Source: Squalus acanthias (Eukaryota). From it: a stretch of 64,000 nucleotides of DNA. The position numbers and the translations under genes were made by a program. Numbering within the stretch: position 1 is the stretch's first letter; every line of letters starts with the position of its first letter. Under the pieces are notes generated by a model. That model had not been told where the DNA came from, did no database searches, and saw only the letters and a program-made list of their open reading frames with translations. The stretch covers positions 54,622,001 through 54,686,000 of the forward strand of contig CM059437.1 of NCBI GenBank assembly GCA_030390025.1, given 5' to 3'. Shown here piece after piece: positions 1-64,000 of this stretch.

Positions 1-418
1 AATTAACCACTTTAAACAAAAAATTTAATTTTTGAAAAAATTTAAAATCTTTTTAAAAGTTATAAAAATAAACTTACCTTTCTTTAAAGTCTCTAAAAAG
101 ATAAACCTGTTGAAAAAAAATTAAAATAACACTTAATTAACTACTTACCTTGTTAAAAGGGGGTCCTACGCCTGCTTTCTTTGTGTGTAAAATCTTCACC
201 ACTTACCTGCGCGTTCAAAGCTGAAAAAAAAACTAAGTGCACTGCATGCGCACAGCCTGTAGCGCGCACGCAGTTCACTTAGGAACCGTCCCCTTTTCAA
301 TTCACGAAGTGCCGGTTTCCCACACATGCGCAGTGCATGCAGGAAACCGGCAATTCGGGATCAAATACGCGAGAGTACACAGTGCGTACTCTCGCGTATT
401 AGGTTTAATTTTCGGGCC
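1..418. mobile_element. Right-hand part of a non-autonomous DNA transposon (Harbinger-like terminus), truncated by the window edge
   Basis: Ends in AATTTTCGGGCC (rc GGCCCGAAAATT) followed by ATT at 419-421. The paralogous site in copy B (ATTAT-ATT-AAGTCGG, ~39951-39965) is empty. Three subterminal hairpins lie at 233-292, 311-351 and 364-400. Confidence 0.6.
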
Positions 419-420
419 AT

Positions 421-1340
421 TAAGTCGGTGTCCATTGGTTAGCGACCCTCCTCTCAGTGAAAATGCTTACTTTTTATTTACCCCTCATAATTTTGAACAC
501 CAATACTAAATCGACCTTTAACTTGCTCTGATCTAAGGAGAACAATCCTACCTTCTCTAGTCTCGCCACATAATTGAAGTCCCTCATCTCTTGTACTATT
601 CTGGTAATCTCCTCTGCACCCTGTCCAAGGCCTCGACATCAACTCTAAACTGAGGTGCCTAGAATTGGACACAATACTCCAGCTGAGGCTTAACCAGTGG
701 TTTGTAAAGATTTAGCATAACTTCCTTGCGTTTGTACTCTATACAGCTTTGTATAAAAACAAGTATCCCCTATAAATTTTTAACAGCATTATCAACTTGT
801 CCTGCCGCCTTCAAATATTCCTGTATGCAAAACCCCACGTATCTCTGTTCCTGCACCCCATTTAAAATTGTACCATTTAATTTATATTGGTTCTCTTCAT
901 CATTCCTTTTAAAATGCTATCAATTTGTAATTCACTGCATTAAATTTAATCTGCACTGTGCCTTCACATTTCGCCCATCTGTCTATGCCCTCTTACTGTC
1001 TGTGACTATCCTCCTCACTGTTTATTGCATTTCCAAGTTATGTGTCATCTGCAAACTTTGAAAGTATGCCCCCTATACTCAAGTCCAGGTCAATAATGTA
1101 CTTCAAAAAGAGCATTAGTTCTAATACAGACCCCTGGTTGATGCCACTGTACACTTCCCTCCAATCTGAAAAACAACCGTTCACCACTACCCTCTGCTTT
1201 CTATTTCTTAGGCAATTTAGTGTCCAGGCTGCCACTACCCAATTAATCCCATGGGCTTCAATTTTGCTAACAAGTCTATTATGTGGCAGTTTAACAAACG
1301 CCTTTTCAAAGTCTATATACACATCATCAACCGCACTACT
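421..1340 (-). mobile_element. Degenerate CR1 LINE ORF2 3' fragment
   Basis: Translation 1038-1439 contains YIDFEKAFVKLPHNRL and QGSVLE...SKFADDT, which are RT motifs. Paralog at ~39700-40880. Confidence 0.85.
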
Positions 1341-1539
1341 CTCAGTCTGATCATTATTACATATTCGCAATGAGAGCAACATAACATTATTATGATATCT
1401 ATCTGACTTCTTACAGAGATCAGTATCAACAAAGAACACTAAAGGGATACAGATTATGTGATTAGTGTAAAAGTGAATGTTAAAACCATGATACTTTGCT
1501 GGACTGGTTTCAGTAAAAAGTGCCAGTGGAAGTGTAATT

Positions 1540-4500
1540 ACATAAGAACAAAACGTAAGAAAGAGGAGAAGGAGTAGGCCATTTGACCTTTGAGCCTGCT
1601 CCGCAGTTCAAGAAGATCATGGCTGATATTCTACCTCATCACCATATTCCTGCACTATCCCCATATCCCTTGATTCCATTAATACTCAAAAATCTATCGA
1701 TCTCTGTCTTGAATATACTCAACGACTGTGCCTCCACAGCACTCTGGGGTAGAGAATTCCGATGATTCATCACCCTCTGAGTGGGAGAAATTCCCCCCTC
1801 ATCTGAGTCCTAAATGGCCTAAAACTTATTCTGAGACTGTGACCCCTAGTTCTAGATGCCCCAGGAGGGGAAACATCCTCCCTGCATCTACCCTGTCAAG
1901 CCGTGTAAGAATTTATATGGTTCAATTACATCACCTCTCATGCTTCTAAACTATGTATGCAAAGTATGTAAAAAGAAAAAGATTAGTGAAGACAAATGTA
2001 GGTCCCTTACAGTCAGAAACGGGAAAATTTATAATGGGGAACAAGTAAATGGCTGAGCAATTAAACAAATACTTTGGTTCTGTCTTCACAGAAGAGGACA
2101 CAAACAACTTTCCAAAAATGCTAGGGAACCAAGGGTCTACTGAAAAGGAGGAATTAAAGGAAATTAGTATTAGCAAAAAATAGTGCTGCAGAAATTAATA
2201 AGACTGAAAGCCGATAAATCCCTAGGGACTGATAATCTGCATCCCAGAGTACTAAAAGAGGTAGCCATGGAAATAGTGAATGCATTGGTTGTCATCTTCC
2301 AAAATTCTATAGGTTATGGAACATTTCCTTCAGATTGGAGGGTGGCAAAGGTAACCCCACTATTTAAAAAAGGAGATAAAGTCAAAACAGGGAACTACAG
2401 ACTGGTTAGCCTAACATCAGTATTGGGAAAAATGCTAGATTCTATTATAAAGGATGTGATAACAGGACACTTAGAAAATATCAACGGGATTAGACAAAGT
2501 CAACATGGATTTGTGAAAAAGAAATCGTGTTTGACAAACCTACTGGAGATTTTTGAGGATATTTCTGGTAGAATAGATAAGGGAAAACGAGTGGATGTGG
2601 TGTATTTGAATTTTCAGAAGGCCTTTGATAAAGTCACACATAAGAGGTTAGTGTGCAAAACTTAAGCACATGTGATTGGGTGTAATATACTGGCATTGAT
2701 TGAAAATTGGTTAACAAACAGGAAACAGAGAGTAGGAATAAATGGGTCTTTTTCGAGGTGGCAGACGGTGACTAGTGGGGTTCCGCAGGGATCAGTGCTT
2801 GGGCCCCAGCTATTCACAATATATATCAATGATTTGGATGAGGGAACCAAATGTAATATATCCAAGTTTGCTGACGACACGAAACTAGGTGGGATTGTGA
2901 GTTGTGAGGAGGATGCAAAGAGGGTTCAAGGTGATTTAAACAAGTTGAGTGAGTGGGCAAATACATGGCAGATGCAGTATAACGTGGATAAATGTGAAGT
3001 TATCCAATTCGGTAGGAAAAACAGAAAGGCAGAGTATTATTTAAATGATGATAGATTGGGAACTGTTAACGTACAGATGGACGTGGGTGTCCTTGTACAC
3101 CAGTCACTAAAAGCAAACATGCAGGTGTAGCAAGCAGTTAGGAAGGCAAATGGTATGTTGGCCTTCATTGCAAGAGGATTTGAGTACAGGAGCAAGGATG
3201 TCTTACTACAGTTATACAGGGCTTTGGTGAGACCACACCTGGAGTACCGTGTGCAGTTTTGGTCTTCTTACCGAATAAAGGATATACTTGCCATAGAGGG
3301 AGTGCAGCGAAAGTTCACCAGACTGAGCCTGTGATGGCAGGACTGGCGTATGAGGAGAGATTGGGTCGACTAGGCCTGTATTCATTAGAATTTAAACGAA
3401 TGAGAGGGAACTCATTGAAACGTATAGAACTCTGACAGGGCTAGAGAGACTGAATACAGGGGGGATGTATCCCCTGGCTGGAGGGTCTAGAACGAGGGGT
3501 CACAGTCTCAGGATATGTGATAAGATATTTAGGACTGAGATGAGGAGAAATTTTTTCACTCAGACGGTGGTGAACCAGTGGAATTTTCTACAACAGAAGG
3601 CTGTGGAGGCCAAGTCACTGAATATATTTAAGAAGGAGATAGATAGATTTCTAGACACAAAATGCATCAAGGGGTATGGGGAGAGAGCGGGAATATGGTA
3701 TTGAGATAGAGCATCAGCCATGATCATATTGAATGGTGTAGCAGGCTCGAAAGGCCGAATGGCCTACTCCTGCTCCTATTTTTCTAACTCTAGAGAATAT
3801 AGGCCTAGTCTACTCAATCTCTCCTCATAGGACAATCCCCCCATCACAGGAACCAGTCTGGTGAAACTTCGTTGCCCTCCCTCTATGGCAAGTATATCCT
3901 TTCTTAGGTAAGGGGACCAGAACAGTACACAATACTCCAGGTGTGGTCTCAACAGGGCCCTGCATAATTGCAGTAAGATGTCTTTACTCTTATACTCAAA
4001 TCCTCGTGTAATAAAGCCCAACATACCATTTGCTTTCCTAATTGCTTGCTGTACCTGCATGTTAACTTTTGTGATTCGTGTACAAGGACACCCAGGTCCC
4101 ACTAAAGCTCAACATTTCCCAATCTATTACCATTTTAAAAATACTCTGCATTTCTATTTTTCCTACCGAAGTGGATAATTTCACATTTCTCCACCTTATA
4201 TTCCATTTCCATGTTCTTCCCCACTCACTTAGCCTGTCTATATCCCCTTGAAGCCTCTTTGCATCCTCCTCAATACTTACATTCCCACCCATCTTTGTAT
4301 CATCAGCAAACTTGAATATATTACATTTGGTCCCCTCATCCAAATCATTGATGTAGATTGTAAATAGCTGAGGCCCAAGCACTGATCCCTGTGGCACCCC
4401 ACTAGTTACAGCCTGCCAGTCCAAAAATGACCCGTTTATTCCTACGCTCTGTTTTCTGTCCGTTAACCAATCCTCAATCCATGCTAGTATATTGCCCCCA

Positions 4501-5880
4501 ATCCCATAAGCTCTAATTTTCTTTAATAACCTCTTGTGTGGCACCTTATCGAATGCCTTCTGAAAATCCAAATACACCACATCCACTGTATCCCCCATAT
4601 CTATTCCATTATTTACAACCTCAAACAACTCTAACAGATTTGTCAAACACGATTTCCCATTCATAAATCCGTGTTGACTCGGCCCAATCCTATTATTATT
4701 TTCAAAGTGCCCTGTTCCCACGTCCTTAACAATAGATTCTAACATTTTCCCAACTACTGGTGTCAGGCTAACTGGTCTGTAGTTCCCCGTTTTCTTCCTC
4801 CCCCACTTTCATAAATAGTGGGATTACATATGTTACCGTCCAACCCGTGGGAACCATTCTAGAATCTATGAAATTTTGGAAAATGACAACAAATGCATCC
4901 ACTATCTCTATAGCCACCTCATTCAAAACCCTAGGATATAAACCATCAGGTCCAGAGGATATATCAGCTTTCAGTCCCATTAATTTCTCCAGCACTATTT
5001 TGTTACTAATACTAATTTATTTCAGTTCCTCATTCTCGCTGGAGCCTTGGTTCTCCACTATTTCATGGAAGTTTTTTGCGTCCTTTACTACATGGTTATT
5101 AATTAACCCTTTCTCGTTGCACAATACTACATCTAAAATGACCTGTACCCTAGTTGGTTCCTCAACATACTGATCTAGAAATCTATCTTGCATACATTCC
5201 ATGAATTCGTCCTCCACACTATTACTGCAAATTTGGTTTGCCCAGTCTATATGTAGATTAAAGTTCCCCCTGTATTACCCTTGTTGCATGCACCTCTAAT
5301 TTACTGATTCATACACTGCCCTACATTACAACTATGGTTTGGAGGCCTACAAACAACTGCCACCATTGTTTTCTGCTCCTTGCTGTTTCTTAGCTCCACC
5401 TAAACTGATTCTACTTCTTGATTTTCGGAGCTAAGATCCTTTCTCTCTACTGTCTTTATCCCATCCTTTATTATCAGGGCTACGCCTCCTCCTTTCCCAT
5501 TTTCTTCTAAAAGTTACTTATCCTTGAATAATCAGTTTCCAACCTTCGTCACTTTGCAACCATGTCCCCGTTATGTCGATTCGATCAAACCTGTTAATTT
5601 CTATCTGCGCGATTAATACATCTATTTTGTTGGGAATGCTTCGCGCATGCAGATATAGTCACTTTAGCTTTGACTTATTTCTATTTTTCCCTGATGTCAC
5701 CTAAGTCACAGATGCCTTCTTACCTTTGTTACTCTCTCTGACCCTTCCTGACCCACTCTGCTTATTTTTATCCAAAACTCTACTCTGCTCTAGAGCCGTG
5801 ACATTTCTCTCGCTGCTGTTAATTTACACTTTCCTGAAGCCTCCCACCCACCCCCCTTCATTAGTTTAAAGCCCGGTCTA
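1540..5880 (-). mobile_element. Degenerate CR1 LINE (ORF1 end to 3' tail) interrupted by a second CR1
   Basis: 3' tail and UTR at 1540-1950. RT fragments at 3776-4995 (DFQKAFDKVPH, QGSVLGPQLF, KFADDT). Endonuclease and ORF1-end remnants extend to ~5880. The sequence resumes at ~3785 where it stopped at ~1950. Confidence 0.85.
1950..3785 (+). mobile_element. 5'-truncated CR1 LINE nested in the opposite-strand CR1
   Basis: ORF2 fragments at 2183-2665, 2672-3130 and 3465-3704 carry RT motifs and the C-terminal GYGERAGIWY. Several in-frame stops. The 3' UTR ends at ~3785. Confidence 0.9.
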
Positions 5881-6189
5881 CTGCCCTACTTATTAGGTTC
5901 CCCAGGACACAGATCCCAGTCCGGTTTACTTCCATTCTGAGTTATTGCACGTAGCACCTTCCTTGGTGTTAAGAATCGCTGAACACGGATCAAAAGGAAT
6001 GGAATCTTATTGAAACAGAAATCTTGCAAAGCCTGAATTCGCATCACGCAAATACCTGGACAACCACATTGTGTCACTGAATCTGTGTCAGCAGATGATT
6101 AATTAAAACGTAAATTATGCTCATCCAATTATTGCCAGAAACAGAAGGACACGCTAGTCAGTCCCTTATCTACACGGATTGTTGAACGA

Positions 6190-8075
6190 CACTAAAACAG
6201 ATTATCTGGTCATTATCACATTGCTGTTTGTGACATAAAGGATTCGGACTGGGGAAGCGGAAAAACAATTTTTAAAAATTGCAGATGACACCAATTGGGG
6301 GATATATTTGATACTGAAGAATACTGTGACAAAATACCAGATGTTAGTAAACTTGCAGAATAGGCGTGTAAATGGTGAATGGATTACATTGCAGATAAGT
6401 ATGAGGTGGTGCTTTCTGGTCGGGGGAATAAGAAGGCCACAAACCCCTTGGAAAATAAGGGGGAAAAATTCAGTTGGTTGCGCCTCCCATTAGCGCCTTA
6501 AGAGGGCGCTAATGGGGCGCAAAGCAGCTCACGCCCAGGTGCGGCGAAGTTTGCGCCGCTTGCGAAATTAACTAGACATTTTGTGGCGGCGCTAAACACT
6601 ACCGCCACGATCTCCTGCGCCAGCAGATCGTGACATCAGTCGAGTGCGCAATGCCCCGGTATTGCCCCGGAGCGGATATTGGATGGCGCCCCCTGCCTTA
6701 CCACCTGACGCTAGCAACGACAGGTTGAGGGGAGCATTCTGCAGTCATGAAGGGAAAGGGGGAGCGCTATTTAAAGGTGACCGCTTCCTGCCTTTTATTG
6801 TTGGTGCCATTTTTTAACTACGCATTCTGAGAGAGAGAGAGAGAGAGAGACTTCTGGAGAGATTCAATGTTGTGTGAAGGAGTTTTGGGTACTGAGCAGC
6901 ACTTTGCAGGTTCATTTTGATTTGCCATTCCTTGTATCGATTTAGAAGAGAGTGTGGGGGCTGCACTCTGAGCTCTTTGCCTGGTACTCTCCATTGTTCT
7001 TTCCAGCAGATTTGATGTGCAGGTCTCTCCAGGCCGAGATTCAAGGCTGCAATGAGCAGGATGTGGATAGAAAGCAAGATTAACCATCCCCTTTAAGAAC
7101 TGGCCCGTGCCATTGTGTGTGTGTTCCATTGCTGACTGACATTACATGAACTTCGCCAGCGGTCTGAGGTAGCGCCTCGCTCCTTGGCCTTTGCGCCTGA
7201 ACACAGGTGTGAAGCGCCTGATTTAGCGCTCCAATCACCTCCAGGGGTGATAAAAGTCAAGTTTGCAGTCAGTGGCGATAATTAGCGCCAAGCGTTAATC
7301 TTTGCGCCCGGCCGACAATTGCGCCCCAAATGGGGCGATAATGAATTTCTCCCACTAAGAGTCTAAATGGAGTAAAGGAGCAAAGGGATCTAGGGGTATA
7401 AATACACAAATCATTAAAAAATTGCAACGCAAGTTAGCAAGGCCATAACAAATGCAAACAAAGCACTGTGGTTTATTTTCAGAGGAATGGAATTGAAAAG
7501 CAGGGAATTTATGTGAAACTTGTCTAGAACTTTGGTTAGACCACACTTAAAAGTGTGTACAGTTCCGATCTCCATATTACAAAAAGGATATAGGCACTGG
7601 AGAAAGTGCAAAAAAGATTTATAAGGATGATACCAGAACTGCGAGGTTATAACTGTCACGAAGGACTGGTCAGGTAGGTGCTCTTTTCCCTAGAAACTAA
7701 AGGCTGAGGGGTGAACTAATAGAGGTCTTTAAATTTATGAAGGGGTTTGATACCATAGAGTAGAGGAGATGTTTCCGTTTTTGGGGCGTCCAAAACTGGG
7801 CGCCATAAATATGATTGTCACTAATAAATCCAATAAAGAATTCAGGAGAAACTTCTTTCCCAAGAGTGTAGCTATCGCATGGAGTACTTGAGGCGAATAG
7901 CACAAACGTCTTTAATATGAATCTAACTACATCCATGAGGTTGAAAGGAATAGAAGGATATGCAGATAGGCTTAGATGAAATAGGTTAGGAGAAGGCTCA
8001 TGTGGAGCAGAAACACCGTCACAGACCAGTTGGGCCTGATGGCCTGTGCTGTAAATTCTATGTAATTCTATGAAT
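6190..8075 (+). mobile_element. Old CR1 ORF2 3' fragment, split by a Harbinger non-autonomous copy in A
   Basis: Degenerate TTGCAGATGACAC (ADD motif), TTGGTTAGACCACAC, and a (TTCTATG)-type tail at ~8055-8075. Uninterrupted paralog at ~47760-48745. Confidence 0.7.
6459..7355 (+). mobile_element. Non-autonomous Harbinger element (divergent subfamily), 897 bp
   Basis: Imperfect TIRs GGGGGAAAAATTCA / TGAATTTCTCCCAC. TAA TSD at 6456-6458 and 7356-7358. Single TAA at the empty site 48027-48029. Confidence 0.93.
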
Positions 8076-8479
8076 TTAAACAAATGTGATTAAAATATAT
8101 ATTGTAAGATATCTTTCCCAAAATGTCAAAATAATACTAATCTATCGTGTCTGCAACCTTGCTATTCCGACTGATTTCACTGACTTGACATACAATGTGC
8201 AGAATGTCATAAAGAACATAACCTCATTATTTCGCCACATTTAAAACATTGCTAAAGATTGGTACAGAGGAATCGGTCAGAAAAGAATAACAGCACCTGA
8301 GATAATGGCAGAGTCATTTTATTACACTACGGTATGTGTAACGTTACACTGAAACTTTGATCAGTTCAGGGTTTACACACTGTAAAATACAAACAGCGGA
8401 ATACAGCCGACAAACTGCACATCTGTTGTGATTTGAAATGTTACACTTAAAGTCAAACATGTACTATCTGAATACGGAA

Positions 8480-8485
8480 TTTATT
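8480..8485 (-). terminator. Polyadenylation signal AATAAA of IgL cluster A
   Basis: TTTATT on + strand, 53 nt past the C-exon stop. Conserved in B (49148-49153). Confidence 0.7.
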
Positions 8486-8537
8486 TTTAAAGAGAATTTA
8501 ATAATGGTATAACAAATTAATACATAAGATTCTTGAA

Positions 8538-8860
8538 TCACATACAGCTGGATCTGGCGATACTTGTTTTAAGCGCGTTTGCCTGAGTCTCGTGTTTAAC
8601 CACACAGGAGTAAAGCTCGTGTGAGTTCCACTCTGAGGCTGGCAGAGTCAGATAACTGCTCACACTGAACGTGTTGTCCGTCTCCTGCTGGACCCGACTG
8701 GTCTCAACACCATTCCCTTTCACACTGCCATCTACAGTCCACTCAATCTCCACAGCGCCCGGGTTAAAACCATTCACCAAACACACCAAAGTCGCCGTGT
8801 TCTTTGCTGCGATTTGATCGGATGAAGGCGGAAGGACAGACACCGAGGGGGCCCGCGGAT
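8538..8860 (-). CDS. IGLC: Ig light chain constant exon, lambda/type II, cluster A
   Basis: Acceptor TTCGTTTCAG at 8870-8861, phase 1. Peptide (N)PRAPSVSVLPPSSDQIAAKNTATLVCLVNGFNPGAVEIEWTVDG...YSCVVKHETQ...SSCM*. C1-set Cys/Trp/Cys and penultimate Cys present. Confidence 0.96.
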
Positions 8861-9265
8861 CTGAAACGAAGAATCCAATTAAAGAAGATCCATACTAAAT
8901 TGAAATAAAAAGTCGGAATCAATGTGTTACTTTCTTCAAATCTTACAATAAAATTCGGCGTCACTTTACAAAGGTGTATGAAATGTAATATAACGTAAGC
9001 ACATTAGTGTCAATTATACAATCACAGGGGCCCGCAGTTCTAGAACGTTTATAACCTGAGAACTTTATCCTATTTTTCCTACATGGAAAGGAACGTGTAA
9101 CAAATACTTCCATGGAAATATGATCCAAACTCTGTGCATATATTATAAATCGAATTTAATATCTGTCCACTAAGACATAATTTTTCTTTCAGTTTTGTAC
9201 TATTTCGTTTCCCCGTTAAACTTTAGCGCGTCATTATAAATGTTTCCACATTTCACAGAGTCATA

Positions 9266-10159
9266 GGGGTAAAAATTCACTTGGTTGCGCCACCTGTTAG
9301 CGCCTTAAGAGGGCGCTAATGAGGCGCAAAGCCACTAACGCCCGGGCGCAGCGATGTTTGCGCCGCTCGAGAACTTAACTTGAGATTGTGCGGCGGCGCT
9401 AAAACTTACCGCTGCGACCACCTGCGCGCGCAGATTGTGACGTCATTCCATGGTGCAACGCCCTTGGGGCGCCCCGTAGCGGAAATTGAGTGGCGCCCCC
9501 TGCCTTACCGCCTGGCGCTTCCAATGACCAGAAGACTGGAACGCTATCAATCGCTGTGGGGCTGGGGGGGGCGCTATTTAAAGGGGGCCTCTTCCTGTCT
9601 TTTATTGTTGGTGGCATTTTTGAACTACGCATTCTGAGAGAGAGAGGGAGAGACTTCTGGAGAGATTCAACGTTGTGTGAAGGAGTTTTTGGGTACTGAG
9701 CAGCACTTTGCAGGTTCATTTTGATTTGCCATTCCTTGTATCGATTTAGCAGAGTCCGTGGGAGCTGCACTCTGAGCTCTTCGCCTGGTGCTCTCCATTG
9801 TTCTTTCCAGCACATTTGATGTGCAAGTCTCTCCAGGTCGAGATTCAAGGCAGCAATGAACAGGATGTGGATGGAAAGCAAGATTAACCATCCCCTTTAA
9901 GAACTGGCCCGTGCCATTGTGAGTGTGTTCCATTGCTGACTGACATTACATGAGCTTCGCCAGCGCTCCGAGTTAGCGCCTCACTGCTCGGCCTTTGCGC
10001 CTTAAGAGAGGTGTGCAGCGCCTGCTTTAGCGCTCCACTCACCTCCCGGGGCGGTAAAAGTGAAGTTTCCTGTCAGTGCCGATAATTAGCGCCAGGCGCT
10101 AATATTTGCGTCCGGACGATATTTGCGCCCCAAATGGGGCGCGACCTAATTTCTACCCC
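9266..10159 (+). mobile_element. Non-autonomous Harbinger element in the J-C intron, 894 bp
   Basis: TIRs GGGGTAAAAATT / AATTTCTACCCC. ATA TSD at 9263-9265 and 10160-10162. Empty site GAGTCATGGAATCTC at ~49926-49940. Both ends match 22467-26662. Confidence 0.95.
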
Positions 10160-10162
10160 ATA

Positions 10163-10640
10163 AAATCTCACAGCACAGGCGTCCATTCGACCCATCGTGC
10201 CTTTGCCGGCTGTTTGAAAGAGCTTTCCAATTAGTCCCACCGCCCCCCGCCCCCCGCCCCTTCTCCTTCCCCATAGCCCTGCACATTTTTCCTTTCCAAG
10301 TATTTATCCAATTCCCTTTTAAATGTTACTATTGAATCTGCTTCCACCACCCTTTCAGGTAGTGCATCCCAGTTCATAACAACTTGCTGTGTGACAAATT
10401 TCTCCTCATCTCCACCATGCTTCTTTTGCCAATTACCAGCTAGTGCAAAAAGTTGCTCCTTATCTGCTCTATCAAAACCCTTCATAATTTAGAACACCTC
10501 GTTAAATCTCCCTTTAATCTTCTCTGCTCTAAGGAGAACAATCCCAGTTTCTCTAGTCTCTCTATTTAACTGAAGTTCCTCATCTCTGGTACGACGGGTA
10601 CCATAAATCCCTTCTGCATCCCCTCCAAGACGTTGACATC
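10163..10640 (-). mobile_element. CR1 3' fragment in the J-C intron
   Basis: Translation WDALPERVVEADSIVTFKRELDKYL...GYGE is a CR1 ORF2 C-terminus. The tail repeat is split by the Harbinger copy. Paralog at ~49922-50390. Confidence 0.85.
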
Positions 10641-11330
10641 ACATTTGTGAAAGAACATGGTCAGAAAATATTTTGTTTAAATATCACTGAGCACACAGTA
10701 TTACATCGAAATTAAGGTCCTACTCAATCTGCCATAGACATTGTGTCTCAGGAGCTGCGATTTAAAGAGAATGTAAAAAGCAATAAAGCCGAATTTGGGA
10801 TAAATATTGGAACCAATAGTGACTACAAAGATACTGTAATGTTCAGCTCAAACACGCTAATGAATTTACTAATAAGCTCGATTCGTGCTTCTTTCTCAAA
10901 TATTGCACTACTTTTGACGAAAATATTGGACTAATATCTGGGCTTGTGTACCATCACTGCTATGGCCGCTCTGCTCGGCTCGAAATAGCTGTTTGGAGAC
11001 ATCTTCGGGGTCAGTGTGTCACAAAAGATGTCATTAAAGAGAAACAGGCTACAACAAATAACGGCTGTTATTGTGAATAACATTATCCCAATAATAACAT
11101 CAATATGAAAGTAATGCCAATAATATTAAATATTAATACTCCTGTGATAAAACAATGACATATAACCCAGTGTAAGAATGTTGAAGCCGGACTGTCATCA
11201 TCTCCTGACTCTTTAGATGACCATTCGCGCCGAACATATGTTACAAGCACCAGCTGTCAATAACAAACCCTCGATAAATGCTTTATGTAATGTAAAGCAC
11301 CGAAGAAAAAACTTAAACGTATATTTTTTT

Positions 11331-12156
11331 CATTAAAGCACTGCCGCGATTTAATAAAATGGTAGAATTAGAGGCGGGGTCGCTTCAAATGGTTCTGGCA
11401 TTGAGGCATCACGTCAGCTGCAGCGGCGCGTCTCACTAATACCAGGTTTGCGCGGATCGGTTTAAGAATCTATTGCTATTCTGAGGCGTTCGCCTTGGAA
11501 CCCAGAACTTCCCTTTGCTTTCTATACAATTTGGAGGCTGAAACTGGGAGAAGTCCGGAAGAACCACCAACCCCTATTGTCACAGTTGGTATAATCCCCC
11601 GGCAGCGCCCGGAGTTTAGCTGAACTTTCTGGTACTGAAATATCTGGAGTCCCGTGGGATTATTCAACAGGTTTTACTGCCAGTTTAAATTATTGTCGAA
11701 ACGCTAAGACTTTGACATTTGTACCGGAGATGTATCCTTAATGTAACAACTGATAATATAAATGAAGATTTTTGCTGTTTCATGATAGCTAATTTCACCC
11801 TGATGTAGTCGAATAACCACGTCAAATAGCGATAGAGTATCCACATTTTTGATAATATTACTCCACTGACTAAATCTAATCACACAACCTATGCAAAGCG
11901 TAATGGAGTGAGTATAAGTGCGGGTACAAAAATCAGAAAAGCTATTTCGAGACATTATTCACACAAAATTATCGATAGGAAGATAAAAAACCCATAACTT
12001 GTTAAAAATAGATACCCTGACAATTGGAAGAATCATGTACTGAATGGTTTTCACTCAGTTATGAGACGAGTGGGAGAGAGTTACAACAAGTCGCTACAGT
12101 ATCATCCCGCAGTCTCAATCCGAGAATGATGATTAAATCGCGGCAGTGCTTTAATG
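11331..12156. repeat. Perfect 25-bp inverted repeat pair CATTAAAGCACTGCCGCGATTTAAT in the J-C intron (possible TTAA-flanked Kolobok/T2-like element)
   Basis: 11331-11355 is the exact reverse complement of 12132-12156. The identical pair in B is at 51084-51108 and 51891-51915. Confidence 0.85.
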
Positions 12157-13001
12157 GGAATGCATTAGTTGTCGATTTGAAACTTTTCAATTTGTGTCTA
12201 TAGACTTTTACCGAGAACTTATTCGATGGGGTTATAACGGCCGGGTGTAAGCCAGTCTGAAAAATTATGCGCGGTTCACAGAATCATAGAATTGTACAGC
12301 TCCGAAGGCAACGGAATTCTCCCGACCCAGCACTTTGATAGATCTGTCCACTTAGTGCGATTCCCAAACCTTTCTTTTGTTATTTTTTACATGTTTATCA
12401 ACTTCCCTTTTAAGCGCGTTCTTTTAGTAATGCTGTTAAATTTATGTCCTCTGGTTACCGACTGACCGATCAGTGAAAATTGTTTTTTTTAATTTGTTGC
12501 AACTGAATGACTCATGATTCTGAACATTTCTAGCAGATCACTCAGCAAACTTCGAGTGAAATGAGCTTCTCTCCTCTCTTGACTTAACTAAAACCTATCG
12601 GTACCAGTATAATATTAAAAAATGGCTTCTGTTACCTCTCCAAGGCGTTGACACCTCCCTAAAATCGTGCGCCCTTTCTGTTTTGCTATCTCTTAAATAT
12701 CACTGGTCGCTGTTCCACAACTTCGGTATAAATATATTTTGAGGCCAATAATCTTGAGTTGCAGTAATTCAGTCGACCAATAAATTTATTTCAATGGATT
12801 TTTGATATTTCATTCGCAGTGTTAGTAATGTTAGGGAACAGTTTGATGCGCGATTTGGAAACCGAACAGAAAAAAAGATTGACGCTGTGAGATACTAGGA
12901 CACGGATAGTTTTTTGATCGAGGGAATTTAGCCCAAAGAAACAAAAACCGAAAACTGGTAACTGAATAAACCAAAGTTTGCATTGCGAATAATTTACTTA
13001 C

Positions 13002-13340
13002 TGCCCAAATTCAGCTTCGTTCCTCTCCCGAAAAAGATATAATAGGGACTGCTACGCCTCGCAGCGCAGTAATAATCGGCGGCGTCCTCCGATTGCACAT
13101 TGGTGATGGTTAAATGCATCCTCGATGAGTCCGCAGACCCGGTGAATCGATCTGGAATCCCCGAAGGTCTGCTGCTCCCATACCAAACAAGCACAGGGGC
13201 ACTGCCGGGTTTCTGCCAGTACCAGCTGGTGTAGTAGCTGCCTATGCTGCCTTCGGACAGGGTACAAGTGATTTTAACGGTTTTGCCCGGGGATGTTGAG
13301 ATGGACGGTGGCTGAGTCAGGACAGGATCCGCGTTTGTAC
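13002..13340 (-). CDS. IGLV: Germline-joined VJ exon of Ig lambda/type II light chain, cluster A
   Basis: Acceptor TTTCACCAG at 13349-13341. (S)[25 protein letters not shown]...WYWQKPG...[29 protein letters not shown] followed by donor GTAAGT (13001-12996). V and J are contiguous and in frame, with no RSS. Confidence 0.96.
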
Positions 13341-13483
13341 CTGGTGAAATAACAAGTTCTTGATTAGTCACAATTTGTGCCCTTCGAATATTGCTTATAA
13401 TTCAGGTCTAATCAACTCAATCACAAGAAAAAACCAAGGCAATGTAAAAAGCATCGATATTGAAGGTTACGTCCTGTACTTAC

Positions 13484-13532
13484 TGTGGAGACAGAACATC
13501 AGCGCGGCGAGAACTCGAACGCATTCAGTCAT
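13484..13532 (-). CDS. Ig light chain leader exon, cluster A
   Basis: ATG at 13532, MTECVRVLAALMFCLH plus 1 nt, donor GTAAGT at 13483-13478. The 143-bp intron is phase-compatible with the VJ exon. Confidence 0.92.
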
Positions 13533-13655
13533 GGTGAAGGTTCTGGTGAAGATCTGAAACAAAATATTTCCTGACACGAATGTAGTTCTGAGCTCTTACT
13601 AAACCTCTCCTTAAGAAGTTTCAAACAACGCAACGTCATTGAATACTAATTATTC

Positions 13656-13663
13656 ATGCAAAT
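13656..13663 (-). promoter_or_regulatory. Ig octamer ATTTGCAT (light-chain orientation), cluster A promoter
   Basis: ATGCAAAT on + strand, ~125 nt upstream of the leader ATG. Conserved in B. A second near-octamer ATTTGCAC is at 13970-13977. Confidence 0.88.
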
Positions 13664-13978
13664 ATCCATTCAAATGACCTCGCGCTATAGGAGTCCAAGT
13701 CTTGCGTTGACTGGCATTTGCGCGATGCACATTCCAGCCATTAAAAAGAGAAACAGAGTCAAAGCCACAGAATAAAACACGAGAATGGTTGAATATAGCA
13801 AATTAAAAGGGGAGGTGAAAAAAGGAGGAACGATTACGTCACCCCAGGCTTCTGTTTTAGAAGCCTGAAGATTATAATAGCGAGGGGAAGCTGAGGGCGG
13901 TAATCGGTTCAATAGCTATGGGGTCCTCGGGAAGAGAAACTGGATAAGTAGATTTTAAGATGCGATTTCATTTGCACG

Positions 13979-14021
13979 TAGATAGATAGATAGATAGATA
14001 GATAGAGATAGAGAGAGAGAG
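13979..14021. repeat. (TAGA)n/(GA)n microsatellite upstream of the IgL promoter
   Basis: Directly visible. The variant in B is at ~53739-53780. Confidence 0.9.
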
Positions 14022-14676
14022 TTACCGACCGACAGACCAGGAAACATTCGACACTTGCAGAGAATTAACCGTTTGGAGAAAAATATGGAAGCGGACACGG
14101 AGCTTTTTGCAAGAAATTTTATTAATATAGCTGAAAGATCTATTTGAGGTCGCAGGAGAAACTGAGTTTCACTATACCAATATATGGAATGACTAAGGCT
14201 GAATGAATCAAATGTAACAGTTGCTTGTTTCGACTTGTGATAGATATAAAATACTGCTGCGTGAAATCCCGCTGTGGGATGTCATGGTTGAACCTTTGTA
14301 CGAAATTCCATTGCTTCCTATTTGAATGGGAGAGTTAACCCTTTAAAAGCAGCAATCACAAATACATTTCAATCAAATATGTTAAATGTCAGTATCATAT
14401 CTCACAGAGCGATTTCACTGCAACTGTCTTTGAAAAATTGAATAAGTAAAATTTTCATTGTCCAGCTGAAGGTCACAGAAGAGAGCAAGATGTAACGATT
14501 CAATCATTGCACTGGGAGAGTACTGACGGTTGTGAGTTCAGATAGGGTCCCATAAATAAATGTCTCCGAATCTTTATATACATAGGCTTAAATCAGCCTT
14601 ATTATTTTATGCTATTATTTCACCTCACAATTGAAGAGGACCGAATCAATAAAATTAGACAAGTCCATTGACAATA

Positions 14677-15200
14677 GAAACATAGAAACATAGAAGATAG
14701 GAGCAGGAGTAGGCCATTCGGCCCCTCGAGCCTGCTCCGCCATTCGATGAGATCATGGCTGATCATCCAAATTCAGTACCCTGTCCCTGCTTTCTCCCCA
14801 TATCCCTTGATACCTTTAGCTTTAAGAAATATATCTAACTCCTTCTTGAATATATTTAATGACTTGGCCTCAACTACCTTCTGTGGTAGAGAATTCCACA
14901 GGTTCACCACTCTCTGGGTGAAGAAATTCCTCCTCATTTCTGTCCTAAATGGCTTACCCCTTATCCTTAGACTGTGACCCATGGTTCTGGACTCCCCGAC
15001 CATCGGGAACATCCTTCCTGCATCTAGTTTGTCCAGACCTTTCAGAATTTTATATGTTTCAATGAGATCCCCTCTCATTCTTCTAAACTCCAGCGAGTAT
15101 AAGCCCAATCGACCCAATCTCTCCTCATATGTCGTTCCTGCCATCCCAGGTATCAGCCTGGTGAATCTTCGCTGAACTCCTTCCATGGCAAGAACATCCT
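14677..15200 (-). mobile_element. Young CR1 3' end, part of an A-specific 1.1-kb composite insertion
   Basis: (CATAGAAA)n tail and an uninterrupted ORF2 C-terminus EDVLAMEGVQRRFTRL...GYGEKAGTGY. Very similar to 42789-43310. Confidence 0.92.
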
Positions 15201-15399
15201 CAGAGAACCCGGTTCCCCCCCCACACACAATTTGCACCCCCGCCCCCCGTACCTGAAGACACCCACCCTTACTGGAGTACGGGACACTCGCCGCTTCCCT
15301 GCTGTCTCACCCCAGAGGCATCTTCTCGTCTGAGCCAAGACGGGCAGCGCTGGTTGAATGTTTGATGGCGAGATGTTCGTCACCGCCTAGCTCCATGCT

Positions 15400-15750
15400 A
15401 TCCTCACCCAACAGCCCCTGCGCTCGCTGACTCAGATTGGCTCCCGGTCCAGCAACACCTCAGTTTTAAAATTCTCATCCTTGTTTTCAAATCCCTCCGT
15501 GTCCTCCTCGCCCCCTCCCTATCTCTGTAACCTCCTCCAGCCCCACAACCCTCCGAGATCTCTGCGCTCCTCCAATTCTGGCCTCTTGCGCATCCCCCTG
15601 ATTTTAATCGCTCCACCATTGGTGGCCGTGCCTTCAGCTGCCCTGGAATTCCCTCCCTAAACCTCTCCGCCTCTCTCTCTCCTCCTTTAAGACGCTCCTT
15701 AAAACCGGCCTCTTTGACCAAGCTTTTGGTCACCTGTCCCTAATATCTGG
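15400..15750 (+). mobile_element. L2-like LINE 3' fragment within the composite insertion
   Basis: Encodes WLPVQQHLSFKILILVFKSL, resembling the L2-clade ORF2 C-terminal HWLP..FKIL motif. Pyrimidine-rich tail. Confidence 0.6.
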
Positions 15751-16749
15751 CAGTGGATTAGCACCAATCTCCAACCACAGCTCTGCAAACTTGATGAGAA
15801 TTTCCTGTAAAGCTACTCTCGACAAATAGTTCCCTATATTTCCTGTTTTAAAAACACATTTTTGCCGTAAACTTTCCTCGCGATGAGTTATCTCTTGTTA
15901 TCCAATTGAAGAAATATTTTCCACACTGGTGGTCTGGAGAGTGTATAATATAATAGGTTAACAGCTTGGTGTGGTAAAGGTTATTAAGGAATGGTTAGTA
16001 TAGAGTGCTACAGTCAAAGCAGAAATTTAGAAAACGCAGTGTTACATTGGGCGTGGTTCGGCAGAAGGCTTGGAACATCCGATGTAAAATTATGAAAAAT
16101 AATCCAGAAGTCAGTAGTAATATCTGTCAATTATGGATTTATTCTGTGACATGGAGTCGAATACATGTTATAGATTAGGTTGTAGGGATTCTTTAGGCTA
16201 AGCTAATTAGCAGGAGGTGTCACTAAAAGGCAATTAGGAAGCATCAAAATGATTATATAAAGAAATATGGTTAGGTTGGAAGACAAATTGTCTGGTTTAA
16301 GTTGTTATTATTCTGGTAACGGTGTGGCCTTTTAGCCACACAATTGCCTTATCTGTACTATTCAGAAAGGAAATGAACTGTCACATTCCAGTGAGTATGA
16401 AGTATATGTGGTGCAACATTGTCACCTACTGGTATAGTAGCATATGACACACAAGGTTCACACTTAGAATTAACGGCATAGACCGCCTGTTATACACAGG
16501 TCCACTGAAGGCAATATAACTGGATGCCGAGCAGAGAGTATAACGGGCGGCCAAATACCATACCGCCGGTTCTGCGCTAACGCCCAATAACTTCGAATCT
16601 ATTGGGGTAGATATTCGATACAGCAGGCTATAACTATCCGTGACATATCATTTGGCTCATACTGCAGAGCCCCTCCCAATCAGCCCAGGTAGCGAAAGTG
16701 TGCCTTTAAGGCCCAGATGGCTCTTCCAATGACCAGTCGAGTAGAACAA

Positions 16750-17350
16750 TTTGCCTCCTCGTAGTGCTCCTCTGCTGTTCTCGGGCAATTCTTACTGGGA
16801 GAATAGTACATTGCGTCCGGGGTAGGCTTTCTCACCCAGAAGCCATTTATGTGATTTTCTTCCCCGATGAGGTCAGCGTGTTGGTACGAAGGCTTCTCTG
16901 CATGTGGTCACACATAATAGGTACATTCAGGGATTGGAAGCCGCTCCTGTCGATGTAGTTGAGAGGTTGTGGTGTGGGAATGCGCACAGCAGCATGCTTG
17001 TCCTCGATTGCAGCCTTGCAAAAACAAGCAACCCAGTAAAAGTAGGTGGCCATATCTTGCTGTTACCTTGCTATGTTGCCAAAGGTGATAAATTTGCCAG
17101 CTCTCCTGCAAAGCGCGTAAACAACATAATGCGTGCACAGCCGCTTCTACTGCATGGATGCTGTTGCAGAGATTGCTGACGGGTGCCTAGAATTACGCTG
17201 TGACACAAAGTTTGAGGGCGGTTATTACCTGCATAGCCACAGAGAACGCCTTGTGGGTAGATGAGCATGGCTACAGCTCGTCCTGCGGTAGGTAACAGAG
17301 CTACCCTCTTACCTCGTTGGTAATTTATGCGCATCTTATTCACAACTCCT
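16750..17350 (-). pseudogene. Fossil PIF/Harbinger DDE transposase fragment
   Basis: GELANLSPLAT and AAIEDKHAAVRIP...YIDRSGFQSLNVPIMCDH align with GDLANISQFAV and GTIDCTHVALRAP...RNRKGFHSLNVQLVCDH of ORF 22977-24137. Frameshifted. Paralog at ~55390-55990. Confidence 0.75.
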
Positions 17351-18564
17351 CATAAAAGTCCTCATATGGAGTAATAACTGATAGCCTGCATCCTTCTTAA
17401 AAGCTGCCTAAATCTTCTTTGCTCCATCATGTGCTGCTCCTGCTCCTCCATGATGTAAGTATACAGAGGTATGTCTATAGGGAATGTCATCCACAGGAGC
17501 CTGCTACTGAGAGAGTTCCTTCGTCGTGTATCATAGAGAATAACACAAACAGAAGTTTTAATTCATGATAATTAGTTAATGGAGGGAGTTTCCCTTCTGC
17601 AGTTTACACCCATGCTCATTATGTGTTCGCAGGAAATAAACCAGGATATCGCCAATGGTGACCACTGGTTAATGATCTGAAGCTTTAAAAACGACATCAG
17701 GGGGTTTCACAAATAGGGCTTGAAATTATTTAACTTTTCGGCAATTACTCCCAATTTCACCCTCTCACCGGTTCGCTGTGCAGCTGAAGGGTCTGACTAG
17801 CGATCCTTGTGACAGTCCCATTCAATGGGGTTTCTCGAATTGGAACTGAATGCACCCTAGTCTATTTTTGCAGAATTGCAAAATAAATGGCCAAAATTAG
17901 TGCTTAGAGGCACGTATTGTTTTAGGAATTAGTGCAGGAATGCTTAACATTTTCCTCTGTGCGCAGAACAGTTGATCTCATTTCAGGACATTTTAAGAAC
18001 GCTACAACAAGCCCCAGCGCCCCCGCTCCAGCAAAGGGAAAAGAGGGCGAAATTACTACTTCCTATCTTTATTCTCTGCTGGAAGTGCTCACCTACGGAT
18101 GGGCGGCGAGCTTAAGGCCAAATTCGCCTTTGACGCCACAATGGGAAAGCCCGTATGGTCTCAGGAAGGAATCTTGGCCACAGTGACAGGAAAGAGTATA
18201 CAGGTCTAGAGGAGAAATTTGTTAGAAAAAAGGTCGGGGAAAATAGAAACAATTGTACAGGATGCTAAAGGAAAATGACGCGCAGCAGAGCTGAAGCAAA
18301 ACGAAACAAAAAGAGGGAGAACAAAAATTGACCAATATACAATGGAAAGTCAAATTTCGAAAATATACTTTCACAAGTCCAGGCAGAAAAGATCCAAATC
18401 CCTTATCTATCCGAGCATTAGAGCAATTCTTTATGTTCTTTATCTTAACGAGGACACATTAATACACTAGTAATGAGGACAAGGGATCCTCCTTAAATTA
18501 TGGTTCCAGTGGACTACAAGTTTGAAACTGCTAAGAGGAAGACCGAGCCACAACCTGTCACATT

Positions 18565-18825
18565 AACACCTCCTCTTGCCTTGATTATCTCTTAATGTCT
18601 CTCAATGTCTCTTGATCTCTCCTGCTTTCCATCCCACCACTGACCTTCCCTTTTGTTCTTTCATCCCCTCCCCCTTTTCCCAGCTTTATACTTGCTTTAA
18701 ATCTATTTCATTTCCTGCTTTTTTCCAGTTCTGACGAAAGGTCTTCGACCTGCAACGTTAACTCTGTTTCTCTCTCCACGGATGCTGCCTGGCCTGCTGA
18801 CTTTTTCCAGCGTTTTCTGTTGTTA
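18565..18825 (+). mobile_element. Penelope-like element terminal fragment with a degenerate minimal hammerhead ribozyme
   Basis: Pyrimidine-rich stretch, then CTGACGA-A-AGGTC-TTC-GACCT-GCAA-CGTTAAC (18731-18762) and GATGCTGCCTGGCCTGCTGA. Paralog at ~57205-57465. Confidence 0.65.
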
Positions 18826-19584
18826 TTAAAAGAGGAAGACCGATCTAGGGTAGCAATGCAATTCATTGATAACCAGGGCGACTGTCTTAGGAGAATGAAT
18901 GAGGCAAATTTTGTTCTCGAATTTTGCACTTTGGGGATCGCAGTCCGAAATTACATTCATTTTTTTCTGAAAACATAATCTACGGTGAACCACGCGGGTA
19001 GGAATTACTTTAGTCACTGGGTAATGCAATATCCCAAATATTTCCTTGGGTTTTCCTGGTGAAGTTACAAGCATAGGAGACAAGCTTTGATTTAGAAGGT
19101 TTAGGATTTCACTATCAATACTGAATGGGGGAATCTTTGCAAATGCATTTATAATGTCCCACAAATCGTGATCAAATTAATTCTTAATCTCTGCTGCCAT
19201 CAAGTTGACTGAGCGACACCCGGTGTGAACTCGAAGTTAAACTCAGAGCCATCAATGTTACACTGCACAGCCCTAGAACTAGATGAAACACGGCTCACTT
19301 TTGCATAAAAAGTGTTGGACACGTTCAATACAGACAGGACGAGGCTCAATAAGGTTGGATTCGTCCGACAGTAGCAGGCCGTTCAGCCTCTACATTCTGT
19401 TTCGCCATTAAATTAGATCATGGCTGATCTGCACCTCAACTCAATTTTCCCGCCTTTGTTCCCTATCCGTTACCTCACAATAGTCTGGTGTTCTCAATCT
19501 TGAACATTTTAATTGACCGAGCGACGCCGGCTTTTAAGGGGTGCGAATTCCAGACAACCACGCCGTTTCTGTGAAAAATGCTTC

Positions 19585-20270
19585 CAGCTTTCACGCACAA
19601 ATCGTTGAAGGTGGCAGGACAGGCTGAGAAAGCGGTTAAAAAAGCATACCGGATACTGGACTTCATAAATAGAGGCATAGAGTACAAAAGCAAGGAAATT
19701 ATGATGAACCTTTATAAAACACTGGTTCAGCCTCAACTGGAGTATTGTGTCCAATTCTGGGCACCGCACGTTAGGAAGGATGTGAAGGCCTTAGAGAGGG
19801 TGCAGAAAAGATTCATGAGAATGATTCCAGGGATGAGGGACTTCAGTCACGTGGATAGACTACAGAAGCTGGGGTTGTTCTCCTTAGAGCCGAGAAGGTT
19901 GAGAGGAGATTTGATAGAGGTATTCAAAATCATAAGGGGTCCAGCCAGAGTAGACAGAGAGAAACTGTTCCCATTGGCAGAAGGGTCGAGAACCAGAGGA
20001 CACAGATCTAAAATGATTGGCAAAAGAATCAAAGGTGTCCTGAGGAAAAAAAAAATTATGCAGCGAATGATTAGGATCTGGAATGCGCTGCCTGAGAGGG
20101 CGGTGGAGGCAGATTCAATCGTGCCTTTCAAACGGGAATTGGATAAGTAGCAGAAGCAAAAAAAACTGCAGGGCTACCGGGAAAGGGCAGGGAGTGGGAC
20201 TTGGTGAAGTGCTCTTGCAGAGAGTGGCACGGGCTCGCGGGCTTTCTGTGCTGTAACCATTCTATGATTC
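19585..20270 (+). mobile_element. CR1 ORF2 3' fragment
   Basis: ORF 19578-20150 LYKTLVQPQLEYCVQFW...WNALPE, with TTCTATGATTCT tail. Nested in older minus-strand CR1 remnants (~19370-21720). Paralog at ~58225-58930. Confidence 0.88.
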
Positions 20271-20952
20271 TGAATGGTCTAGCTCTAATTTTAAGATTAT
20301 ACCGTCTTGCCTTGGCTTGCCCCATGAGAGAAAATAGTTTATCTGTATCTTCCTATCGAATTGTATAATCATTTTAAATATCTCGATTTAATCACCCTTC
20401 AACCTTCTAAACTCAAGAGAATATAAGCCAAGTTTATGCAACCTGTCCGCATAATTTCACCCTTTAAGCCCTGGTATTATTTTGGTGAATCTGTGCTCTA
20501 CCTCTTGCAAGAGTAATATATATTTCCTGGAGTTCAGTGTATAATTTAAACTCAGCACTCCAGATGGGGTCTGCCGAAGGATCTATAGAACTGAATCATC
20601 ACTTCCGCACTTCTGACTTCCAGCCCCCTTGAGATAAAGCCCATCATTCCATTAACCTTTTTGATTACCTTTTGTGCCTTGTACCTTTTAGTGATTTGTG
20701 TACATGGACACCTAAATCCCTTTGCCCCTAGTCTCTCACTATTAAGAAAATATTCTAATTTGTCTTTCTTAGATTCAAAGTGGATGACGTTCCCACATTG
20801 AAATCCATCTGCCATAGTTTTGCCCACTCAATCTATTTATGTCATTTTTAACTTCCTCGTCCCATCCACACAACTGTGCCTCCTAAATTAGTGTCCACTA
20901 CAAACTTGGATATGCAGCTCTATGTTCCTTGATCTAAGTCATTTTATATATG

Positions 20953-21176
20953 CTGACACGCCATCGTGACTTGGAAATATATCGCCGATCCTTCATCATC
21001 GCTGGGTCAAAATCCTGGAACTCCCTTCCTAACAGGACTGCGGGAGTACCTTCACCACATGGACTGCAGCGGTTCAAGAAGGCAGCTCACCACCACCTTC
21101 TCAACGGAAACTAGAGATGGGCAATAAATGCTGGCCTTTCCAGCGACACCCACATCCCATGAACGAATAAAAAAAT
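20953..21176 (+). mobile_element. Short LINE 3'-end fragment with A-rich tail
   Basis: WNSLP-type motif (TGGAACTCCCTTCCT), TTCAAGAAGGCAGCTCACCACCACCTTCTC, ending AATAAAAAAA. Paralog at ~59613-59836. Confidence 0.6.
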
Positions 21177-22774
21177 GCTGAGGCCCCAATATACATCCCT
21201 GGGGAATGCCATTTGTCTTTTCCCGCCCATCAGTACACGAAACATTTATACCTACTCTATATCTCCTACCTCCCAATCAATTACCAATTAGTGGCTACCT
21301 TATATTTATGTCTCCCTGTTCTCGACTCATCCACAAATGGAAACACTTTATCCACGTTCCCCCTATCTAACTCCTTCATAATTTTAAAGACCTCAATCAA
21401 GTCTCCTTTTAGCATCCTCTTTCAGAGATAAGCGACCAGCCTGTATATTTTTTCCTGAAAGTTGCATCCTCCAAATTCTGTTAACATCCTTGAAACTCTT
21501 TTCTGAATTCTCTCCAGTGCTTCAATGTCTTTTTTCGAGCATGGAGACCAGAATACTGCAAAGTACTCCAAGTGTGTTCTCACCTAAATTCTATATAAAT
21601 GTAACATTACCTTTCTGCTTTTGTATTCTATTCTCTTAGAAAGATCCCCAGTACTTTGATTGCACCATTTATGCACATAACAACTTGTGCTGCTCCTTTT
21701 AGCGATTTATGCATCTGCAGTCCCAATCAGTCTGAACAAAGTAGATTATGCACTAAAAGTATACCGAGTTTGTGATTAGTGTTAAGGTGAATTTACGGAG
21801 TGCGATTCTTATCTGAGCGTCAGCGAATTTGTAGTTGAGTTGCTGCTAATATCGCTTGCTTCAATATAACTATTATTCAGCAATAATTAACAGAATCGAG
21901 TCGTTACTAAAGAAAGCATGCAATGGCAGAAATTGTACCGTGGTAGGTACGAGGTATCTAAAAGGAAGGCGGTCACAGAGTTTCTCCTGAATTTGTGTAA
22001 CCAGATGATTTAGAAAAATTATAACACGTGCTTTGAATTGTTCACATAAACACACGAACGCAAGGTTCAGCTTCTTGCCCACACGGAGGAAGTCAGTCAA
22101 GTGCGGTTTAAACAGAGTGCTGCGAGTTGGGTGAGTCAGGGAGTCAGGAGAAGACAGAAGACAGAGCGACGAAGGACAGAGTGGAGACCCTTTCCACCTC
22201 CACCACGCCTGCAGCTACAAGCTACAACTACAGCAACTTCTACTGCTGAGGTGCCATAGGGGAGAGAGGAGAGGGGAGAGGAAAGGAGACCAATAACAAC
22301 AACAGAGGGAAGCAATTCCATCACTGCCTCCCCAACTGGTCTCCATTACGAGAGAGGGAGAGAGGGGAAACAAAACCAACACCTGCTTGGAAGGAGGGAG
22401 AGCGAGCCATCGAGGAGAATAACATCTAGAGGTGGGTGTTAAAAAGGGCACTCTCCAAAAGACTTTGGGGTAAAAATTCACTTGGTTGCGCCTCCCGTTA
22501 GCGCCTTAAGAGGGCGCTAATGGGGCGTTAAGCCGCTAACGCCCGGGCGCAGCGCTGTTTGCGCCGCTCGAGAACTTAACTTGAGATTGTGTGGCGGCGC
22601 TAAAACTTACCGCTGCGACCACCTGCGCGCGCAGATTGTGACGTCATTCCATGGTGCAACGCCCTTGGGGCGCCCCGGAGCGGAAATTGAGTGGCGCCCC
22701 CTGCCTTACCGCCTGGCGCATCCAACGACCGGAAGACTGGAACGTTATCAATCGGTGTGGGGCTGGGGGGGCGC

Positions 22775-22782
22775 TATTTAAA
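22775..22782 (+). promoter_or_regulatory. Candidate TATA box (TATTTAAA) of the Harbinger transposase promoter
   Basis: ~200 nt upstream of ATG 22977, preceded by a G-rich box. Retained in all five non-autonomous copies. Confidence 0.5.
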
Positions 22783-22976
22783 GGGGGCCTCTTCCTGTCT
22801 TTTTCTGTGGTCGACATTTATGCACCACTCGTTCTGAGAGAGAGAGAGAGATTCGGAGAGAGAGAGAGAGAGACTTCTACATTGACTCAACATTTGTGAG
22901 GTAGTTTTGCCTAGTTCATCCTAACTTTGTTGCTACTTTAGTTGCTGTACCTCATTACTTTTCTGGCAAAGAGAAT

Positions 22977-24137
22977 ATGGGGGCTGCAATGATTGGGGGC
23001 GACGTCCTGCTCCAGCTGAATCGGAGGATAGTGAGACGCAGACAGAGAGTGGCAATAATGGCCAGACGGAGGAGGGCCATCAGGCGCATGTACAGGAGAG
23101 CTTACCCTCCCAGGGTATATCGTGAACAGCTCTCCTACATCCATATGTCCGAGGAGCTGTGTTTGCGAAGGCTGCGATTCAGCAAGGAGGTGGTCACTGA
23201 GCTCTGCCACCTGCTGCAGCCAGATCTGCAGCCTCAGCTGAGGTCCAGGACGTCTCTGTCGGTGGCAGTGAAGGTCACAGTGGCTTTGAACTTCTACGCC
23301 ACTGGCTCATTCCAAGCTGCTGTTGGGGACCTCGCCAATATCTCCCAGTTTGCGGTGCATCGCTGCATCCGGCAGGTCACCAATGCCCTCTTCAGAAGGA
23401 GACGAGACTTCATCTATTTCCCTATGACCCCAGACAAGCAGCGTGACCGTGCTCTGGGCTTTGCGAGGGTAGCGGGCTTCCCCATGGTGCAGGGCACCAT
23501 TGACTGCACGCATGTGGCTTTGCGTGCTCCGCGAGAGAATGCAGAGGAATTCAGGAACAGAAAGGGGTTCCATTCCTTGAATGTGCAGTTGGTCTGTGAC
23601 CACAGACAGGTGATACTCGCTGTCAATGCCCACTATCCGGGCAGCTGCCATGCTGCTTTCATCCTGCGCCAGACTACTGTGGCAGAAGTTTTCGAGGCAC
23701 CGCATCAGCCAGTTGGTTGGCTTCTCGGGGACAAGGGGTACGCATTGAGCACCTGGCTGATGACACCGCTCCGTACGCCAAACACCCCTGCTGAGCTGCG
23801 GTACAATGAAAGCCATCAAGCAACCAGGAACATTATTGAGCGCACAATCGGCGTGCTGAAACAACGGTTCCGCTGTCTGGACCATTCCGGAGGAGCCCTG
23901 CAGTACTCGCCTGAGCAAGTTTCGAACTTCGTAGTCGTGTGCTGCATGTTGCACAACATGGCAATCCTCAGGACCCAGCCAATGCCACCAGGCCTTGTAG
24001 CACCACCAGAGGAGGAGGAGGAAGAGGAGGAAGAGGACGAGGACGATGATCATCAGCAGCACCAAGGCAGGAGGGCGGCCCACAATGGTCAAACTGCAAG
24101 GGCCGTCCGTCAACGACTAATAGCAAGCCGCTTCTAG
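22977..24137 (+). CDS. Harbinger DDE transposase (HARBI1-like), 386 aa, open frame
   Basis: RLRFSKE, ALNFYATGSFQ, GTIDCTH, NRKGFHSLNVQLVCD, PGSCH, LLGDKGY, YNESHQATRNIIERTIGVLKQRFRCL, CCMLHN and an acidic tail. Confidence 0.96.
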   Translation: MGAAMIGGDVLLQLNRRIVRRRQRVAIMARRRRAIRRMYRRAYPPRVYREQLSYIHMSEELCLRRLRFSKEVVTELCHLLQPDLQPQLRSRTSLSVAVKVTVALNFYATGSFQAAVGDLANISQFAVHRCIRQVTNALFRRRRDFIYFPMTPDKQRDRALGFARVAGFPMVQGTIDCTHVALRAPRENAEEFRNRKGFHSLNVQLVCDHRQVILAVNAHYPGSCHAAFILRQTTVAEVFEAPHQPVGWLLGDKGYALSTWLMTPLRTPNTPAELRYNESHQATRNIIERTIGVLKQRFRCLDHSGGALQYSPEQVSNFVVVCCMLHNMAILRTQPMPPGLVAPPEEEEEEEEEDEDDDHQQHQGRRAAHNGQTARAVRQRLIASRF

Positions 24138-24431
24138 GGCCCCTGCCATTGCTACAAACACTAATCAACCCAGCACGCAACCCCTAAGCCGGCCAAGGCA
24201 CCAATAATTCCAACCACCAGCCATGTATATTTTGAATACAGAAACTTATTTATTTTACAAACTCTGTGTGTGTCAATTCCTCATGACAAACTCATAGAAA
24301 TAAACACAAAAAAACAGTCAATAACATAACTGGTTCTCACAACCTGGAGATAATGTCCAAAACACTAAACAAAAGTTGGACCATGAACCTCGGCCTTTAA
24401 TAAAAAAATGACCAGCATTTTGGCACACCTC

Positions 24432-25429
24432 CTACTTTTTGCCCTTCGAGGGTGATCTCCTTCCCTTGTGCACTTCCCCCCTTCTAACCCTACTGCTCCT
24501 CCGTAATGGGACCTCAGTGGCTGCAGCAAGGCTGGTGGAAGGCTGCTGCTCGTCAGACCCTGACACTGCAGATGCCCCTGAAGGACGGCCTCGACCACTT
24601 CTGGGCCTGGAGGGCCCGGCTGCAGACTGCACCAACTCTGCATGGGCGGCAGCAGTCTGTCCTACAGGCGGTGGCAAGTGCAGTGGAGAAGTGACAGTGT
24701 TGGCAGCAGGAATGCTGTCATCGTGAGAGAGGACAGCAACTCCCTGCTCGCCCGACACACTGGCACTCCCACGGGGCAGCACTTCAGCATCTGGAGCAAT
24801 TTGCCGGAGAACAGATTGCTGGCCTGCTGCGGCGCGGTGACAGCCCCGGGGACATGTGCACGAACCATCGAGGATGGCAGCAGTCAGTGCTCGCGTGGCC
24901 TCAATCTGAGTCTGCATGAGAGCAGTCTCAGATGGGTTCCTGGCAGCCAGTGACTGAATTGCAGCACTAAGCTTTAGTGTGGCATCCGCCTGTGCTACAG
25001 CGAAGTGCTTCACACTCCTTGCCAGTGATTCAATGCATTCTGGCACCCTTCCCACTGCACCCATGAGCTCAGTGTGCATGCCCACCGCCTGGCTGTTCAT
25101 TTCTGCAATCAGCCGCTCCTCCTCTGCGTCCATTGCAGTAGGAGTGTCTGGCATACTCTCCCTCTGGGGAGAAGGCCCCCGTTCTTCCCTACCCCCCCCC
25201 CCACCCCCCCCCCCCCCATGGCGTTGCTGCAGCCCGCTGGGTCCTGGAGCTTCACCATCATCAGCCCCTTCCCCCCTGCTCCCCTCCGGGGAAGGCGTGT
25301 TCCCAGTGTGGGCATGGGCTTCCTCGGGAGAGGATGGCACTGATGCTCCGGCTTCCTCTTCCTCCTCAGCTGCAGCATCACTCCCAGTGGCAACTTCAGG
25401 GCCCGTCTCCTCAGCTGGTGAATCACCAT
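24432..25429 (-). CDS. Harbinger Myb/SANT partner gene, exon 3 (low-complexity and coiled-coil C-terminus)
   Basis: Acceptor CCTGCTTTCAG at 25440-25430. Phase-1 entry gives DGDSPAEETGPEV..., continuous with ORF 24432-25340 and ending in a basic tail RRSSRVRR...KGKK. Confidence 0.7.
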
Positions 25430-25588
25430 CTGAAAGCAGGGAGGTACAAGAGTGGCTTTAGCGTGAGGACAGGGTGGCAGTAAGGGAGGAATAAGTGCAG
25501 CGAGTTAGCAAGTTGGATTGAAAGTGTCAAAGGCTGGTATTGTGAGGGACAAGTGGAAGGACAGAGGACAAAAAGGTGATGACCTTAC

Positions 25589-25729
25589 CATTGCTGTCCA
25601 CAACGGGGTCGGCGTCTCCAGTGGCGACGGGACCGTGTGGACGCGCTCCTCCAGATCGCTGAGGGGTTGCAGCTGAAGCCGCCCTCCACCCGTCCGTTGC
25701 TGCTGTCTCCGATTATGAGCCAGCTTAGC
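25589..25729 (-). CDS. Harbinger Myb/SANT partner gene, exon 2 (apparent frameshift)
   Basis: Acceptor TTTTCTTGCAG at 25740-25730, AKLAHNRRQQQRTGGG...LSDLEERV, donor GTAAGG at 25588-25583. Confidence 0.75.
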
Positions 25730-25760
25730 CTGCAAGAAAAAGGACAGCATCTGAGTAAAT

Positions 25761-25927
25761 ATACAGCCATGGTCTTGCCTGATGTGCCTCCCATAGGTGA
25801 ATAGCCCTTACTGTATGCAGCCATGCTCTTGCCTGATGTGCCTCCCATAGGTGAATAACCCTTACTGTATACAGCCATGGTCTTGCCTGATGTGCCTCCC
25901 ATAGGTGAATAGCCCTTACTGTATGCA
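25761..25927. repeat. Three tandem 54-bp repeats in intron 1 of the Myb/SANT gene
   Basis: Unit ATACAGCCATGGTCTTGCCTGATGTGCCTCCCATAGGTGAATAGCCCTTACTGT, repeated three times with few differences. Confidence 0.92.
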
Positions 25928-26067
25928 AAGTGTGGAATGTGTGTGTGTGTTTGATGAAAGGGCCATAGGTGTTGGATGAGTGTTGTGCATTGGGATTTTA
26001 AGACCCTCTGGCCATAGAGTGAGGTTGAGATGGAGGGATGGAGAGGTATTGAGAAAAAGCCACTCAC

Positions 26068-26304
26068 CCTGACGACCCGAGTGAGGTCGTTGAACTTTTT
26101 GCGGCATTGAACATGGGTCCTGGGCACCATGCTCCTGGAGGAGACGCTCTGAGCCACCTCCCTCCACACTCTTCTGAACTCGCGTGGCAAAGGCCTCCTG
26201 CCACTCTCCGGGAACAGCATGCATCGTCTGCGCTCCACTGCGTCAACCAGAGCATCCAAGGCCCGCTCGGTGAAGCGATGAGCGCGTTCTCTCACCCTCT
26301 CCAG
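26068..26304 (-). CDS. Harbinger Myb/SANT-like DNA-binding domain, exon 1
   Basis: RAHRFTERALDALVDAV...VWREVAQSVSS...RTHVQCRKKFNDL is a trihelix pattern. Donor GTGAGT at 26067-26062. The presumed start codon position holds CTG (26304-26302). Confidence 0.88.
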
Positions 26305-27291
26305 GCTTGGCAGCAAAATGGATTACAGGTCTCTCCAGGCTGAGATTCAAGGCTGCAATGAGCAGGGTGTGGCTGGGGAGCAAGTGCCCCCCCCCCGCTT
26401 TAAGAAGTGTCCGGCGCCATTGTGGCTGTGTTCCCTCGCTAACTGGCAGCAGCTGCGCTGCGCTCGTGCGCTGAGTTAGCGCCTCACTCCTTGGCCTTTG
26501 CGCCTTAAGAGAGGTGTGCAGCGCCTAATTTAGCGCTCCACTCACCTCCCGGGGCGGTAAAAGTGAAGTTTCCTGTCAGTGCTGATAATTAGCGCCAGGC
26601 GCTAATATTTGCGTCCGGACGATATTTGCGCCCCAAATGGGGCGCGACCTAATTTCTACCCCTTTGTATTTGAGGTGGGGGGAGGAAAGAAGAAGGAGAA
26701 GACCGGGATAACAAGGGGTGTGTGTTGGTGTGTGTGGCTCTTGCTAATAACTAGGCCGCACACACCATCAACAAGCACCCCTTGCCTATTGCTTCACCTG
26801 GGACAGCTGGAGCTGCCCAGGCAAAGTCATCAATCTATTTCCCCATCTATAACATCGTTAAGACCTGGTGGTGGACTGAGCCTGGGCATGTCCAGCTTTA
26901 TTTTCCCAGGTGAAGACATCTTCTCCCCCCACCAGAAGAACATCAACAAAGACTATAATTAACATCGGAGAGTGCCCCCCCCCCTGGAAGCACCCACCCA
27001 CCCACTATCCTGAGTGGCGAACAGGCCCCTGCGGCCTCCCTCCTTCCTTCCCCCTATCTCTCTCTCTCTCTCTGACTCTCTCTCCAACGAGGCACCTCTA
27101 ATTTTATTAATTCCCCAATTGAGCAGAGAGGAGAAGGCCCCTCTCCCAATTCCAATCATCAAAGGGAGAGGTGTGCCTTCATTTTTAAAACAACCCCCTC
27201 TGCTCGGGAAAAGACAAAAAAAAACAAGGCCATTTCAACCATCACCCGGCCTGTGACTTGGGGTGAGTGCAGCCCTTTATACCACCTCAGT

Positions 27292-28761
27292 ATGACGAGC
27301 ACATCTTCGCCGGCGACGGGGCAAGCAAGGTCGTACGCGGGTGTGGCAGCCACGGCCACAGCTGGTCCCGCTGCTTCTACTGCCCCGTCGCCTTTCAGGC
27401 TATTGACCAAAAAGCTGGGGGTGAAGAGCTACACTCACCCCAACATGACCATAGAGGCTTGCGTCAAAGCCATGGCTGGGGTAGTCAACCCCTCAGCCAT
27501 CATAGCGGCCTCTAAAATGTACGGGAAGGCTGTGTTCTTCCTGGGGTCGGAGCGGGCGGTGTCCCTGGCCGTCACCAAGGGGCTCACCGTGGGCGGGACC
27601 TTCCTGCTGGTGGATCCGCTCGAGTCCACCGCGCAGCGAATCATACTATCAAACGTCCCGTCCTTTGTTCCGGTTGAGCTCCTCCTCCCCCACCTACGTC
27701 AACTGGGGGAGGTGAGGTCGGTGATTAATCCGATCCCGCTCGGCTGCAGGGAGGCCAGCCTCCGGCACGTCTTCTCCTTCCGGCGCCAGCTGTTTATCCA
27801 GCTGGTGCGGGAGGAGGACACGGAGGGCGCGTTTAACGTTCAACACGAGGGGACCGCCTACCGCGTCTTCTGGACGTCGGATGGTGTGCGGTGCCACGCC
27901 TGTAAGGTGGTGGGGCACATAAGAAAGAACTGCCCCGCTTTCAAGGCCGCCAAAACATCTGAGGCGGCCAAGGCTGGCGCTGCTGCCGCTCCTCCGCCTG
28001 TTTCTGTCCGCGCGTCCGCGACACCCGATGTGCGGTCGACGCCGGAGGTCAACGCGGTCGCGGACTCCGGCAGAGGGGAGAGGGAGCGTCCGATCGGAAA
28101 GAAGGCGCGGAGGAAAAGTAAACACCTTCAGGCGGGACCCCTAGATGTACACGACGATTTACCCGAGCTTACGCCCCCGTTCCTTGCGCGGGTGGTGGCG
28201 GAGTTCGAGAGTGCGAGGGGCCTCGTGCCCGGGCCTGCGGCCGCAACCGCCGAGACGGCAAAATCGAGACCTGCGGCCGTGACCGGGCCCGGGTCCCCCG
28301 AGCAAACCAATCGACAGGGGGGAGCGGAGGTGGAGGCCTCGGTACACATGGAGGTCTCCCAACCTCCGTGTCCCACCACACTGAAAAGGAGACGTGACGC
28401 CCTGGAGGAGGAGGAGGACCATGAGGAACAGAGTCCCCCCTTGCAAGGGGAGTCGTCGCTCGCCGCGGGGGCTGCGCCCACCCCCCCCACCAACACTGTC
28501 ACCGACATCCGGCAGGGGTCGCCTGTCCCCCAGGAGGGTACGACAGATGAGTCTGTCCAGCCTGTGCCACCGGGGGATGGGGAAGAGACTCTGCTCATGG
28601 GGTGGGCCGCGGAACTACCCGCGGAGGGAAATTATACCGAACCGTTGTTTCTCGCCAGGTCGAGCATCCTGGGGACAGAGGCGGGCAAGGCCGATGAGGC
28701 TGAGCCCGCCGTATATGGTCAGGACTACTCCCAATGCTGCTCGACCTGCTGGAGCAATTAA
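27292..28761 (+). CDS. Tx1-type LINE ORF1 (RRM-like region plus CCHC zinc knuckle); C-terminus frameshifted, continuing to ~29400
   Basis: AASKMYGKAVFFL, RIILSNVPSFV, HVFSFRRQLFI and CHACKVVGHIRKNC (CX2CX4HX4C). Confidence 0.85.
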   Translation: MTSTSSPATGQARSYAGVAATATAGPAASTAPSPFRLLTKKLGVKSYTHPNMTIEACVKAMAGVVNPSAIIAASKMYGKAVFFLGSERAVSLAVTKGLTVGGTFLLVDPLESTAQRIILSNVPSFVPVELLLPHLRQLGEVRSVINPIPLGCREASLRHVFSFRRQLFIQLVREEDTEGAFNVQHEGTAYRVFWTSDGVRCHACKVVGHIRKNCPAFKAAKTSEAAKAGAAAAPPPVSVRASATPDVRSTPEVNAVADSGRGERERPIGKKARRKSKHLQAGPLDVHDDLPELTPPFLARVVAEFESARGLVPGPAAATAETAKSRPAAVTGPGSPEQTNRQGGAEVEASVHMEVSQPPCPTTLKRRRDALEEEEDHEEQSPPLQGESSLAAGAAPTPPTNTVTDIRQGSPVPQEGTTDESVQPVPPGDGEETLLMGWAAELPAEGNYTEPLFLARSSILGTEAGKADEAEPAVYGQDYSQCCSTCWSN

Positions 28762-29863
28762 ATCAAGGTCCCCGGTCCGCTGGGTCGGAGGGTGGTGGCG
28801 GTGAAGGGGAAGGCCCCCTGACTCCATCTCCGACGCTGGCGCCGGGTTGTTGGGGGAAGTAGCATTAATGTACTCCCCGGTTTCTCCGTGCACCCCGCTG
28901 CCGGGGGCAGAGGGGGGCCCCGAGCCGCCGCCGCTTCCTGACCCGGCGCCTCTGGAGGTGCCCAGGGAGGACTCCTCTGCCGCCGATCCTGGGGGTGGGA
29001 GCGGGGCAGAGGTAGGGCCAGCTGATGGCGACACCCCGGAGGAGGACGGGGACCCGGCGGAGGACACTGAGGAAGACATTTACTCCATCGCCAGCGAGGC
29101 GGCGGATACCCTCGTGACTCCTCCGGGTCCCCCCACATCCCCGTTGTGGAACTCCGGGACTTTGTGGCCATGGGCCAGGGTCGCCAGGATATTATCCGGC
29201 TGGCCATTGATAATTGGTCGGATCTGGCGCTGCTCGTTTGCTCCGTCCGCGCCGCCGTCAAAACCATGGGCGAGGACGGGGGCGTGGGCCCAGCCAAGCG
29301 GCGTCGGATCCGGAAGTTCCTCGCTGGGCTTAGAAGGGAGTGGCGGTTGACTAGCGGCCGCGCTCCCTCCTCCCGTTTGAGTAAGGTAGAGGTTGCACTA
29401 TGCTCTTGTCATGAAGATAACCATAGCCAGCCTCAACATCAACGGCAGCAGAGAGGCACGCCGTAGATTTAATAACTTCTCGGCCCTTCGGGAGTGCGGT
29501 TTCAACAGAATGCTGCGAGTTGGGTGAGTCAGGGAGTTAGGTGAGGAGTGGAGAGAGGAGCTCCCTTGCTTCGCCTTTGTTTTTCCTAACTTTTCAACCT
29601 GTAGGAATTGGTTCTTACTGTACACCAAGTAAAGAGTCCAAGAGCGGGAGCAGTCAAACGACCACAACTGAGAAACTTCTTAAGTAACGTCACATCCAGG
29701 GAAGGAGCTGATTGGTAAGTAGGACCTGGTGAGTATTTCTACAGTCCAGTCGTTAAAGTCAAAGTAAGGTCTCTTGTTTAGAGTAAGTAGTGTTTAAAGG
29801 AAAGTAAGCTCCCTAGTGTATGTAATATTTTTTAATTTAAAGGGTGTAAATTAAGGGTGGGAC

Positions 29864-30815
29864 ATGGCAGGGCAGCTTGGCTGCGTGGAGTGCTCCTCCT
29901 GTGCGATGTGGGAAGTCAGGGACACTTTTGGTGCCCAAGACGAACACATGTGCAGGAAGTGTCTCCAGCTGCAGCTACTCGAAATCCACGTTTCGGAGCT
30001 GGAGCTGTGGCTGGAGTCACTGTGGAGCATCCGCGAAGCTGAGATCTTCGTGGATAGCACGTTTAATGAGGTGGTCAAACTAGAGGTAAAGAGTGCAGGC
30101 AGGCAGGAAATGGGTGAACGCCAGACAGAGTAAAAGAACTGGGAAGGTAGTGCAGGAGTCCCCTGGGTCCATCTCACTCTCCGACAGATTTTCCATCTTG
30201 ACTACGGCTGGGGGAGATGGTTTCTCAGGGGAATGCAGCAAGAGCCAAGTCCATGGCACTATGAGTGGCTCAGCTGCACAGGAGGTGAGGAAAAGGAGTG
30301 GGAGAGCAATAGTGATAGGGGATTCTATCGTAACGGGAACAGATAGACGTTTCTGTGGCCGCAGACGTGACTCCAGCATGGTATGTTGCCTCCCTGGAGC
30401 CAGGGTCAAGGATGTCACTGAACGGCTGCAGGGCATTCTGAAGGGGGAGGGCGAAGAGTCAGAGGTCGTGGTTCACATTGGTACCAACTACATGGGTAGA
30501 AACAGGGATGAGGTCCTGCAACAAGAATTTAGGGAGCTGGGTAGCAGATTAAAAAGCAGGATCTCAAAGGTTGTAATCCCTGGATTACTCCCGGTGCCAC
30601 GTGCTAGTGAGTATAGGAATAGGAGGATAGAGCAGATGAATGCGTGACTAAAGAGCTGGTGCAGGAGAGAGGGCTTTAGTTTCCTGGATCACTGGGTCTG
30701 CTTCTGGGGAAGGTGGGACCTGTACAAGTCGGACGGGTTGCACCTGAACCGGAACGGGACCAACATACTTGCGGGGAGGTTTGCTAGTACTGTTGTGGGG
30801 GGAGGGTTAAACTAA
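29864..30815 (+). pseudogene. CR1 ORF1 (Cys-rich zinc finger/leucine zipper plus SGNH esterase), with frameshift and stop
   Basis: CSSCAMWE...CRKCLQLQLL, IVIGDSIV, CLPGARVKDV, VHIGTN and DGLHLN. Frame change at ~30120 and TGA at 30645. Confidence 0.88.
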
Positions 30816-30919
30816 CTTGGCAGAGGGATGAGATACGGAGTGAAGCTATAGTTGGGGGTGATGCACAGACAAATATAGAGGAAAAAACAAGTCAGCCTGG
30901 AAGGCAGAGCGAATATGTA

Positions 30920-33900
30920 ATGGCACAAGGGAGTATGGCAAGGCTGGATGGCATTTATTTTAATGCAAGGAGTCTTGCGAGTAAGGCAGATGAATTTAAG
31001 GTGTTGATGAACACATGGGAGTATGATATTGTTGCTATCACAGAGACATGGTTGAGGGACGGGCAGGACTGGCAGCTCAATATTCCGGGGTATAGAATCT
31101 TCAGGCGTGACAGAGGGGGTGTAAAAGAGGGGAGGGTGTCGCAATATTAATCAAGGAGTCAATTACTACTGTAAGGAGTGATGATATCTTAGCAGGTTCC
31201 TCTAATGAGGCCATATGGGTAGAACTTAACAACAAAAAGGGGGTAAGCATAGTGCTGGGAGTGTACTATAGGTCCCCAAACACTCAGGGGAAGATAGAGG
31301 AACAGATATGTAGGCAAATCTCAGAGAAGTTTAGAAATAATAGGGTAATAATAGTTGGGAATTTCAACTGTCCCAATATTAACTGGGATAGTCAGAGTGT
31401 GAAAGGCTTAGAGGGTGCGGAATTCTTAAAGTGCATCCAGGAGAGCTTTCTGAGCCAGCATGTAGAATGTCCGACAAGAGAGGGGGGGGTGGTACTGGAC
31501 CTAATTCCAGGGAATGTAGCCGGGCAAGTGGCAGAAGTAGGAGAGCATTTTGGTGACAGTGACCACAATTCGGTGAGATTTAAGGTAGTCATGGAAAAGG
31601 ACAAAGATGGACCGGAAATAAAGGTTCTAAATTGGGGGAAGGCCGATTTTAATATGATAAGGCAGGATCTGGCCAAAGTGGACTGGGATCAGCTACTTGC
31701 AGGAAAATCCACATCAGAGCAGTGGGAATCTTTCAGAAAGGAAATAGAGAGAGTACAACGCCAACATGTTCCCATAAAGGTCAAGGGTGGAACCAACAAA
31801 CCCAGGGAAACCTGGATGTCAAAGGAATATACAAGAATGGATGAGGGAAAAAAGGGAGGCTTTTGGCAGATACAAACGACTAAAAGCAGTGGAAGCCCTA
31901 GAGGAATATAGAAAGTGCAGGGGGGGTACTTCAAAAAGAAATTGGAGAGCGAAGAGGGGGCATGAAAAAACATTGGCGGGCAACATAAAGGAAAATCCCA
32001 AGGTGTTTTATAAGTATATTAAGGGAAAGAGGATAACCAGGGAAAGAGTAGGGCCCATTAGGGACCAAAGTGGCAATCTGTGTGTAGAGCCGGAAGATGT
32101 AGGTGAGGATCTAAATGAATATTTTGCATCTGTGTTCACTATGGTGAAGGACGATGTAGGCATAGAAATCAGGCAGGGGGATTGTGATATACTTGAACAA
32201 ATTAGCATTGAGAAGGAGGTAGTACTTGCGGTTTTAGCGGACTTAAAAGTGGATAAACCCCAGGCCCTGACGAGATGTATCCCAGGCTCCTGTGTGAGGC
32301 AAGGGAGGAGATTGCAGGGGCTCTGACACAAATTTTCAGACGCACTCTGGCCACAGGGGAGGTGCCAGAGGAGTGGAGGACAGCTAACGTAGTACCATTG
32401 TTCAAGAAGGGTAGTAGGGATAAACCAGGGAATTACAAGCCAGTGAGCCTAACATCAGTGGTGGGGAAATTATTGGAAACAATTCTGAGGGACAGAATCA
32501 GTCTCCACTTGGAGCGGCAAGGATTAATCAAGGATAGTCAGCATGGCTTTGTCAGGGGGAGATCATGTCTAACTAATTTGATTGAATTTTTCGAGGGGGT
32601 GACTCGGTGCGTGGATGAGGGTAGTACAGTTGATGTGGTCGACATGGACTTCAGTAAGGCTTTTGACAAAGTCCCACATGGAAGACTGGTCAAGAAGATA
32701 AGAGCCCATGGGATCCAGGGCAATTTGGCACATTGGATCCAAAATTGGCTTCGTGGCAGGAGGCAGAGGGTGATGGTCGAAGGTTGTTTTTGTGACTGGA
32801 AGCCTGTGTCCAGTGGTGTAGCGCAGGGATCGGTGCTGGGTCCTTTGCTGTTTGTAGTGTACATTAATGATTTAGATATGAATGTAGGAGGTATGATCAG
32901 TAAGTTTGCAGATGACACGAAAATTAGTGGTGTGGTAAATAGCGAGGAAGGAAGCCTCAGGCTACAAGACGATAGAGACGGGTTGGTCAGATGGGCAGAA
33001 CAGTGGCAAATGGAATTTAACCCTAAAAAGTGTGAGGTGATGCATTTTGGGAGGACTAACAAGGCAAGGGAATACACAATGAATGGTAGGACGCTAGGAA
33101 GTACAGAGGATCAGTGGGACCTTGGTGTGCATGTACATAGATCCCTGAAGGCAGCAGGCCAGGCAGATAAGGTGGTTAAAAAGACATATGAGATACTTGC
33201 CTTTGTAGGGAGAAATTAATTCACTCCAATCTGTGTTGATAGGTAAAAGCAAACAGTTTATTAATGTTCAGAGATCTTTGGGAGAAGCATCATAGACCTT
33301 ACCCGGCCTAGTGACCACGGCTTCTCGACCTCCCGTTGTCAGTTACAACCTTTTATTTAAGAATTATCCAATCACATTGTTAAAAATATCACATGATTAC
33401 AATTATGTCAATTCAAACTAAACCGGTTAATTCGTTATATTTCTTATCTTTGTCAGCTACAAACTAAAAACAATTATCCAATTACGTAGATATGTTGCAA
33501 GCATGTTTGTTGGGAATCACATTCTATGTTTTGCCTGGGTGCTGGGTCTAAGCTCATTCTCACATTTGTCCATTGTATTTCTGTACAGATGCGCATTGTA
33601 TTCTGTCCTTGAATGCTGCTAGGCATCCAATCCTTATCAATCCACCTGGTTGCTTCTTATTCTATTTCGGACATAACTTCCATTCCCTTTACAGCTAAGA
33701 GAGGTTTAATTTAATTTAATTTATCTTGAGTTCAAATTAACCCTTTCACCTTCATTAGCTAAGGCATAGAATGTAAGAGCAGGGAGGTTATGATGGAGCT
33801 GTACAAAACGCTAGTTAGGCAACAGCTGGAATACTGTGTGCAATTCTGGTCGCCACACTATAGGAGGGATGTCATTGCATTGGAGAAGGTGCAGAGGAGA

Positions 33901-34293
33901 TTCACCAGGATGTTACCTGGGCTGGAGCGCTTCAGCTATGATGAGAGACTGGACAGGCTGGGGTTGTTTTCCTTCGAGCAGAGAAGGCTGAGGGGGGACC
34001 TGACTGAGGTGTACAAAATTATGAGGGGCATAGATAGGGGAGATAGAAAGGAACTTTTCCCATTAGTCGAGGGGTCGATCACCAGGGGGCATAGTTTCAA
34101 GGTAAGGGGCAGGAGGTTTAGATGGGATTTGAGGAAAATATTTTTCACCCAGAGGGTGGTTGGAATCTGGAACTCACTGCCTGAAAGGGTGGTAGAGGCA
34201 GGAGCCCTCATAACATTCAAGAAGCATTTAGATGAGCACTTGAAACGCCATACCATACAAGGCTACGGACCAAGTGCTGGAAAATGGGATTAG
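30920..34293 (+). pseudogene. CR1 ORF2 (APE endonuclease plus reverse transcriptase), frameshifted
   Basis: YFNARSL, ITETWL, GNFNCPNINW, SDHN, DFSKAFDKVPH, QGSVLGPLLF and KFADDT. Confidence 0.92.
33204..33748 (-). mobile_element. Solo LTR, 545 bp
   Basis: TG...CA termini with short imperfect inverted ends (TGTAGGG / CCCTTTCA). 4-bp TSD CCTT at 33200-33203 and 33749-33752, whose removal restores CR1 ORF2. Minus-strand AATAAA at 33257-33262 and a TATA-like motif at ~33351-33360. Confidence 0.85.
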
Positions 34294-34373
34294 AATAAAC
34301 GGGGCTTGATGGCCGGCGCGGACACGATGGGCCGAAGGGCCTCTTTCTGCGCTGTATAACTGTATAACTCTAT

Positions 34374-35267
34374 GGGGTAAAAATTCACTTGGTTGCGCCT
34401 CCCGTTAGCGCCTTAAGAGGGCGCTAATGGGGCGCAAAGCCGCTAACGCCCGGGCGCAGCGATGTTTGCGCCGCTCGAGAACTTAACTTGAGATTGTGCG
34501 GCGGCACTAAAACTTACCGCTGCGACCACCTGCGCGCGCAGATTGTGACGTCATTCCATGGTGCAACGCCCTTGGGGCGCCCCGTAGCGGAAATTGAGTG
34601 GTGCCCCCTGCCTTACCGCCTGGCGCTTCCAACGACCAGAAGACTGGAACGCTATCAATCGCTGTGGGGCTGGGGGGGGGCGCTATTTAAAGGGGGCCTC
34701 TTCCTGTCTTTTATTGTTGGTGGCATTTTTGAACTACGCATTCTGAGAGAGAGAGGGAGAGACTTCTGGAGAGATTCAACGTTGTGTGAAGGAGTTTTGG
34801 GTATTGAGCAGCACTTTGCAGGTTCATTTTGATTTGCCATTCCTTGTATCGATTTAGCAGAGACTGTGGGAGCTGCACTCTGAGCTCTTTGCCTGGTACT
34901 TTCCATTGTTCTTTCCAGCACATTTGATGTGCAAGTCTCTCCAGGCCGAGATTCAAGGCAGCAATGAACAGGATGTGGATGGAAAGCAAGATTAACCATT
35001 CCCTTTAAGAACTGCCCCGTGCCATTGTGTGTGTGTTCCATTGCTGACTGACATTACATGAGCTTCGCCAGCGCTCTGAGTTAGCGCCTCACTGCTCGGC
35101 CTTTGCGCCTTAAGAGAGGTGTGCAGCGCCTGCTTTAGCGCTCCACTCACCTCCCGGGGCGGTAAAAGTGAAGTTTCCTGTCAGTGCCGATAATTAGCGC
35201 CAGGCGCTAATATTTGCGTCCGGACGATATTTGCGCCCCAAACGGGGCGCGACCTAATTTTTACCCC
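34374..35267 (+). mobile_element. Non-autonomous Harbinger element M1
   Basis: GGGGTAAAAATT...AATTTTTACCCC with TAT TSD. Near-identical to 9266-10159. Confidence 0.95.
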
Positions 35268-35278
35268 TATGACTCTAA

Positions 35279-36179
35279 GGGGTAGAAATTAGGTCGCGCC
35301 CCATTTGGGGCGCAAATATCGTCCGGACGCAAATATTAGCGCCTGGCGCAAATTATTGGCACTGACAGGAAACTTCACTTTTACCACCCCGGGAGGTGAG
35401 TGGAGCGCTAAAGCAGGCACTGCACACCTCTCTTAAGGCGCAAAGGCCGAGCAGTGAGGCGCTAACTCGGAGCGCTGGCGAAGCTCATGTAATGTCAGTC
35501 AGCAATGGAACACACACACAATGGCACGGGCCAGTTCTTAAAGGGGATGGTTAATCTTGCTTTCCATCCACATCCTGCTCATTGCTGCCTTGAATCTCGG
35601 CCTGGAGAGACTTGCACATCAAATGTGCTGGAAAGAACAATGGAGCGTACCAGGCAAAGAGCTAAGAGTGCAGCTCCCACAGTCTCTGCTAAATCGATAC
35701 AAGGAATGGCAAATCAAAATGAACCTGCAAAGTGCTGCTCAGTACCCAAAACTCCTTCACACAACGTTGAATCTCTCCAGAAGTCTCTCCCTCTCTCTCA
35801 GAATGCGTAGTTCAAAAATGCCACCAACAATAAAAGACAGGAAGAGGCCCCCTTTAAATAGCGCCCCCCCCCCCCCCCCCCAGCCCCACAGCGATTGATA
35901 GCGTTCCAGTCTTCTGGTCGTTGGAAGCGCCAGGCGGTAAGGCAGGGGGCGCCACTCAATTTCTGCTACGGGGCGCCACAAGGGCGTTGCACCATGGAAT
36001 GACGTCACAATCTGCGCGCGCAGGTGGTCGCAGCGGTAAGTTTCAGCGCCGCCGCACAATCTCAAGTTAATTTCTCGAGCGGCGCAAACATCGCTGCGCC
36101 CGGGCGTTAGCGGCTTTGCGCCCCATTAGCGCCCTCTTAAGGCGCTAACGGGAGGCGCAACCAAGTGAATTTTTACCCC
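35279..36179 (-). mobile_element. Non-autonomous Harbinger element M2
   Basis: Inverted copy, GGGGTAGAAATT...AATTTTTACCCC. Flanks are TAA and TAT, so the TSD is mismatched. Confidence 0.95.
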
Positions 36180-36190
36180 TATGACTCTAA

Positions 36191-37083
36191 GGGGTAGAAA
36201 TTAGGTCGCGCCCCATTTGGGGCGCAAATATCGTCTGGACGCAAATATTAGCGCCTGGCGCTAATTATCGGCACTGACTGGAAACTTCACTTTTACCGCC
36301 CCGGGAGGTGAGTGGAGCGCTAAATCAGGCGCTGCACACCTGTCTTAAGGCGCAAAGGCCGAGCAGTGAGGCGCTAACTCAGAGCACTGGCGAAGCTCAT
36401 GTAATGTCAGGCAGCAATGGAACACACACACGATGGCACGGGCCAGTTCTTAAAGGGGATGGTTAATCTTGCTTTCCATCCACATCCTGTTCATTGCAGC
36501 CTTGAATCTCGGCCTGGAGAGACTTGCACATCAAATGTGCTGGAAAGAACAATGGAGAGTACCAGGCAAAGAGCTCAGAGTGCAGCTCCCACAGTCTCTG
36601 CTAAATCGATACAAGGAATGGCAAATCAAAATGAACCTGCAAAGTGCTGCTCAGTATCCAAAACTCCTTCACACAACGTTGAATCTCTCCAGAAGTCTCT
36701 CCCTCTCTCTCTCAGAATGCGTAGTTCAAAAATGCCACCAACAATAAAAGACAGGAAGAGGCCCCCTTTAAATAGCGCCCCCCCCAGCCCCACAGCGATT
36801 GATAGCGTTCCAGTCTTCTGGTCGTTGGATGCGCCAGGCGGTAAGGCACGGGGCGCCACTCAATTTCCACTCCGGGGCACCACAAGGGCGTTGCACCATG
36901 GAATGACGTCATAATCTGCGCGCGCAGGTGGTCGCAGCGGTAAGTTTTAGCGCCGCCGCACAATGTCAAGTTAAGTTCCCGAGCGGCGCAAACATCACTG
37001 CGCCCGGGCGTTAGCGGCTTTGCGCCCCATTAGCACCCTCTTAAGGCGCTAACGGGAGGCGCAACCAACTGAATTTTTACCCC
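36191..37083 (-). mobile_element. Non-autonomous Harbinger element M3
   Basis: Inverted copy with TAA TSD at 36188-36190 and 37084-37086. Confidence 0.95.
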
Positions 37084-37099
37084 TAAGTCTATTGTTTCC

Positions 37100-37467
37100 G
37101 TCAAGAAATGTCAAACTTTTGTCACCCATCGTGTCTGTAAGCTAGCTATTCCGACTGATTTCACATGGAAGAGTCATTTTATTACACTGTGGTATTTGTA
37201 ACGTTAAACTGACACTTTGATCAGTGCAGGGTGAACACTCGGTAAAATACAAACAGCGGCATGCAGCGGATAAACAGTACATCTGTTGTCATTTGCATTG
37301 TTCCACGTACAATCAAACATGTAATGTCCGAATACGGAATTTATTTTAAAGAAACTTTACTAATGGTATAATAGATCAATACATTAGATTCTCAATCAGA
37401 TACAGCTGGATTTCGCGATACTTGATTGAAGCGGGTTTGCCTGAGTCTCGTGTTTAACCACGCAGGA
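37100..37467 (-). pseudogene. Remnant of a third Ig light chain C exon (last 23 codons, stop, 3' flank)
   Basis: 37467-37396 reads SCVVKHETQANPLQSSIAKSSCI*. The downstream flank is homologous to 8120-8537, including the polyA signal. Confidence 0.9.
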
Positions 37468-38550
37468 TACAACAGGTGCCAGCTCTGTGAACATGACAGT
37501 GGGGCTCACCGTGATGGAGCTTCTGCTGACAGCTCTGACGGCTTCCATGGCAGCTCAATGGCTGCCATTTTACTTCTTGGGCCTAGTGTTGACTGGGGTG
37601 TCCAGATCATCGTATCACTCCTCCAGTCTGTTCTGTCACAGAGCCATAGGAGAGATGAGGTGTTGTCCCAGGAGAGTAGTCTTGGCTCAATGAGAGCAAC
37701 ACCTGCTCCCACGCCACCTATTCCTCCAGTGCTCTTGTTAGACTAAATTAGCCAGCTGACCCAGACAGCCCTCATCCACGCCGAGATGCTGCAATCTATA
37801 TTCGGGTCCTCAAGGCTCAGAGCTGCTTGAGGGCATCCAACACAGCCATCTGAAGTGTTCTCAATGGAAGCTCAGCAGCCTTCCACTTCCGAAGCTGCAG
37901 CCACTAGCGGTACAACTCGTAGCAGCACTAGTATAGGAAAACAAGCACAGAATATGACATCAATGGGTGGCACAATGTTGATTCCTTTCATATTAACTAT
38001 TATACACTTCTTTAATACAATTGCTGGAGTTTTTTCTGGATTTGGTGTTGGTGTTAGTGAAGTGAGAGCAAAACTAATAAGGCTGGACTGTAGGAACGCA
38101 ATCAGATTGTGCTAGTAATGATTGTGGTGATAAGGATTGAGGGGGTGTTTATGTATTGGGGCTGGGAGCGATGGTTCAGCTGAAGCACTTTTGGATGAAT
38201 CGACCTCTGAGAGTTCTGGCCACTAGCTGCGCTAGTGGTCGATGCTGCTCCTGCTCTTCCTCCTCCTGCTGAACTTCTTCCTGCCCAACTGGTGGTAGGG
38301 GCTGCTCTCTCATTATTGCAAAGTTATGCAGGACACGACCACAAATCTGGAAACACAGTCACGGCTGCAGTGCTCCTCCCGAACGATCCAGGTAGCAGAA
38401 GCGATGCCTGAGTAATTATATTTCTGGTAGTGGCCTGGCTCCTGTTGTAGGCCAGCTCTCTGTCTGTGCACACGTTCTTCACAGGAGCCATGAGCTACGT
38501 CTGAAGGGGATAGGCCTTGTCGCCCAGGAGACAGCCTTTTTGAATTAAAG
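37468..38550. mobile_element. Internal fragment of an older Harbinger element (3' ends of both genes)
   Basis: The + strand HAEMLQS...EAQQPSTSEAAAT matches the Myb-protein tail HAELVQS...EQQPSTSLAAAT. The - strand LLGDKAYP, RFCYLDRSGGALQ and LHNFAIMR match the transposase. Confidence 0.8.
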
Positions 38551-38740
38551 TCATCACAGAGGACTGGCTGCCAGAAAACTTGTCACGGAGCTGCCTAGCG
38601 CGCTGCCTATGGTCGAAAACAACGATTTTATTCCTACAACGCACAGGAAAAGCAACTACACAAATAACATGAAATCGAATACAGCGATTATGGGCTTATG
38701 CTTGGTTAGGAGGAAATAACTTTGCACAACCCGATATTGT

Positions 38741-39695
38741 CATAGAAACATAGAAACTTAGAAGATAGGAGCAGGAGTAGGCCGTTCGGCCCCTCGAGCC
38801 TGATCCGCCATTTAATGAGATCATGGCTGATCATGCAAATTCAGTACCCTGTCCCTGCTTTCTCCCCATATCCCTTGATCCCTTTAGCCTTAAGAAATAT
38901 ATCTAACTCCTTTTTGAATTTATTTAATGAATTGGCCTCAACTGCCTTCTGTGGTAGAGAATTCCACAGGTTCACCACTCTCTGGGTGAAGAAATTCCTC
39001 CTCATCTCAGTCCTAAATGGCTTACCCCATATCCTTAGACTGTGACACCTGGTTCTGGACTCCCCCGCCATCGGGAACATCCTTCCTGCATCTAGTCTGC
39101 CTAGTCCTGTTAGAATTTTATAAATTTGAATGATAGCCCCTCTCATTCTACTAAACTCGAGCGAATATAAGCCTAATCGACCCAATCTCTCTTCATCCGT
39201 CATTCCTGCCATCCCAGGAATCAGTCTGGTGAATCTTCGCTGCAATCCCTCCATGGCAAGAACATCCTTCCTCAGATAAGGCGACCAAAACTGCACACAA
39301 TACTCAAGGTGTGGTCTCACCAAGGCCCTGTACAACTGCAGCAAGACATCCTTGCTCCTGTACTCGAATCCTCTCGCTATGAAGGCCAACATACCATTTG
39401 CCTTCTTAACCGACTGCTGCACCTGCATGCTTACCTTCAGCGACCGGTGCACAAGGACGACCAGGCCTCATTGCACTTCCCCTTTTCCCAATCTATTGCA
39501 GTTCAGATAATAATCTGTCTTCCTGTTTTTGCCACCAAAGTGGATAACCTCGCATTTATCCACATTATACTGCATCTGTCATGCATCTGCCCAATCACCC
39601 AACCTGTCCAAATCATACTGGAGTTTCTCTGCATCCTCCTCACAGCACACACGTGCACGCAGATTTGTGTCATCTGCAAACTTGGAGATATTACA
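38741..39695 (-). mobile_element. CR1 3' fragment
   Basis: (CATAGAAA) tail. ORF 38841-39452 is an ORF2 C-terminus. KFADDT at ~39670. Confidence 0.92.
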
Positions 39696-41079
39696 TCACG
39701 CAAACAAGACATAGAATCTTACAGCGCAGAAGAAGGCTGTTCAGCCCATAGTACCTGTGCCGGGTCTTTGAAAGAGCTATCCAATTAATCCCACTTCCTC
39801 TCCACTGCACTTTCTCCATAGCCCTGCAAATTTGTCTTTTTCATGTATATATGCAATTCCCTGCTTCCCCCACCCTTTCAGGCAGTACATTTCAGATCCT
39901 AAGAACGTGTTAAATAAATTTTCCTCATCTCCCCAGTGATTCTTTAGCCAATTATATTAAGTCGGTGTCCATTCGTTACCGACCCTCCTCTCAGTGAAAC
40001 TGCTTACTTTTAATTTACCCCTCATAATTTTGAACACCAATACTAAATCGTCCTTTAACTTGCTCTGATCTAAGGAGAACAATCCTAACTTCCCTAGTCT
40101 TGCCACATCATTGAAGTCCCTCATCTCTGGTACTATTCTGGTAATCTCTTCTGCACCCTGTCCAAGGCCTCGACATCAACTCGAAACTGAGGTGCCTAGA
40201 ATTGGACAAAATACTCCAGCTGAGGCTCAACCAGTGGTTTATAAAGATTTAGCATAACTTCCTTACGTTTGTACACTATGCAGCTATATATAAAACCAAG
40301 TATCCCCTATAACTTTTTAACAGCCTTAGCAACTTGTCCTGCCGCCTTCAAATATCCCTGTATGCGAAACCCCACGTATCTCTCTGTTCCTGCACCCCAT
40401 TTAAAATTGTAACATTTAATTTATATTGCTTCTCTTCATTATTCCTTTTAAAATGATATCAATTTTTCAATTCACTGCATTCAATTTAATCTGCACTGTG
40501 CCTTCACATTTCGCCCATTTGTCTATGCCCTCTTACTGTCTGTGACTATCCCCTTCACTGTTTATTGCATTTCCAAGTTATGTGTCATCTGCAAACTATG
40601 AAAGTATGCCCCCTATACTCAAGTCCAGGTCAATAATGTACTTCAAAAAGAGCATTGTTTCTAATACAGACTCCTGGTTGATGCCACTGTACCCTTCCCT
40701 CCAATCTGAAAAACAACCGTTCAACACTACTCTCAGCTTTCTATTTCTTAGAAAATTTAGTGTCCAGGCTGCCATTACCCAATTAATCCCATGGGCTTCA
40801 ATTTTGCTAACAAGTCTATTATGTGGCAGTTTAACAAACGCCTTTTCAAAGTCTATATACACATCATCAACTTCACTAATCTCAGTTTGATCATTATTAA
40901 ATATTAGCAATGAGATTAACATAACATTATTATGATATCTATCTGACCTCTTACAGAGATCAGTATCAACAAAGAACACTAAAGGGATACAGAGTATGTG
41001 ATAAGTGTAAAAGTGAATGTTGAAACCAAGATACTTTGCTGGACTGGTTTCAGTAAAAAGTGCCAGTGGAAGTGTAATT

Positions 41080-44000
41080 ACATAAGAACAAAACGTAAGA
41101 AAGAGGAGAAGGGTTAGGCCATTTGACCTTTGAGCCTGCTCCGCCATTCAAGAAGATCATGCCTGATCTTCTACCTCATCAACACTTTCCTGCACTATCC
41201 CCATATTCCTTGAATCCCTTAATATTCAAAAATCTATCGATCTCTGTCTTGAATATACTCAACGACTGTGCCTCCACAGCACTCTGGGGTAGAGAATTCC
41301 GAGGACGCACCATCCTCTGAGTGGGAGAAATTCCCCCTCATCTGAGTCCTAAATGGCCTACAACTTATTCTGAGACTGTGACCCCTGGTTCTGGATACCC
41401 CAGCCAGGGGAAACATCCTCCCTGCATCTACCCTGTCAAGCCGTGTAAGAATTTATATGGTTCAATGAGATCACCTCCCATTCTTCTAAACTATGTATGT
41501 AAAGTATGTTAAAAGAAAAAGATTAATGAAGACAAATGTAGGTCCCTTACAGTCAGAAACGGGAGAATTTATAATGGGGAACAAGTAAATGGCTGAGCAG
41601 TTAAACATATACTTTGGTTCTGTCTTCACAGAAGAGGACACAAATAACTTTCCAGAAATGCTAGGGAACCAAGGGTCTACTGAGAAGGAGGAATGAAAGG
41701 AAATTAGTATTAGTAAAAAATAGTGCAGGAGAAATTAATAAGACTGAAAGCCGATAAATCCCCAGGGCCTGATAATCTGCATCCGAGGGTACTGAAACAG
41801 GTAGCCATGGAAATAGTGGATGCATTGGTTGTCATCTTCCAAAATTCGATAGCTTTTGGAACATTTCCTTCAGATTGGAGGATGTCAAAGGTAACCCCAC
41901 TATTTAAAAAAGTAGATAAAGTCAAAACAGGGAACTACAGACCGTTTAGCCACACATCAGTATTAGGGAAAATGCTACAGTCTATTATAAAGGATGTGAT
42001 AATAGGACACTTAGAAAATATCAACGGGATTAGACAAAGTCAACATGGATTTGTGAAAAAGAAATCGTGTTTGACAAACATACTGGAGATTTTTGAGGAT
42101 GTTACTGGTAGAATAGATAAGGGAGAACCAGTGGATGTGGTGTATTTGGATTTTCAGAAGGCCTTTGATAAAGTCCCACATAAGAGGTTAGTGTGCAAAA
42201 CTTAAGCACATGGGATTGGGGGTAATATACTGGCATAGATTTAAATTTGGTTAACAAACAGAAAACAGAGAGTAAGAATAAATGGGTCTTTTTCGGGGTG
42301 GCAGACGGTGACTAGTGGGGTTCTGCAGGGATCAGTGCTTGGGCCCCAGCTATTCACAATATATATCAATGATTTGGATGAGGGAACCAAATGTGCTATA
42401 TCCAAGTTTGCTGACGACACGAAACTAGGTGGGATTGTGAGTTGTGAGGAGGATGCAAACAGGCTTCAAGGTGATTTAGACAAGTTGAGTGAGTGGGAAA
42501 ATACATGGCAGATGCAGTATAACGTGGATAAATGTGAAGTTATCCAATTCGGTAGGAAAAACAGAAAGGCAGAGTATTTTTTGAAATGCTGATAAATTGG
42601 GAAATGTTAATGTACAGAGAGACGAGCGTGTCCTTGTACACCAGTCACTAAAAGCAAACATGCAGGGGCAGCAAGTAGTTAGGAAGGCAAATGGTATGTT
42701 GGCCTTCATTGCAAGAGGATTTGAGTACAGGAGCAAGGATGTCTTACTACAGTTATACAGGGCTTTGGTGAGACCACACGTTGAGTACCATAGAAACATA
42801 GAAGATAGGAGCAGGAGTAGGCCATTCGGCCCCTCGAGCCTGCTCCGCCATTCGATGAGATAATGGCTGATCACCTAAACTCAGTACCCTGTACCTGCCT
42901 TCTCCCCATATCCCTTGATACATTTAGCTTTAAGAAATATATCTAACTCATCCTTGAATATATTTAATGACTTCGCCTCAACTACCTTCTGTGGTAGAGA
43001 ATTCCACAGGTTCACCACTCTCTGGGTGAAGAAATTCTTCCTCATTTCTGTCCTAAATGGTTTACCCGTTATCCGTAGATTATGACCCCTGGTTCTGGAC
43101 TCTCCGACCATCGGGAACATTCTTCCTGCATCTAGTTTGTCCAGACCTGTCAGAATTTTATATGTTTCGATGAGATCCCCTCTCATTCTTCTATACTCCA
43201 GTGAGTATAAGCCCAATCGACCCAATCTCTCCTCATATGTCATTCCTGCCATCCCAGGTATCAGCCTTGTGAATCTTCGCTGAACTCCTTCCATGGCAAG
43301 AACATCCTTCCTCAGATAAGGCGACCAAAATTGCACACAGTACTCAAGGTGTGGTCTCACCAAGGCCCTGTACAACTGCAGCAGGACATCCCTGTTCCTA
43401 TACTCAAACCCTTTCGCTATGAAGGCCAACATACCATTTCCCTTCTTCACCGCCTGCTGCACCTGCATGCTTACTTTCAGCGATTGGTGCACAAGGACAC
43501 CCAGGTCTCGTTGCACTTCCCCTTCTCCCAATCTATTGCCATTCAGATAATAGTCTGCCTTTCTGTTTTTGACACCAAAGTGGATAACCTCGCACTTATC
43601 CACGTTATATTGCATCTGCCACGCTTCTGCCCACTCACCCAACCTGTCCAGATCATCCTGGAGTTTCTCGCTATCCTCCTCGCTGCACACACTCCCACCC
43701 AGCTTTGTGTCATCTGCAAACTTGGAGATATTACATTTAATTCCCTTATCTAGATCATTAATGTATATTGTGAATAGCTGGGGTCCAAGGACCGATCCCT
43801 GTGGTACCCCACTAGTCACTGCTTGCCACTCGGAAAAAGACCCATTAATTCCTACTTTCTGCTTTCTGTCCGCCAACCAGTTCTCTATCCAAGTCAATAC
43901 CTTGCCCCCAATCCCATGTGCCTTAACTTTACCCGCTAATCTCTTATGCGGGACCTTATCGAAAGCCTTTTGAAAGTCCAAATACACCACATCTACTGGT

Positions 44001-47000
44001 TCTCCCTTATCTATTTTCCCAGTTACATCCTCAAAAAATTCCAGTAGATTAGTCAAGCACGATTTACCTTTTGTAAATCCATGTTGACTTTGTCCGATCC
44101 TGTCACTGTTTTTCAAATGCTCAGCTATTACATCCTTTATCATGGACTCTAGCATTTTCCCCACTACCGATGTCAGGCTTACCAGTCTGTAATTCCCCGC
44201 TTTCTCTCTACCACCCTTTTTGAAAAGTGGGGTAACATTAGCTACCCTCCAATCCATGGGTACAGTTCCAGATTCCATCGAATGTTGGAAGATGATCAGC
44301 AATGCATCTACTATTTCTAGGGCCACTTCCTTAAGTACTCTAGGATGTAGATTATCAGGCCCTGGGGATTTATCGGCCTTCAATACCGTCAATTTCCCTA
44401 ACACCATTTCCCTGCAAATACTGATTTCTTTCAGTTCCTCCCTTTCATCAGACCCTATGTTCTCCAACATCTCTGGGAGGTTATTTGTGTCCTCCTTTGT
44501 GAAGACAGAACCAAAATATGCATTTAATTGGGATGCCATTTCTTTGTTCCCCATTATAACTTCCCCCGCTTCTGACTGCAAGGGACCTACACTTGATTTC
44601 ACTAATCTTTTTCTCTTCACATATCTATAAAAGCTCTTACATTCAGTTTTTATGTTCCCAGCAAGCTTACTTTCATATTCTATTTTCCCCTTCTTAATTA
44701 ATCCCTTTGTCCTCCTTTGTTGAATCCTAAACTGCTCCCAATCCTCAGGGCTACCGCTTTTTCTGGCCAATTTATATGCCCTCTCCTTGGATCTTATGCT
44801 ATCCCTAATTTCCCTTGTTAGCCACGGTTGAGTCGCCCTTTTTATTTTATTCTTATGCCACACTGGGATGTACAAATCATGTGCAGTTTTGGTCTTCTTA
44901 CCTAATAAAGGATATACTTGCCATAGAGAGAGTGCAGCGAAAGTTCACCAGACTGATTCCTGGGATGACAGGACTGTCGTATGAGGAAAGATTGGGTCGA
45001 CTCGGCCTGTCTTCATTCGAGTTTAAAAGAATGAGAGGGAACTCATTGAAACGTGTATAATTCTGACAGGGCTAGAGAGACTGGATGCAGGGAGGATGTT
45101 TCCCCTGGCTGGGGGGTCTAGAACGAGGGGTCACAGTCTCAGGATACGGCGTAAGACATTTAGGACTGAGATGAGGAGAAATTTCTTCACTCAGAGGGTG
45201 GTGAACCTGTGGAATTCTCTACCACAGAAGGCTGTGGAGGCCAAGTCACTGAATATATTTAAGAAGGAGATAGATAGATTTCCAGACACAAAACGCATCA
45301 AGGGGTATGGGGAGAGAGCGGGAATATGGTATTGAGATAGAGGATCAGCCATGATCATATTGAATGGTGGAGCAGGCTCGAAAGGCTGAATGGCCGGCTC
45401 CTGCTCCTATTTTTCTAACTCCAGAGAATATAGGCCTCGTCTACTCAATCTCTCCTCATAGGACAATCCCCCCATCCCAGGAACCAGTCTGGTGAAACTT
45501 CGTTGCCCTCTCTCTCTGGCAAATATATCCTTTCATAGGTAAGGGGACCAAACCTGTGCGCAATACTTCAGGTGTGGTCTCAACAGGGCCCGACATAATT
45601 GCAGTAAGATGTCTTTACTCTTATACACAAATCCTCGTGTAATAAAGGCCAACATACCATTTGCTTTCCTAATTGCTTGCTGTACCTGCATGTTAACATT
45701 TGTGATTCATGTGCAAGGACCCCAGGTCGCACTAAACATTTCCCAATCTATTAGCATTTAAAAAATACTCTGCTTTTCTATTTTTGCTCCCGAAGTGGAT
45801 AATTTCACATTTCTCCACCATTTGCCATGTTCTTGCCCACTCACTTAGTCTGTCGATATCCCCTTGAAGCCTCTTTGCATCCTCCTCAATACTTACATTC
45901 CCACCCAGCTTTGTATCATCAGCAAACTTGAATATAATGATTTGGATGTAGATTGTAAATAGCTGAGTCCCAAGCACTGATCCCTGTGGTACCCCACTAG
46001 TTACAGCCTGCCAATCCAAAAATGATCCGTTTCTCCTACTCTCTGTTTTCTGTCCGTTAACCAATCCTCAATCCATGCTAATATATTGCCCCCAATTCCA
46101 TGAGCCCTAATTTTGTTTAATAACCTCTTGTGTGGCACCTTATCGAATGCCTTCTGAAAATCCAAATACACCACATCCACTGGATCCCCTTATCTATTCC
46201 GTTATTTACAACCTCAAACAACTCTAACAGATTTGTCAAACACGATTTCCCATTCATAAATCCGTGTTGACTCGGCCCAATCCTATTATTATTTTCAAAG
46301 TGCCCTGTTCCCACGTCCTTAACAATAGATTCTAACATTTTCCCTACTACTGATGTCAGGCTAACTGGTCTGTAGTTCCCCGTTTTCTCTCTCCCCCACT
46401 TTCTTAAATAGTGGGATTACATATGTTACCGTCCAACCCGTGGGAACCATTCTAGAATCTATGAAATTTTGGAAAATGACAACCAGTGCATCCACTATCT
46501 CTATAGCCACCTCATTCAAAACCCTAGGATATAAACCATCAGGTCCAGAGGATATATCAGCTTTCAGTCCCATTAATTTCACCAGCACTATTTTTTTACG
46601 AATACTAATTTCTTTCAGTTCCTCATTCTCGCTGGAGCCTTTGTTCTCCACTATTTCGTAGAAGTTTTTTGCGTCCTTTACTACATGGTTATTAATTAAC
46701 CCTTTCTCTTTGCACAATACTACATCTAAAATGACCTGTACCCTAGTTGGTTCCTCAACATACTGATCTAGAAATCTATCTTGCATACATTCCATGAATT
46801 CGTCCTCCACACTATTACTGCAAATTTGGTTTGCCCAGTCTATATGTAGATTAAAGTTCCCCCTGTATTACCCTTGTTGCATGCACCTCTAATTTACTGA
46901 TTCATACACTGCCCTACATTACAACTATGGTTTGGAGGCCTACAAACAACTGCCACCAATGTTTTCTGCTCCTTGCTGTTTCTTAGCTCCACCTAAACTG

Positions 47001-47470
47001 ATTCTACTTCTTGATTTTCGGAGCTAAGATCCTTTCTCTCTATTGTCTTTATCCCATTCTTTATTATCAGGGCTACGCCTCCTCCTTTCCCATTTTCTTC
47101 TAAAAGTTAAGTAACCTTAAATAATTAGTTCCCAACCTTGGTCACTTTGCAACCATGTCTATTAGATCAAACCTGTTAATTTCTATCTGCGCTATTAATA
47201 CATCTATTTTGTTGGGAATGCTTCGCGCATTCAGATATAGTGCCTTTAGCTTTGACTTATTTCTATTTTTCCCTGATGTCACCTCAGTCACAGATGCCTT
47301 ATTACCTTTGTTACTCTCTCTGACCCTCCCTGACCCACTCTGCTTATTTTTATCCAAAACTCTACTCTGCTCTAGAGCCGTGACATTTCTCTCGCTGCTT
47401 TTAAATTTACTCTTTCCTGAAGCCTCCCACCCACCACCCTTCATTAGTTTAAAGCCCTGTCTACTGCCCT
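41080..47470. mobile_element. Paralog of the nested CR1/CR1 block of 1540-5880, with an added young CR1
   Basis: The same RT fragments (41723-42205, 42308-42592, 45096-45335, 45732-46810) occur in the same order and orientation. Confidence 0.88.
42789..44877 (-). mobile_element. Young 5'-truncated CR1 insertion, B-specific
   Basis: Uninterrupted 664-codon ORF2 segment at 42881-44875 with a complete RT domain. CAT at both junctions. Empty site GAGTACCGTGTGCAG at ~3242-3256. Confidence 0.95.
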
Positions 47471-49147
47471 ACATATTCGGTTCGCCCAGTCCGGTTTTCT
47501 TCCATTCTGAGTTATTGCACGTCGCACCTTCCTTGGTGTTAAGAATCGCTGAACACGGATCAAAAGGAATCGAATCTTATTGAAACTGAAATCTTGCAAA
47601 GCCTGAATTCGCATCACGCAAATACCTGGACAACCACATTGTGTCACTGAATCTGTGTCAGCAGATGATTAATTAAAACGTACACTATGCTCAGCCAATT
47701 ATTGCCAGAAACAGAAGGACACGCTAGTCAGTCCCTTATCTACACGGATTGTTTAACGCCACTAAAACAGATTATCTGGTCATTATCACATTGCTGTTTG
47801 TGACATAAACGATTCGAACTGTGGAAGCGGAAGGACAATTTTTGAAAATTGCAGATGACACCAATTTGGGGGATATATTTGATACTGAAGAATACTGCGA
47901 CAAAATACAAGATCTTAGTAAACTTGCAGAATAGGCGTGTCAATGGTGAATGGATTGCATTACAGATAAGTATGAGGTGGTGCTTTCTGGTAGGAGGAAT
48001 AAGAAGGCCACAAACCCCTTGGAAAATAAGAGTCTAAATGGAGTAAAGGAGCAAAGGGATCTAGGGGAATAAAGTCACAAATCATTAAAAATTTGCAACG
48101 CAAGTTAGCAAGGCCATAACAAATGCAAACAAAGCACTGTGGTTCATTTTCAGAGGAATGGAATTAAAAAGCAGGGAATTTATGTGAAACTTGTATAGAA
48201 CTTTGGTTAGACCACACTTAAAAGTGTGTACAGTTCGGATCTCCATATTACAAAAAGGATATAGGCACTGGAGAAGGTGCAAAAAGATTTATAAGGATGA
48301 TACCAGAACTGCGAGGTTATAACTGTCACGAAGGATTGGTCATGCAGGTGCTCTTTTCCCTAGAAACTAAAGGCTGAGGGGTGAACTAATAGAGGTCTTT
48401 AAATTTATGAAGGGGTTTGATACCATAGAGTAGAGGCGATGTTTCCGTTTTTAGGGCGTCCAAAACTGGGCGCCATAAATATGATTGTCACTAATAAATG
48501 CAATAAAGAATTCAGGAGAAACTTATTTGCCAAGAGTATAGCTACCGCATGGAGTACTTGAGGCGAATAGCACAAACGTCTTTAATATGAATCTAAATAG
48601 GTCCATGAGGTTGAAAGGAATAGAAGGATATGCAGATAGGGTTAGATGAAGTAGGTTAGGAGAAGACTCATGTGGAGCAGAAACACCGTCACAGACCAGT
48701 TGGGCCTGATGGCCTGTGCTGTAAATTCTATGTAATTCTATGAATTTAAACAAATGTGATTAAAATATATATTGTAAGATTTCTTTCCCAAAATGTCAAA
48801 ATATTAGTAATCTATCGTGTCTGCAACCTTGCTATTCCGACTGATTTCACTGACTTGACATACAATGTCCAGAATGTCATAAAGAATATATCCTCCTTAT
48901 TTAGCCACATTTAAAACATTGCTATGGATTGGTACAGAGGAATAGGTCAGAAAAGAATAACCACCTGAGATAATGGAAGAGTCATTTTATTACACTACGG
49001 TATGTGTAATGTTACACTGAAACTTTGATCAGTTCAGGGTTTACACACTGTAAAATACAATCAGCGGAAAACAGCCGACAAACTGCACATCTGTCGTGAT
49101 TTGAAATGTTGCACTTCAAATCAAACATGTACTATCTGAATACGGAA

Positions 49148-49153
49148 TTTATT
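49148..49153 (-). terminator. Polyadenylation signal AATAAA of IgL cluster B
   Basis: TTTATT on + strand, 54 nt past the stop. Confidence 0.7.
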
Positions 49154-49206
49154 ATTTAAAGAGAAGTTAATAATGGTATAACAAATTAATACATAAGATT
49201 CTTGAA

Positions 49207-49529
49207 TCACATACAGCTGGATCTGGCGATACTTGTTTGAAGCGGGTTTTCCTGAGTCTCGTGTTTAACCACACAGGAGTAAAGCTCGTGTGAGTTCCAC
49301 TCTGAGGCTGGCAGAGTCAGATAACTGCTCACACTGAACGTGCTGTCCGTCTCCTGCTGGATCCGACTGGTCTCAACGCCATTCCCTCTCACACTGCCAT
49401 CTACAGTCCACTCAATCTCCACAGCGCCCGGGTTAAAACCGTTCACCAAACACACCAAAGTCGCCGTGTTCTTTGCTGCGATTTGATCGGATGAAGGCGG
49501 AAGGACAGACACCGAGGGGGCCCGCGGAT
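49207..49529 (-). CDS. IGLC: Ig light chain constant exon, lambda/type II, cluster B
   Basis: Acceptor CAG at 49532-49530. 323 nt, as in A. Intact C1-set domain ending ENPLQTSIARSSCM*. Confidence 0.96.
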
Positions 49530-52500
49530 CTGAAACGAAGAATCCAATTAAAGAAGATCCATACTAAATTAAATAAAAAGTCGGAATCAATGTGTTACTT
49601 TCTTCAAATCTTACAATAAAATTCGGCGTCACTTTACAAAAGTATATGAAATGTAATATAACGGAAGCTGATCAGTGTCAATTCTCCAATAACAGGGGCC
49701 CGCAGTTCTAGAACGTTTATAACCTGAGAACATTTTCCTATTTTTCCTACATGGAAAGGAACGTGTAACAAATATTTCCATGGAAATATGATCCAAACTT
49801 TGTGCATATATTATAAATCAAATTTAATATCTGTCCGCTAAGACATAATTTTTCTTTCACTTTTGTACCATTTCATTTCCCTGTTAAACTTTAGCGCGTC
49901 ATTATAAATGTTTCCACATTTCACAGAGTCATGGAATCTCACAGCACAGGAGTCCATTCGACCCATCGTGCCTGTGCCGGCTGTTTGAAAGAGCTTTCCA
50001 ATTAGTCCCACTCCCCTTCTCCTTCCCCATAGCCCTGCATATTTTTCCTTTTCAAGTATTTATCCAATTCCCTTTTGAATGTTACTATTGAATCTGCTTC
50101 CACCACCCTTTCAGGTAGTGCATCCCAGATCATAACAATTTGCAGTTTGACAAATTTCTCCTCATCTCCACCCTAGTTCTTTTGCCAATTACCTGCTCGT
50201 GCAAAAAGTTGCTCCTTATCTGCTCTATCAAAACCCTTCATAATTTAGAACACCTCGTTAAATCTCCCTTTAATCTTCTCTGCTCTAAGGAGAACAATCC
50301 CAGTTTCTCTAGTCTCTCTATTTAACTGAAGTTCCTCATCTCTGGTACTACGGGTAAATCCCCTTTGCATCCCCTCCAAGACCTTGACATCACATTTTTG
50401 AAAGAACATGGTCAGAAAATATTTTTTTTTTAAATATCACTGGGCACATAGTATTGCATCGAAATTACTGGTCCTACTCAATCTGCCATAGACTTTGTGT
50501 CTCAGGAGCTGCGATTTAAAGAGAATGTAAAAAGCAATAAAGCCGAATTTGGGGTAAATATTGGAACCAATAGTGACTACAAAGTTACTGTAATGTTCAG
50601 CTCAAACACGCTAATGAATTTATTAATAAACTCGATTCGTGCTTCTTGCTCAATTTTGCACTACTTTTGACGAAAATATTGGACTAATATCTGGGCTTGT
50701 GTACCATCACTGCTATGGCCGCTATGCTCGGCTCGAAATAGCTGTTTGGAGACATCTTCGGGGTCAGTGTGTCACAAAAGATGTCATTAAAGAGAAACAG
50801 GCTACAACAAATAACGGCTGTTATTGTGAATAATATTATCCCAATAATAACATCAATATGAAAGTAATGCCAATAATATTAAATATTAATACTCCTGTGA
50901 TAAAACAATGACATATAACCCAGTGTAAGAATGTTGAAGCCGGACTGTCATCATCTCCTGACTCTTTAGATGACCATTCGCGCCGACCATATGTTACAAG
51001 CACCAGCTGTCAATAACAAACCCTCGGTAAATGCTTTATGTAATGTAAAACAGCGGAGAAAAGACTGAAACGTTTATTTTTTTCATTAAAGCACTGCCGC
51101 GATTTAATAGCATGGTAGAATTAGAGGCGGGGTCGCTTCAAATGGTACTGGCATTGAGGCATCACGTCAACTGCAGCGGCGCGTCTCACTAATACCAGGT
51201 TTACCCGGGTCGGTTTAAGAATCTATTGCTATTCTGAGGCGTTCGCCTTGGAACCCAGAACTTCCCTTTGCTTTCTATACAATTTGGAGGCTGAAACTGG
51301 GAGAAGTCCGGAAGAACCACCAACCCCTATTGTCACAGTTGGTATAATCCCCCGGCAGCGCCCGGAGTTTAGCTGAACTTTCTGGTACTGAAATATCTGG
51401 AGTCCCGTGGGATTATTCAGCAGGTTTTACTGCCAGTTTAAATTATTGTCGAAACACTAAGACTTTGACATTTGTACCAGAGATCTATTCTTAATGTAAC
51501 AACTGATAATATAAATGAAGATTTTTGCTGTTCCATGATAGCTAATTTGACCCTGATGTAATCGAATAACCACGTCAAATAGCGATAGAGTATCCACATT
51601 TTTGATAATATTACTCCTCTGACTAACTCTAATCACAGAACCAGCAGCAAAGCGCAATGGAATGAGTACAAGAGCAGGTACAAAAATCAGAAAAGCTATT
51701 TCGAGACATTATTCACACAAAATTATCGATAGGAAGATAACAAGCCCATAACTTGTTAAAAAAAATAGATTCCCTGACAATTGGATGAGAATCATGTATT
51801 GAATGGTTTTCACTCCGTTATGAGACGAGTGGGAGAGAGTTACAATAAGTCGCTACACTATCCTCCTGCAGTCTGAATTCGAGAATGGTAATTAAATCGC
51901 GGCAGTGCTTTAATGGGAATGCATTAGGTGTCGATTTCAAACTTTTCAATTTGTGTCTATGGACTTTTACCGAAAACTTATTCTATGGGGCTGTAACGGC
52001 AGGGTATAAGCCAGTCTGAAAGATTATGCGCGGTTCACAGAATCATAGAATTGTACAGCTCCGAAGGAACCCGAATTCTCCCGCCCCAGCACTTTGATAG
52101 ATCTGTCCACTTAGTGCGATTCCCATAACTTTCTTTTGTTATTTTTTACATGTTTATCAACTTCCCTTTTAAGCGCGTTCTTTTAGTAATGCTGTTAAAT
52201 TTATGTCCTCTGGTTACCGACTGACCGATCAGTGAAAATTGTTTTTTTAATTTGCTGCAACTGAATGACTCATGATTCTGAACATTTCGAGCAGATCACA
52301 CAGCAAACTTCGAGAGAAATTAGCTTCTCTCCTCTCTTGACTTAACTAAAACCTATCGGTACCAGTATAATATTAAAAAATGGCTTCTGTTATCTCTCCA
52401 AGGCTTTGACACCTCCCTAAAATCGGGCGCCCTTTCTGTTTTGCTAGCTCTTAAATATCACTCACTAGTCGCTGTTCCACAACTTCGGTATAAATATATT

Positions 52501-52762
52501 TTGAGGCCAATAATCTTGATTTGCAGTAATTCAGTCTAGCAATAAATTGGTTTCAATAGATTTTTGGTATTTCATTCGCAGTGTTAGCAATGTTAGGGAA
52601 CAGTTTGATGCGCGATTTGGAAGCCGAACAGAAAAAAAATTGACGCTGTGAAAGCCTCGGATACGGATATTTTTTGATCGAGGGGATTTAGACAAAAAAA
52701 ACAAAAATCGAAAACTGGTAGCTGACAAACCCAAAGTTGCGCTTTGCGAATAATTTACTTAC

Positions 52763-53098
52763 TGCCCAGGTTCAGCTTGGTTCCTCTCCCGAAAAAGATA
52801 TAATAGGGACTGCTACGCACAGCAGAGCAGTAATAATCGGCGGCGTCCTCCGATTGCACGTTGGTGATGGTTAAATGCATCCTCGATGAGTCCGCAGACC
52901 CGGTGAATCGATCTGGAATCCCCGAAGGTCTGCTGCTCCCATACCAAACAAGCACAGGGGCACTGCCGGGTTTCTGCCAGTACCACCTGCTGTAGCTGCC
53001 TATGCTGCCTTCGGATATGGTACAAGTGATTTTGACGGTTTTGCCCGGGGATGTTGAGATGGACGGTGGCTGAGTCAAGACAGGATCCGCGTTTGTAC
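52763..53098 (-). CDS. IGLV: Germline-joined VJ exon of Ig lambda/type II light chain, cluster B
   Basis: Acceptor CAG at 53101-53099, DPVLTQPPS...[24 protein letters not shown], donor GTAAGT at 52762-52757. One codon shorter than A in CDR1. Confidence 0.96.
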
Positions 53099-53241
53099 CT
53101 GGTGAAATAACAAGTTATTGATTAGTCACAATTTTTGCCCTTCGAATATTGCTTATAATTCAGGTCTATTCAACTCAAGCACAAGAAAAACTCAAGGCAA
53201 TGTAAAAAGCAGCGATATTGAAGGTTACGTCCTGTACATAC

Positions 53242-53290
53242 TGTGGAGACAGAACATCAGCGCGGCGAGAACTCCAACCCATTCAGTCAT
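53242..53290 (-). CDS. Ig light chain leader exon, cluster B
   Basis: MTEWVGVLAALMFCLH plus 1 nt, donor GTATGT at 53241-53236. Confidence 0.92.
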
Positions 53291-53413
53291 GGTGAAGGTT
53301 CTGGTGAAGATCTGAAACAAAATATTTCCTGACACGAATGTAGTTCTGAGCTCTTTCTAAACCTCTCCTTAAGAAGTTTCAAACATCGCAACGTCATTGA
53401 ATATTAATTATTC

Positions 53414-53421
53414 ATGCAAAT
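53414..53421 (-). promoter_or_regulatory. Ig octamer ATTTGCAT, cluster B promoter
   Basis: ATGCAAAT on + strand, with the same spacing to the ATG as in A. Confidence 0.88.
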
Positions 53422-55389
53422 AACCATCCACATGACCTCGCGCTATAGGAGCCCAAGTCTTGCGTTGACTGGCATTTGCGCGATGCACATTCCAGCCATT
53501 AAAAGGAGAAACAGAGTCAAAGCCACAGAATAAAACACGAGAATGGTTGAATGTAGCAAATTAAAAGGTGAGGAGAAAAAAGGAGGAACGATTACGTGAC
53601 CCCAGGCTTGGGTTTTAGAACTCTGAAGATTATAATAGCCGAGGGGAAGCTGAGGGCGGTAATCGGTTCAATAGCTATGGGGTCCTCGGGAAGAGGAACT
53701 GGATAAGGAGATTTTAAAGATGCGATTTCATTTGCACATAGAAAGATAGTTAGATAGATAGAGAGAGAGAGAGAGAGATACCGACTGACATACCAGGAAA
53801 CATTCCACACTTGCAGAGAATTAACCGTTTGGAGAAAAATATGGAAGCGGACACGGAGCTTTTTGCAAGGAATTTTATTAAAATAGCTGAAAGATGTACT
53901 TGACGTCGCAGGAGAAACTGAGGTTCACTACACCAATATATGGAATGACTAAGGCTGAATGAATCAAATGTAACAGTTGCTTATTTCGACTTGTGATAGA
54001 TATAAAATACTGCTGCGTGAAATCCCGCTGTGGGATGTCATGGTTGAACCTTTGTACGAAATTCCATTGCTTCCTATTTGAATGGGAGAGTTAACCCTTT
54101 AAAAGCAGCAATAACAAATACATTTCAATCAAATATGTTAAATGTCAGTATCATATCTCACAGCGCGATTTCGCTGCAACTGTCTTTGAAAAATTGAATA
54201 AGTAACATTTTCATTGTCCAGCTGAAGGTCACAGAAGAGAGCAAGATGTAACGATTCAATCATTGCACTGGGAGAGTACTGACGGTTGTGAGTTCAGACA
54301 GGGACCCATAAATAAATGTCTGCGAATCTTTCTATACATAGGCTTAAATCAGCCTCATTATTTTATGCTATTATTTCACCTCACAATTGAAGAGGACCGA
54401 ATCAATAAAATTAGACAAGTCGATGGACAATACTTGATGAGAATTTCCTGTAAAGCTATTCTCGATAAATAGTTTCCTATATTTCCTGTTTTAAAAACAC
54501 ATTTTTGCCGTAAACTATCCTCACGATGAGTTAACTCCTGTTATCCAATTGAAGCAATATTTTCCAGACTGGTGGTCTGGAGAGTGTATAATATAATAGG
54601 TTAACAGCTTGGTGTGGTAAGGGTTATTATGGAATGGTTAGTACAGAGTGCTACAGTAAAAGAAGAAATGCAGAAAACGCAGTGTTACATTGGATGTGGT
54701 TCGGCAGAAGGCTTGGAACATCCGATGTAAAATTATGAAAAATAATCCAGAAGTCAGTAGTAATATCTGTCAATTATGGATTTATTCTGTGACATGGAGT
54801 CGAATACATGTTTTAGATTAGGTTGTTGGGATTCTTTAGGCTAAGCTAATCGGCAGGAGGTGTCACTTAAAGGCAATTAGGAAGCATCAAAATGATTATA
54901 TAAAGAAATATGGTTAGTTTGGAAGACAAATTGTCTGGTTTAAGTTGTTATTATTCTGTTAACGGTGTGATCTTTTAGCCACACAATTGCCTTATCTGTA
55001 CTATTCAGAAAGGAAATGAACTGTCACATTCCAGTGATTATGAAGTATATGTGGTGCAACATTGTCACCTACTGGTATAATAGCATATGACACACAAGAA
55101 TCACACTTAAAATTAACGGCATAGACCGCCTGTTATACACAGGTCTATTGAAGGCAATACAACTGAATGCCGAGCAGGGAGTATAACAGGCGGCCAAATA
55201 TCATACCGCCGGTTCTGCGCTAACGCCCAATAACTTCGAATCTATTGGGGTAGATATTCGATACAGCTGGCTATAACTATCCGTGACATATCATTTAGCT
55301 CATACTGCAGAGCCCCTCCCAATCAGCCCAGGTAGTGAAAGTGTGAGTTTAAGGCCCAGATGGCCCTTCCAATGACCAGTCTAGTAGAA

Positions 55390-55990
55390 CAATTTGCCTC
55401 ACGTAGTGCTCCTCTGCTGTTCTCGGGCAATTCTTACTGGGAGAATAATACATTGCGTCGGGGGTAGGCTTTGGCACCCAGAAGTCATTGATGTGATTTT
55501 CTTCCCCGATAAGGTCAGCGTGTTGGTATGAAGGCTTCGCTGCATGTGGTCACACATAATGGGTACATTCAGGGATTGTAAGCCCCTCCTGTCGATGTAG
55601 TTGAGAGTTTGTGGTGTGGGAATGCGCACAGCAGCATGCTTGTCCTCGATTGCAGCCTTGCAAAAACAAGCAACCCAGTAAAAGTAGGTGGCCATATCTT
55701 GCTGTTACCTTGCTATGTTGCCAAAGGTGATAAATTTGCCAGCTCTCCTGCAAAGGGCGTAAACAACATAATGAGTGCACAGCCGCTTCTACTACCCGGA
55801 TGCTGTTGCAGAGATTGCTGACGGGTGCCTATAATTACGCTGTGACACAAAATTTGAGGGCGGTTATTACCTGCATAGCCACAGAGAACGCAGTGTGGGT
55901 AGATGAGCATGGCTACAGCTCGTCCTGCGGTAGGTAACAGAGCTACCCTATTACCTCGTTGGTAAAGTACGCGCATCTTATTCACAACTC
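55390..55990 (-). pseudogene. Fossil Harbinger transposase fragment (paralog of 16750-17350)
   Basis: Same degenerate motifs (YIDRRGLQSLNVPIMCDH, GELANLSPLAT). Confidence 0.75.
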
Positions 55991-58900
55991 CTCATAAAAG
56001 TCCTCATATGGAGTAATATCTGATAGGATGCATCCTTCTTAAAAGTTCTCTCAATCTTCTTTGCTCCATCATGTGCTGTTCCTGCTCCCCCATGATGAAA
56101 TTATACAGGGGTATGTCTATAGGGAATGTCATCCACAGGAGCCTGATACTGAGAGAGTTCCTTCAACGTGTATCATAGAGAATAACACAGACAGAAGTTT
56201 TAATTCGTGATAATTAGTTAATGGAGGGAGTTTCCCTTCTGCACTTTACACTCATGCTCATTGTGTGTTCGCAGGAAATAAACCAGGAGATCTCCAATGG
56301 TGACCACTGATTAATGATCTGAAGCTTTAAAAACGACATCAGTGGGTCTCACAAATAGGGCTTGAAATTATTTAACTTTTCGGCAAGTACTCCCGATTTC
56401 ACCCTCTCACCGGTTCGCTGTGCAGCTGAAGGGTCTGACTAGCGATCCTTGTGACAGTCCCATTCAATGGGGTTTCTCGAATTGGAACTGAATGGACCCT
56501 AGTCTATTTTTGCAGAATTGCAAAATAAATGGCCAAAATTAGTGCTTAGAGGCACGTATTGTATTAGGAATTAGTGCAGGAATGCTTAACATTTTCCTCT
56601 GTGCGCCGAACAGTTGATCTCATTTCAGGACATTTTAAGAACGCTACAACAAGCCCCAGCGCCCCCGCTCCAGCAAAGGGAAAAGAGGGCGAAATTACTA
56701 CTTCCTATCTTTATTCTCCGCTGGAAGTGCTCACCTACGGATGGGCGGCGAGCTTAAGGCCAAATTCGCCTTTGACGCCACAATGGGAAAGCCCGTATGG
56801 TCTCAGGAAGGAATCTTGGCCACAGTGACAGGAAAGAGTATACAGGTCTAGGGGAGAAATTTGTTGGAAAAAAGGTCGGGATAAATAGAAGCAATTGTAC
56901 AGGATGCTAAAGGAAAATGACGCGCAGCAGAGCTGAAGCAAAACGGAACAAAAAGAGGGAGAACAAAAATTGACCAATATACAATGGAAAGACAAATTTC
57001 GAAAATATACTTTCACAAGTCCAGGCAGAAAAGATCCAAATTCCTTATCTATCCGATCATTAGAGCAATTCTTTATGTTCTTTATCTTAACGAGGACACA
57101 TTAATACACTAGTAATGAGGACAAGGAATCCTCCTTAAATTATGGTTCCAGTGGACTACAAGTTTCAAACTGCTAAGAGGAAGACCGAGCCACAACCTGT
57201 CACATTAACACCTCCTCTTGCCTTCATTATCTCTTAATGTCTCTCAATGTCTCTTGATCTCTCCTGCTTTCTATCCCACCACTGACCTTCCCTTTTGTTC
57301 TTTCATCCCCTCCACCTTTTCCCAGCTTTATACTTGCTTTAAATCTATTTCATTTCCTGCTTTTTTCCAGTTCTGACGAAAGGTCTTCGACCTGCAACGT
57401 TAACTCTGTTTCTCTCTACACGGATGCTGCCTGGCCTGCTGAGTTTTTCCAGCGTTTTCTGTTGTTATTATAAGAGAAAGACCGATCTAGGGTAGCAATG
57501 CAATTCATTGATAACCAGGGCGACTGTCTTAGGAGAATGAATGACGCAAATTTTGTTCTAGAATTTTGCACTTTGGGGATCGCAGTCCGAAATTACATTC
57601 ATTTTTTTCTGAAAACATAATCTACGGTGAACCACGCGTGTAGGAATTACTTTAGTCACTGGGTAATGCAATATCCCAAATATTTCCTTGGGTTTTCCTG
57701 GTGAAGTTATAAGCATAGGAGACAAGCTTTGATTTAGAAGGTTTACGATTTCACTATCAATACTGAATGGGGGAATCATTGCAAATGCATTTATAATGTC
57801 CCACAAATCGTGATCAAATTAATTCTTAATCTCTGGTGCCATCCAGTTGACTGAGCGACACCCGGTGTTAACTCGAAGTTAAACTCAGAGACATCAATGT
57901 TACACTGCACAACCCTAGAACTAGATGAAACACTGGTCACTTTTGCATAAAAAGTGTTGGACACGTTCAATCCAGACAGGACGAGGCTCACTAACGTTGG
58001 ATTAGTCCGACAGGAGTAGGCCGTTCAGCCTCTACATTCTGTTTCGCCATTAAATTAGATCATGGCTGATTTGCACCTCAACTCAATTAACCCGCCTTTG
58101 TTCCCTATCCGTTACCTAACAAAAGTCTGGTGGTCTCAGTCTTCAACATTTTAATTGACCGAGCGTCCCCGGCTTTTAAGGGGTGCGAATTCCAGACTAC
58201 CACGCCCTTTATGTGAAAAATGCTTCCTGCTTCCACGCACAAACCGTTGAAGGTGGCAGGACAGGCTGAGAAAGCGGTTAAAAAAGCATACGGGATACTG
58301 GACTTCATAAATAGAGGCATAGAGTACAAAAGCAAGGAAATTATGATGAACCTTTATAAAACACTGGTTCAGCCTCAACTGGAGTATTGTGTTCAATTCT
58401 GGGCACCGCACTTTAGGAAGGATGTGAAGGCCTTAGAGAGGGTGCAGAAAAGATTCATGAGAATGATTCCAGGGATGAGGGACTTCAGTCACGTGGATAG
58501 ACTACAGAAGCTGGGGTTGTTCTCCTTAGAGTCGAGAAGGTTGAGAGGAGATTTGATCGAGGTGTTCAAAATCATGAGGGGTCCAGACAGAGTAGACAGA
58601 GAGAAACTCTCCCCATTGGCAGAAGGGTCGAGAACCAGAGGACACAGATTTTAAATGATTGGCAAAAGAATCAAAGGCGTCCTGAGGAAAAGCTTTTTTA
58701 TGCAGCGAGTGGTTAGGATCTGGAATGCGCTGCCTGAGAGGGTGGTGGAGGCAGATTCAATCGTGCCTTTCAACCTGGAATTGGATAAGTAGCAGAAGCA
58801 AAAAAAAATTGCAGGGCTACCGGGAAAGGGCGGGGAATGGGCCTAGGTGAAGTGCTCTTGCAAAAAGTGGAATGAGCTCGACGGGCCGAATGCCCTCCTT

Positions 58901-60764
58901 TCTGTGCTGCAACCATTCTATGATTCTAAATGGTCTAGCTCTAATTTTAAGATTATACCGTCTTGCCTTGGCTTGCCCCATACGAGAAAATAGTTTATCT
59001 GCATCTACATATCGAATTTCATAATCCTTTTAAATATCTCGATTAAATCACCCTTCAACCTTCTAAACTCAAGAGAATATAAGCCAAGTTTATGCAACCT
59101 ATCCTCATAATTTCACCCTTTAAGCCCTGGTATTATTTTGGTGAAGCTGTGCTTTACCTCTTGCAAGAGTAATATATATTTCCTGGAGTTCAGTGTATAA
59201 TTTAAACTCAGCACTCCAGATGGGGTCTGCGGAAGGATCTATAGAACTGAATCATCGCTTCATCACTTCTGACTTCCAGCCCCCTTGAGATAGAGCCCAT
59301 CATTCCATTAAACTTTTTGGTTACTTTTTGTACGTGTGCACTCCCTTTTAGTGATTTGTCTCCGTGGACACCTAAATCCCTTTGCTCCTAGTCTCTCACT
59401 ATTAAGAAAATATTCTAATTTGTCTTTCTTAGATTCAAAGTGGATGACGTTCCCACATTGAAATCCATCTGCCATAGTTTTGCCCACTCAATCTATTTAT
59501 GTCATTTTTAACTTCCTCGTCCCATCCGCACAACCGTGCCTCCTAAATTAGTGCCATCTACAAACTTGGCTATGCAGCTCGATGTTCCTTGATCTAAGTC
59601 ATTTTATATATGCTGACACGCCATCGTCACTTGGAAATATATCGCCGATCCTTCATCGTCGCTGGGTCAAAATCCTGGAACTCCCTTCCTAACAGAACTG
59701 CGGGAGTACCTTCACCACATGGACTGCAGCGGTTCAAGAAGGCGGCTCACCACCACCTTCTCAACGGCAACTAGGGATGGGCAATAAATGCTGGCCTTGC
59801 CGGCGACGCCCACATCCCATGAACGAGTAAAAAAATGCTGAGGCCCCAATATACATCCCTGGGGAATACCATTTGTCGTTTCCCGCCCATCAGTGAACGA
59901 AACATTTATACCTACTCTATATCTCCTACCTCCCAACCAATTACCAATTAGTGGCTACCTTATATTTATGTCTCCCTGTTCTAGACTCATCCACAAGTAG
60001 GAACACTTTATCTACGTTCCCCCTATCCAACTCCTTCATAATTTTAAACACCTCAATCAAGTCTCCTTTTAGCATCCTCTTTCAGAGATAAACGACCAGC
60101 CTGTATAGTTTTTCCTGATAGATGCATCCTCCAAATTCTGTTAACATCCTTCAAACTCTTTTCTGAATTCTCTCCAGTGCTTCAATGTCTTTTTTCGAGC
60201 ATGGAGACCAGAATATTGCGAAGTACTGGTGACAAAGTGTGGTCTCACCTAAGTTCTATATAAATGTAACATTACCTTTCTGCTTTTGTATTCAATTCTC
60301 TTAGAAAGATCCCCAGTACTTTGATTGCACCATTTATGAACATAACAACTTGTGCTGCTCCTTTTAGCGATTTATGCATCTGCAGTCCCAATCAGTCTGA
60401 ACAAAGTAGATTATGTACTAAAAGGATACCGAATTTGTGATTAGTGTTAAGGTGAATTTACGGAGTGCGATTCTTATCTGAGCGTCAGCGAATCTGTAGT
60501 TGAGTTGCTGCTAATATCGCTTGCTTCAATATAGCTATTATTCAGCAATGATTAACAGAATCGAGTCATTACGAAAGAAAGCATGCAATGGCAGAAATTC
60601 TACCGTGGTTGGTACGAGGTATCTAAAAGGGAGGCGGTCACAGAGTTTGTCCTGAATTTGTGTAACCAGATGATTTAGAAAAATTATAACACGTGCTTTG
60701 AATTGTTCACATAAACACACGGACACAAGGTTCAGCTTCTTCTCCACACGGAGGAATTCAGTCA

Positions 60765-61235
60765 AGTGCGGTTTAAACAGAGTGCTGCGAGTTGGGTGAG
60801 TCAGGGAGTCTGAACTGTTTGCTAAAATCAAACTTTTGTTTGTTTCACATTTACTGTTACTGTTTACTGTTTAAAATCTAAATTTCCCAGCTTTAAGCAG
60901 GGTTATAAAGGGATAAACAAGGCCTACAATTCAGAGCAGCTGAAGGCAGTTAATTAGGGGAACTTGATTAAACTGGTTCTCCTGTAGTAGGGCAGGGCCC
61001 AGCAAGCTCCTTTGTTTCAAGGCCTATAAAAACAGGCTTTGAAGTGCGATTTTGCACTGAGTGCGGTTTCAACAGAATGCTGAGAGTTGGGTGAGTCAGG
61101 GAGTCTTGTGAGGTGTGGAAGGAGGAGCTCCTTTGCTTCGCCTTTGATGGAGAGACACAGGCTGCGAGATTCTCAGCTCAGCTCAGCTCAGCGAATGAGT
61201 GTGGTTTAACCAGAGTGCTGTGAGTTGGGTGGAGG
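60765..61235 (+). repeat. Three copies of the LINE 5' module AGTGCGGTTTMAACAGARTGCTGCGAGTTGGGT(GAGTCAGGGAGT), with a TATA box before the second
   Basis: Copies start at 60766, 61061 and 61199. The same motif is at 22101 and 29494. TATAAAAA at 61025-61032. Confidence 0.85.
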
Positions 61236-61516
61236 AGCAGAAGGAGACAGCCCGAGCCACGAAGGGCAGAGTGGAGACCCTTTCCACCTCCACCACGCCT
61301 GTTGCTACTACTACCACTACTACTGCTGAGGTGCCAGAAGGGAGAGAGAGGAGAGGAGAGAGAGGAGAGGAGACCAAAGAAACAACAACAACAGAAGGAA
61401 TCCATTACATCATTGCCTCCCCAACTGGTCTCCATTACAGGAGAGGGAGAGAGGGGAGAAGAAAACCAAGACCAACATCTGCTTGGAAGGAGGGAGAGCC
61501 ATTGAGAAGAAAACAA

Positions 61517-61807
61517 CATAGAAAACATAGAAACATAGAATCTAGGAGCAGGAGTAGGCCATTCGGCCCGTCGTGCCTGCTCCACCATTCAATACGATCA
61601 TGGCTGATCATTCAAATCCAGTACCCTGTCCCTGCTTTAATCCCCACAGTACACATATCCCACCCTAGCCCTGTAACCCCACGTATTTAATTCCCCCTAA
61701 CATATCCCATCCTATCCCCATAACCCCACATATTTAATCCCCCCCCCTAACACTAAGGGTCAATTTATCATAGCCAAATTAACCTAACCCGCACATTTGT
61801 GGACCAT
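61517..61807 (-). mobile_element. B-specific short retroposon with a CR1-type 3' tail (probably a truncated SINE or CR1 chimera)
   Basis: (CATAGAAA)n tail plus a CR1 3' UTR, followed by non-CR1 body. CAT at both junctions. Absent at ~22421-22428 in A. Confidence 0.7.
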
Positions 61808-62515
61808 CTATAGGTGGGTGTTAAAAAGGGCACTCTCCAAAAGACTTTGTAGTTTAGGTGGGGGGAGGAAAGAAGGAGAAGGCCAGAACAGCAAGGGGTG
61901 TGTGTGAGTGTGTGTGGCACTTGTTAACAACTAGGCCACACACACCATCAACAAGCACCCCTTGCCTATGGCTTGACCTGGGACAGCTGGAGCTGCCCAG
62001 GCGAAGTCATCTACCTATTTCCCAATCTACAACATCGTTAAGACCTGGTGGTTGACTGAGCATGGGCATCTCCAGCTTTATTTTCCCAGGTGAAGACATC
62101 TTTTCCCCCCACCAGAAGAACGGAAAAACAACAAAGACTATAGTTAACATTGGAGAGTGCCCCCCTCCCCACCCCCTGTAAGCACCCACCCACCCAGTAT
62201 CCTGAGTAACGAAATAGCCCCTGCGGCCTCCATCCTTCCCCCCACCCCCCCCCCCCCCACCTCTCTCTCTCTGCCTCTCTCTCTGCCTCTCTCTCTCTAA
62301 CGAGGCACCTCAATCCTTTATCTATTAATTACCCATTTGAGCAGAGGGGAGAAGGCCCCTCTCCCAATTCCAATCACCAAAGGGAGAGGTGTGCCTTCAT
62401 TTTTAAAACAACCCCCTCTGCTCAGGGAAGAGACAAAAAAACAACTACCTAGGCCATTTCAACCATCACCTGGCCTGTGACTTGAGGTGAGTGTAGCCCT
62501 TTATAACACCTCATT

Positions 62516-62680
62516 ATGGCGAGCACATCATTGCCGGTGATGGGGCCAGCAAGGTCGTACGCGGGTGTGGCAGCCACGGCCACAGCCAGTCCCACTGCTT
62601 CTGCTGCCCCGTCGCCTTTCAGTTTACTGACAAAAAAGCTAGGGGTGGAGAGCCACACTCACCCCAACATGACCATAGAG
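62516..62680 (+). pseudogene. Tx1 ORF1 5' fragment (copy B), cut by a hAT end
   Basis: MASTSLPVMGPARSYAGVAATA...HPNMTIE matches 27292-27456. Similarity stops at 62680. Confidence 0.85.
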
Positions 62681-62770
62681 CAGTGGTTCCCAACCTGTGG
62701 TTCGCAGACCACCAGTGGTCCGCGAGGGTACTGCAGGTGGTCCGTGGAAAAATGGTCCAAACCTCTAAAA
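62681..62770. mobile_element. hAT/Charlie-like transposon terminus; the other end was not found in the window
   Basis: Starts CAGTGGTTCCCAACCT, a typical hAT TIR, exactly at the break in A/B colinearity. Repeated GTGGTCCG subterminal motifs. Preceded by CCATAGAG, a candidate 8-bp TSD. Confidence 0.7.
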
Positions 62771-63939
62771 TAAACGTGTCTGTTGTCTCCACAGATGTTG
62801 AATGACCAGCCGTGTGGTTCCAGTGTTGTTATTGCTGTTTAAATCTGGGTTTTGGGGATGAGCTGATGGAAGTGAAAACCTGCCGTGGATGGAGGGCGGG
62901 TTGGTTTTCTGGAAGGAGCAAATCAACTGGGGCGAAAAATCAGCTGCAGACAAATTCACCAAAATATTTCCCACCTCACTACCGCACAGCGGTAAGTACT
63001 GCTCCACTCTATCATATAAACCCAACCAGTGCCCCCTCAATTCAACAATCTTCACCAGTGCCCCCACTATTATACAACCTCAGATGTGCATATACGGAGT
63101 GTGGGTCTTTGACAGTGGGTTTTATACAACAGCAGCCGCCAGTCCTCTTGTGTTTCACTACGTAAAACTAGATGTCATAAATATAAGATCCTCAATAATA
63201 AATCCAATCGGGAATTCAGGAAAACTTGTTTATGCAAAGAGTGGTTGGAATGTGGAACACGATACCACAGGTACCAGATATCAGTGAAGGGAGCAGAGGA
63301 ATTTCAGCCGTGAGTTGTCTCCGTGGCTTAGCTGGTCGAAGAGCTTGTCTAGTATACAGGGGAGCCTGGCTTCGATTCCCAACGTGGCATTTTTTAAAGA
63401 ACAAAATATTCTCTTATAATCCCACAGAGGTTGGTTGCTTCTCGTTTGAAAGTGCTGCAATCCTTTGGGATGGGAACGGATAAAGGCACGTCACAAATAC
63501 ATATTAAAGTCTGACTGTCATTCGGCCAACATGCTAACATGTCCTCCAGTCTGCAACAGAAAGTTATCGGTTTATTAATGCCGATTAAAACAATTATTCA
63601 TCGTGATACTGCGTTTAATTATATGTTCGTGTAATTGATTTAATAAACTGCACAACTGTTTAATAAAAATCAGACCGAAAATCAAACACGTGCTCTGGTT
63701 GCACCGAATTCCAACACCTGGCCCACCAAGGAACGCTCCACCCAGCAGCTGTCAGAGCTCTAAATATACTGGGTGCATTCCCGCTAGATACAAATGTATT
63801 CCTGACATGTGTTCGATGTAAATGTTTATTATCTCTGCAAGTTACAAGTGTCTAAAGATATATCTGAATTCATTATTCATTTATTGGGACGCATCTGTCT
63901 AATTGTGAATTGAGGCAGTGCATTCCAGATCCCAACAAT

Positions 63940-64000
63940 CGAATAACTAGGGCTGTGGAGAGGGCTTTAAACTAATTAGTGGGGGGGGAGGTTTCAAGAG
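63940..64000 (+). mobile_element. CR1 fragment (ORF1 C-terminus/ORF2 junction) at the window edge
   Basis: ITRAVERALN* resembles ICRAVDRALN* of the CR1 at 47444-47480. Confidence 0.55.

Follow-up and report, generated by a model that had tools for sequence, protein, structure and literature searches.

What produced, and what has kept, a perfect 25-bp inverted repeat around 776 bp of the J-C intron of a shark immunoglobulin light-chain gene? The question arises from a window of 64,000 nucleotides of Squalus acanthias (GenBank assembly GCA_030390025.1, contig CM059437.1, positions 54,622,001 to 54,686,000 of the forward strand), that is, the whole stretch of DNA that was analysed, in whose own positions all features are given here. 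Comparison within the window delimits two light-chain clusters, which differ by 4.6% in substitutions over five collinear blocks and each of which holds an octamer, a leader, an open VJ exon and a C exon:

about 419-22145, minus strand: light-chain cluster A
about 39956-60810, minus strand: light-chain cluster B
13656..13663, no strand assigned: promoter octamer of cluster A (that of cluster B is at 53414)
13484..13532, minus strand: leader exon, from its sequence and donor site and from a loose contig end at 13340
13002..13340, minus strand: germline-joined VJ exon of cluster A, the frame open from V through J
8861-13001, minus strand: J-C intron of cluster A, from the splice sites
8538..8860, minus strand: constant exon of cluster A, from its frame, domain and splice sites

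V-set and C1-set domains were found in the light-chain frames with Pfam, and the C domain shares 84% identity with a protein of Mustelus asterias annotated as lambda-1 light chain-like (four matches, six candidates). When the VJ protein was compared with metagenomes, one locus was obtained from 237 candidates, at 51% identity, and the intron was unmatched. We take type II light chains to be lambda, following a database name. With its germline-joined VJ, lambda-like C and one VJ-C cluster per unit the locus belongs to type II (NS3, lambda), the NS3 light chain being germline-joined and equated with type II in the available excerpts of PMC2435157 and PMC2193156. As the genes are pre-joined, there is no recombination to diversify them.

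Ten public runs from four studies cover part of 10900-12300. Four of the ten (X3, X5, X6 and X10; one per study) were compared with 10700-13450 at 80% likeness, the sequences being contigs throughout. About 95% of X3 and 55% of X5 was covered, X3 may share its source with the window, and no run is recorded as RNA, four being taken as RNA by guess. Loose contig ends in X6 place C exon sequence at the J donor (13002) and leader sequence at the V acceptor (13340); such ends at exon borders argue that the light-chain family is transcribed and spliced, cluster A not being singled out.

CDR length varies among clusters in germline DNA: contigs of X5, X6 and X10 carry 6 extra bp, inserted at 13120. 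A 3-bp deletion near 13231 (13229-13233) is present in contigs of X3, X5 and X6, and CDR1 is one codon shorter in B than in A. A third C exon 3' end with a trailer fragment, about 85% identical, lies at 37165-37467, broken off mid-exon and with no matching intron nearby. Two database proteins labelled as hypothetical proteins of Aeromonas veronii and Salmonella enterica (P0001 and P0004, from contigs of 652 and 410 bp) are light-chain constant domains of shark-like type that share 87% and 79% identity with those of the window; their bacterial labels likely reflect contamination or mislabelling.

The 25-mer occurs exactly four times in the window when up to three mismatches are allowed, with none expected from 100 shuffles:

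11331-11355, plus strand: left arm, cluster A, from the 25-mer search
12132-12156, minus strand: right arm, cluster A, which in the direction of transcription follows the J donor at a distance of 845 bp
51084-51108, plus strand: left arm, cluster B, the same 25 letters as in A
51891-51915, minus strand: right arm, cluster B, the same 25 letters as in A

The arms enclose 776 bp in A and 782 bp in B. Dinucleotide shuffling of 10650-12260 (1000 trials, self-overlapping palindromes excluded) gave perfect inverted repeats of at most 15 bp, against the 25 bp observed, and the repeat in the J-C intron of both cluster copies is real. The sequence-only reading that first described it was correct here, as in its remark that the arms are identical while adjoining bases differ between A and B (at 11321, 11357-8, 12129 and 12131). 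Each arm has ends that are complementary to one another over 6 bp, giving a frame of 6 bp, a 12-bp core and 6 bp with two TTAA, and the left arm adjoins a T run. Extension of the arms, anchored and compared with 300 shuffles each, gave p=0.19 (A) and 0.06 (B) inward and 0.82 and 0.32 outward; the borders of the repeat are sharp, and a longer, decayed inverted repeat is not significant. An Rfam search of 10600-13000 returned no match up to E=5. Exact 22-mer scans of metagenome, viral and prokaryote contigs also returned none, in collections that hold little shark DNA and have no bearing on shark copies. The sequence-only reading knew of no such repeat in shark IgL loci, and no description of it was found in a literature search in which older sandbar and horned shark papers and supplements were barely covered; older genomic papers on the type II clusters of these two sharks may describe this intron.

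The divergence between A and B was followed across the arms. Three stretches of the intron can be told apart, none with an assigned strand:

10905..11308: outer conserved block, beyond the left arm, with 4 substitutions in 392 bp (10905-11296) and an E-box at 11251
11413..11717: conserved block inside the repeat, 2 substitutions in 249 bp (11457-11705), the candidate B-cell enhancer core
11718..12131: fast-evolving interior half, 30 substitutions in the 426 bp of 11706-12131 (7.0%)

The interior as a whole carries 39 substitutions in 776 bp (5.0%) vs 112 in 2341 bp (4.8%) of unique intron, and the low-divergence zone, 10905-11705, spans the left arm. Conservation does not track the arms, and the interior evolves at the background rate. 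The repeat had been described as enclosing the most conserved block of the intron; the longest identical A/B run of the intron (210 bp, 11457-11666) does lie inside it, but the outside block is equally conserved. Elsewhere, A and B are almost identical at 4609-5400 and 17759-18560, in or beside retroelement relics, with a longest run of 249 bp (5117-5365), possibly through gene conversion between the clusters. Given such quiet stretches, low A/B divergence alone may reflect gene conversion.

The identity of all four arms, together with their retained CpGs, had been offered as a possible sign of selection, and this argument fails on both counts. Pairs of 25-mers 801 bp apart are invariant between A and B in 1927 of 14963 cases in the duplication and in 328 of 1944 in the intron (13-17%). 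The arms show no change in 50 bp amid divergent flanks (20 substitutions in 200 bp, 10%), and under an assumed even rate of 7.5-11% their invariance would have a probability of 0.3-2%. This rarity does not hold because A/B differences cluster: among 2838 25-mers flanked by 8-12 differences, 805 are invariant, which gives about 8% for two arms. Since the two copies differ by only 4.6%, arm invariance between them adds little. CpG observed/expected ratios are 0.8-1.1 over about 8300-14300 (one retroelement bin, 0.39) vs 0.37-0.59 in the far flanks, and decayed CpGs between A and B number 8 of 165 inside the gene (4.8%) compared with 47 of 375 outside it (12.5%). The whole gene is CpG-spared, so that the surviving arm CpGs are no argument for selection. 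CpG retention spans the whole unit, from the C exon to a point some 0.7 kb upstream of the octamer, despite AT-richness and in the B copy too; this base composition suggests a gene-wide domain that may carry little germline methylation.

What counts against neutrality is age. Four perfect arms would survive neutrally with a probability of 10% if they formed at the split of A and B, 3.7% with 2% extra divergence per lineage, and 0.8% with 5%; survival thus drops fast if the repeat predates the split. This drop is among the points in favour of selection keeping the arms for pairing, with a 25-bp stem in nascent RNA or exposed single-stranded DNA looping out 776 nt. Such a stem could shorten the intron, hide two sense-strand ATTAAA hexamers, or delimit the hypermutation zone on its 3' side, at an edge that could lie about 1.4 kb from the leader; in a variant of this idea, the arms are two facing protein sites that loop the enhancer. 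The stem is indeed predicted in the sense RNA (-40 kcal/mol, pair probabilities 0.79-1.0), the whole region folds with z=-2.9 vs 20 shuffles, the arms are unchanged over 50 bp at 10% local divergence, and they hold two of the four AATAAA/ATTAAA hexamers on the sense strand of 10650-13000. However, any perfect repeat folds, so the duplex energy is no sign of function, and the invariance comes down to the 8% given above once clustered differences are allowed for. Diverged paralog contigs retain both conserved blocks and pass over the left-arm zone. Binding by proteins would not call for complementarity at 25 of 25 positions, and the Pax5-like core in the arm lacks the second half-site of the consensus; as a Pax5 site it was rejected, the core occurring in Harbinger repeats as well. 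Of the long-range stem proposed in the sequence-only reading, the predicted pairing stands and the argument from selection does not.

Human intronic long-range pairings of similar size and spread, the PCCRs, have been proposed as a guard against intronic polyadenylation (PMC8052449, in excerpt). The predicted arm pairing resembles those described there as a stable intronic duplex within 10 kb, with 25 nt, less than 1 kb between arms and the strongest energy class (< -30 kcal/mol). It differs from them in that arm conservation is seen across 4.6% divergence only and in that the two copies compared show no compensatory change. Maintenance of the arms for pairing or protein binding is possible, though on the doubtful side. 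A more specific form of it, in which selection keeps the arms, whether as domesticated Kolobok-type ends or as a de novo repeat, and a 776-nt RNA or DNA loop over the enhancer tunes expression or the hypermutation boundary, we consider unlikely.

The public contigs bear on where the interior came from. Contigs of 80-85% identity match 11413-11717, or parts of it, in all four runs (X3 record 10, X5 record 19, X6 record 27, X10 record 2) and then run on unaligned, while contigs of about 81% identity match 11154-11308 in X5 (record 18) and X6 (record 26). One X3 contig joins 11266 to 11413 on the same strand, skipping 11267-11412 (depth 17.5, side 39); another, weaker, joins 11305 to 11529, also on the same strand, skipping 11306-11528 (depth 2.8, side 27). 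Both joints come from one study, and the letters between their sides are not given, so that a 25-bp arm, below the length at which a match is reported, could sit there. The collinear paralog blocks and these same-strand joints argue that the interior is resident intron DNA, common to older paralogs and in its present orientation. All eight listed joints are same-strand skips, with no strand switch and no empty site (11330 joined to 12157) among them. None of the 24 loose ends listed (225 more lie beyond these) falls at an arm, nor do any of the 40 substitutions listed (314 more beyond these) fall within one. No piece of X6 extends over the left arm (record 26 stops at 11308 with 55 letters unaligned, and explains all of the bin depth), and X10 leaves the right arm uncovered, with some short cover near the left; these gaps in X6 and X10 are not counted as evidence. 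The left-arm zone aligns less well than do the blocks on either side of it. Contig depth is not a copy number, and only a large contrast was therefore used: summed depth over the segment vs the left flank is 50-145 vs 51-155 in X3 and 36-153 vs 2-103 in X5, and it is 550-3000 over a retroelement fragment at 12264-12539.

These observations disfavour both a recent insertion and an inversion, as there is no high-copy signal, empty site or strand switch, and paralogs of about 80% identity are collinear across the left arm. A DNA transposon of recent origin, with copies still dispersed and an insertion immediately preceding the cluster duplication, would explain the perfect ends, the succession TTAA, AG...CT, TTAA, and an age limit that fits recent insertion. 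Its interior, however, is present in the 80-85%-identical paralog contigs of all four runs, joined to the outside block in X3; depth is flat, and neither dispersed copies nor empty sites of the segment were seen in the 64-kb window or at the listed contig joints, which makes this origin very improbable.

Being inverted and built on a self-complementary frame (6 bp, 12-bp core, 6 bp), the arms also resemble paired recombination sites, and could be the scars or crossover sites of a 776-bp inversion, either fixed after staggered breaks or switchable by a recombinase; some template switches, moreover, leave an inverted spacer between repeats (PMC5453318, as excerpted). Against this, A and B have the same orientation, and the paralog contigs run from outer to inner block on one strand. 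Only one orientation of the interior occurs in A, in B and among the listed joints, of which none of the eight flips; contigs drop rare forms and would miss rare somatic ones. No recombinase was found among the 13 frames scanned. We therefore regard an inversion as highly improbable. Recombination signal sequences were tried and rejected, the heptamer matching at 4 of 7 and the nonamer at 1-3 of 9 positions in all eight readings with spacings of 12 or 23.

The Kolobok-like reading, proposed on sight of the sequence, is possible in that a TTAA duplication and RR...YY termini with 19-bp repeats are present:

11337..12150, no strand assigned: Kolobok-reading unit of 814 bp, with AG...CT ends and 19-bp terminal repeats

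TTAA at 11333-11336 and 12151-12154 is the candidate target-site duplication; being palindromic, it belongs to the inverted repeat in any case. In the excerpts available, TTAA duplication and RR...YY termini are Kolobok hallmarks (PMC9587614), full-length Xenopus Koloboks all start with AG after TTAA, and AGGRR is the terminal motif of T2-MITEs, which some Xenopus Koloboks lack (PMC6004289). On this account an old non-autonomous Kolobok-type transposon entered the ancestral type II cluster and became fixed, its enhancer motifs being brought along or gained later, and its ends stayed perfect through selection or repeated arm-to-arm homogenisation. The shark segment shares with Kolobok elements and Xenopus T2-MITEs, as far as these same two sources describe them, the flanking TTAA, the AG start and AG...CT ends, the short terminal repeats and a non-coding interior; its size suits a non-autonomous element, an empty site would be an 8-bp palindrome, and the inward extension in B (p=0.06) hints weakly that the repeat was once longer and has decayed. 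It departs from them in that its end reads AGCAC, without the AGGRR of T2-MITEs, complementarity continues 2 bp past TTAA, and the interior is common to old paralogs and continuous with conserved DNA outside, so that the conserved zone spans the supposed end. In an element old enough to be common to 80%-identical paralogs the ends would be expected to have decayed, yet the duplication and the 2 bp beyond it are perfect. There is also no sign of a family, the segment having a depth like that of its flank, far from the range of the retroelement fragment, and no listed loose end at its arms. No transposase remnant was detected, the six longest of 20 short frames in the segment lacking a Pfam match. 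A literature search found no description of Kolobok in sharks, on which the accessible portions of PMC6817897 and PMC4350176 are silent either way; repeat libraries in supplements, outside the search, could include a shark Kolobok family that has these ends. On this evidence an old Kolobok-type origin appears rather improbable.

Readings as hAT, Harbinger or CACTA elements were rejected, there being no direct target duplication at the arm ends; a TA target is possible, but requires three more matching outside bases. The window does hold an apparently full-length Harbinger element at 22467-26662. It is flanked by a TTT target duplication and contains a DDE_Tnp_4 frame of 410 aa and, on the other strand, a Myb/SANT frame. 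Non-autonomous derivatives of about 0.9 kb with Harbinger ends occur at 6458-7353, 9266-10159 and 34374-37085, two of them in cluster A only and one of these inside the J-C intron. The last interval is a cluster of three derivatives, of which one is forward and two are reverse; an identical 8-bp spacer follows each of the first two, a pattern suggestive of recombination or of hopping over short distances. A 561-aa frame at 27076-29466, between the clusters, has no Pfam match and is followed by GC-rich frames; we presume that it resembles LINE ORF1.

What the conserved DNA beside and between the arms may do was approached with a scan for 22 consensus motifs, which gave two sites within the inner block:

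11650..11659, no strand assigned: perfect EBF-type palindrome (consensus TCCCNNGGGA), the same in B at 51403
11504..11515, minus strand: ETS/PU.1-like site that overlaps a kappaB-like one (9 of 10 consensus positions), the same in B

E-boxes lie at 11415 (altered in B) and 11583 in the inner block and at 11235 and 11251 in the outer one. In 5000 block shuffles, single-motif chances were 0.006 for EBF, 0.03 for ETS, 0.19 for E2A and 0.27 for the kappaB-like site; EBF, ETS and E2A together appeared in none of 5000 inner-block shuffles, as a trio picked after inspection. No perfect PU.1-IRF4 composite was found (the best, at 11631, has one mismatch), nor any MEF2 site common to A and B, a perfect match at 12002 being confined to A. 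With an A/B divergence of 0.8-1.0% in its conserved blocks and with 80-85%-identical contigs aligned at 11154-11308 and 11413-11717, the candidate module is conserved beyond neutral intron, and this conservation, combined with the EBF-, ETS- and E-box-like motifs, makes the inner shared block a candidate B-cell enhancer. The suggestion that a transposon delivered a regulatory module is thus plausible as to the module, which is not bounded by the arms; as to the vehicle, depth, joints and paralogs leave a young transposon unsupported.

The lambda enhancers of mammals and of chicken are located 3' of C, whereas the shark lambda-type block is in the J-C intron, where it resembles the kappa and heavy-chain intron enhancers in position. 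None of these enhancers is known to be flanked by a perfect inverted repeat. Likewise, no shark light-chain intronic enhancer and no structural device bracketing an Ig enhancer was found in the literature searched, older shark papers and supplements being barely covered. Ig enhancers in which E-box, kappaB, MEF2 and ETS sites occur direct hypermutation to its targets (PMC3972084, in excerpt). Like the Ig enhancers and DIVAC elements treated in the excerpted parts of that paper (chicken, human and mouse lambda; IgH and kappa intron), the shark block is short, conserved and non-coding and lies near an Ig gene; it has consensus matches for E-box, ETS/PU.1-like and kappaB-like motifs, each weak when taken singly. 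It differs from the lambda enhancers described there in having an EBF-type palindrome in place of a perfect PU.1-IRF4 composite and a shared MEF2 site.

From the observed repeat, gene context, divergence profile and collinear paralog blocks we infer, as the best reading and at a probability of about 0.42, a lineage-limited inverted duplication, formed by a template switch beside the candidate enhancer. An intronic regulatory module of about 550-800 bp (10905/11154-11717) would predate the A/B duplication and, judging from its conservation and motifs, would most likely be a B-cell enhancer that drives Ig transcription and targets hypermutation. A template switch in replication or repair would then have generated, in place, a reverse copy of one arm at about 0.8 kb from the original, in the lineage leading to A and B and shortly before the cluster duplication. 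The arms would be identical by virtue of being young and lying within a CpG-spared gene, and their predicted pairing in pre-mRNA would be a neutral by-product. Template switches generate inverted repeats in primate genomes (PMC5453318) and favour poly(dA:dT) tracts (PMC7954356), both in the parts available to us. The shark repeat resembles the duplications described in those parts as a short reverse-complement copy that yields a perfect inverted repeat with sharp ends, in an AT-rich context with a T run and with a spacer that need not be inverted. It differs in the length of its spacer: the surveys, as excerpted, report templates within about 100 nt and a median copied length of 12 (PMC7954356), and a switch over 776 nt is an extrapolation from them. 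Three further points count against an inverted duplication. The repeat must have formed just before the cluster duplication, the exact Kolobok-like TTAA and AG...CT ends are left to chance, and the arms are perfect amid locally divergent DNA.

Should the arms instead be under selection, they would constitute a structural device around an Ig enhancer. If the inverted duplication is the correct reading, the repeat would be a mutational by-product, and the useful result would be a mapped candidate enhancer at about 11154-11717. This candidate would offer a route to testing how pre-joined clusters are activated and targeted for hypermutation, and a test of whether an intronic light-chain enhancer is ancestral.

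Follow-up and report, generated by a model that had tools for sequence, protein, structure and literature searches.

The insertions of a Harbinger DNA transposon family in a 64,000-nucleotide stretch of Squalus acanthias DNA (the window) have palindromic flanks around a variable A/T triplet. They are best explained by the known extended target preference of the PIF/Harbinger superfamily, here with a less strict centre, together with a chance match between this target and some CR1 octamers, the CR1 tails being a passive sink; the probability of this reading is put at roughly two in three. A palindromic extended target is a known trait of the superfamily and not new, and dedicated targeting of LINEs is not shown by the tiny sample of four loci. 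The best reading of the family itself is an ordinary two-gene Harbinger of a cartilaginous fish, with its MITEs, related to the lineage of zebrafish Harbinger3_DR.

Exactly six copies lie in the window according to a TIR scan and to sensitive blastn searches that used the element ends as queries. One measures 4.2 kb and carries both a DD35E transposase and a Myb gene, and the other five are MITEs of 0.9 kb:

6459 to 7355, plus strand: E1, MITE of a divergent subfamily (85-87% to the other copies); TSD TAA/TAA
9266 to 10159, plus strand: E2, MITE within the octamer tail at the 3′ end of a CR1 on the minus strand; TSD ATA/ATA
22467 to 26662, plus strand: E3, full-length Harbinger of 4,196 bp, 12-bp TIRs with one mismatch; TSD TTT/TTT at 22464-22466 and 26663-26665, flanks AAAGAC and GTATTT
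34374 to 35267, plus strand: E4, MITE; its host is the tail of the CR1 located at about 29493-34373; TSD TAT/TAT
35279 to 36179, minus strand: E5, MITE with unmatched triplets, TAA left and TAT right
35268 to 35278 and 36180 to 36190: identical 11-bp direct repeat on both sides of E5
36191 to 37083, minus strand: E6, MITE from a distinct sub-lineage, inserted downstream of the E4 site by one octamer; TSD TAA/TAA

The TIRs are 12 bp in length with 0 to 2 mismatches in 6/6 copies and start with GG or GGG; the 3′ TIR of E1 begins GTG. Some copies differ by 2-4%, which shows recent Harbinger activity in this fish. Older Harbinger-type remnants were located at 16617-17366, 55260-56008 and 38290-38632; their ends were sought and none was definable, so they were excluded as extra target sites.

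Two convergent genes were identified in E3:

22977 to 24137, plus strand: transposase ORF of 386 aa, uninterrupted, with D176, D252 and E288 as DD35E
24432 to 26322, minus strand: Myb/SANT gene, Pfam Myb_DNA-bind_5 (E=1e-8)

The transposase matches Pfam DDE_Tnp_4 (E=6.7e-38), and its closest relatives, with an identity of up to 66%, come from sharks and rays and are HARBI1-like. Against solved structures, it gave no match at an E-value below 0.08. For the Myb gene, splice sites and frames predict three exons at about 26322-26068, 25729-25589 and 25439-24432. The gene appears damaged, as the predicted structure has no in-frame ATG upstream of the Myb domain and the splice phases of exon 2 disagree. 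Its product matches P0008 with 43% over 75 aa. A search of Rfam gave no match.

Matching 3-bp A/T duplications were present in 5/6 copies (TAA, ATA, TTT, TAT and TAA). The flank-TSD-flank strings listed by an earlier, sequence-only reading of this DNA are all in place: AAA-TAA-GAG at 6456, GTC-ATA-AAA at 9263, GAC-TTT-GTA at 22464/26663, CTC-TAT-GAC at 34371 and CTC-TAA-GTC at 36188/37084. Its statement that the TSDs are any WWW rather than strictly TWA also holds, with WWW in 5/5 matching TSDs and TWA in only 2/5, compared to 21% of WWW sites by chance. A TSD of 5 bp (CWWWG) with TIRs of 11 bp was considered and rejected; it fits E3, E4 and E6 and fails at E1 and E2. E2 is weak evidence in this respect, since its +1 base is probably mutated, and E1 favours 3 bp over 5 bp.

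The host sequences and a second, paralogous block of the window were delimited as follows:

10163 to 10700, minus strand: CR1 3′ end hosting E2 in its tail, found by tblastn; the tail continues at about 9250-9265
26663 to 29492, beginning at about 22146, plus strand: retroelement hosting E3, with a leader, a gag-like ORF and a truncated ORF2 start
29493 to 34373, plus strand: near-full-length, broken CR1 LINE with esterase ORF1, endonuclease, RT, 3′ hairpin and octamer tail
39956 to 62680, plus strand: block B, paralogue of 419-22145 (93-96%) without E1 and E2

The host of E3 is represented in block B too, by a copy of 86% that lacks E3. Empty sites are thus available for E1, E2 and E3; the elements are absent at all three, and a single copy of the triplet was found at two. 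At the empty paralogue of the E2 site (9263), near 49932, the triplet is ATG and not ATA as had been read earlier.

The host of E3 is a putative Tx1/L1-like retroelement; the database relatives of its ORF are all unnamed. The gag-like ORF has a weak zinc knuckle (zf-CCHC, E=0.0073, below the cut-off), and a second copy of the element lies at 61198-62680 (79-86%). The CR1 at 29493-34373 matches Lipase_GDSL_2, Exo_endo_phos_2 and RVT_1 in Pfam. Its 3′ hairpin has a folding energy of -27.3 kcal/mol (z=-2.1). E4-E6 interrupt its tail, which extends to about 37095. The element thus shows an ORF2 with APE and RT, a 3′ hairpin and an octamer tail of the ATTCTRTG type by which CR1 tails are defined (PMC2612034); of the E2 host, only a 3′ fragment is present. 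E1 lies in a decayed CR1 ORF2 and not in a tail, as judged by a tblastn match across the empty site in block B (47845-48096). That all six copies lie within other TEs, as the sequence-only reading had stated, is unremarkable: the TE share of the element-free window is at least 53%, so that P for 4 of 4 loci is at least 0.08, and the observation was rejected as evidence.

For the analysis of the target motif, 10 half-sites from five sites at four loci were stacked (8 if the array is counted once). The half-site consensus is G-W-S-T-Y-T, resulting in a symmetric target of about 15 bp. G at +1 was found in 8/10 half-sites, W at +2 in 10/10, T at +4 in 10/10, Y at +5 in 9/10 and T at +6 in 7/10. 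The proposed bias for C(-1)/G(+1) is therefore present in the window (8/10 against a background of 0.20, P=8e-5; 6/8 with the array counted once, P=0.0013). The motif SWC-WWW-GWN proposed earlier is right in being palindromic with C/G beside an A/T triplet; as written it fits only 3/5 sites and is too short. S at ±3 (7/10 half-sites, P=0.056) is not significant alone, and the strongest position, A(-4)/T(+4), had been overlooked. T at +4 is also invariant with the array counted once (8/8) and survives correction over positions: four random WWW sites would agree fully at one or more of 10 positions with P=0.0012. If only the two non-tail sites are considered, at least one such position is expected with P=0.17. 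Since 6/10 half-sites come from tails, the consensus is to some degree circular. With a matrix trained on the two non-tail sites only, all three tail sites rank within the best 0.2-0.5% of WWW sites, and leave-one-locus-out ranks are 0.1-1.5%.

Maize PIF, which prefers CWCTTAGWG, had been suggested as the model. The extended, A/T-centred preference is indeed comparable, but zebrafish Harbinger3_DR is closer. As cited in two secondary sources, PMC3016246 and PMC3432063, its target is AAACAC-CWG-GTCTTT, a palindrome of 15 bp with half-sites GTSTTT. The E3 site agrees with these flanks at 11/12 positions, which is reached by 0.02% of 10,358 WWW sites. Over the four loci, 31/48 positions match (P at most 2.5e-6; the background mean is 3.6/12 per site). 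The two non-tail sites by themselves reach 17/24 (P=7.5e-5), a score that rests mostly on E3, as E1 has 6/12, reached by 11% of WWW sites. The elements themselves are also very similar (4,204 and 4,196 bp, both with 12-bp TIRs, DDE_Tnp_4 and Myb_DNA-bind_5). In contrast, the TSD is CWG in Harbinger3_DR and WWW here (CWG in 0/5), and the flank preference of the shark family seems looser, with W at +2 and Y at +5. The published passages on the Harbinger3_DR target mention no link to CR1 tails.

It is very improbable that only a WWW or C-WWW-G preference exists and that small numbers produced the longer motif and the link to tails by chance. There are indeed only four loci, the motif was derived from the same sites on which it is judged, and the finding was selected for looking striking; the match to an independent published consensus and the invariant T at +4 after correction nevertheless argue against such an artefact.

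The family has the features of the PIF/Harbinger superfamily (PHIS), namely a DDE_Tnp_4/HARBI1-type transposase with HARBI1-like matches, a Myb/SANT second gene, short G-starting TIRs, a 3-bp TSD in 5/6 copies and an extended preference, the latter seen at five sites only. In plants such extended targets span 9 bp, in vertebrates 15 bp (PMC2836001). The TSD of the narrow-sense PIF/Harbinger group, TWA (PMC4482050), accounts for 2/5 TSDs. Harbinger3_DR is listed as NuwaI-2_DRer in PMC4482050; of the NuwaI characters, the GGG TIR start, two ORFs and a length of about 4.4 kb fit, whereas the CWG TSD was found in 0/5. The NuwaII group is defined by the target C|TNA|G (PMC4482050). It resembles the shark family in the C before and the G after the triplet (8/10 half-sites here), GG-starting TIRs, two ORFs and the same ambiguity between 3-bp and 5-bp TSDs, but TNA was found in only 2/5 sites and the bias here extends to +4..+6. 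Core transposase blocks are identical to the shark protein at 47/92 positions for Harbinger3_DR and 46/92 for NuwaII-4_XTro, by hand counts on 2 of 34 rows of Fig. S3 of PMC4482050, a figure in which the TWA group is not represented. In the family tables of the same paper, a word search found no TSD written WWW. Maize PIF/mPIF and rice Ping/mPing, in which excision is usually precise (PMC2836001), are similar in their 3-bp A/T TSD, extended target and MITE derivatives; they differ in a 9-bp preference and a near-strict TTA/TAA (45/46 insertions; PMC4561436).

The sequence-only reading had regarded the CR1 tail repeat as an abundant, renewable landing pad, because four of six copies lie in tails. 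The count of copies is correct; only two tails are involved, and since three of the four tail copies share one of them, the proportion is 2/4 loci. The interval to which the claim was attached, 22464-26665 (E3), is outside any CR1 tail. CR1 tails comprise 0.6% of the DNA, yet contain 10 of the 22 perfect ANWC-WWW-GWNT sites (11-mers) and 20 of the 136 NWC-WWW-GWN sites. Two tail hits in four loci exceed the supply by length or WWW (P=0.0004). Compared to motif supply in the window, the excess is weak or absent (P 0.01-0.6 over seven motif definitions): P was 0.012 for the earlier motif, 0.024 for Harbinger3_DR scores of at least 8/12, 0.065 for the non-tail matrix and 0.62 for the 11-mer. These results are nearly unchanged with block B left out. 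The tails are thus a landing pad in the passive sense of holding 10/22 of the best-matching sites; an excess beyond motif supply is not demonstrated, and we infer only that they may be renewable.

True targeting, in which the family would be adapted or tethered to the 3′ ends of LINEs as safe, renewing sites and use them beyond motif prediction, is considered improbable. It is favoured by 2/4 loci and 4/6 copies in so small a part of the DNA, by the residual excess under some motifs (P 0.01-0.07), by the presence of at least two sub-lineages in one tail and by the TATGACTC octamers, of which the 55-kb element-free window contains only two, both occupied (2/2 against 0/8 for the remaining tail loci; P=0.022 in a post hoc Fisher test). 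However, the excess is gone with the 11-mer motif, 8/10 tail loci are empty, and E1 and E3 lie outside tails with the same flank pattern, which moreover matches the consensus of a zebrafish relative defined without CR1. Dada and Pokey are likewise DNA transposons found in multicopy host sequence (PMC3706591), but Dada is strictly site-specific in RNA genes, its copies being confined to one position of the multicopy target, whereas 2/4 loci here are outside the repeat. Among the freely accessible papers searched, none reports Harbinger insertion in CR1 tails in its title or opening abstract.

In the PIF/Harbinger superfamily, the Myb protein binds the element ends, the transposase carries out the cut-and-paste reaction, and the extended target preference depends on proteins that the element itself encodes. 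Under the preferred reading of a passive, sequence-matched sink without a dedicated target, the transposition complex would read both flanks symmetrically, whereas the centre could be any A/T triplet. Tails made of HTCTATGA-type CR1 octamers are nearly palindromic around TAT and therefore fit the target by chance, the ACTCTATG variant best, and this fit would be enough to explain repeated landings in CR1 tails. With a period of 8 bp and a half-site of 6 bp, the unit next to an insertion would stay usable, and repeated use of neighbouring octamers would produce MITE arrays with a spacing of 11 bp, as at 34374-37083. Against this reading, sites that score as well are empty, with 12/12 at 51458 and 10/12 for the tails at 39711 and 61535, and the tail excess persists under the motifs that are less circular (P=0.012, 0.024 and 0.065). 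A passive fit predicts the occupancy ACTCTATG > ATTCTATG > TTTCTATG and none in TTCTGTGA units, which have no WWW centre.

At the supported level, the family adds one example of Harbinger3_DR-like flank recognition, in a cartilaginous fish and with a different central triplet, which suggests that flank reading and choice of the centre can change separately. A 2022 survey found no Harbinger in the elephant shark and called for checks in other cartilaginous fish (PMC9179366). It is unlikely that the family shifted its centre from CWG to a WWW matching TCTATGA CR1 tails, with LINE tails as the main site genome-wide and octamer-phased MITE arrays seeded there. This would be a DNA transposon living on the newly written ends of a retrotransposon and possibly crippling the CR1 3′ end on landing. 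If tail use dominates genome-wide, a DNA transposon would depend on a LINE, which is rare, and MITE arrays could arise by this route.

The array at 34374-37083 contains copies of at least two sub-lineages in one tail: E4 and E5 belong to the same sub-lineage, while E6 has eight otherwise private states in common with E1. The unmatched triplets of E5 and its 11-bp repeat flanks were not mentioned in the sequence-only reading. Duplication of E6, in tandem or by assembly, was rejected as the origin of E5, since the two differ at 31 of 891 columns, spread along the whole length, and the diagnostic states of E6 are absent from E5. Conversion of E5 by its inverted neighbour E4 was rejected as well, as they have no private changes in common. 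Three hits in one tail have P 0.002 to 0.23, depending on the sharpness of the matrix.

A local hotspot is unlikely as a full alternative; copies would gather by hopping, by recruitment through resident subterminal GCGCC repeats or by recombination, with the tails as two lucky events. The E5 junctions without a normal TSD, the common sub-lineage of E4 and E5 and the GCGCC-rich subterminal regions (9-12 and 6-9 motifs against 0.56 per kb elsewhere) are consistent with it, but E4 and E5 share no private change, E6 is of the other sub-lineage and the motif bias persists with the array counted once. It supplements the passive-sink reading more than it replaces it. Tandem formation by repeated insertion is general for TEs with a site preference (PMC5932611). 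P-element and other double-insertion dimers are similar in having a strong site and tandem copies separated by target sequence (PMC5932611); their junction is one TSD, whereas the junction here is TSD + 5 bp + TSD, the two TSDs being one octamer period apart.

The window was compared with itself, scanned for TIRs and searched sensitively using the ends of the element, which gave exactly six family members:

6459-7355, MITE (E1)
9266-10159, MITE (E2)
22467-26662, element with transposase and Myb/SANT gene (E3)
34374-35267, MITE (E4)
35279-36179, minus strand, MITE (E5)
36191-37083, minus strand, MITE (E6)

All five tested features of the PIF/Harbinger superfamily were found. The E3 transposase is open (386 aa), matches Pfam DDE_Tnp_4 (E=6.7e-38) and carries the residues D176, D252 and E288. 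Of 356 relatives at E up to 1e-30, the best are HARBI1-like shark and ray proteins, with 45-66% identity for the top ten, which makes a cartilaginous fish the most likely source of the window. The second gene, convergent to the transposase, encodes a Myb/SANT protein (Myb_DNA-bind_5, E=1e-8) and looks damaged, since its domain is not preceded by an in-frame ATG and the inferred exon 2 has conflicting splice phases. Both proteins are described as required in PIF/Harbinger, the Myb protein binding the ends (PMC2836001). GCGCC motifs, for which a binding role may be inferred, number 9-12 and 6-9 in the two subterminal regions compared to 0.56 per kb elsewhere.

The five other copies are all 0.9 kb in size. 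E2, E4 and E5 are 97.5-97.8% similar to each other, E6 is 96.3-96.8% similar to these and E1 85-87% to all. The ends are shared with E3 (the 5′ 330 bp differs at 11-17 positions for E2, E4, E5 and E6), while the middle is mostly without match to it. Compared to the other MITEs, E1 (6459-7355) is a mosaic in divergence, with ∼79-80% identity over the 5′ 400 bp, 94% in its central part and 90% towards the 3′ end. This suggests that subfamilies have recombined or that change was specific to the ends. Intron 1 of the Myb gene in E3 contains a 54-bp unit repeated 3.1 times (25760-25924), with a donor-like site in each unit. Older Harbinger families have left decayed transposase remnants at 16617-17366, 55260-56008 and 38290-38632 (minus strand), which are 35-39% identical to the protein of E3; element ends were sought for these remnants and not found.

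Every flank-TSD-flank string quoted in the sequence-only reading is present in the window, and its statement that the TSD is any WWW rather than strictly TWA was confirmed by the matching triplets of five copies (TAA, ATA, TTT, TAT and TAA; TWA in 2/5). The triplets of E5 are unequal (left TAA, right TAT) and two identical 11-bp spacers flank this copy. As the TIRs start with G, E3, E4 and E6 can also be read as having a 5-bp CWWWG duplication, a reading that does not hold for E1 and E2. For NuwaII, the ambiguity between a 3-bp and a 5-bp duplication was likewise left open (PMC4482050).

Empty sites were available from a 20-kb-scale segmental duplication (block A, 419-22145; block B, 39956-60810), which is 93-96% identical and differs in later insertions. 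Every copy of the family is located within block A or after it. Block B contains none and is thus without E1 and E2; the E3 host has an 86% copy without E3. The empty sites are one TAA for E1, ATG for E2 and one TTT for E3. Harbingers can excise precisely (PMC2836001), so the absence of an element from the paralogue is no strict proof of later insertion. E2, at a distance of ∼2% from its siblings, nevertheless postdates the split of the blocks.

For the analysis of the target, ten half-sites (read outward from the triplet) from the five regular sites were compared to a background of 10358 WWW sites. G at position +1 was found in 8/10 half-sites (background 0.20, P=8e-5), followed by W+2 in 10/10 (P=0.008), S+3 in 7/10 (P=0.056), T+4 in 10/10 (P=5e-6), Y+5 in 9/10 (P=0.011) and T+6 in 7/10 (P=0.009). 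T+7 (4/10) was not significant. With the array E4-E6 (three copies in one CR1 tail) counted once, G+1 was found in 6/8 (P=0.0013) and T+4 in 8/8 (P=6e-5). An invariant position anywhere among ten has P=0.0012 for four random sites and P=0.17 for the two non-tail sites only. The C and G next to the triplet in the palindrome proposed from sequence (SWC-WWW-GWN) are supported by the G+1 bias; with T+4 invariant, the target is longer than reported.

The zebrafish element Harbinger3_DR has the target AAACACCWGGTCTTT (PMC3016246; PMC3432063), which gives the half-site GTSTTT. Its flanks are matched at 6 (E1), 6 (E2), 11 (E3), 8 (E4) and 8 (E6) of 12 positions, compared to a background mean of 3.6. 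The sum has P of at most 2.5e-6 for four loci and 7.5e-5 for the two non-tail loci; singly, the scores of E1 and E2 are equalled by 11% of WWW sites. A 15-mer of the Harbinger3_DR type, but with WWW at its centre, is the better description of the target, and the preference is real but mostly expected. The sequence-only reading gives the target of maize PIF as CWCTTAGWG. A 9-bp preference as such was confirmed (PMC6327408; PMC2836001); the element proteins determine the extended preference, which spans 9 bp in plants and 15 bp in vertebrates (PMC2836001). The top unoccupied targets on the derived half-site, 51458 (12/12) and 11705 (11/12), are both outside CR1 tails, each with a second good site overlapping 6 bp off.

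Besides the flanks, the build of Harbinger3_DR (4204 bp, 12-bp TIRs, DDE_Tnp_4 and Myb_DNA-bind_5; PMC4482050 supplement) is much like that of E3. The transposase core blocks have 47/92 identities to Harbinger3_DR and 46/92 to NuwaII-4_XTro, a hand count on two of 34 rows picked by eye which is no substitute for a tree. PMC4482050 defines three named subgroups by the TSDs TWA, CWG and C|TNA|G, and the family fits none of these. A word search of the family tables in that paper, one page of which is a scan without text, found no TSD given as WWW, NWN or TAT. The family is not a site-specific element of the Dada kind (PMC3706591).

The sequence-only reading regarded CR1 tails as a landing pad. 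Four of the six copies are indeed in tails, but only two tails are occupied. That all six lie within other TEs carries little weight, since TEs make up 53% or more of the window without the elements. The host of E1 is a CR1 ORF2, and that of E3 the leader of a gag-bearing retroelement which we take to be Tx1-like. The tail set, picked out by eye, consists of 14 tails at 10 separate loci and comprises 329 of 55,299 bp (0.6%); four 3′ ends, two of them degenerate and two truncated, were left aside.

Share of motif sites in CR1 tails and P of at least 2/4 loci in tails
WWW: 84/10358, P=0.0004
Motif of the sequence-only reading (SWC-WWW-GWN): 4/88, P=0.012
NWC-WWW-GWN: 20/136, P=0.11
ANWC-WWW-GWNT: 10/22, P=0.62
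Harbinger3_DR match of at least 8/12: 5/75, P=0.024
GWSTYT, at least 9/12: 13/95, P=0.09
GWSTYT, at least 10/12: 5/17, P=0.34
GWSTYT, at least 11/12: 1/6, P=0.13

With block B excluded, P was 0.03-0.57 across the seven motifs other than plain WWW. When only E1 and E3 were used to train a matrix, the three occupied tail sites ranked in the top 0.2-0.5%, the tails carrying 11% of the weight (P=0.065). The tails are thus enriched over length, and sequence fit accounts for most or all of this enrichment; a small residual excess is conceivable. CR1 tails are passive matches, and the landing-pad claim stands to this extent only. Only two TATGACTC octamers exist in the element-free window and both are occupied, whereas the other tail loci are empty (8/8; Fisher P=0.022, post hoc), which suggests that a tail variant is the good target, not CR1 tails as a class. 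The canonical CR1 octamer is ATTCTRTG (PMC2612034); its TGT form is without a WWW centre. A title-level literature search, with Repbase and subscription papers outside its range, turned up no account of Harbinger insertion into CR1 tails. The observation is partly confirmed and its interpretation partly supported.

The WWW duplication, the flank bias and the subterminal GCGCC motifs were established directly in the window. Both flanks would be read symmetrically, and near-palindromic CR1 octamers would fit the target by chance. A neighbouring site would survive insertion, since the octamer period (8) exceeds the half-site (6).

After removal of E4-E6, the array tail has two sites, TAT and TAA, at a distance of 8 bp, in which E4 and E6, from different sub-lineages, are regular insertions. 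E5 is not a copy of E6 (31 differences) and no private changes are common to E5 and E4, so that at least three insertions into this tail took place. The E5 junctions may represent a third octamer with one TSD base mutated; at 6-8 non-CpG changes per 778 sites this is roughly a 0.5-5% event. They may also reflect an 11-bp (3+8) duplication from strand transfer at two adjoining units, or unequal exchange between alleles with copies one unit apart. Compared to the motif prediction, three hits in one tail have P of 0.002-0.23 (nine settings), depending on motif sharpness. Repeated insertion at strong sites is described as a general route to tandems (PMC5932611). By a change in the 3′ TIR of E4 (35256-35267), all 12 bp agree with the 5′ TIR. 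As a result, E4 and E5 have the same 23 bp at their right ends, spacer included, which might be a scar of recombination or a substrate for it.

ORF2 of the array-hosting CR1 is broken by an A+T-rich 0.5-kb insertion (33219-33745), and the gag-like ORF, in its block-B copy, by an insertion at 62681-62730 with a presumably hAT-like terminus. A ∼40-bp motif opening the CR1 at 29493 is present five times (22100-22145, 29493-29547, 60765-60810, 61060-61146 and 61198-61232). Both Tx1-like leader copies begin directly behind it, and in block A two copies bracket the Tx1-like piece. This pattern may point to a retroelement targeting the CR1 5′ end or to a shared leader. A young CR1 (42884-44944, minus strand; open ORF2 portion of 687 aa) is inserted in block B only. 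It shares 89-95% identity with the CR1 ends found at 14674-15200 and 38749-39696, which is a sign that CR1 with TTTCTATG tails was recently active.

Follow-up and report, generated by a model that had tools for sequence, protein, structure and literature searches.

A CR1 leader that likely marks a predicted transcription start also heads some copies of a probable Tx1-type LINE

Several Tx1 families are known to target other transposons: Tx1L inserts in Tx1D, Tx1-Mar in Mariner-N4_AMi, Tx1-8_Crp and Tx1-4_AMi in LTR elements, and Tx1-9_AMi in Harbinger, a family being classed as target-specific when >20% of its copies are flanked by the target (PMC4494074). Repeats at LINE 5' ends are also on record. 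In mouse L1, how the monomer units re-duplicate is stated to be unclear (PMC6454616), some ORF1(-) elements of the CR1 group carry 1-5 subunits of 100-500 bp at their 5' ends (PMC13343379), and the CR1 promoters of turtle and pufferfish contain a 32-bp direct repeat (PMC2734521). An esterase ORF1 (PMC13343379) and an octamer microsatellite at the 3' tail (PMC4316615) are described as features of CR1 membership, and knowledge of the 5' ends of CR1 is poor, since the majority of copies are truncated (PMC4316615). Tx1 families that target transposable elements and 5' repeats in CR1-group elements are therefore already known; we did not find their combination in print, and the openly accessible article texts searched yielded no account of a CR1 leader that serves a Tx1 family as its target, or of a CR1 head that is both TATA-driven and spliced.

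The locus described here lies in a 64,000-nt stretch of DNA from Squalus acanthias (the window), in which the initial annotation had placed a 45-nt motif at 22100, 29493, 60765, 61060 and 61198. The first four proved to be full copies of this leader, hereafter L, with no mismatches at 22100, 29493 and 60765 and one at 61060, and none of 100 shuffles gave any match to the pattern. The fifth is partial, with 12 mismatches over all 45 nt and 3 over the first 34, two of these three being CpG C-to-T changes. The copies, together with the promoter-like unit P, are placed as follows:

22100..22144, + strand: L of unit A, from the pattern match, at the same host site as 60765
29493..29537, + strand: L heading a near-full-length CR1 without P, from the pattern match
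60765..60809, + strand: first L of the L-P-L head in unit B, from the pattern match and contigs
60810..61059, + strand: P, a 250-bp promoter-like unit, from the sequence and contig depth
61060..61146, + strand: second L and 42 nt from the start of the CR1 intron/UTR, which breaks off at 61146, from alignment and contigs
61193..61231, + strand: L', consisting of GAATG and nt 1-34 of L with the splice donor broken, heading the Tx1-like copy of unit B

The copies at 22100 and 60765 share their upstream host DNA and lie in the two units (A and B) of a host tandem duplication with a period of ~38.6 kb, 15789-22145 and 54432-60810 being 95.3% identical; they are one host site duplicated, and the five copies of L are therefore not five independent sites. 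In unit A the order is L, Tx1-like leader (interrupted by a Harbinger element), ORF1, 28 codons of ORF2 and then L-CR1, and in unit B it is L, P, L, 42 nt of CR1 UTR, a 46-nt piece (X), GAATG-L' and Tx1-like leader. At their full extent the tandem ~38.6-kb units (419-22145 and 39956-60810) show a host divergence of 3.8-4.7%, and each contains an immunoglobulin gene, which we take to be of the light-chain type, with V and J germline-joined in an open frame. Two of its exons were located:

~49199-49520, - strand: immunoglobulin constant exon, from translation
~52740-53110, - strand: joined V-J exon, from translation

L itself gave no matches in a gathering scan of Rfam or with ARAGORN, which argues that it is no known RNA gene. 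A ribozyme-like structure of L-P-L was discarded, as it folds no better than shuffles (z -0.40). Also set aside as chance were one match to L in metagenome contigs, which lies in a bacterial-looking coding region, and two in genome contigs, both in bacterial MAGs.

P contains a TATA box, TATAAAAA, at 61025-61032, and the A of an Inr-like TGCACT follows 31 nt later at 61056, in agreement with the initial annotation, which had seen GCACT about 31 nt beyond the TATA at 61025. The second L begins at 61060, 4 nt after this predicted start. Contigs from four of 21 listed public runs (X1, X5, X6 and X19) were compared with 60560-61520; X1 and X5 are two large runs of organism A, X6 comes from organism B with 90 records, and X19, which is RNA by guess only, was not taken as expression evidence. 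Three X5 contigs before 61053 represent a diverged P variant which keeps TATAAAA at about the same distance. Before 60765, 20 contigs of X1 and 20 of X5 enter heterogeneous flanks (agreement 0.47 and 0.44), and the consensus lines of both runs end in GACTG, which is the predicted start ACTG plus one extra G, as read from the consensus line and not from per-position counts. This extra G would fit a capped RNA that starts 31 nt after the TATA box and whose cap had been copied, and GAATG-L' in unit B resembles what such a start would leave at the head of a daughter copy. Judged from the sequence, L likely marks the predicted transcription start behind the TATA box. A common variant of P without 55 nt upstream of the TATA box (60964-61020) occurs in X1, X5 and X19, and several P subfamilies therefore exist.

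We then turned to summed contig depth, which is a rough guide and gives no copy number: in X1 and X5 it is ~90 over the host flank, 7,000-8,500 over distal P and 24,000-31,000 over the CR1 UTR. Relative to the host flank this corresponds to 93x and 80x for distal P, and to 268x and 348x for the CR1 UTR, in X1 and X5 respectively, and the 80- to 350-fold step at 60765 identifies that position as the edge of an element. Distal P has 0.18-0.35 of the UTR depth. Behind 61146, nine contigs of X1 and seven of X5 run on like the CR1 UTR at 29580, and a single 264-nt X5 contig, in which L-P stands behind 89 unmatched letters, provides a second locus for the head. L, P and the CR1 UTR all occur in many copies and run into one another, which makes L-P-L a family feature, the head of a CR1 lineage, and not a one-off. 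The match that had been reported between 61061-61146 and the CR1 5' UTR at 29494-29578 holds, 61060-61145 being identical to 29493-29578 at 78/86 positions. The CR1 copy at 29493 has no P and starts directly with L, the form that would be expected of a product of the P start.

The first reading of this arrangement had been a self-renewing array of tandem monomers as in mouse L1, with the TATA of each unit firing into the next and the promoter module common to both LINE clades. The depth of distal P, which makes L-P-L copies common, speaks for it, as does the position of the copies' 5' ends, since elements that start at the predicted start base need an upstream P or an internal promoter; arrays of 1-5 subunits near the 5' UTR have moreover been described in some CR1-group elements (PMC13343379). 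One X1 contig goes from 61107 back to 60837 (depth 37.9), a joint that we rejected as proof of tandem units because it is ambiguous and could equally be a plain L-P variant. The proposed 295-bp unit does start with L (60765-61059), but in the window it is not tandem, being followed by L and CR1 UTR with no second P. True monomers of the form P-L-P were not borne out, with one P only in the window and contigs of 31-mers too short to span L; no P was seen before Tx1, and the two clades have L alone in common, not the monomer. We consider a monomer array serving both clades improbable; for CR1 alone the idea may hold.

The CR1 and its putative leader intron have the following extents:

29493..34373, + strand: CR1 LINE with ORF1 (Cys-rich N-terminus, esterase) and ORF2 (APE and RT), from Pfam and protein relatives
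29524..29604, + strand: 81-nt GT-AG intron in the CR1 5' UTR, with the donor in L, a branch-like CCTAAC, a pyrimidine tract and CTGTAG

In this copy ORF1 runs from 29864, and the element has frameshifts, an insertion at ~33218-33761 and an octamer-like tail, whose 8-nt repeats at 34352-34373 go on between the MITEs that follow. ORF2 contains Exo_endo_phos_2 (E 2e-9) and RVT_1 (E 8e-33), and the esterase of the frameshifted ORF1 is matched by Lipase_GDSL_2 at E 7e-5 and 23.8 bits, under the curated cut-off of 32.9. The best named relatives of the RT come from ray, catshark, birds and turtles, with 65-66% identity to the ray and catshark proteins, which together with the immunoglobulin exons indicates DNA of the shark type. 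Two shark-like CR1 RT proteins, P0011 and P0066, are labelled Klebsiella/Gammaproteobacteria and lie on 1.6-1.9-kb contigs; these bacterial labels probably reflect host contamination in databases. The insertion in ORF2 (33218-33761) is AT-rich and 540 bp long, and the ORF1/ORF2 border (30817-30826) reads GGTTAAACTAA, a slippery-site variant.

The TGAGTCA within L, which had been annotated as an AP-1 site, overlaps a consensus 5' splice donor (GG/GTGAGT), and a single good acceptor follows in the CR1 UTR 81 nt further downstream, at 29604, preceded by CCTAAC and a pyrimidine tract. Two X6 contigs leave L at 60796 (nt 32) in an exact GT-AG join to 29606-29635, the joined letters agreeing at 26/30 positions as against 19/30 for the next best place in the window. 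This join, present in a single run that derives from a different organism and whose label as DNA is a guess, is read here as spliced RNA or a retrotransposed spliced copy; no such join appears among the contigs listed for X1, X5 and X19. From the sequence L is likely the first exon of the CR1, and the AP-1 reading of TGAGTCA has a better-supported rival in a splice donor that is seen joined. The ratio of L to intron depth is 7.5 in X6, another organism with an uncertain library type, and 1.2-1.3 in X1 and X5; the former would fit spliced RNA and was not counted as evidence. Splicing from the first L of an L-P-L head would remove all of P. The CR1 5' UTR (29493-29863) also contains six donor-like GTRAGK motifs in 370 nt, as against 0.86 per kb across the window, which are possibly U1-binding sites protecting the transcript.

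Next, we considered the element behind L in the two units, whose parts are these:

22146..27291, + strand: Tx1-like 5' region of unit A, a purine-rich leader broken by Harbinger, aligning to 61232-62516
22467..26662, no single strand: Harbinger DNA transposon, with DDE_Tnp_4 on the + and Myb/SANT on the - strand, from Pfam and borders
27292..28761, + strand: Tx1-like ORF1, with a CCHC knuckle and ZCCHC3-like RNA-binding look-alikes
29411..29492, + strand: Tx1-like ORF2 stub of 28 codons, starting SLNING, cut by the CR1 5' end
61147..61192, + strand: X, an internal fragment of another high-copy repeat (depth 4222 in X1 and 910 in X5)
61232..62680, + strand: Tx1-like 5' region of unit B with the opening codons of ORF1, from alignment to unit A

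ORF1, which probably continues by frameshift to ~29400, has no match in Pfam at E 0.001; its look-alikes in the atlas are zf-CCHC and RBD_ZCCHC3 at 0.89-0.94, with unnamed relatives at 50-67%. A longer-protein search with ORF1 returned an unnamed sturgeon protein as its sole match, and none of 24 candidates from viral contigs was confirmed. The ORF2 stub, whose SLNING start we take to be APE-like, has no match in the PDB; it meets the CR1 with a 3-nt overlap (GAG), beyond which the Tx1-like element does not resume in the window. On this basis, an ORF1 and 28 ORF2 codons without RT, in an order of CCHC ORF1 and APE that is not exclusive to Tx1, the element behind L is probably a Tx1-type LINE.

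The unit B copy has an inverted CR1-tail insert (~61517-61804) and is cut at 62681. The sequence that cuts its ORF1 there is a DNA-transposon-like end (62681-62800, starting CAGTGGTT), presumably hAT-like. X (46 nt, with CTCAG runs) sits between the CR1 stub and L', and X19 contigs give it other neighbours on both sides; its presence suggests template jumping. In unit A, the Harbinger element is flanked by a 3-bp TTT duplication, unit B having the empty site at 61847-61849, and it is apparently complete, with a 410-aa open transposase frame and a spliced Myb/SANT gene on the opposite strand. Three Harbinger MITEs of ~900 bp are stacked in the octamer tail of the CR1 (34374-37085), with tail repeats between them and TAT/TAA duplications; the same MITE family occurs at 9265-10159, and its ends are common to the autonomous element at 22467-26662. 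Decayed Harbinger-like coding fragments were found by eye on the minus strand at 55400-56200 and 37500-38560, and 37776-37931 matches Harbinger 24490-24645.

Units A and B allow the divergence of their Tx1-like parts to be set against that of the host duplication. The two Tx1-like copies differ at 79/965 non-CpG sites (8.2%) and the host duplication at 221/5915 (3.7%; Fisher p 1e-8); without low-complexity tracts the Tx1-like difference is 48/640 (p 3e-5), and none of 13 host windows of 500 columns exceeds 6.8%, a maximum for which CpG sites were counted as well. This excess points to separate Tx1-like copies that met L at paralogous places. It also bears on another account, in which an old CR1 and a Tx1 element were nested by chance and copied along when the gene cluster duplicated, and unit A arose through loss of the sequence between L repeats. 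Such a history would explain why A resembles B minus 60811-61232, and it suits a window that is a tandem duplication with heavy nesting; the Tx1 parts are, however, twice as diverged as the host duplication, and L-to-Tx1 joints exist beyond these two junctions. We regard it as very unlikely.

Of these further joints, one connects 60799 to 61252 at nt 35 of L, with one linker in both X1 and X5, and another connects 60808 to 61254 at nt 44 (X5). Their linkers are unlike those of A or B, and linkers differ at all four junctions; in addition, an X1 loose-end consensus before 61254 (4 contigs) agrees with the end of L and the leader at 23/27 positions. There are thus at least four distinct L-to-Tx1 junctions, at L nt 34-35 and 44-46. 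Together with the divergence test, they lend independent support to what the initial annotation had offered as its alternative, that L is a target site of the Tx1 element. Among the contigs listed, a non-L sequence ending in GCCC precedes the Tx1 leader in two from X5 and three from X6, and the L-to-Tx1 joints have depths of 10-33 (single-locus) as against 1,455-7,198 for the leader; L-headed copies may therefore be a minority. The initial annotation had named Tx1 copies without the motif as a sign against its claim, and both kinds are present, leader contigs with non-L flanks in X5 and X6 as well as the L junctions. What stands of that claim is a 5' module, L, that occupies a TATA-spaced start and heads some Tx1-like copies; L is not a universal Tx1 module.

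These same joints admit another history, in which a Tx1 element on one occasion ended up behind P-L and its descendants inherited L as a 5' transduction and inserted anywhere, unit A having arisen by ectopic recombination or conversion between the first L of the CR1 and the one that heads a Tx1 copy. In unit B, L' is preceded by neither P nor host flank, starts like the predicted RNA 5' end, and stands behind fragment X, at nt 87 of the CR1 UTR and not at L. The alignment also permits L' to be a full L with a 5-nt loss, and the nt-34 and nt-46 junctions could therefore descend from one ancestral capture. The non-L flanks before the same leader agree with such a history, which has a precedent in captures of the SVA/MAST2 type (PMC4494074). 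It must, however, bring a second, 8.2% diverged Tx1 copy to the paralogous L by recombination, and it must account for four junctions with four different linkers. We consider a single leader capture a doubtful, though conceivable, explanation. No P directly upstream of a Tx1 copy and no Tx1 3' junction was seen in the window or among the contigs listed. Around the whole unit A block, the search for a target-site duplication found only a 5-nt match, and the DNA after the CR1 tail of this unit is rearranged, with an 85% paralog elsewhere in the unit.

Collectively, we moderately favour a model in which a probable Tx1-type LINE sits behind the CR1 leader at several independent loci, having likely inserted there, is transcribed from P and passes L on. 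The TATA box of P would start RNA at ACTG, 4 nt before L, and CR1 progeny would have L at their start and no longer contain the P from which they had been transcribed, the CR1 at 29493 being such a copy. In the transcript, the donor inside L would be spliced to the acceptor at 29604, as seen once in another species. The Tx1-like leaders, which adjoin L at nt 34-46, would have been targeted there, either by endonuclease preference or by pairing of the element's own L with the target L. Copies behind P-L could then become P-driven masters whose daughters start with L, and L' at 61193 would be the 5' end of such a P-driven daughter; to account for the cut Tx1 copies and fragment X, both units would require additional steps by template jump or deletion. 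CR1 might retain P through tandem P units, through an internal promoter that works at the first L, or through a jump of the reverse transcriptase from the first L to the second. In a more speculative version, to which we give little weight, the head would be LTR-like, with L acting as a repeat of the retroviral R type: on arriving at the 5' L of the RNA, the reverse transcriptase would jump to the inner L and recopy P, restoring in every cycle the promoter that transcription leaves behind, splicing would separate a promoter-less mRNA from the unspliced genomic RNA, and a Tx1 family would parasitise L, using it for landing as well as for transcription.

A LINE driven by a TATA box is expected to shed its promoter in each cycle, yet L-P-L heads are common here; given a sharp start and a short terminal repeat, the number of P units per copy would be a direct test of promoter renewal through 5' repeats. 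If the favoured model is true, a LINE leader joins the list of Tx1 targets, and one LINE clade lives off the promoter of another.

The arrangement resembles the transposon-targeting Tx1 families in that a Tx1-type element occupies a fixed spot of a more abundant transposon, and in that transcription from the flanking target and 5' extensions derived from it, proposed for those families, are proposed here too (PMC4494074). It differs in the target, which here is the transcribed leader of a CR1 LINE right behind a TATA start; the available part of that account describes no CR1 target. As in the L1Md monomers of mouse, the 5' repeat units measure 200-300 bp and copies begin at a start site, here a predicted one, in the first unit (PMC6454616). 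Mouse starts lie near YY1/AP-1 sites, that source nowhere using the word TATA, and L1Md has many-monomer arrays in the L1 clade whereas only L-P-L is seen here, in CR1 (PMC6454616). Direct repeats at the LINE 5' end are common to this family and to the CR1-group elements described earlier (PMC13343379, PMC2734521). The CR1 here is ORF1(+), with an esterase, and a TATA unit lies between the copies of its repeat, which contains a splice donor, whereas the descriptions of the other elements, as far as these are available, give no start site, intron or renewal mechanism (PMC13343379, PMC2734521). In human L1, intra-5'UTR splicing and SpIREs likewise involve a donor near the LINE 5' end, an intron in the UTR and a spliced form that would be deprived of promoter sequence (PMC5860796); that splicing yields a dead-end by-product, whereas here the intron is compact, 81 nt with donor, branch-like site and acceptor (PMC5860796). 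Finally, Drosophila HeT-A also starts in a unit upstream of the copied element, its promoter not being fully contained in the RNA (PMC1636488). HeT-A uses the 3' end of a neighbour in telomeric arrays, whereas the unit described here stands at the 5' end of dispersed copies (PMC1636488).
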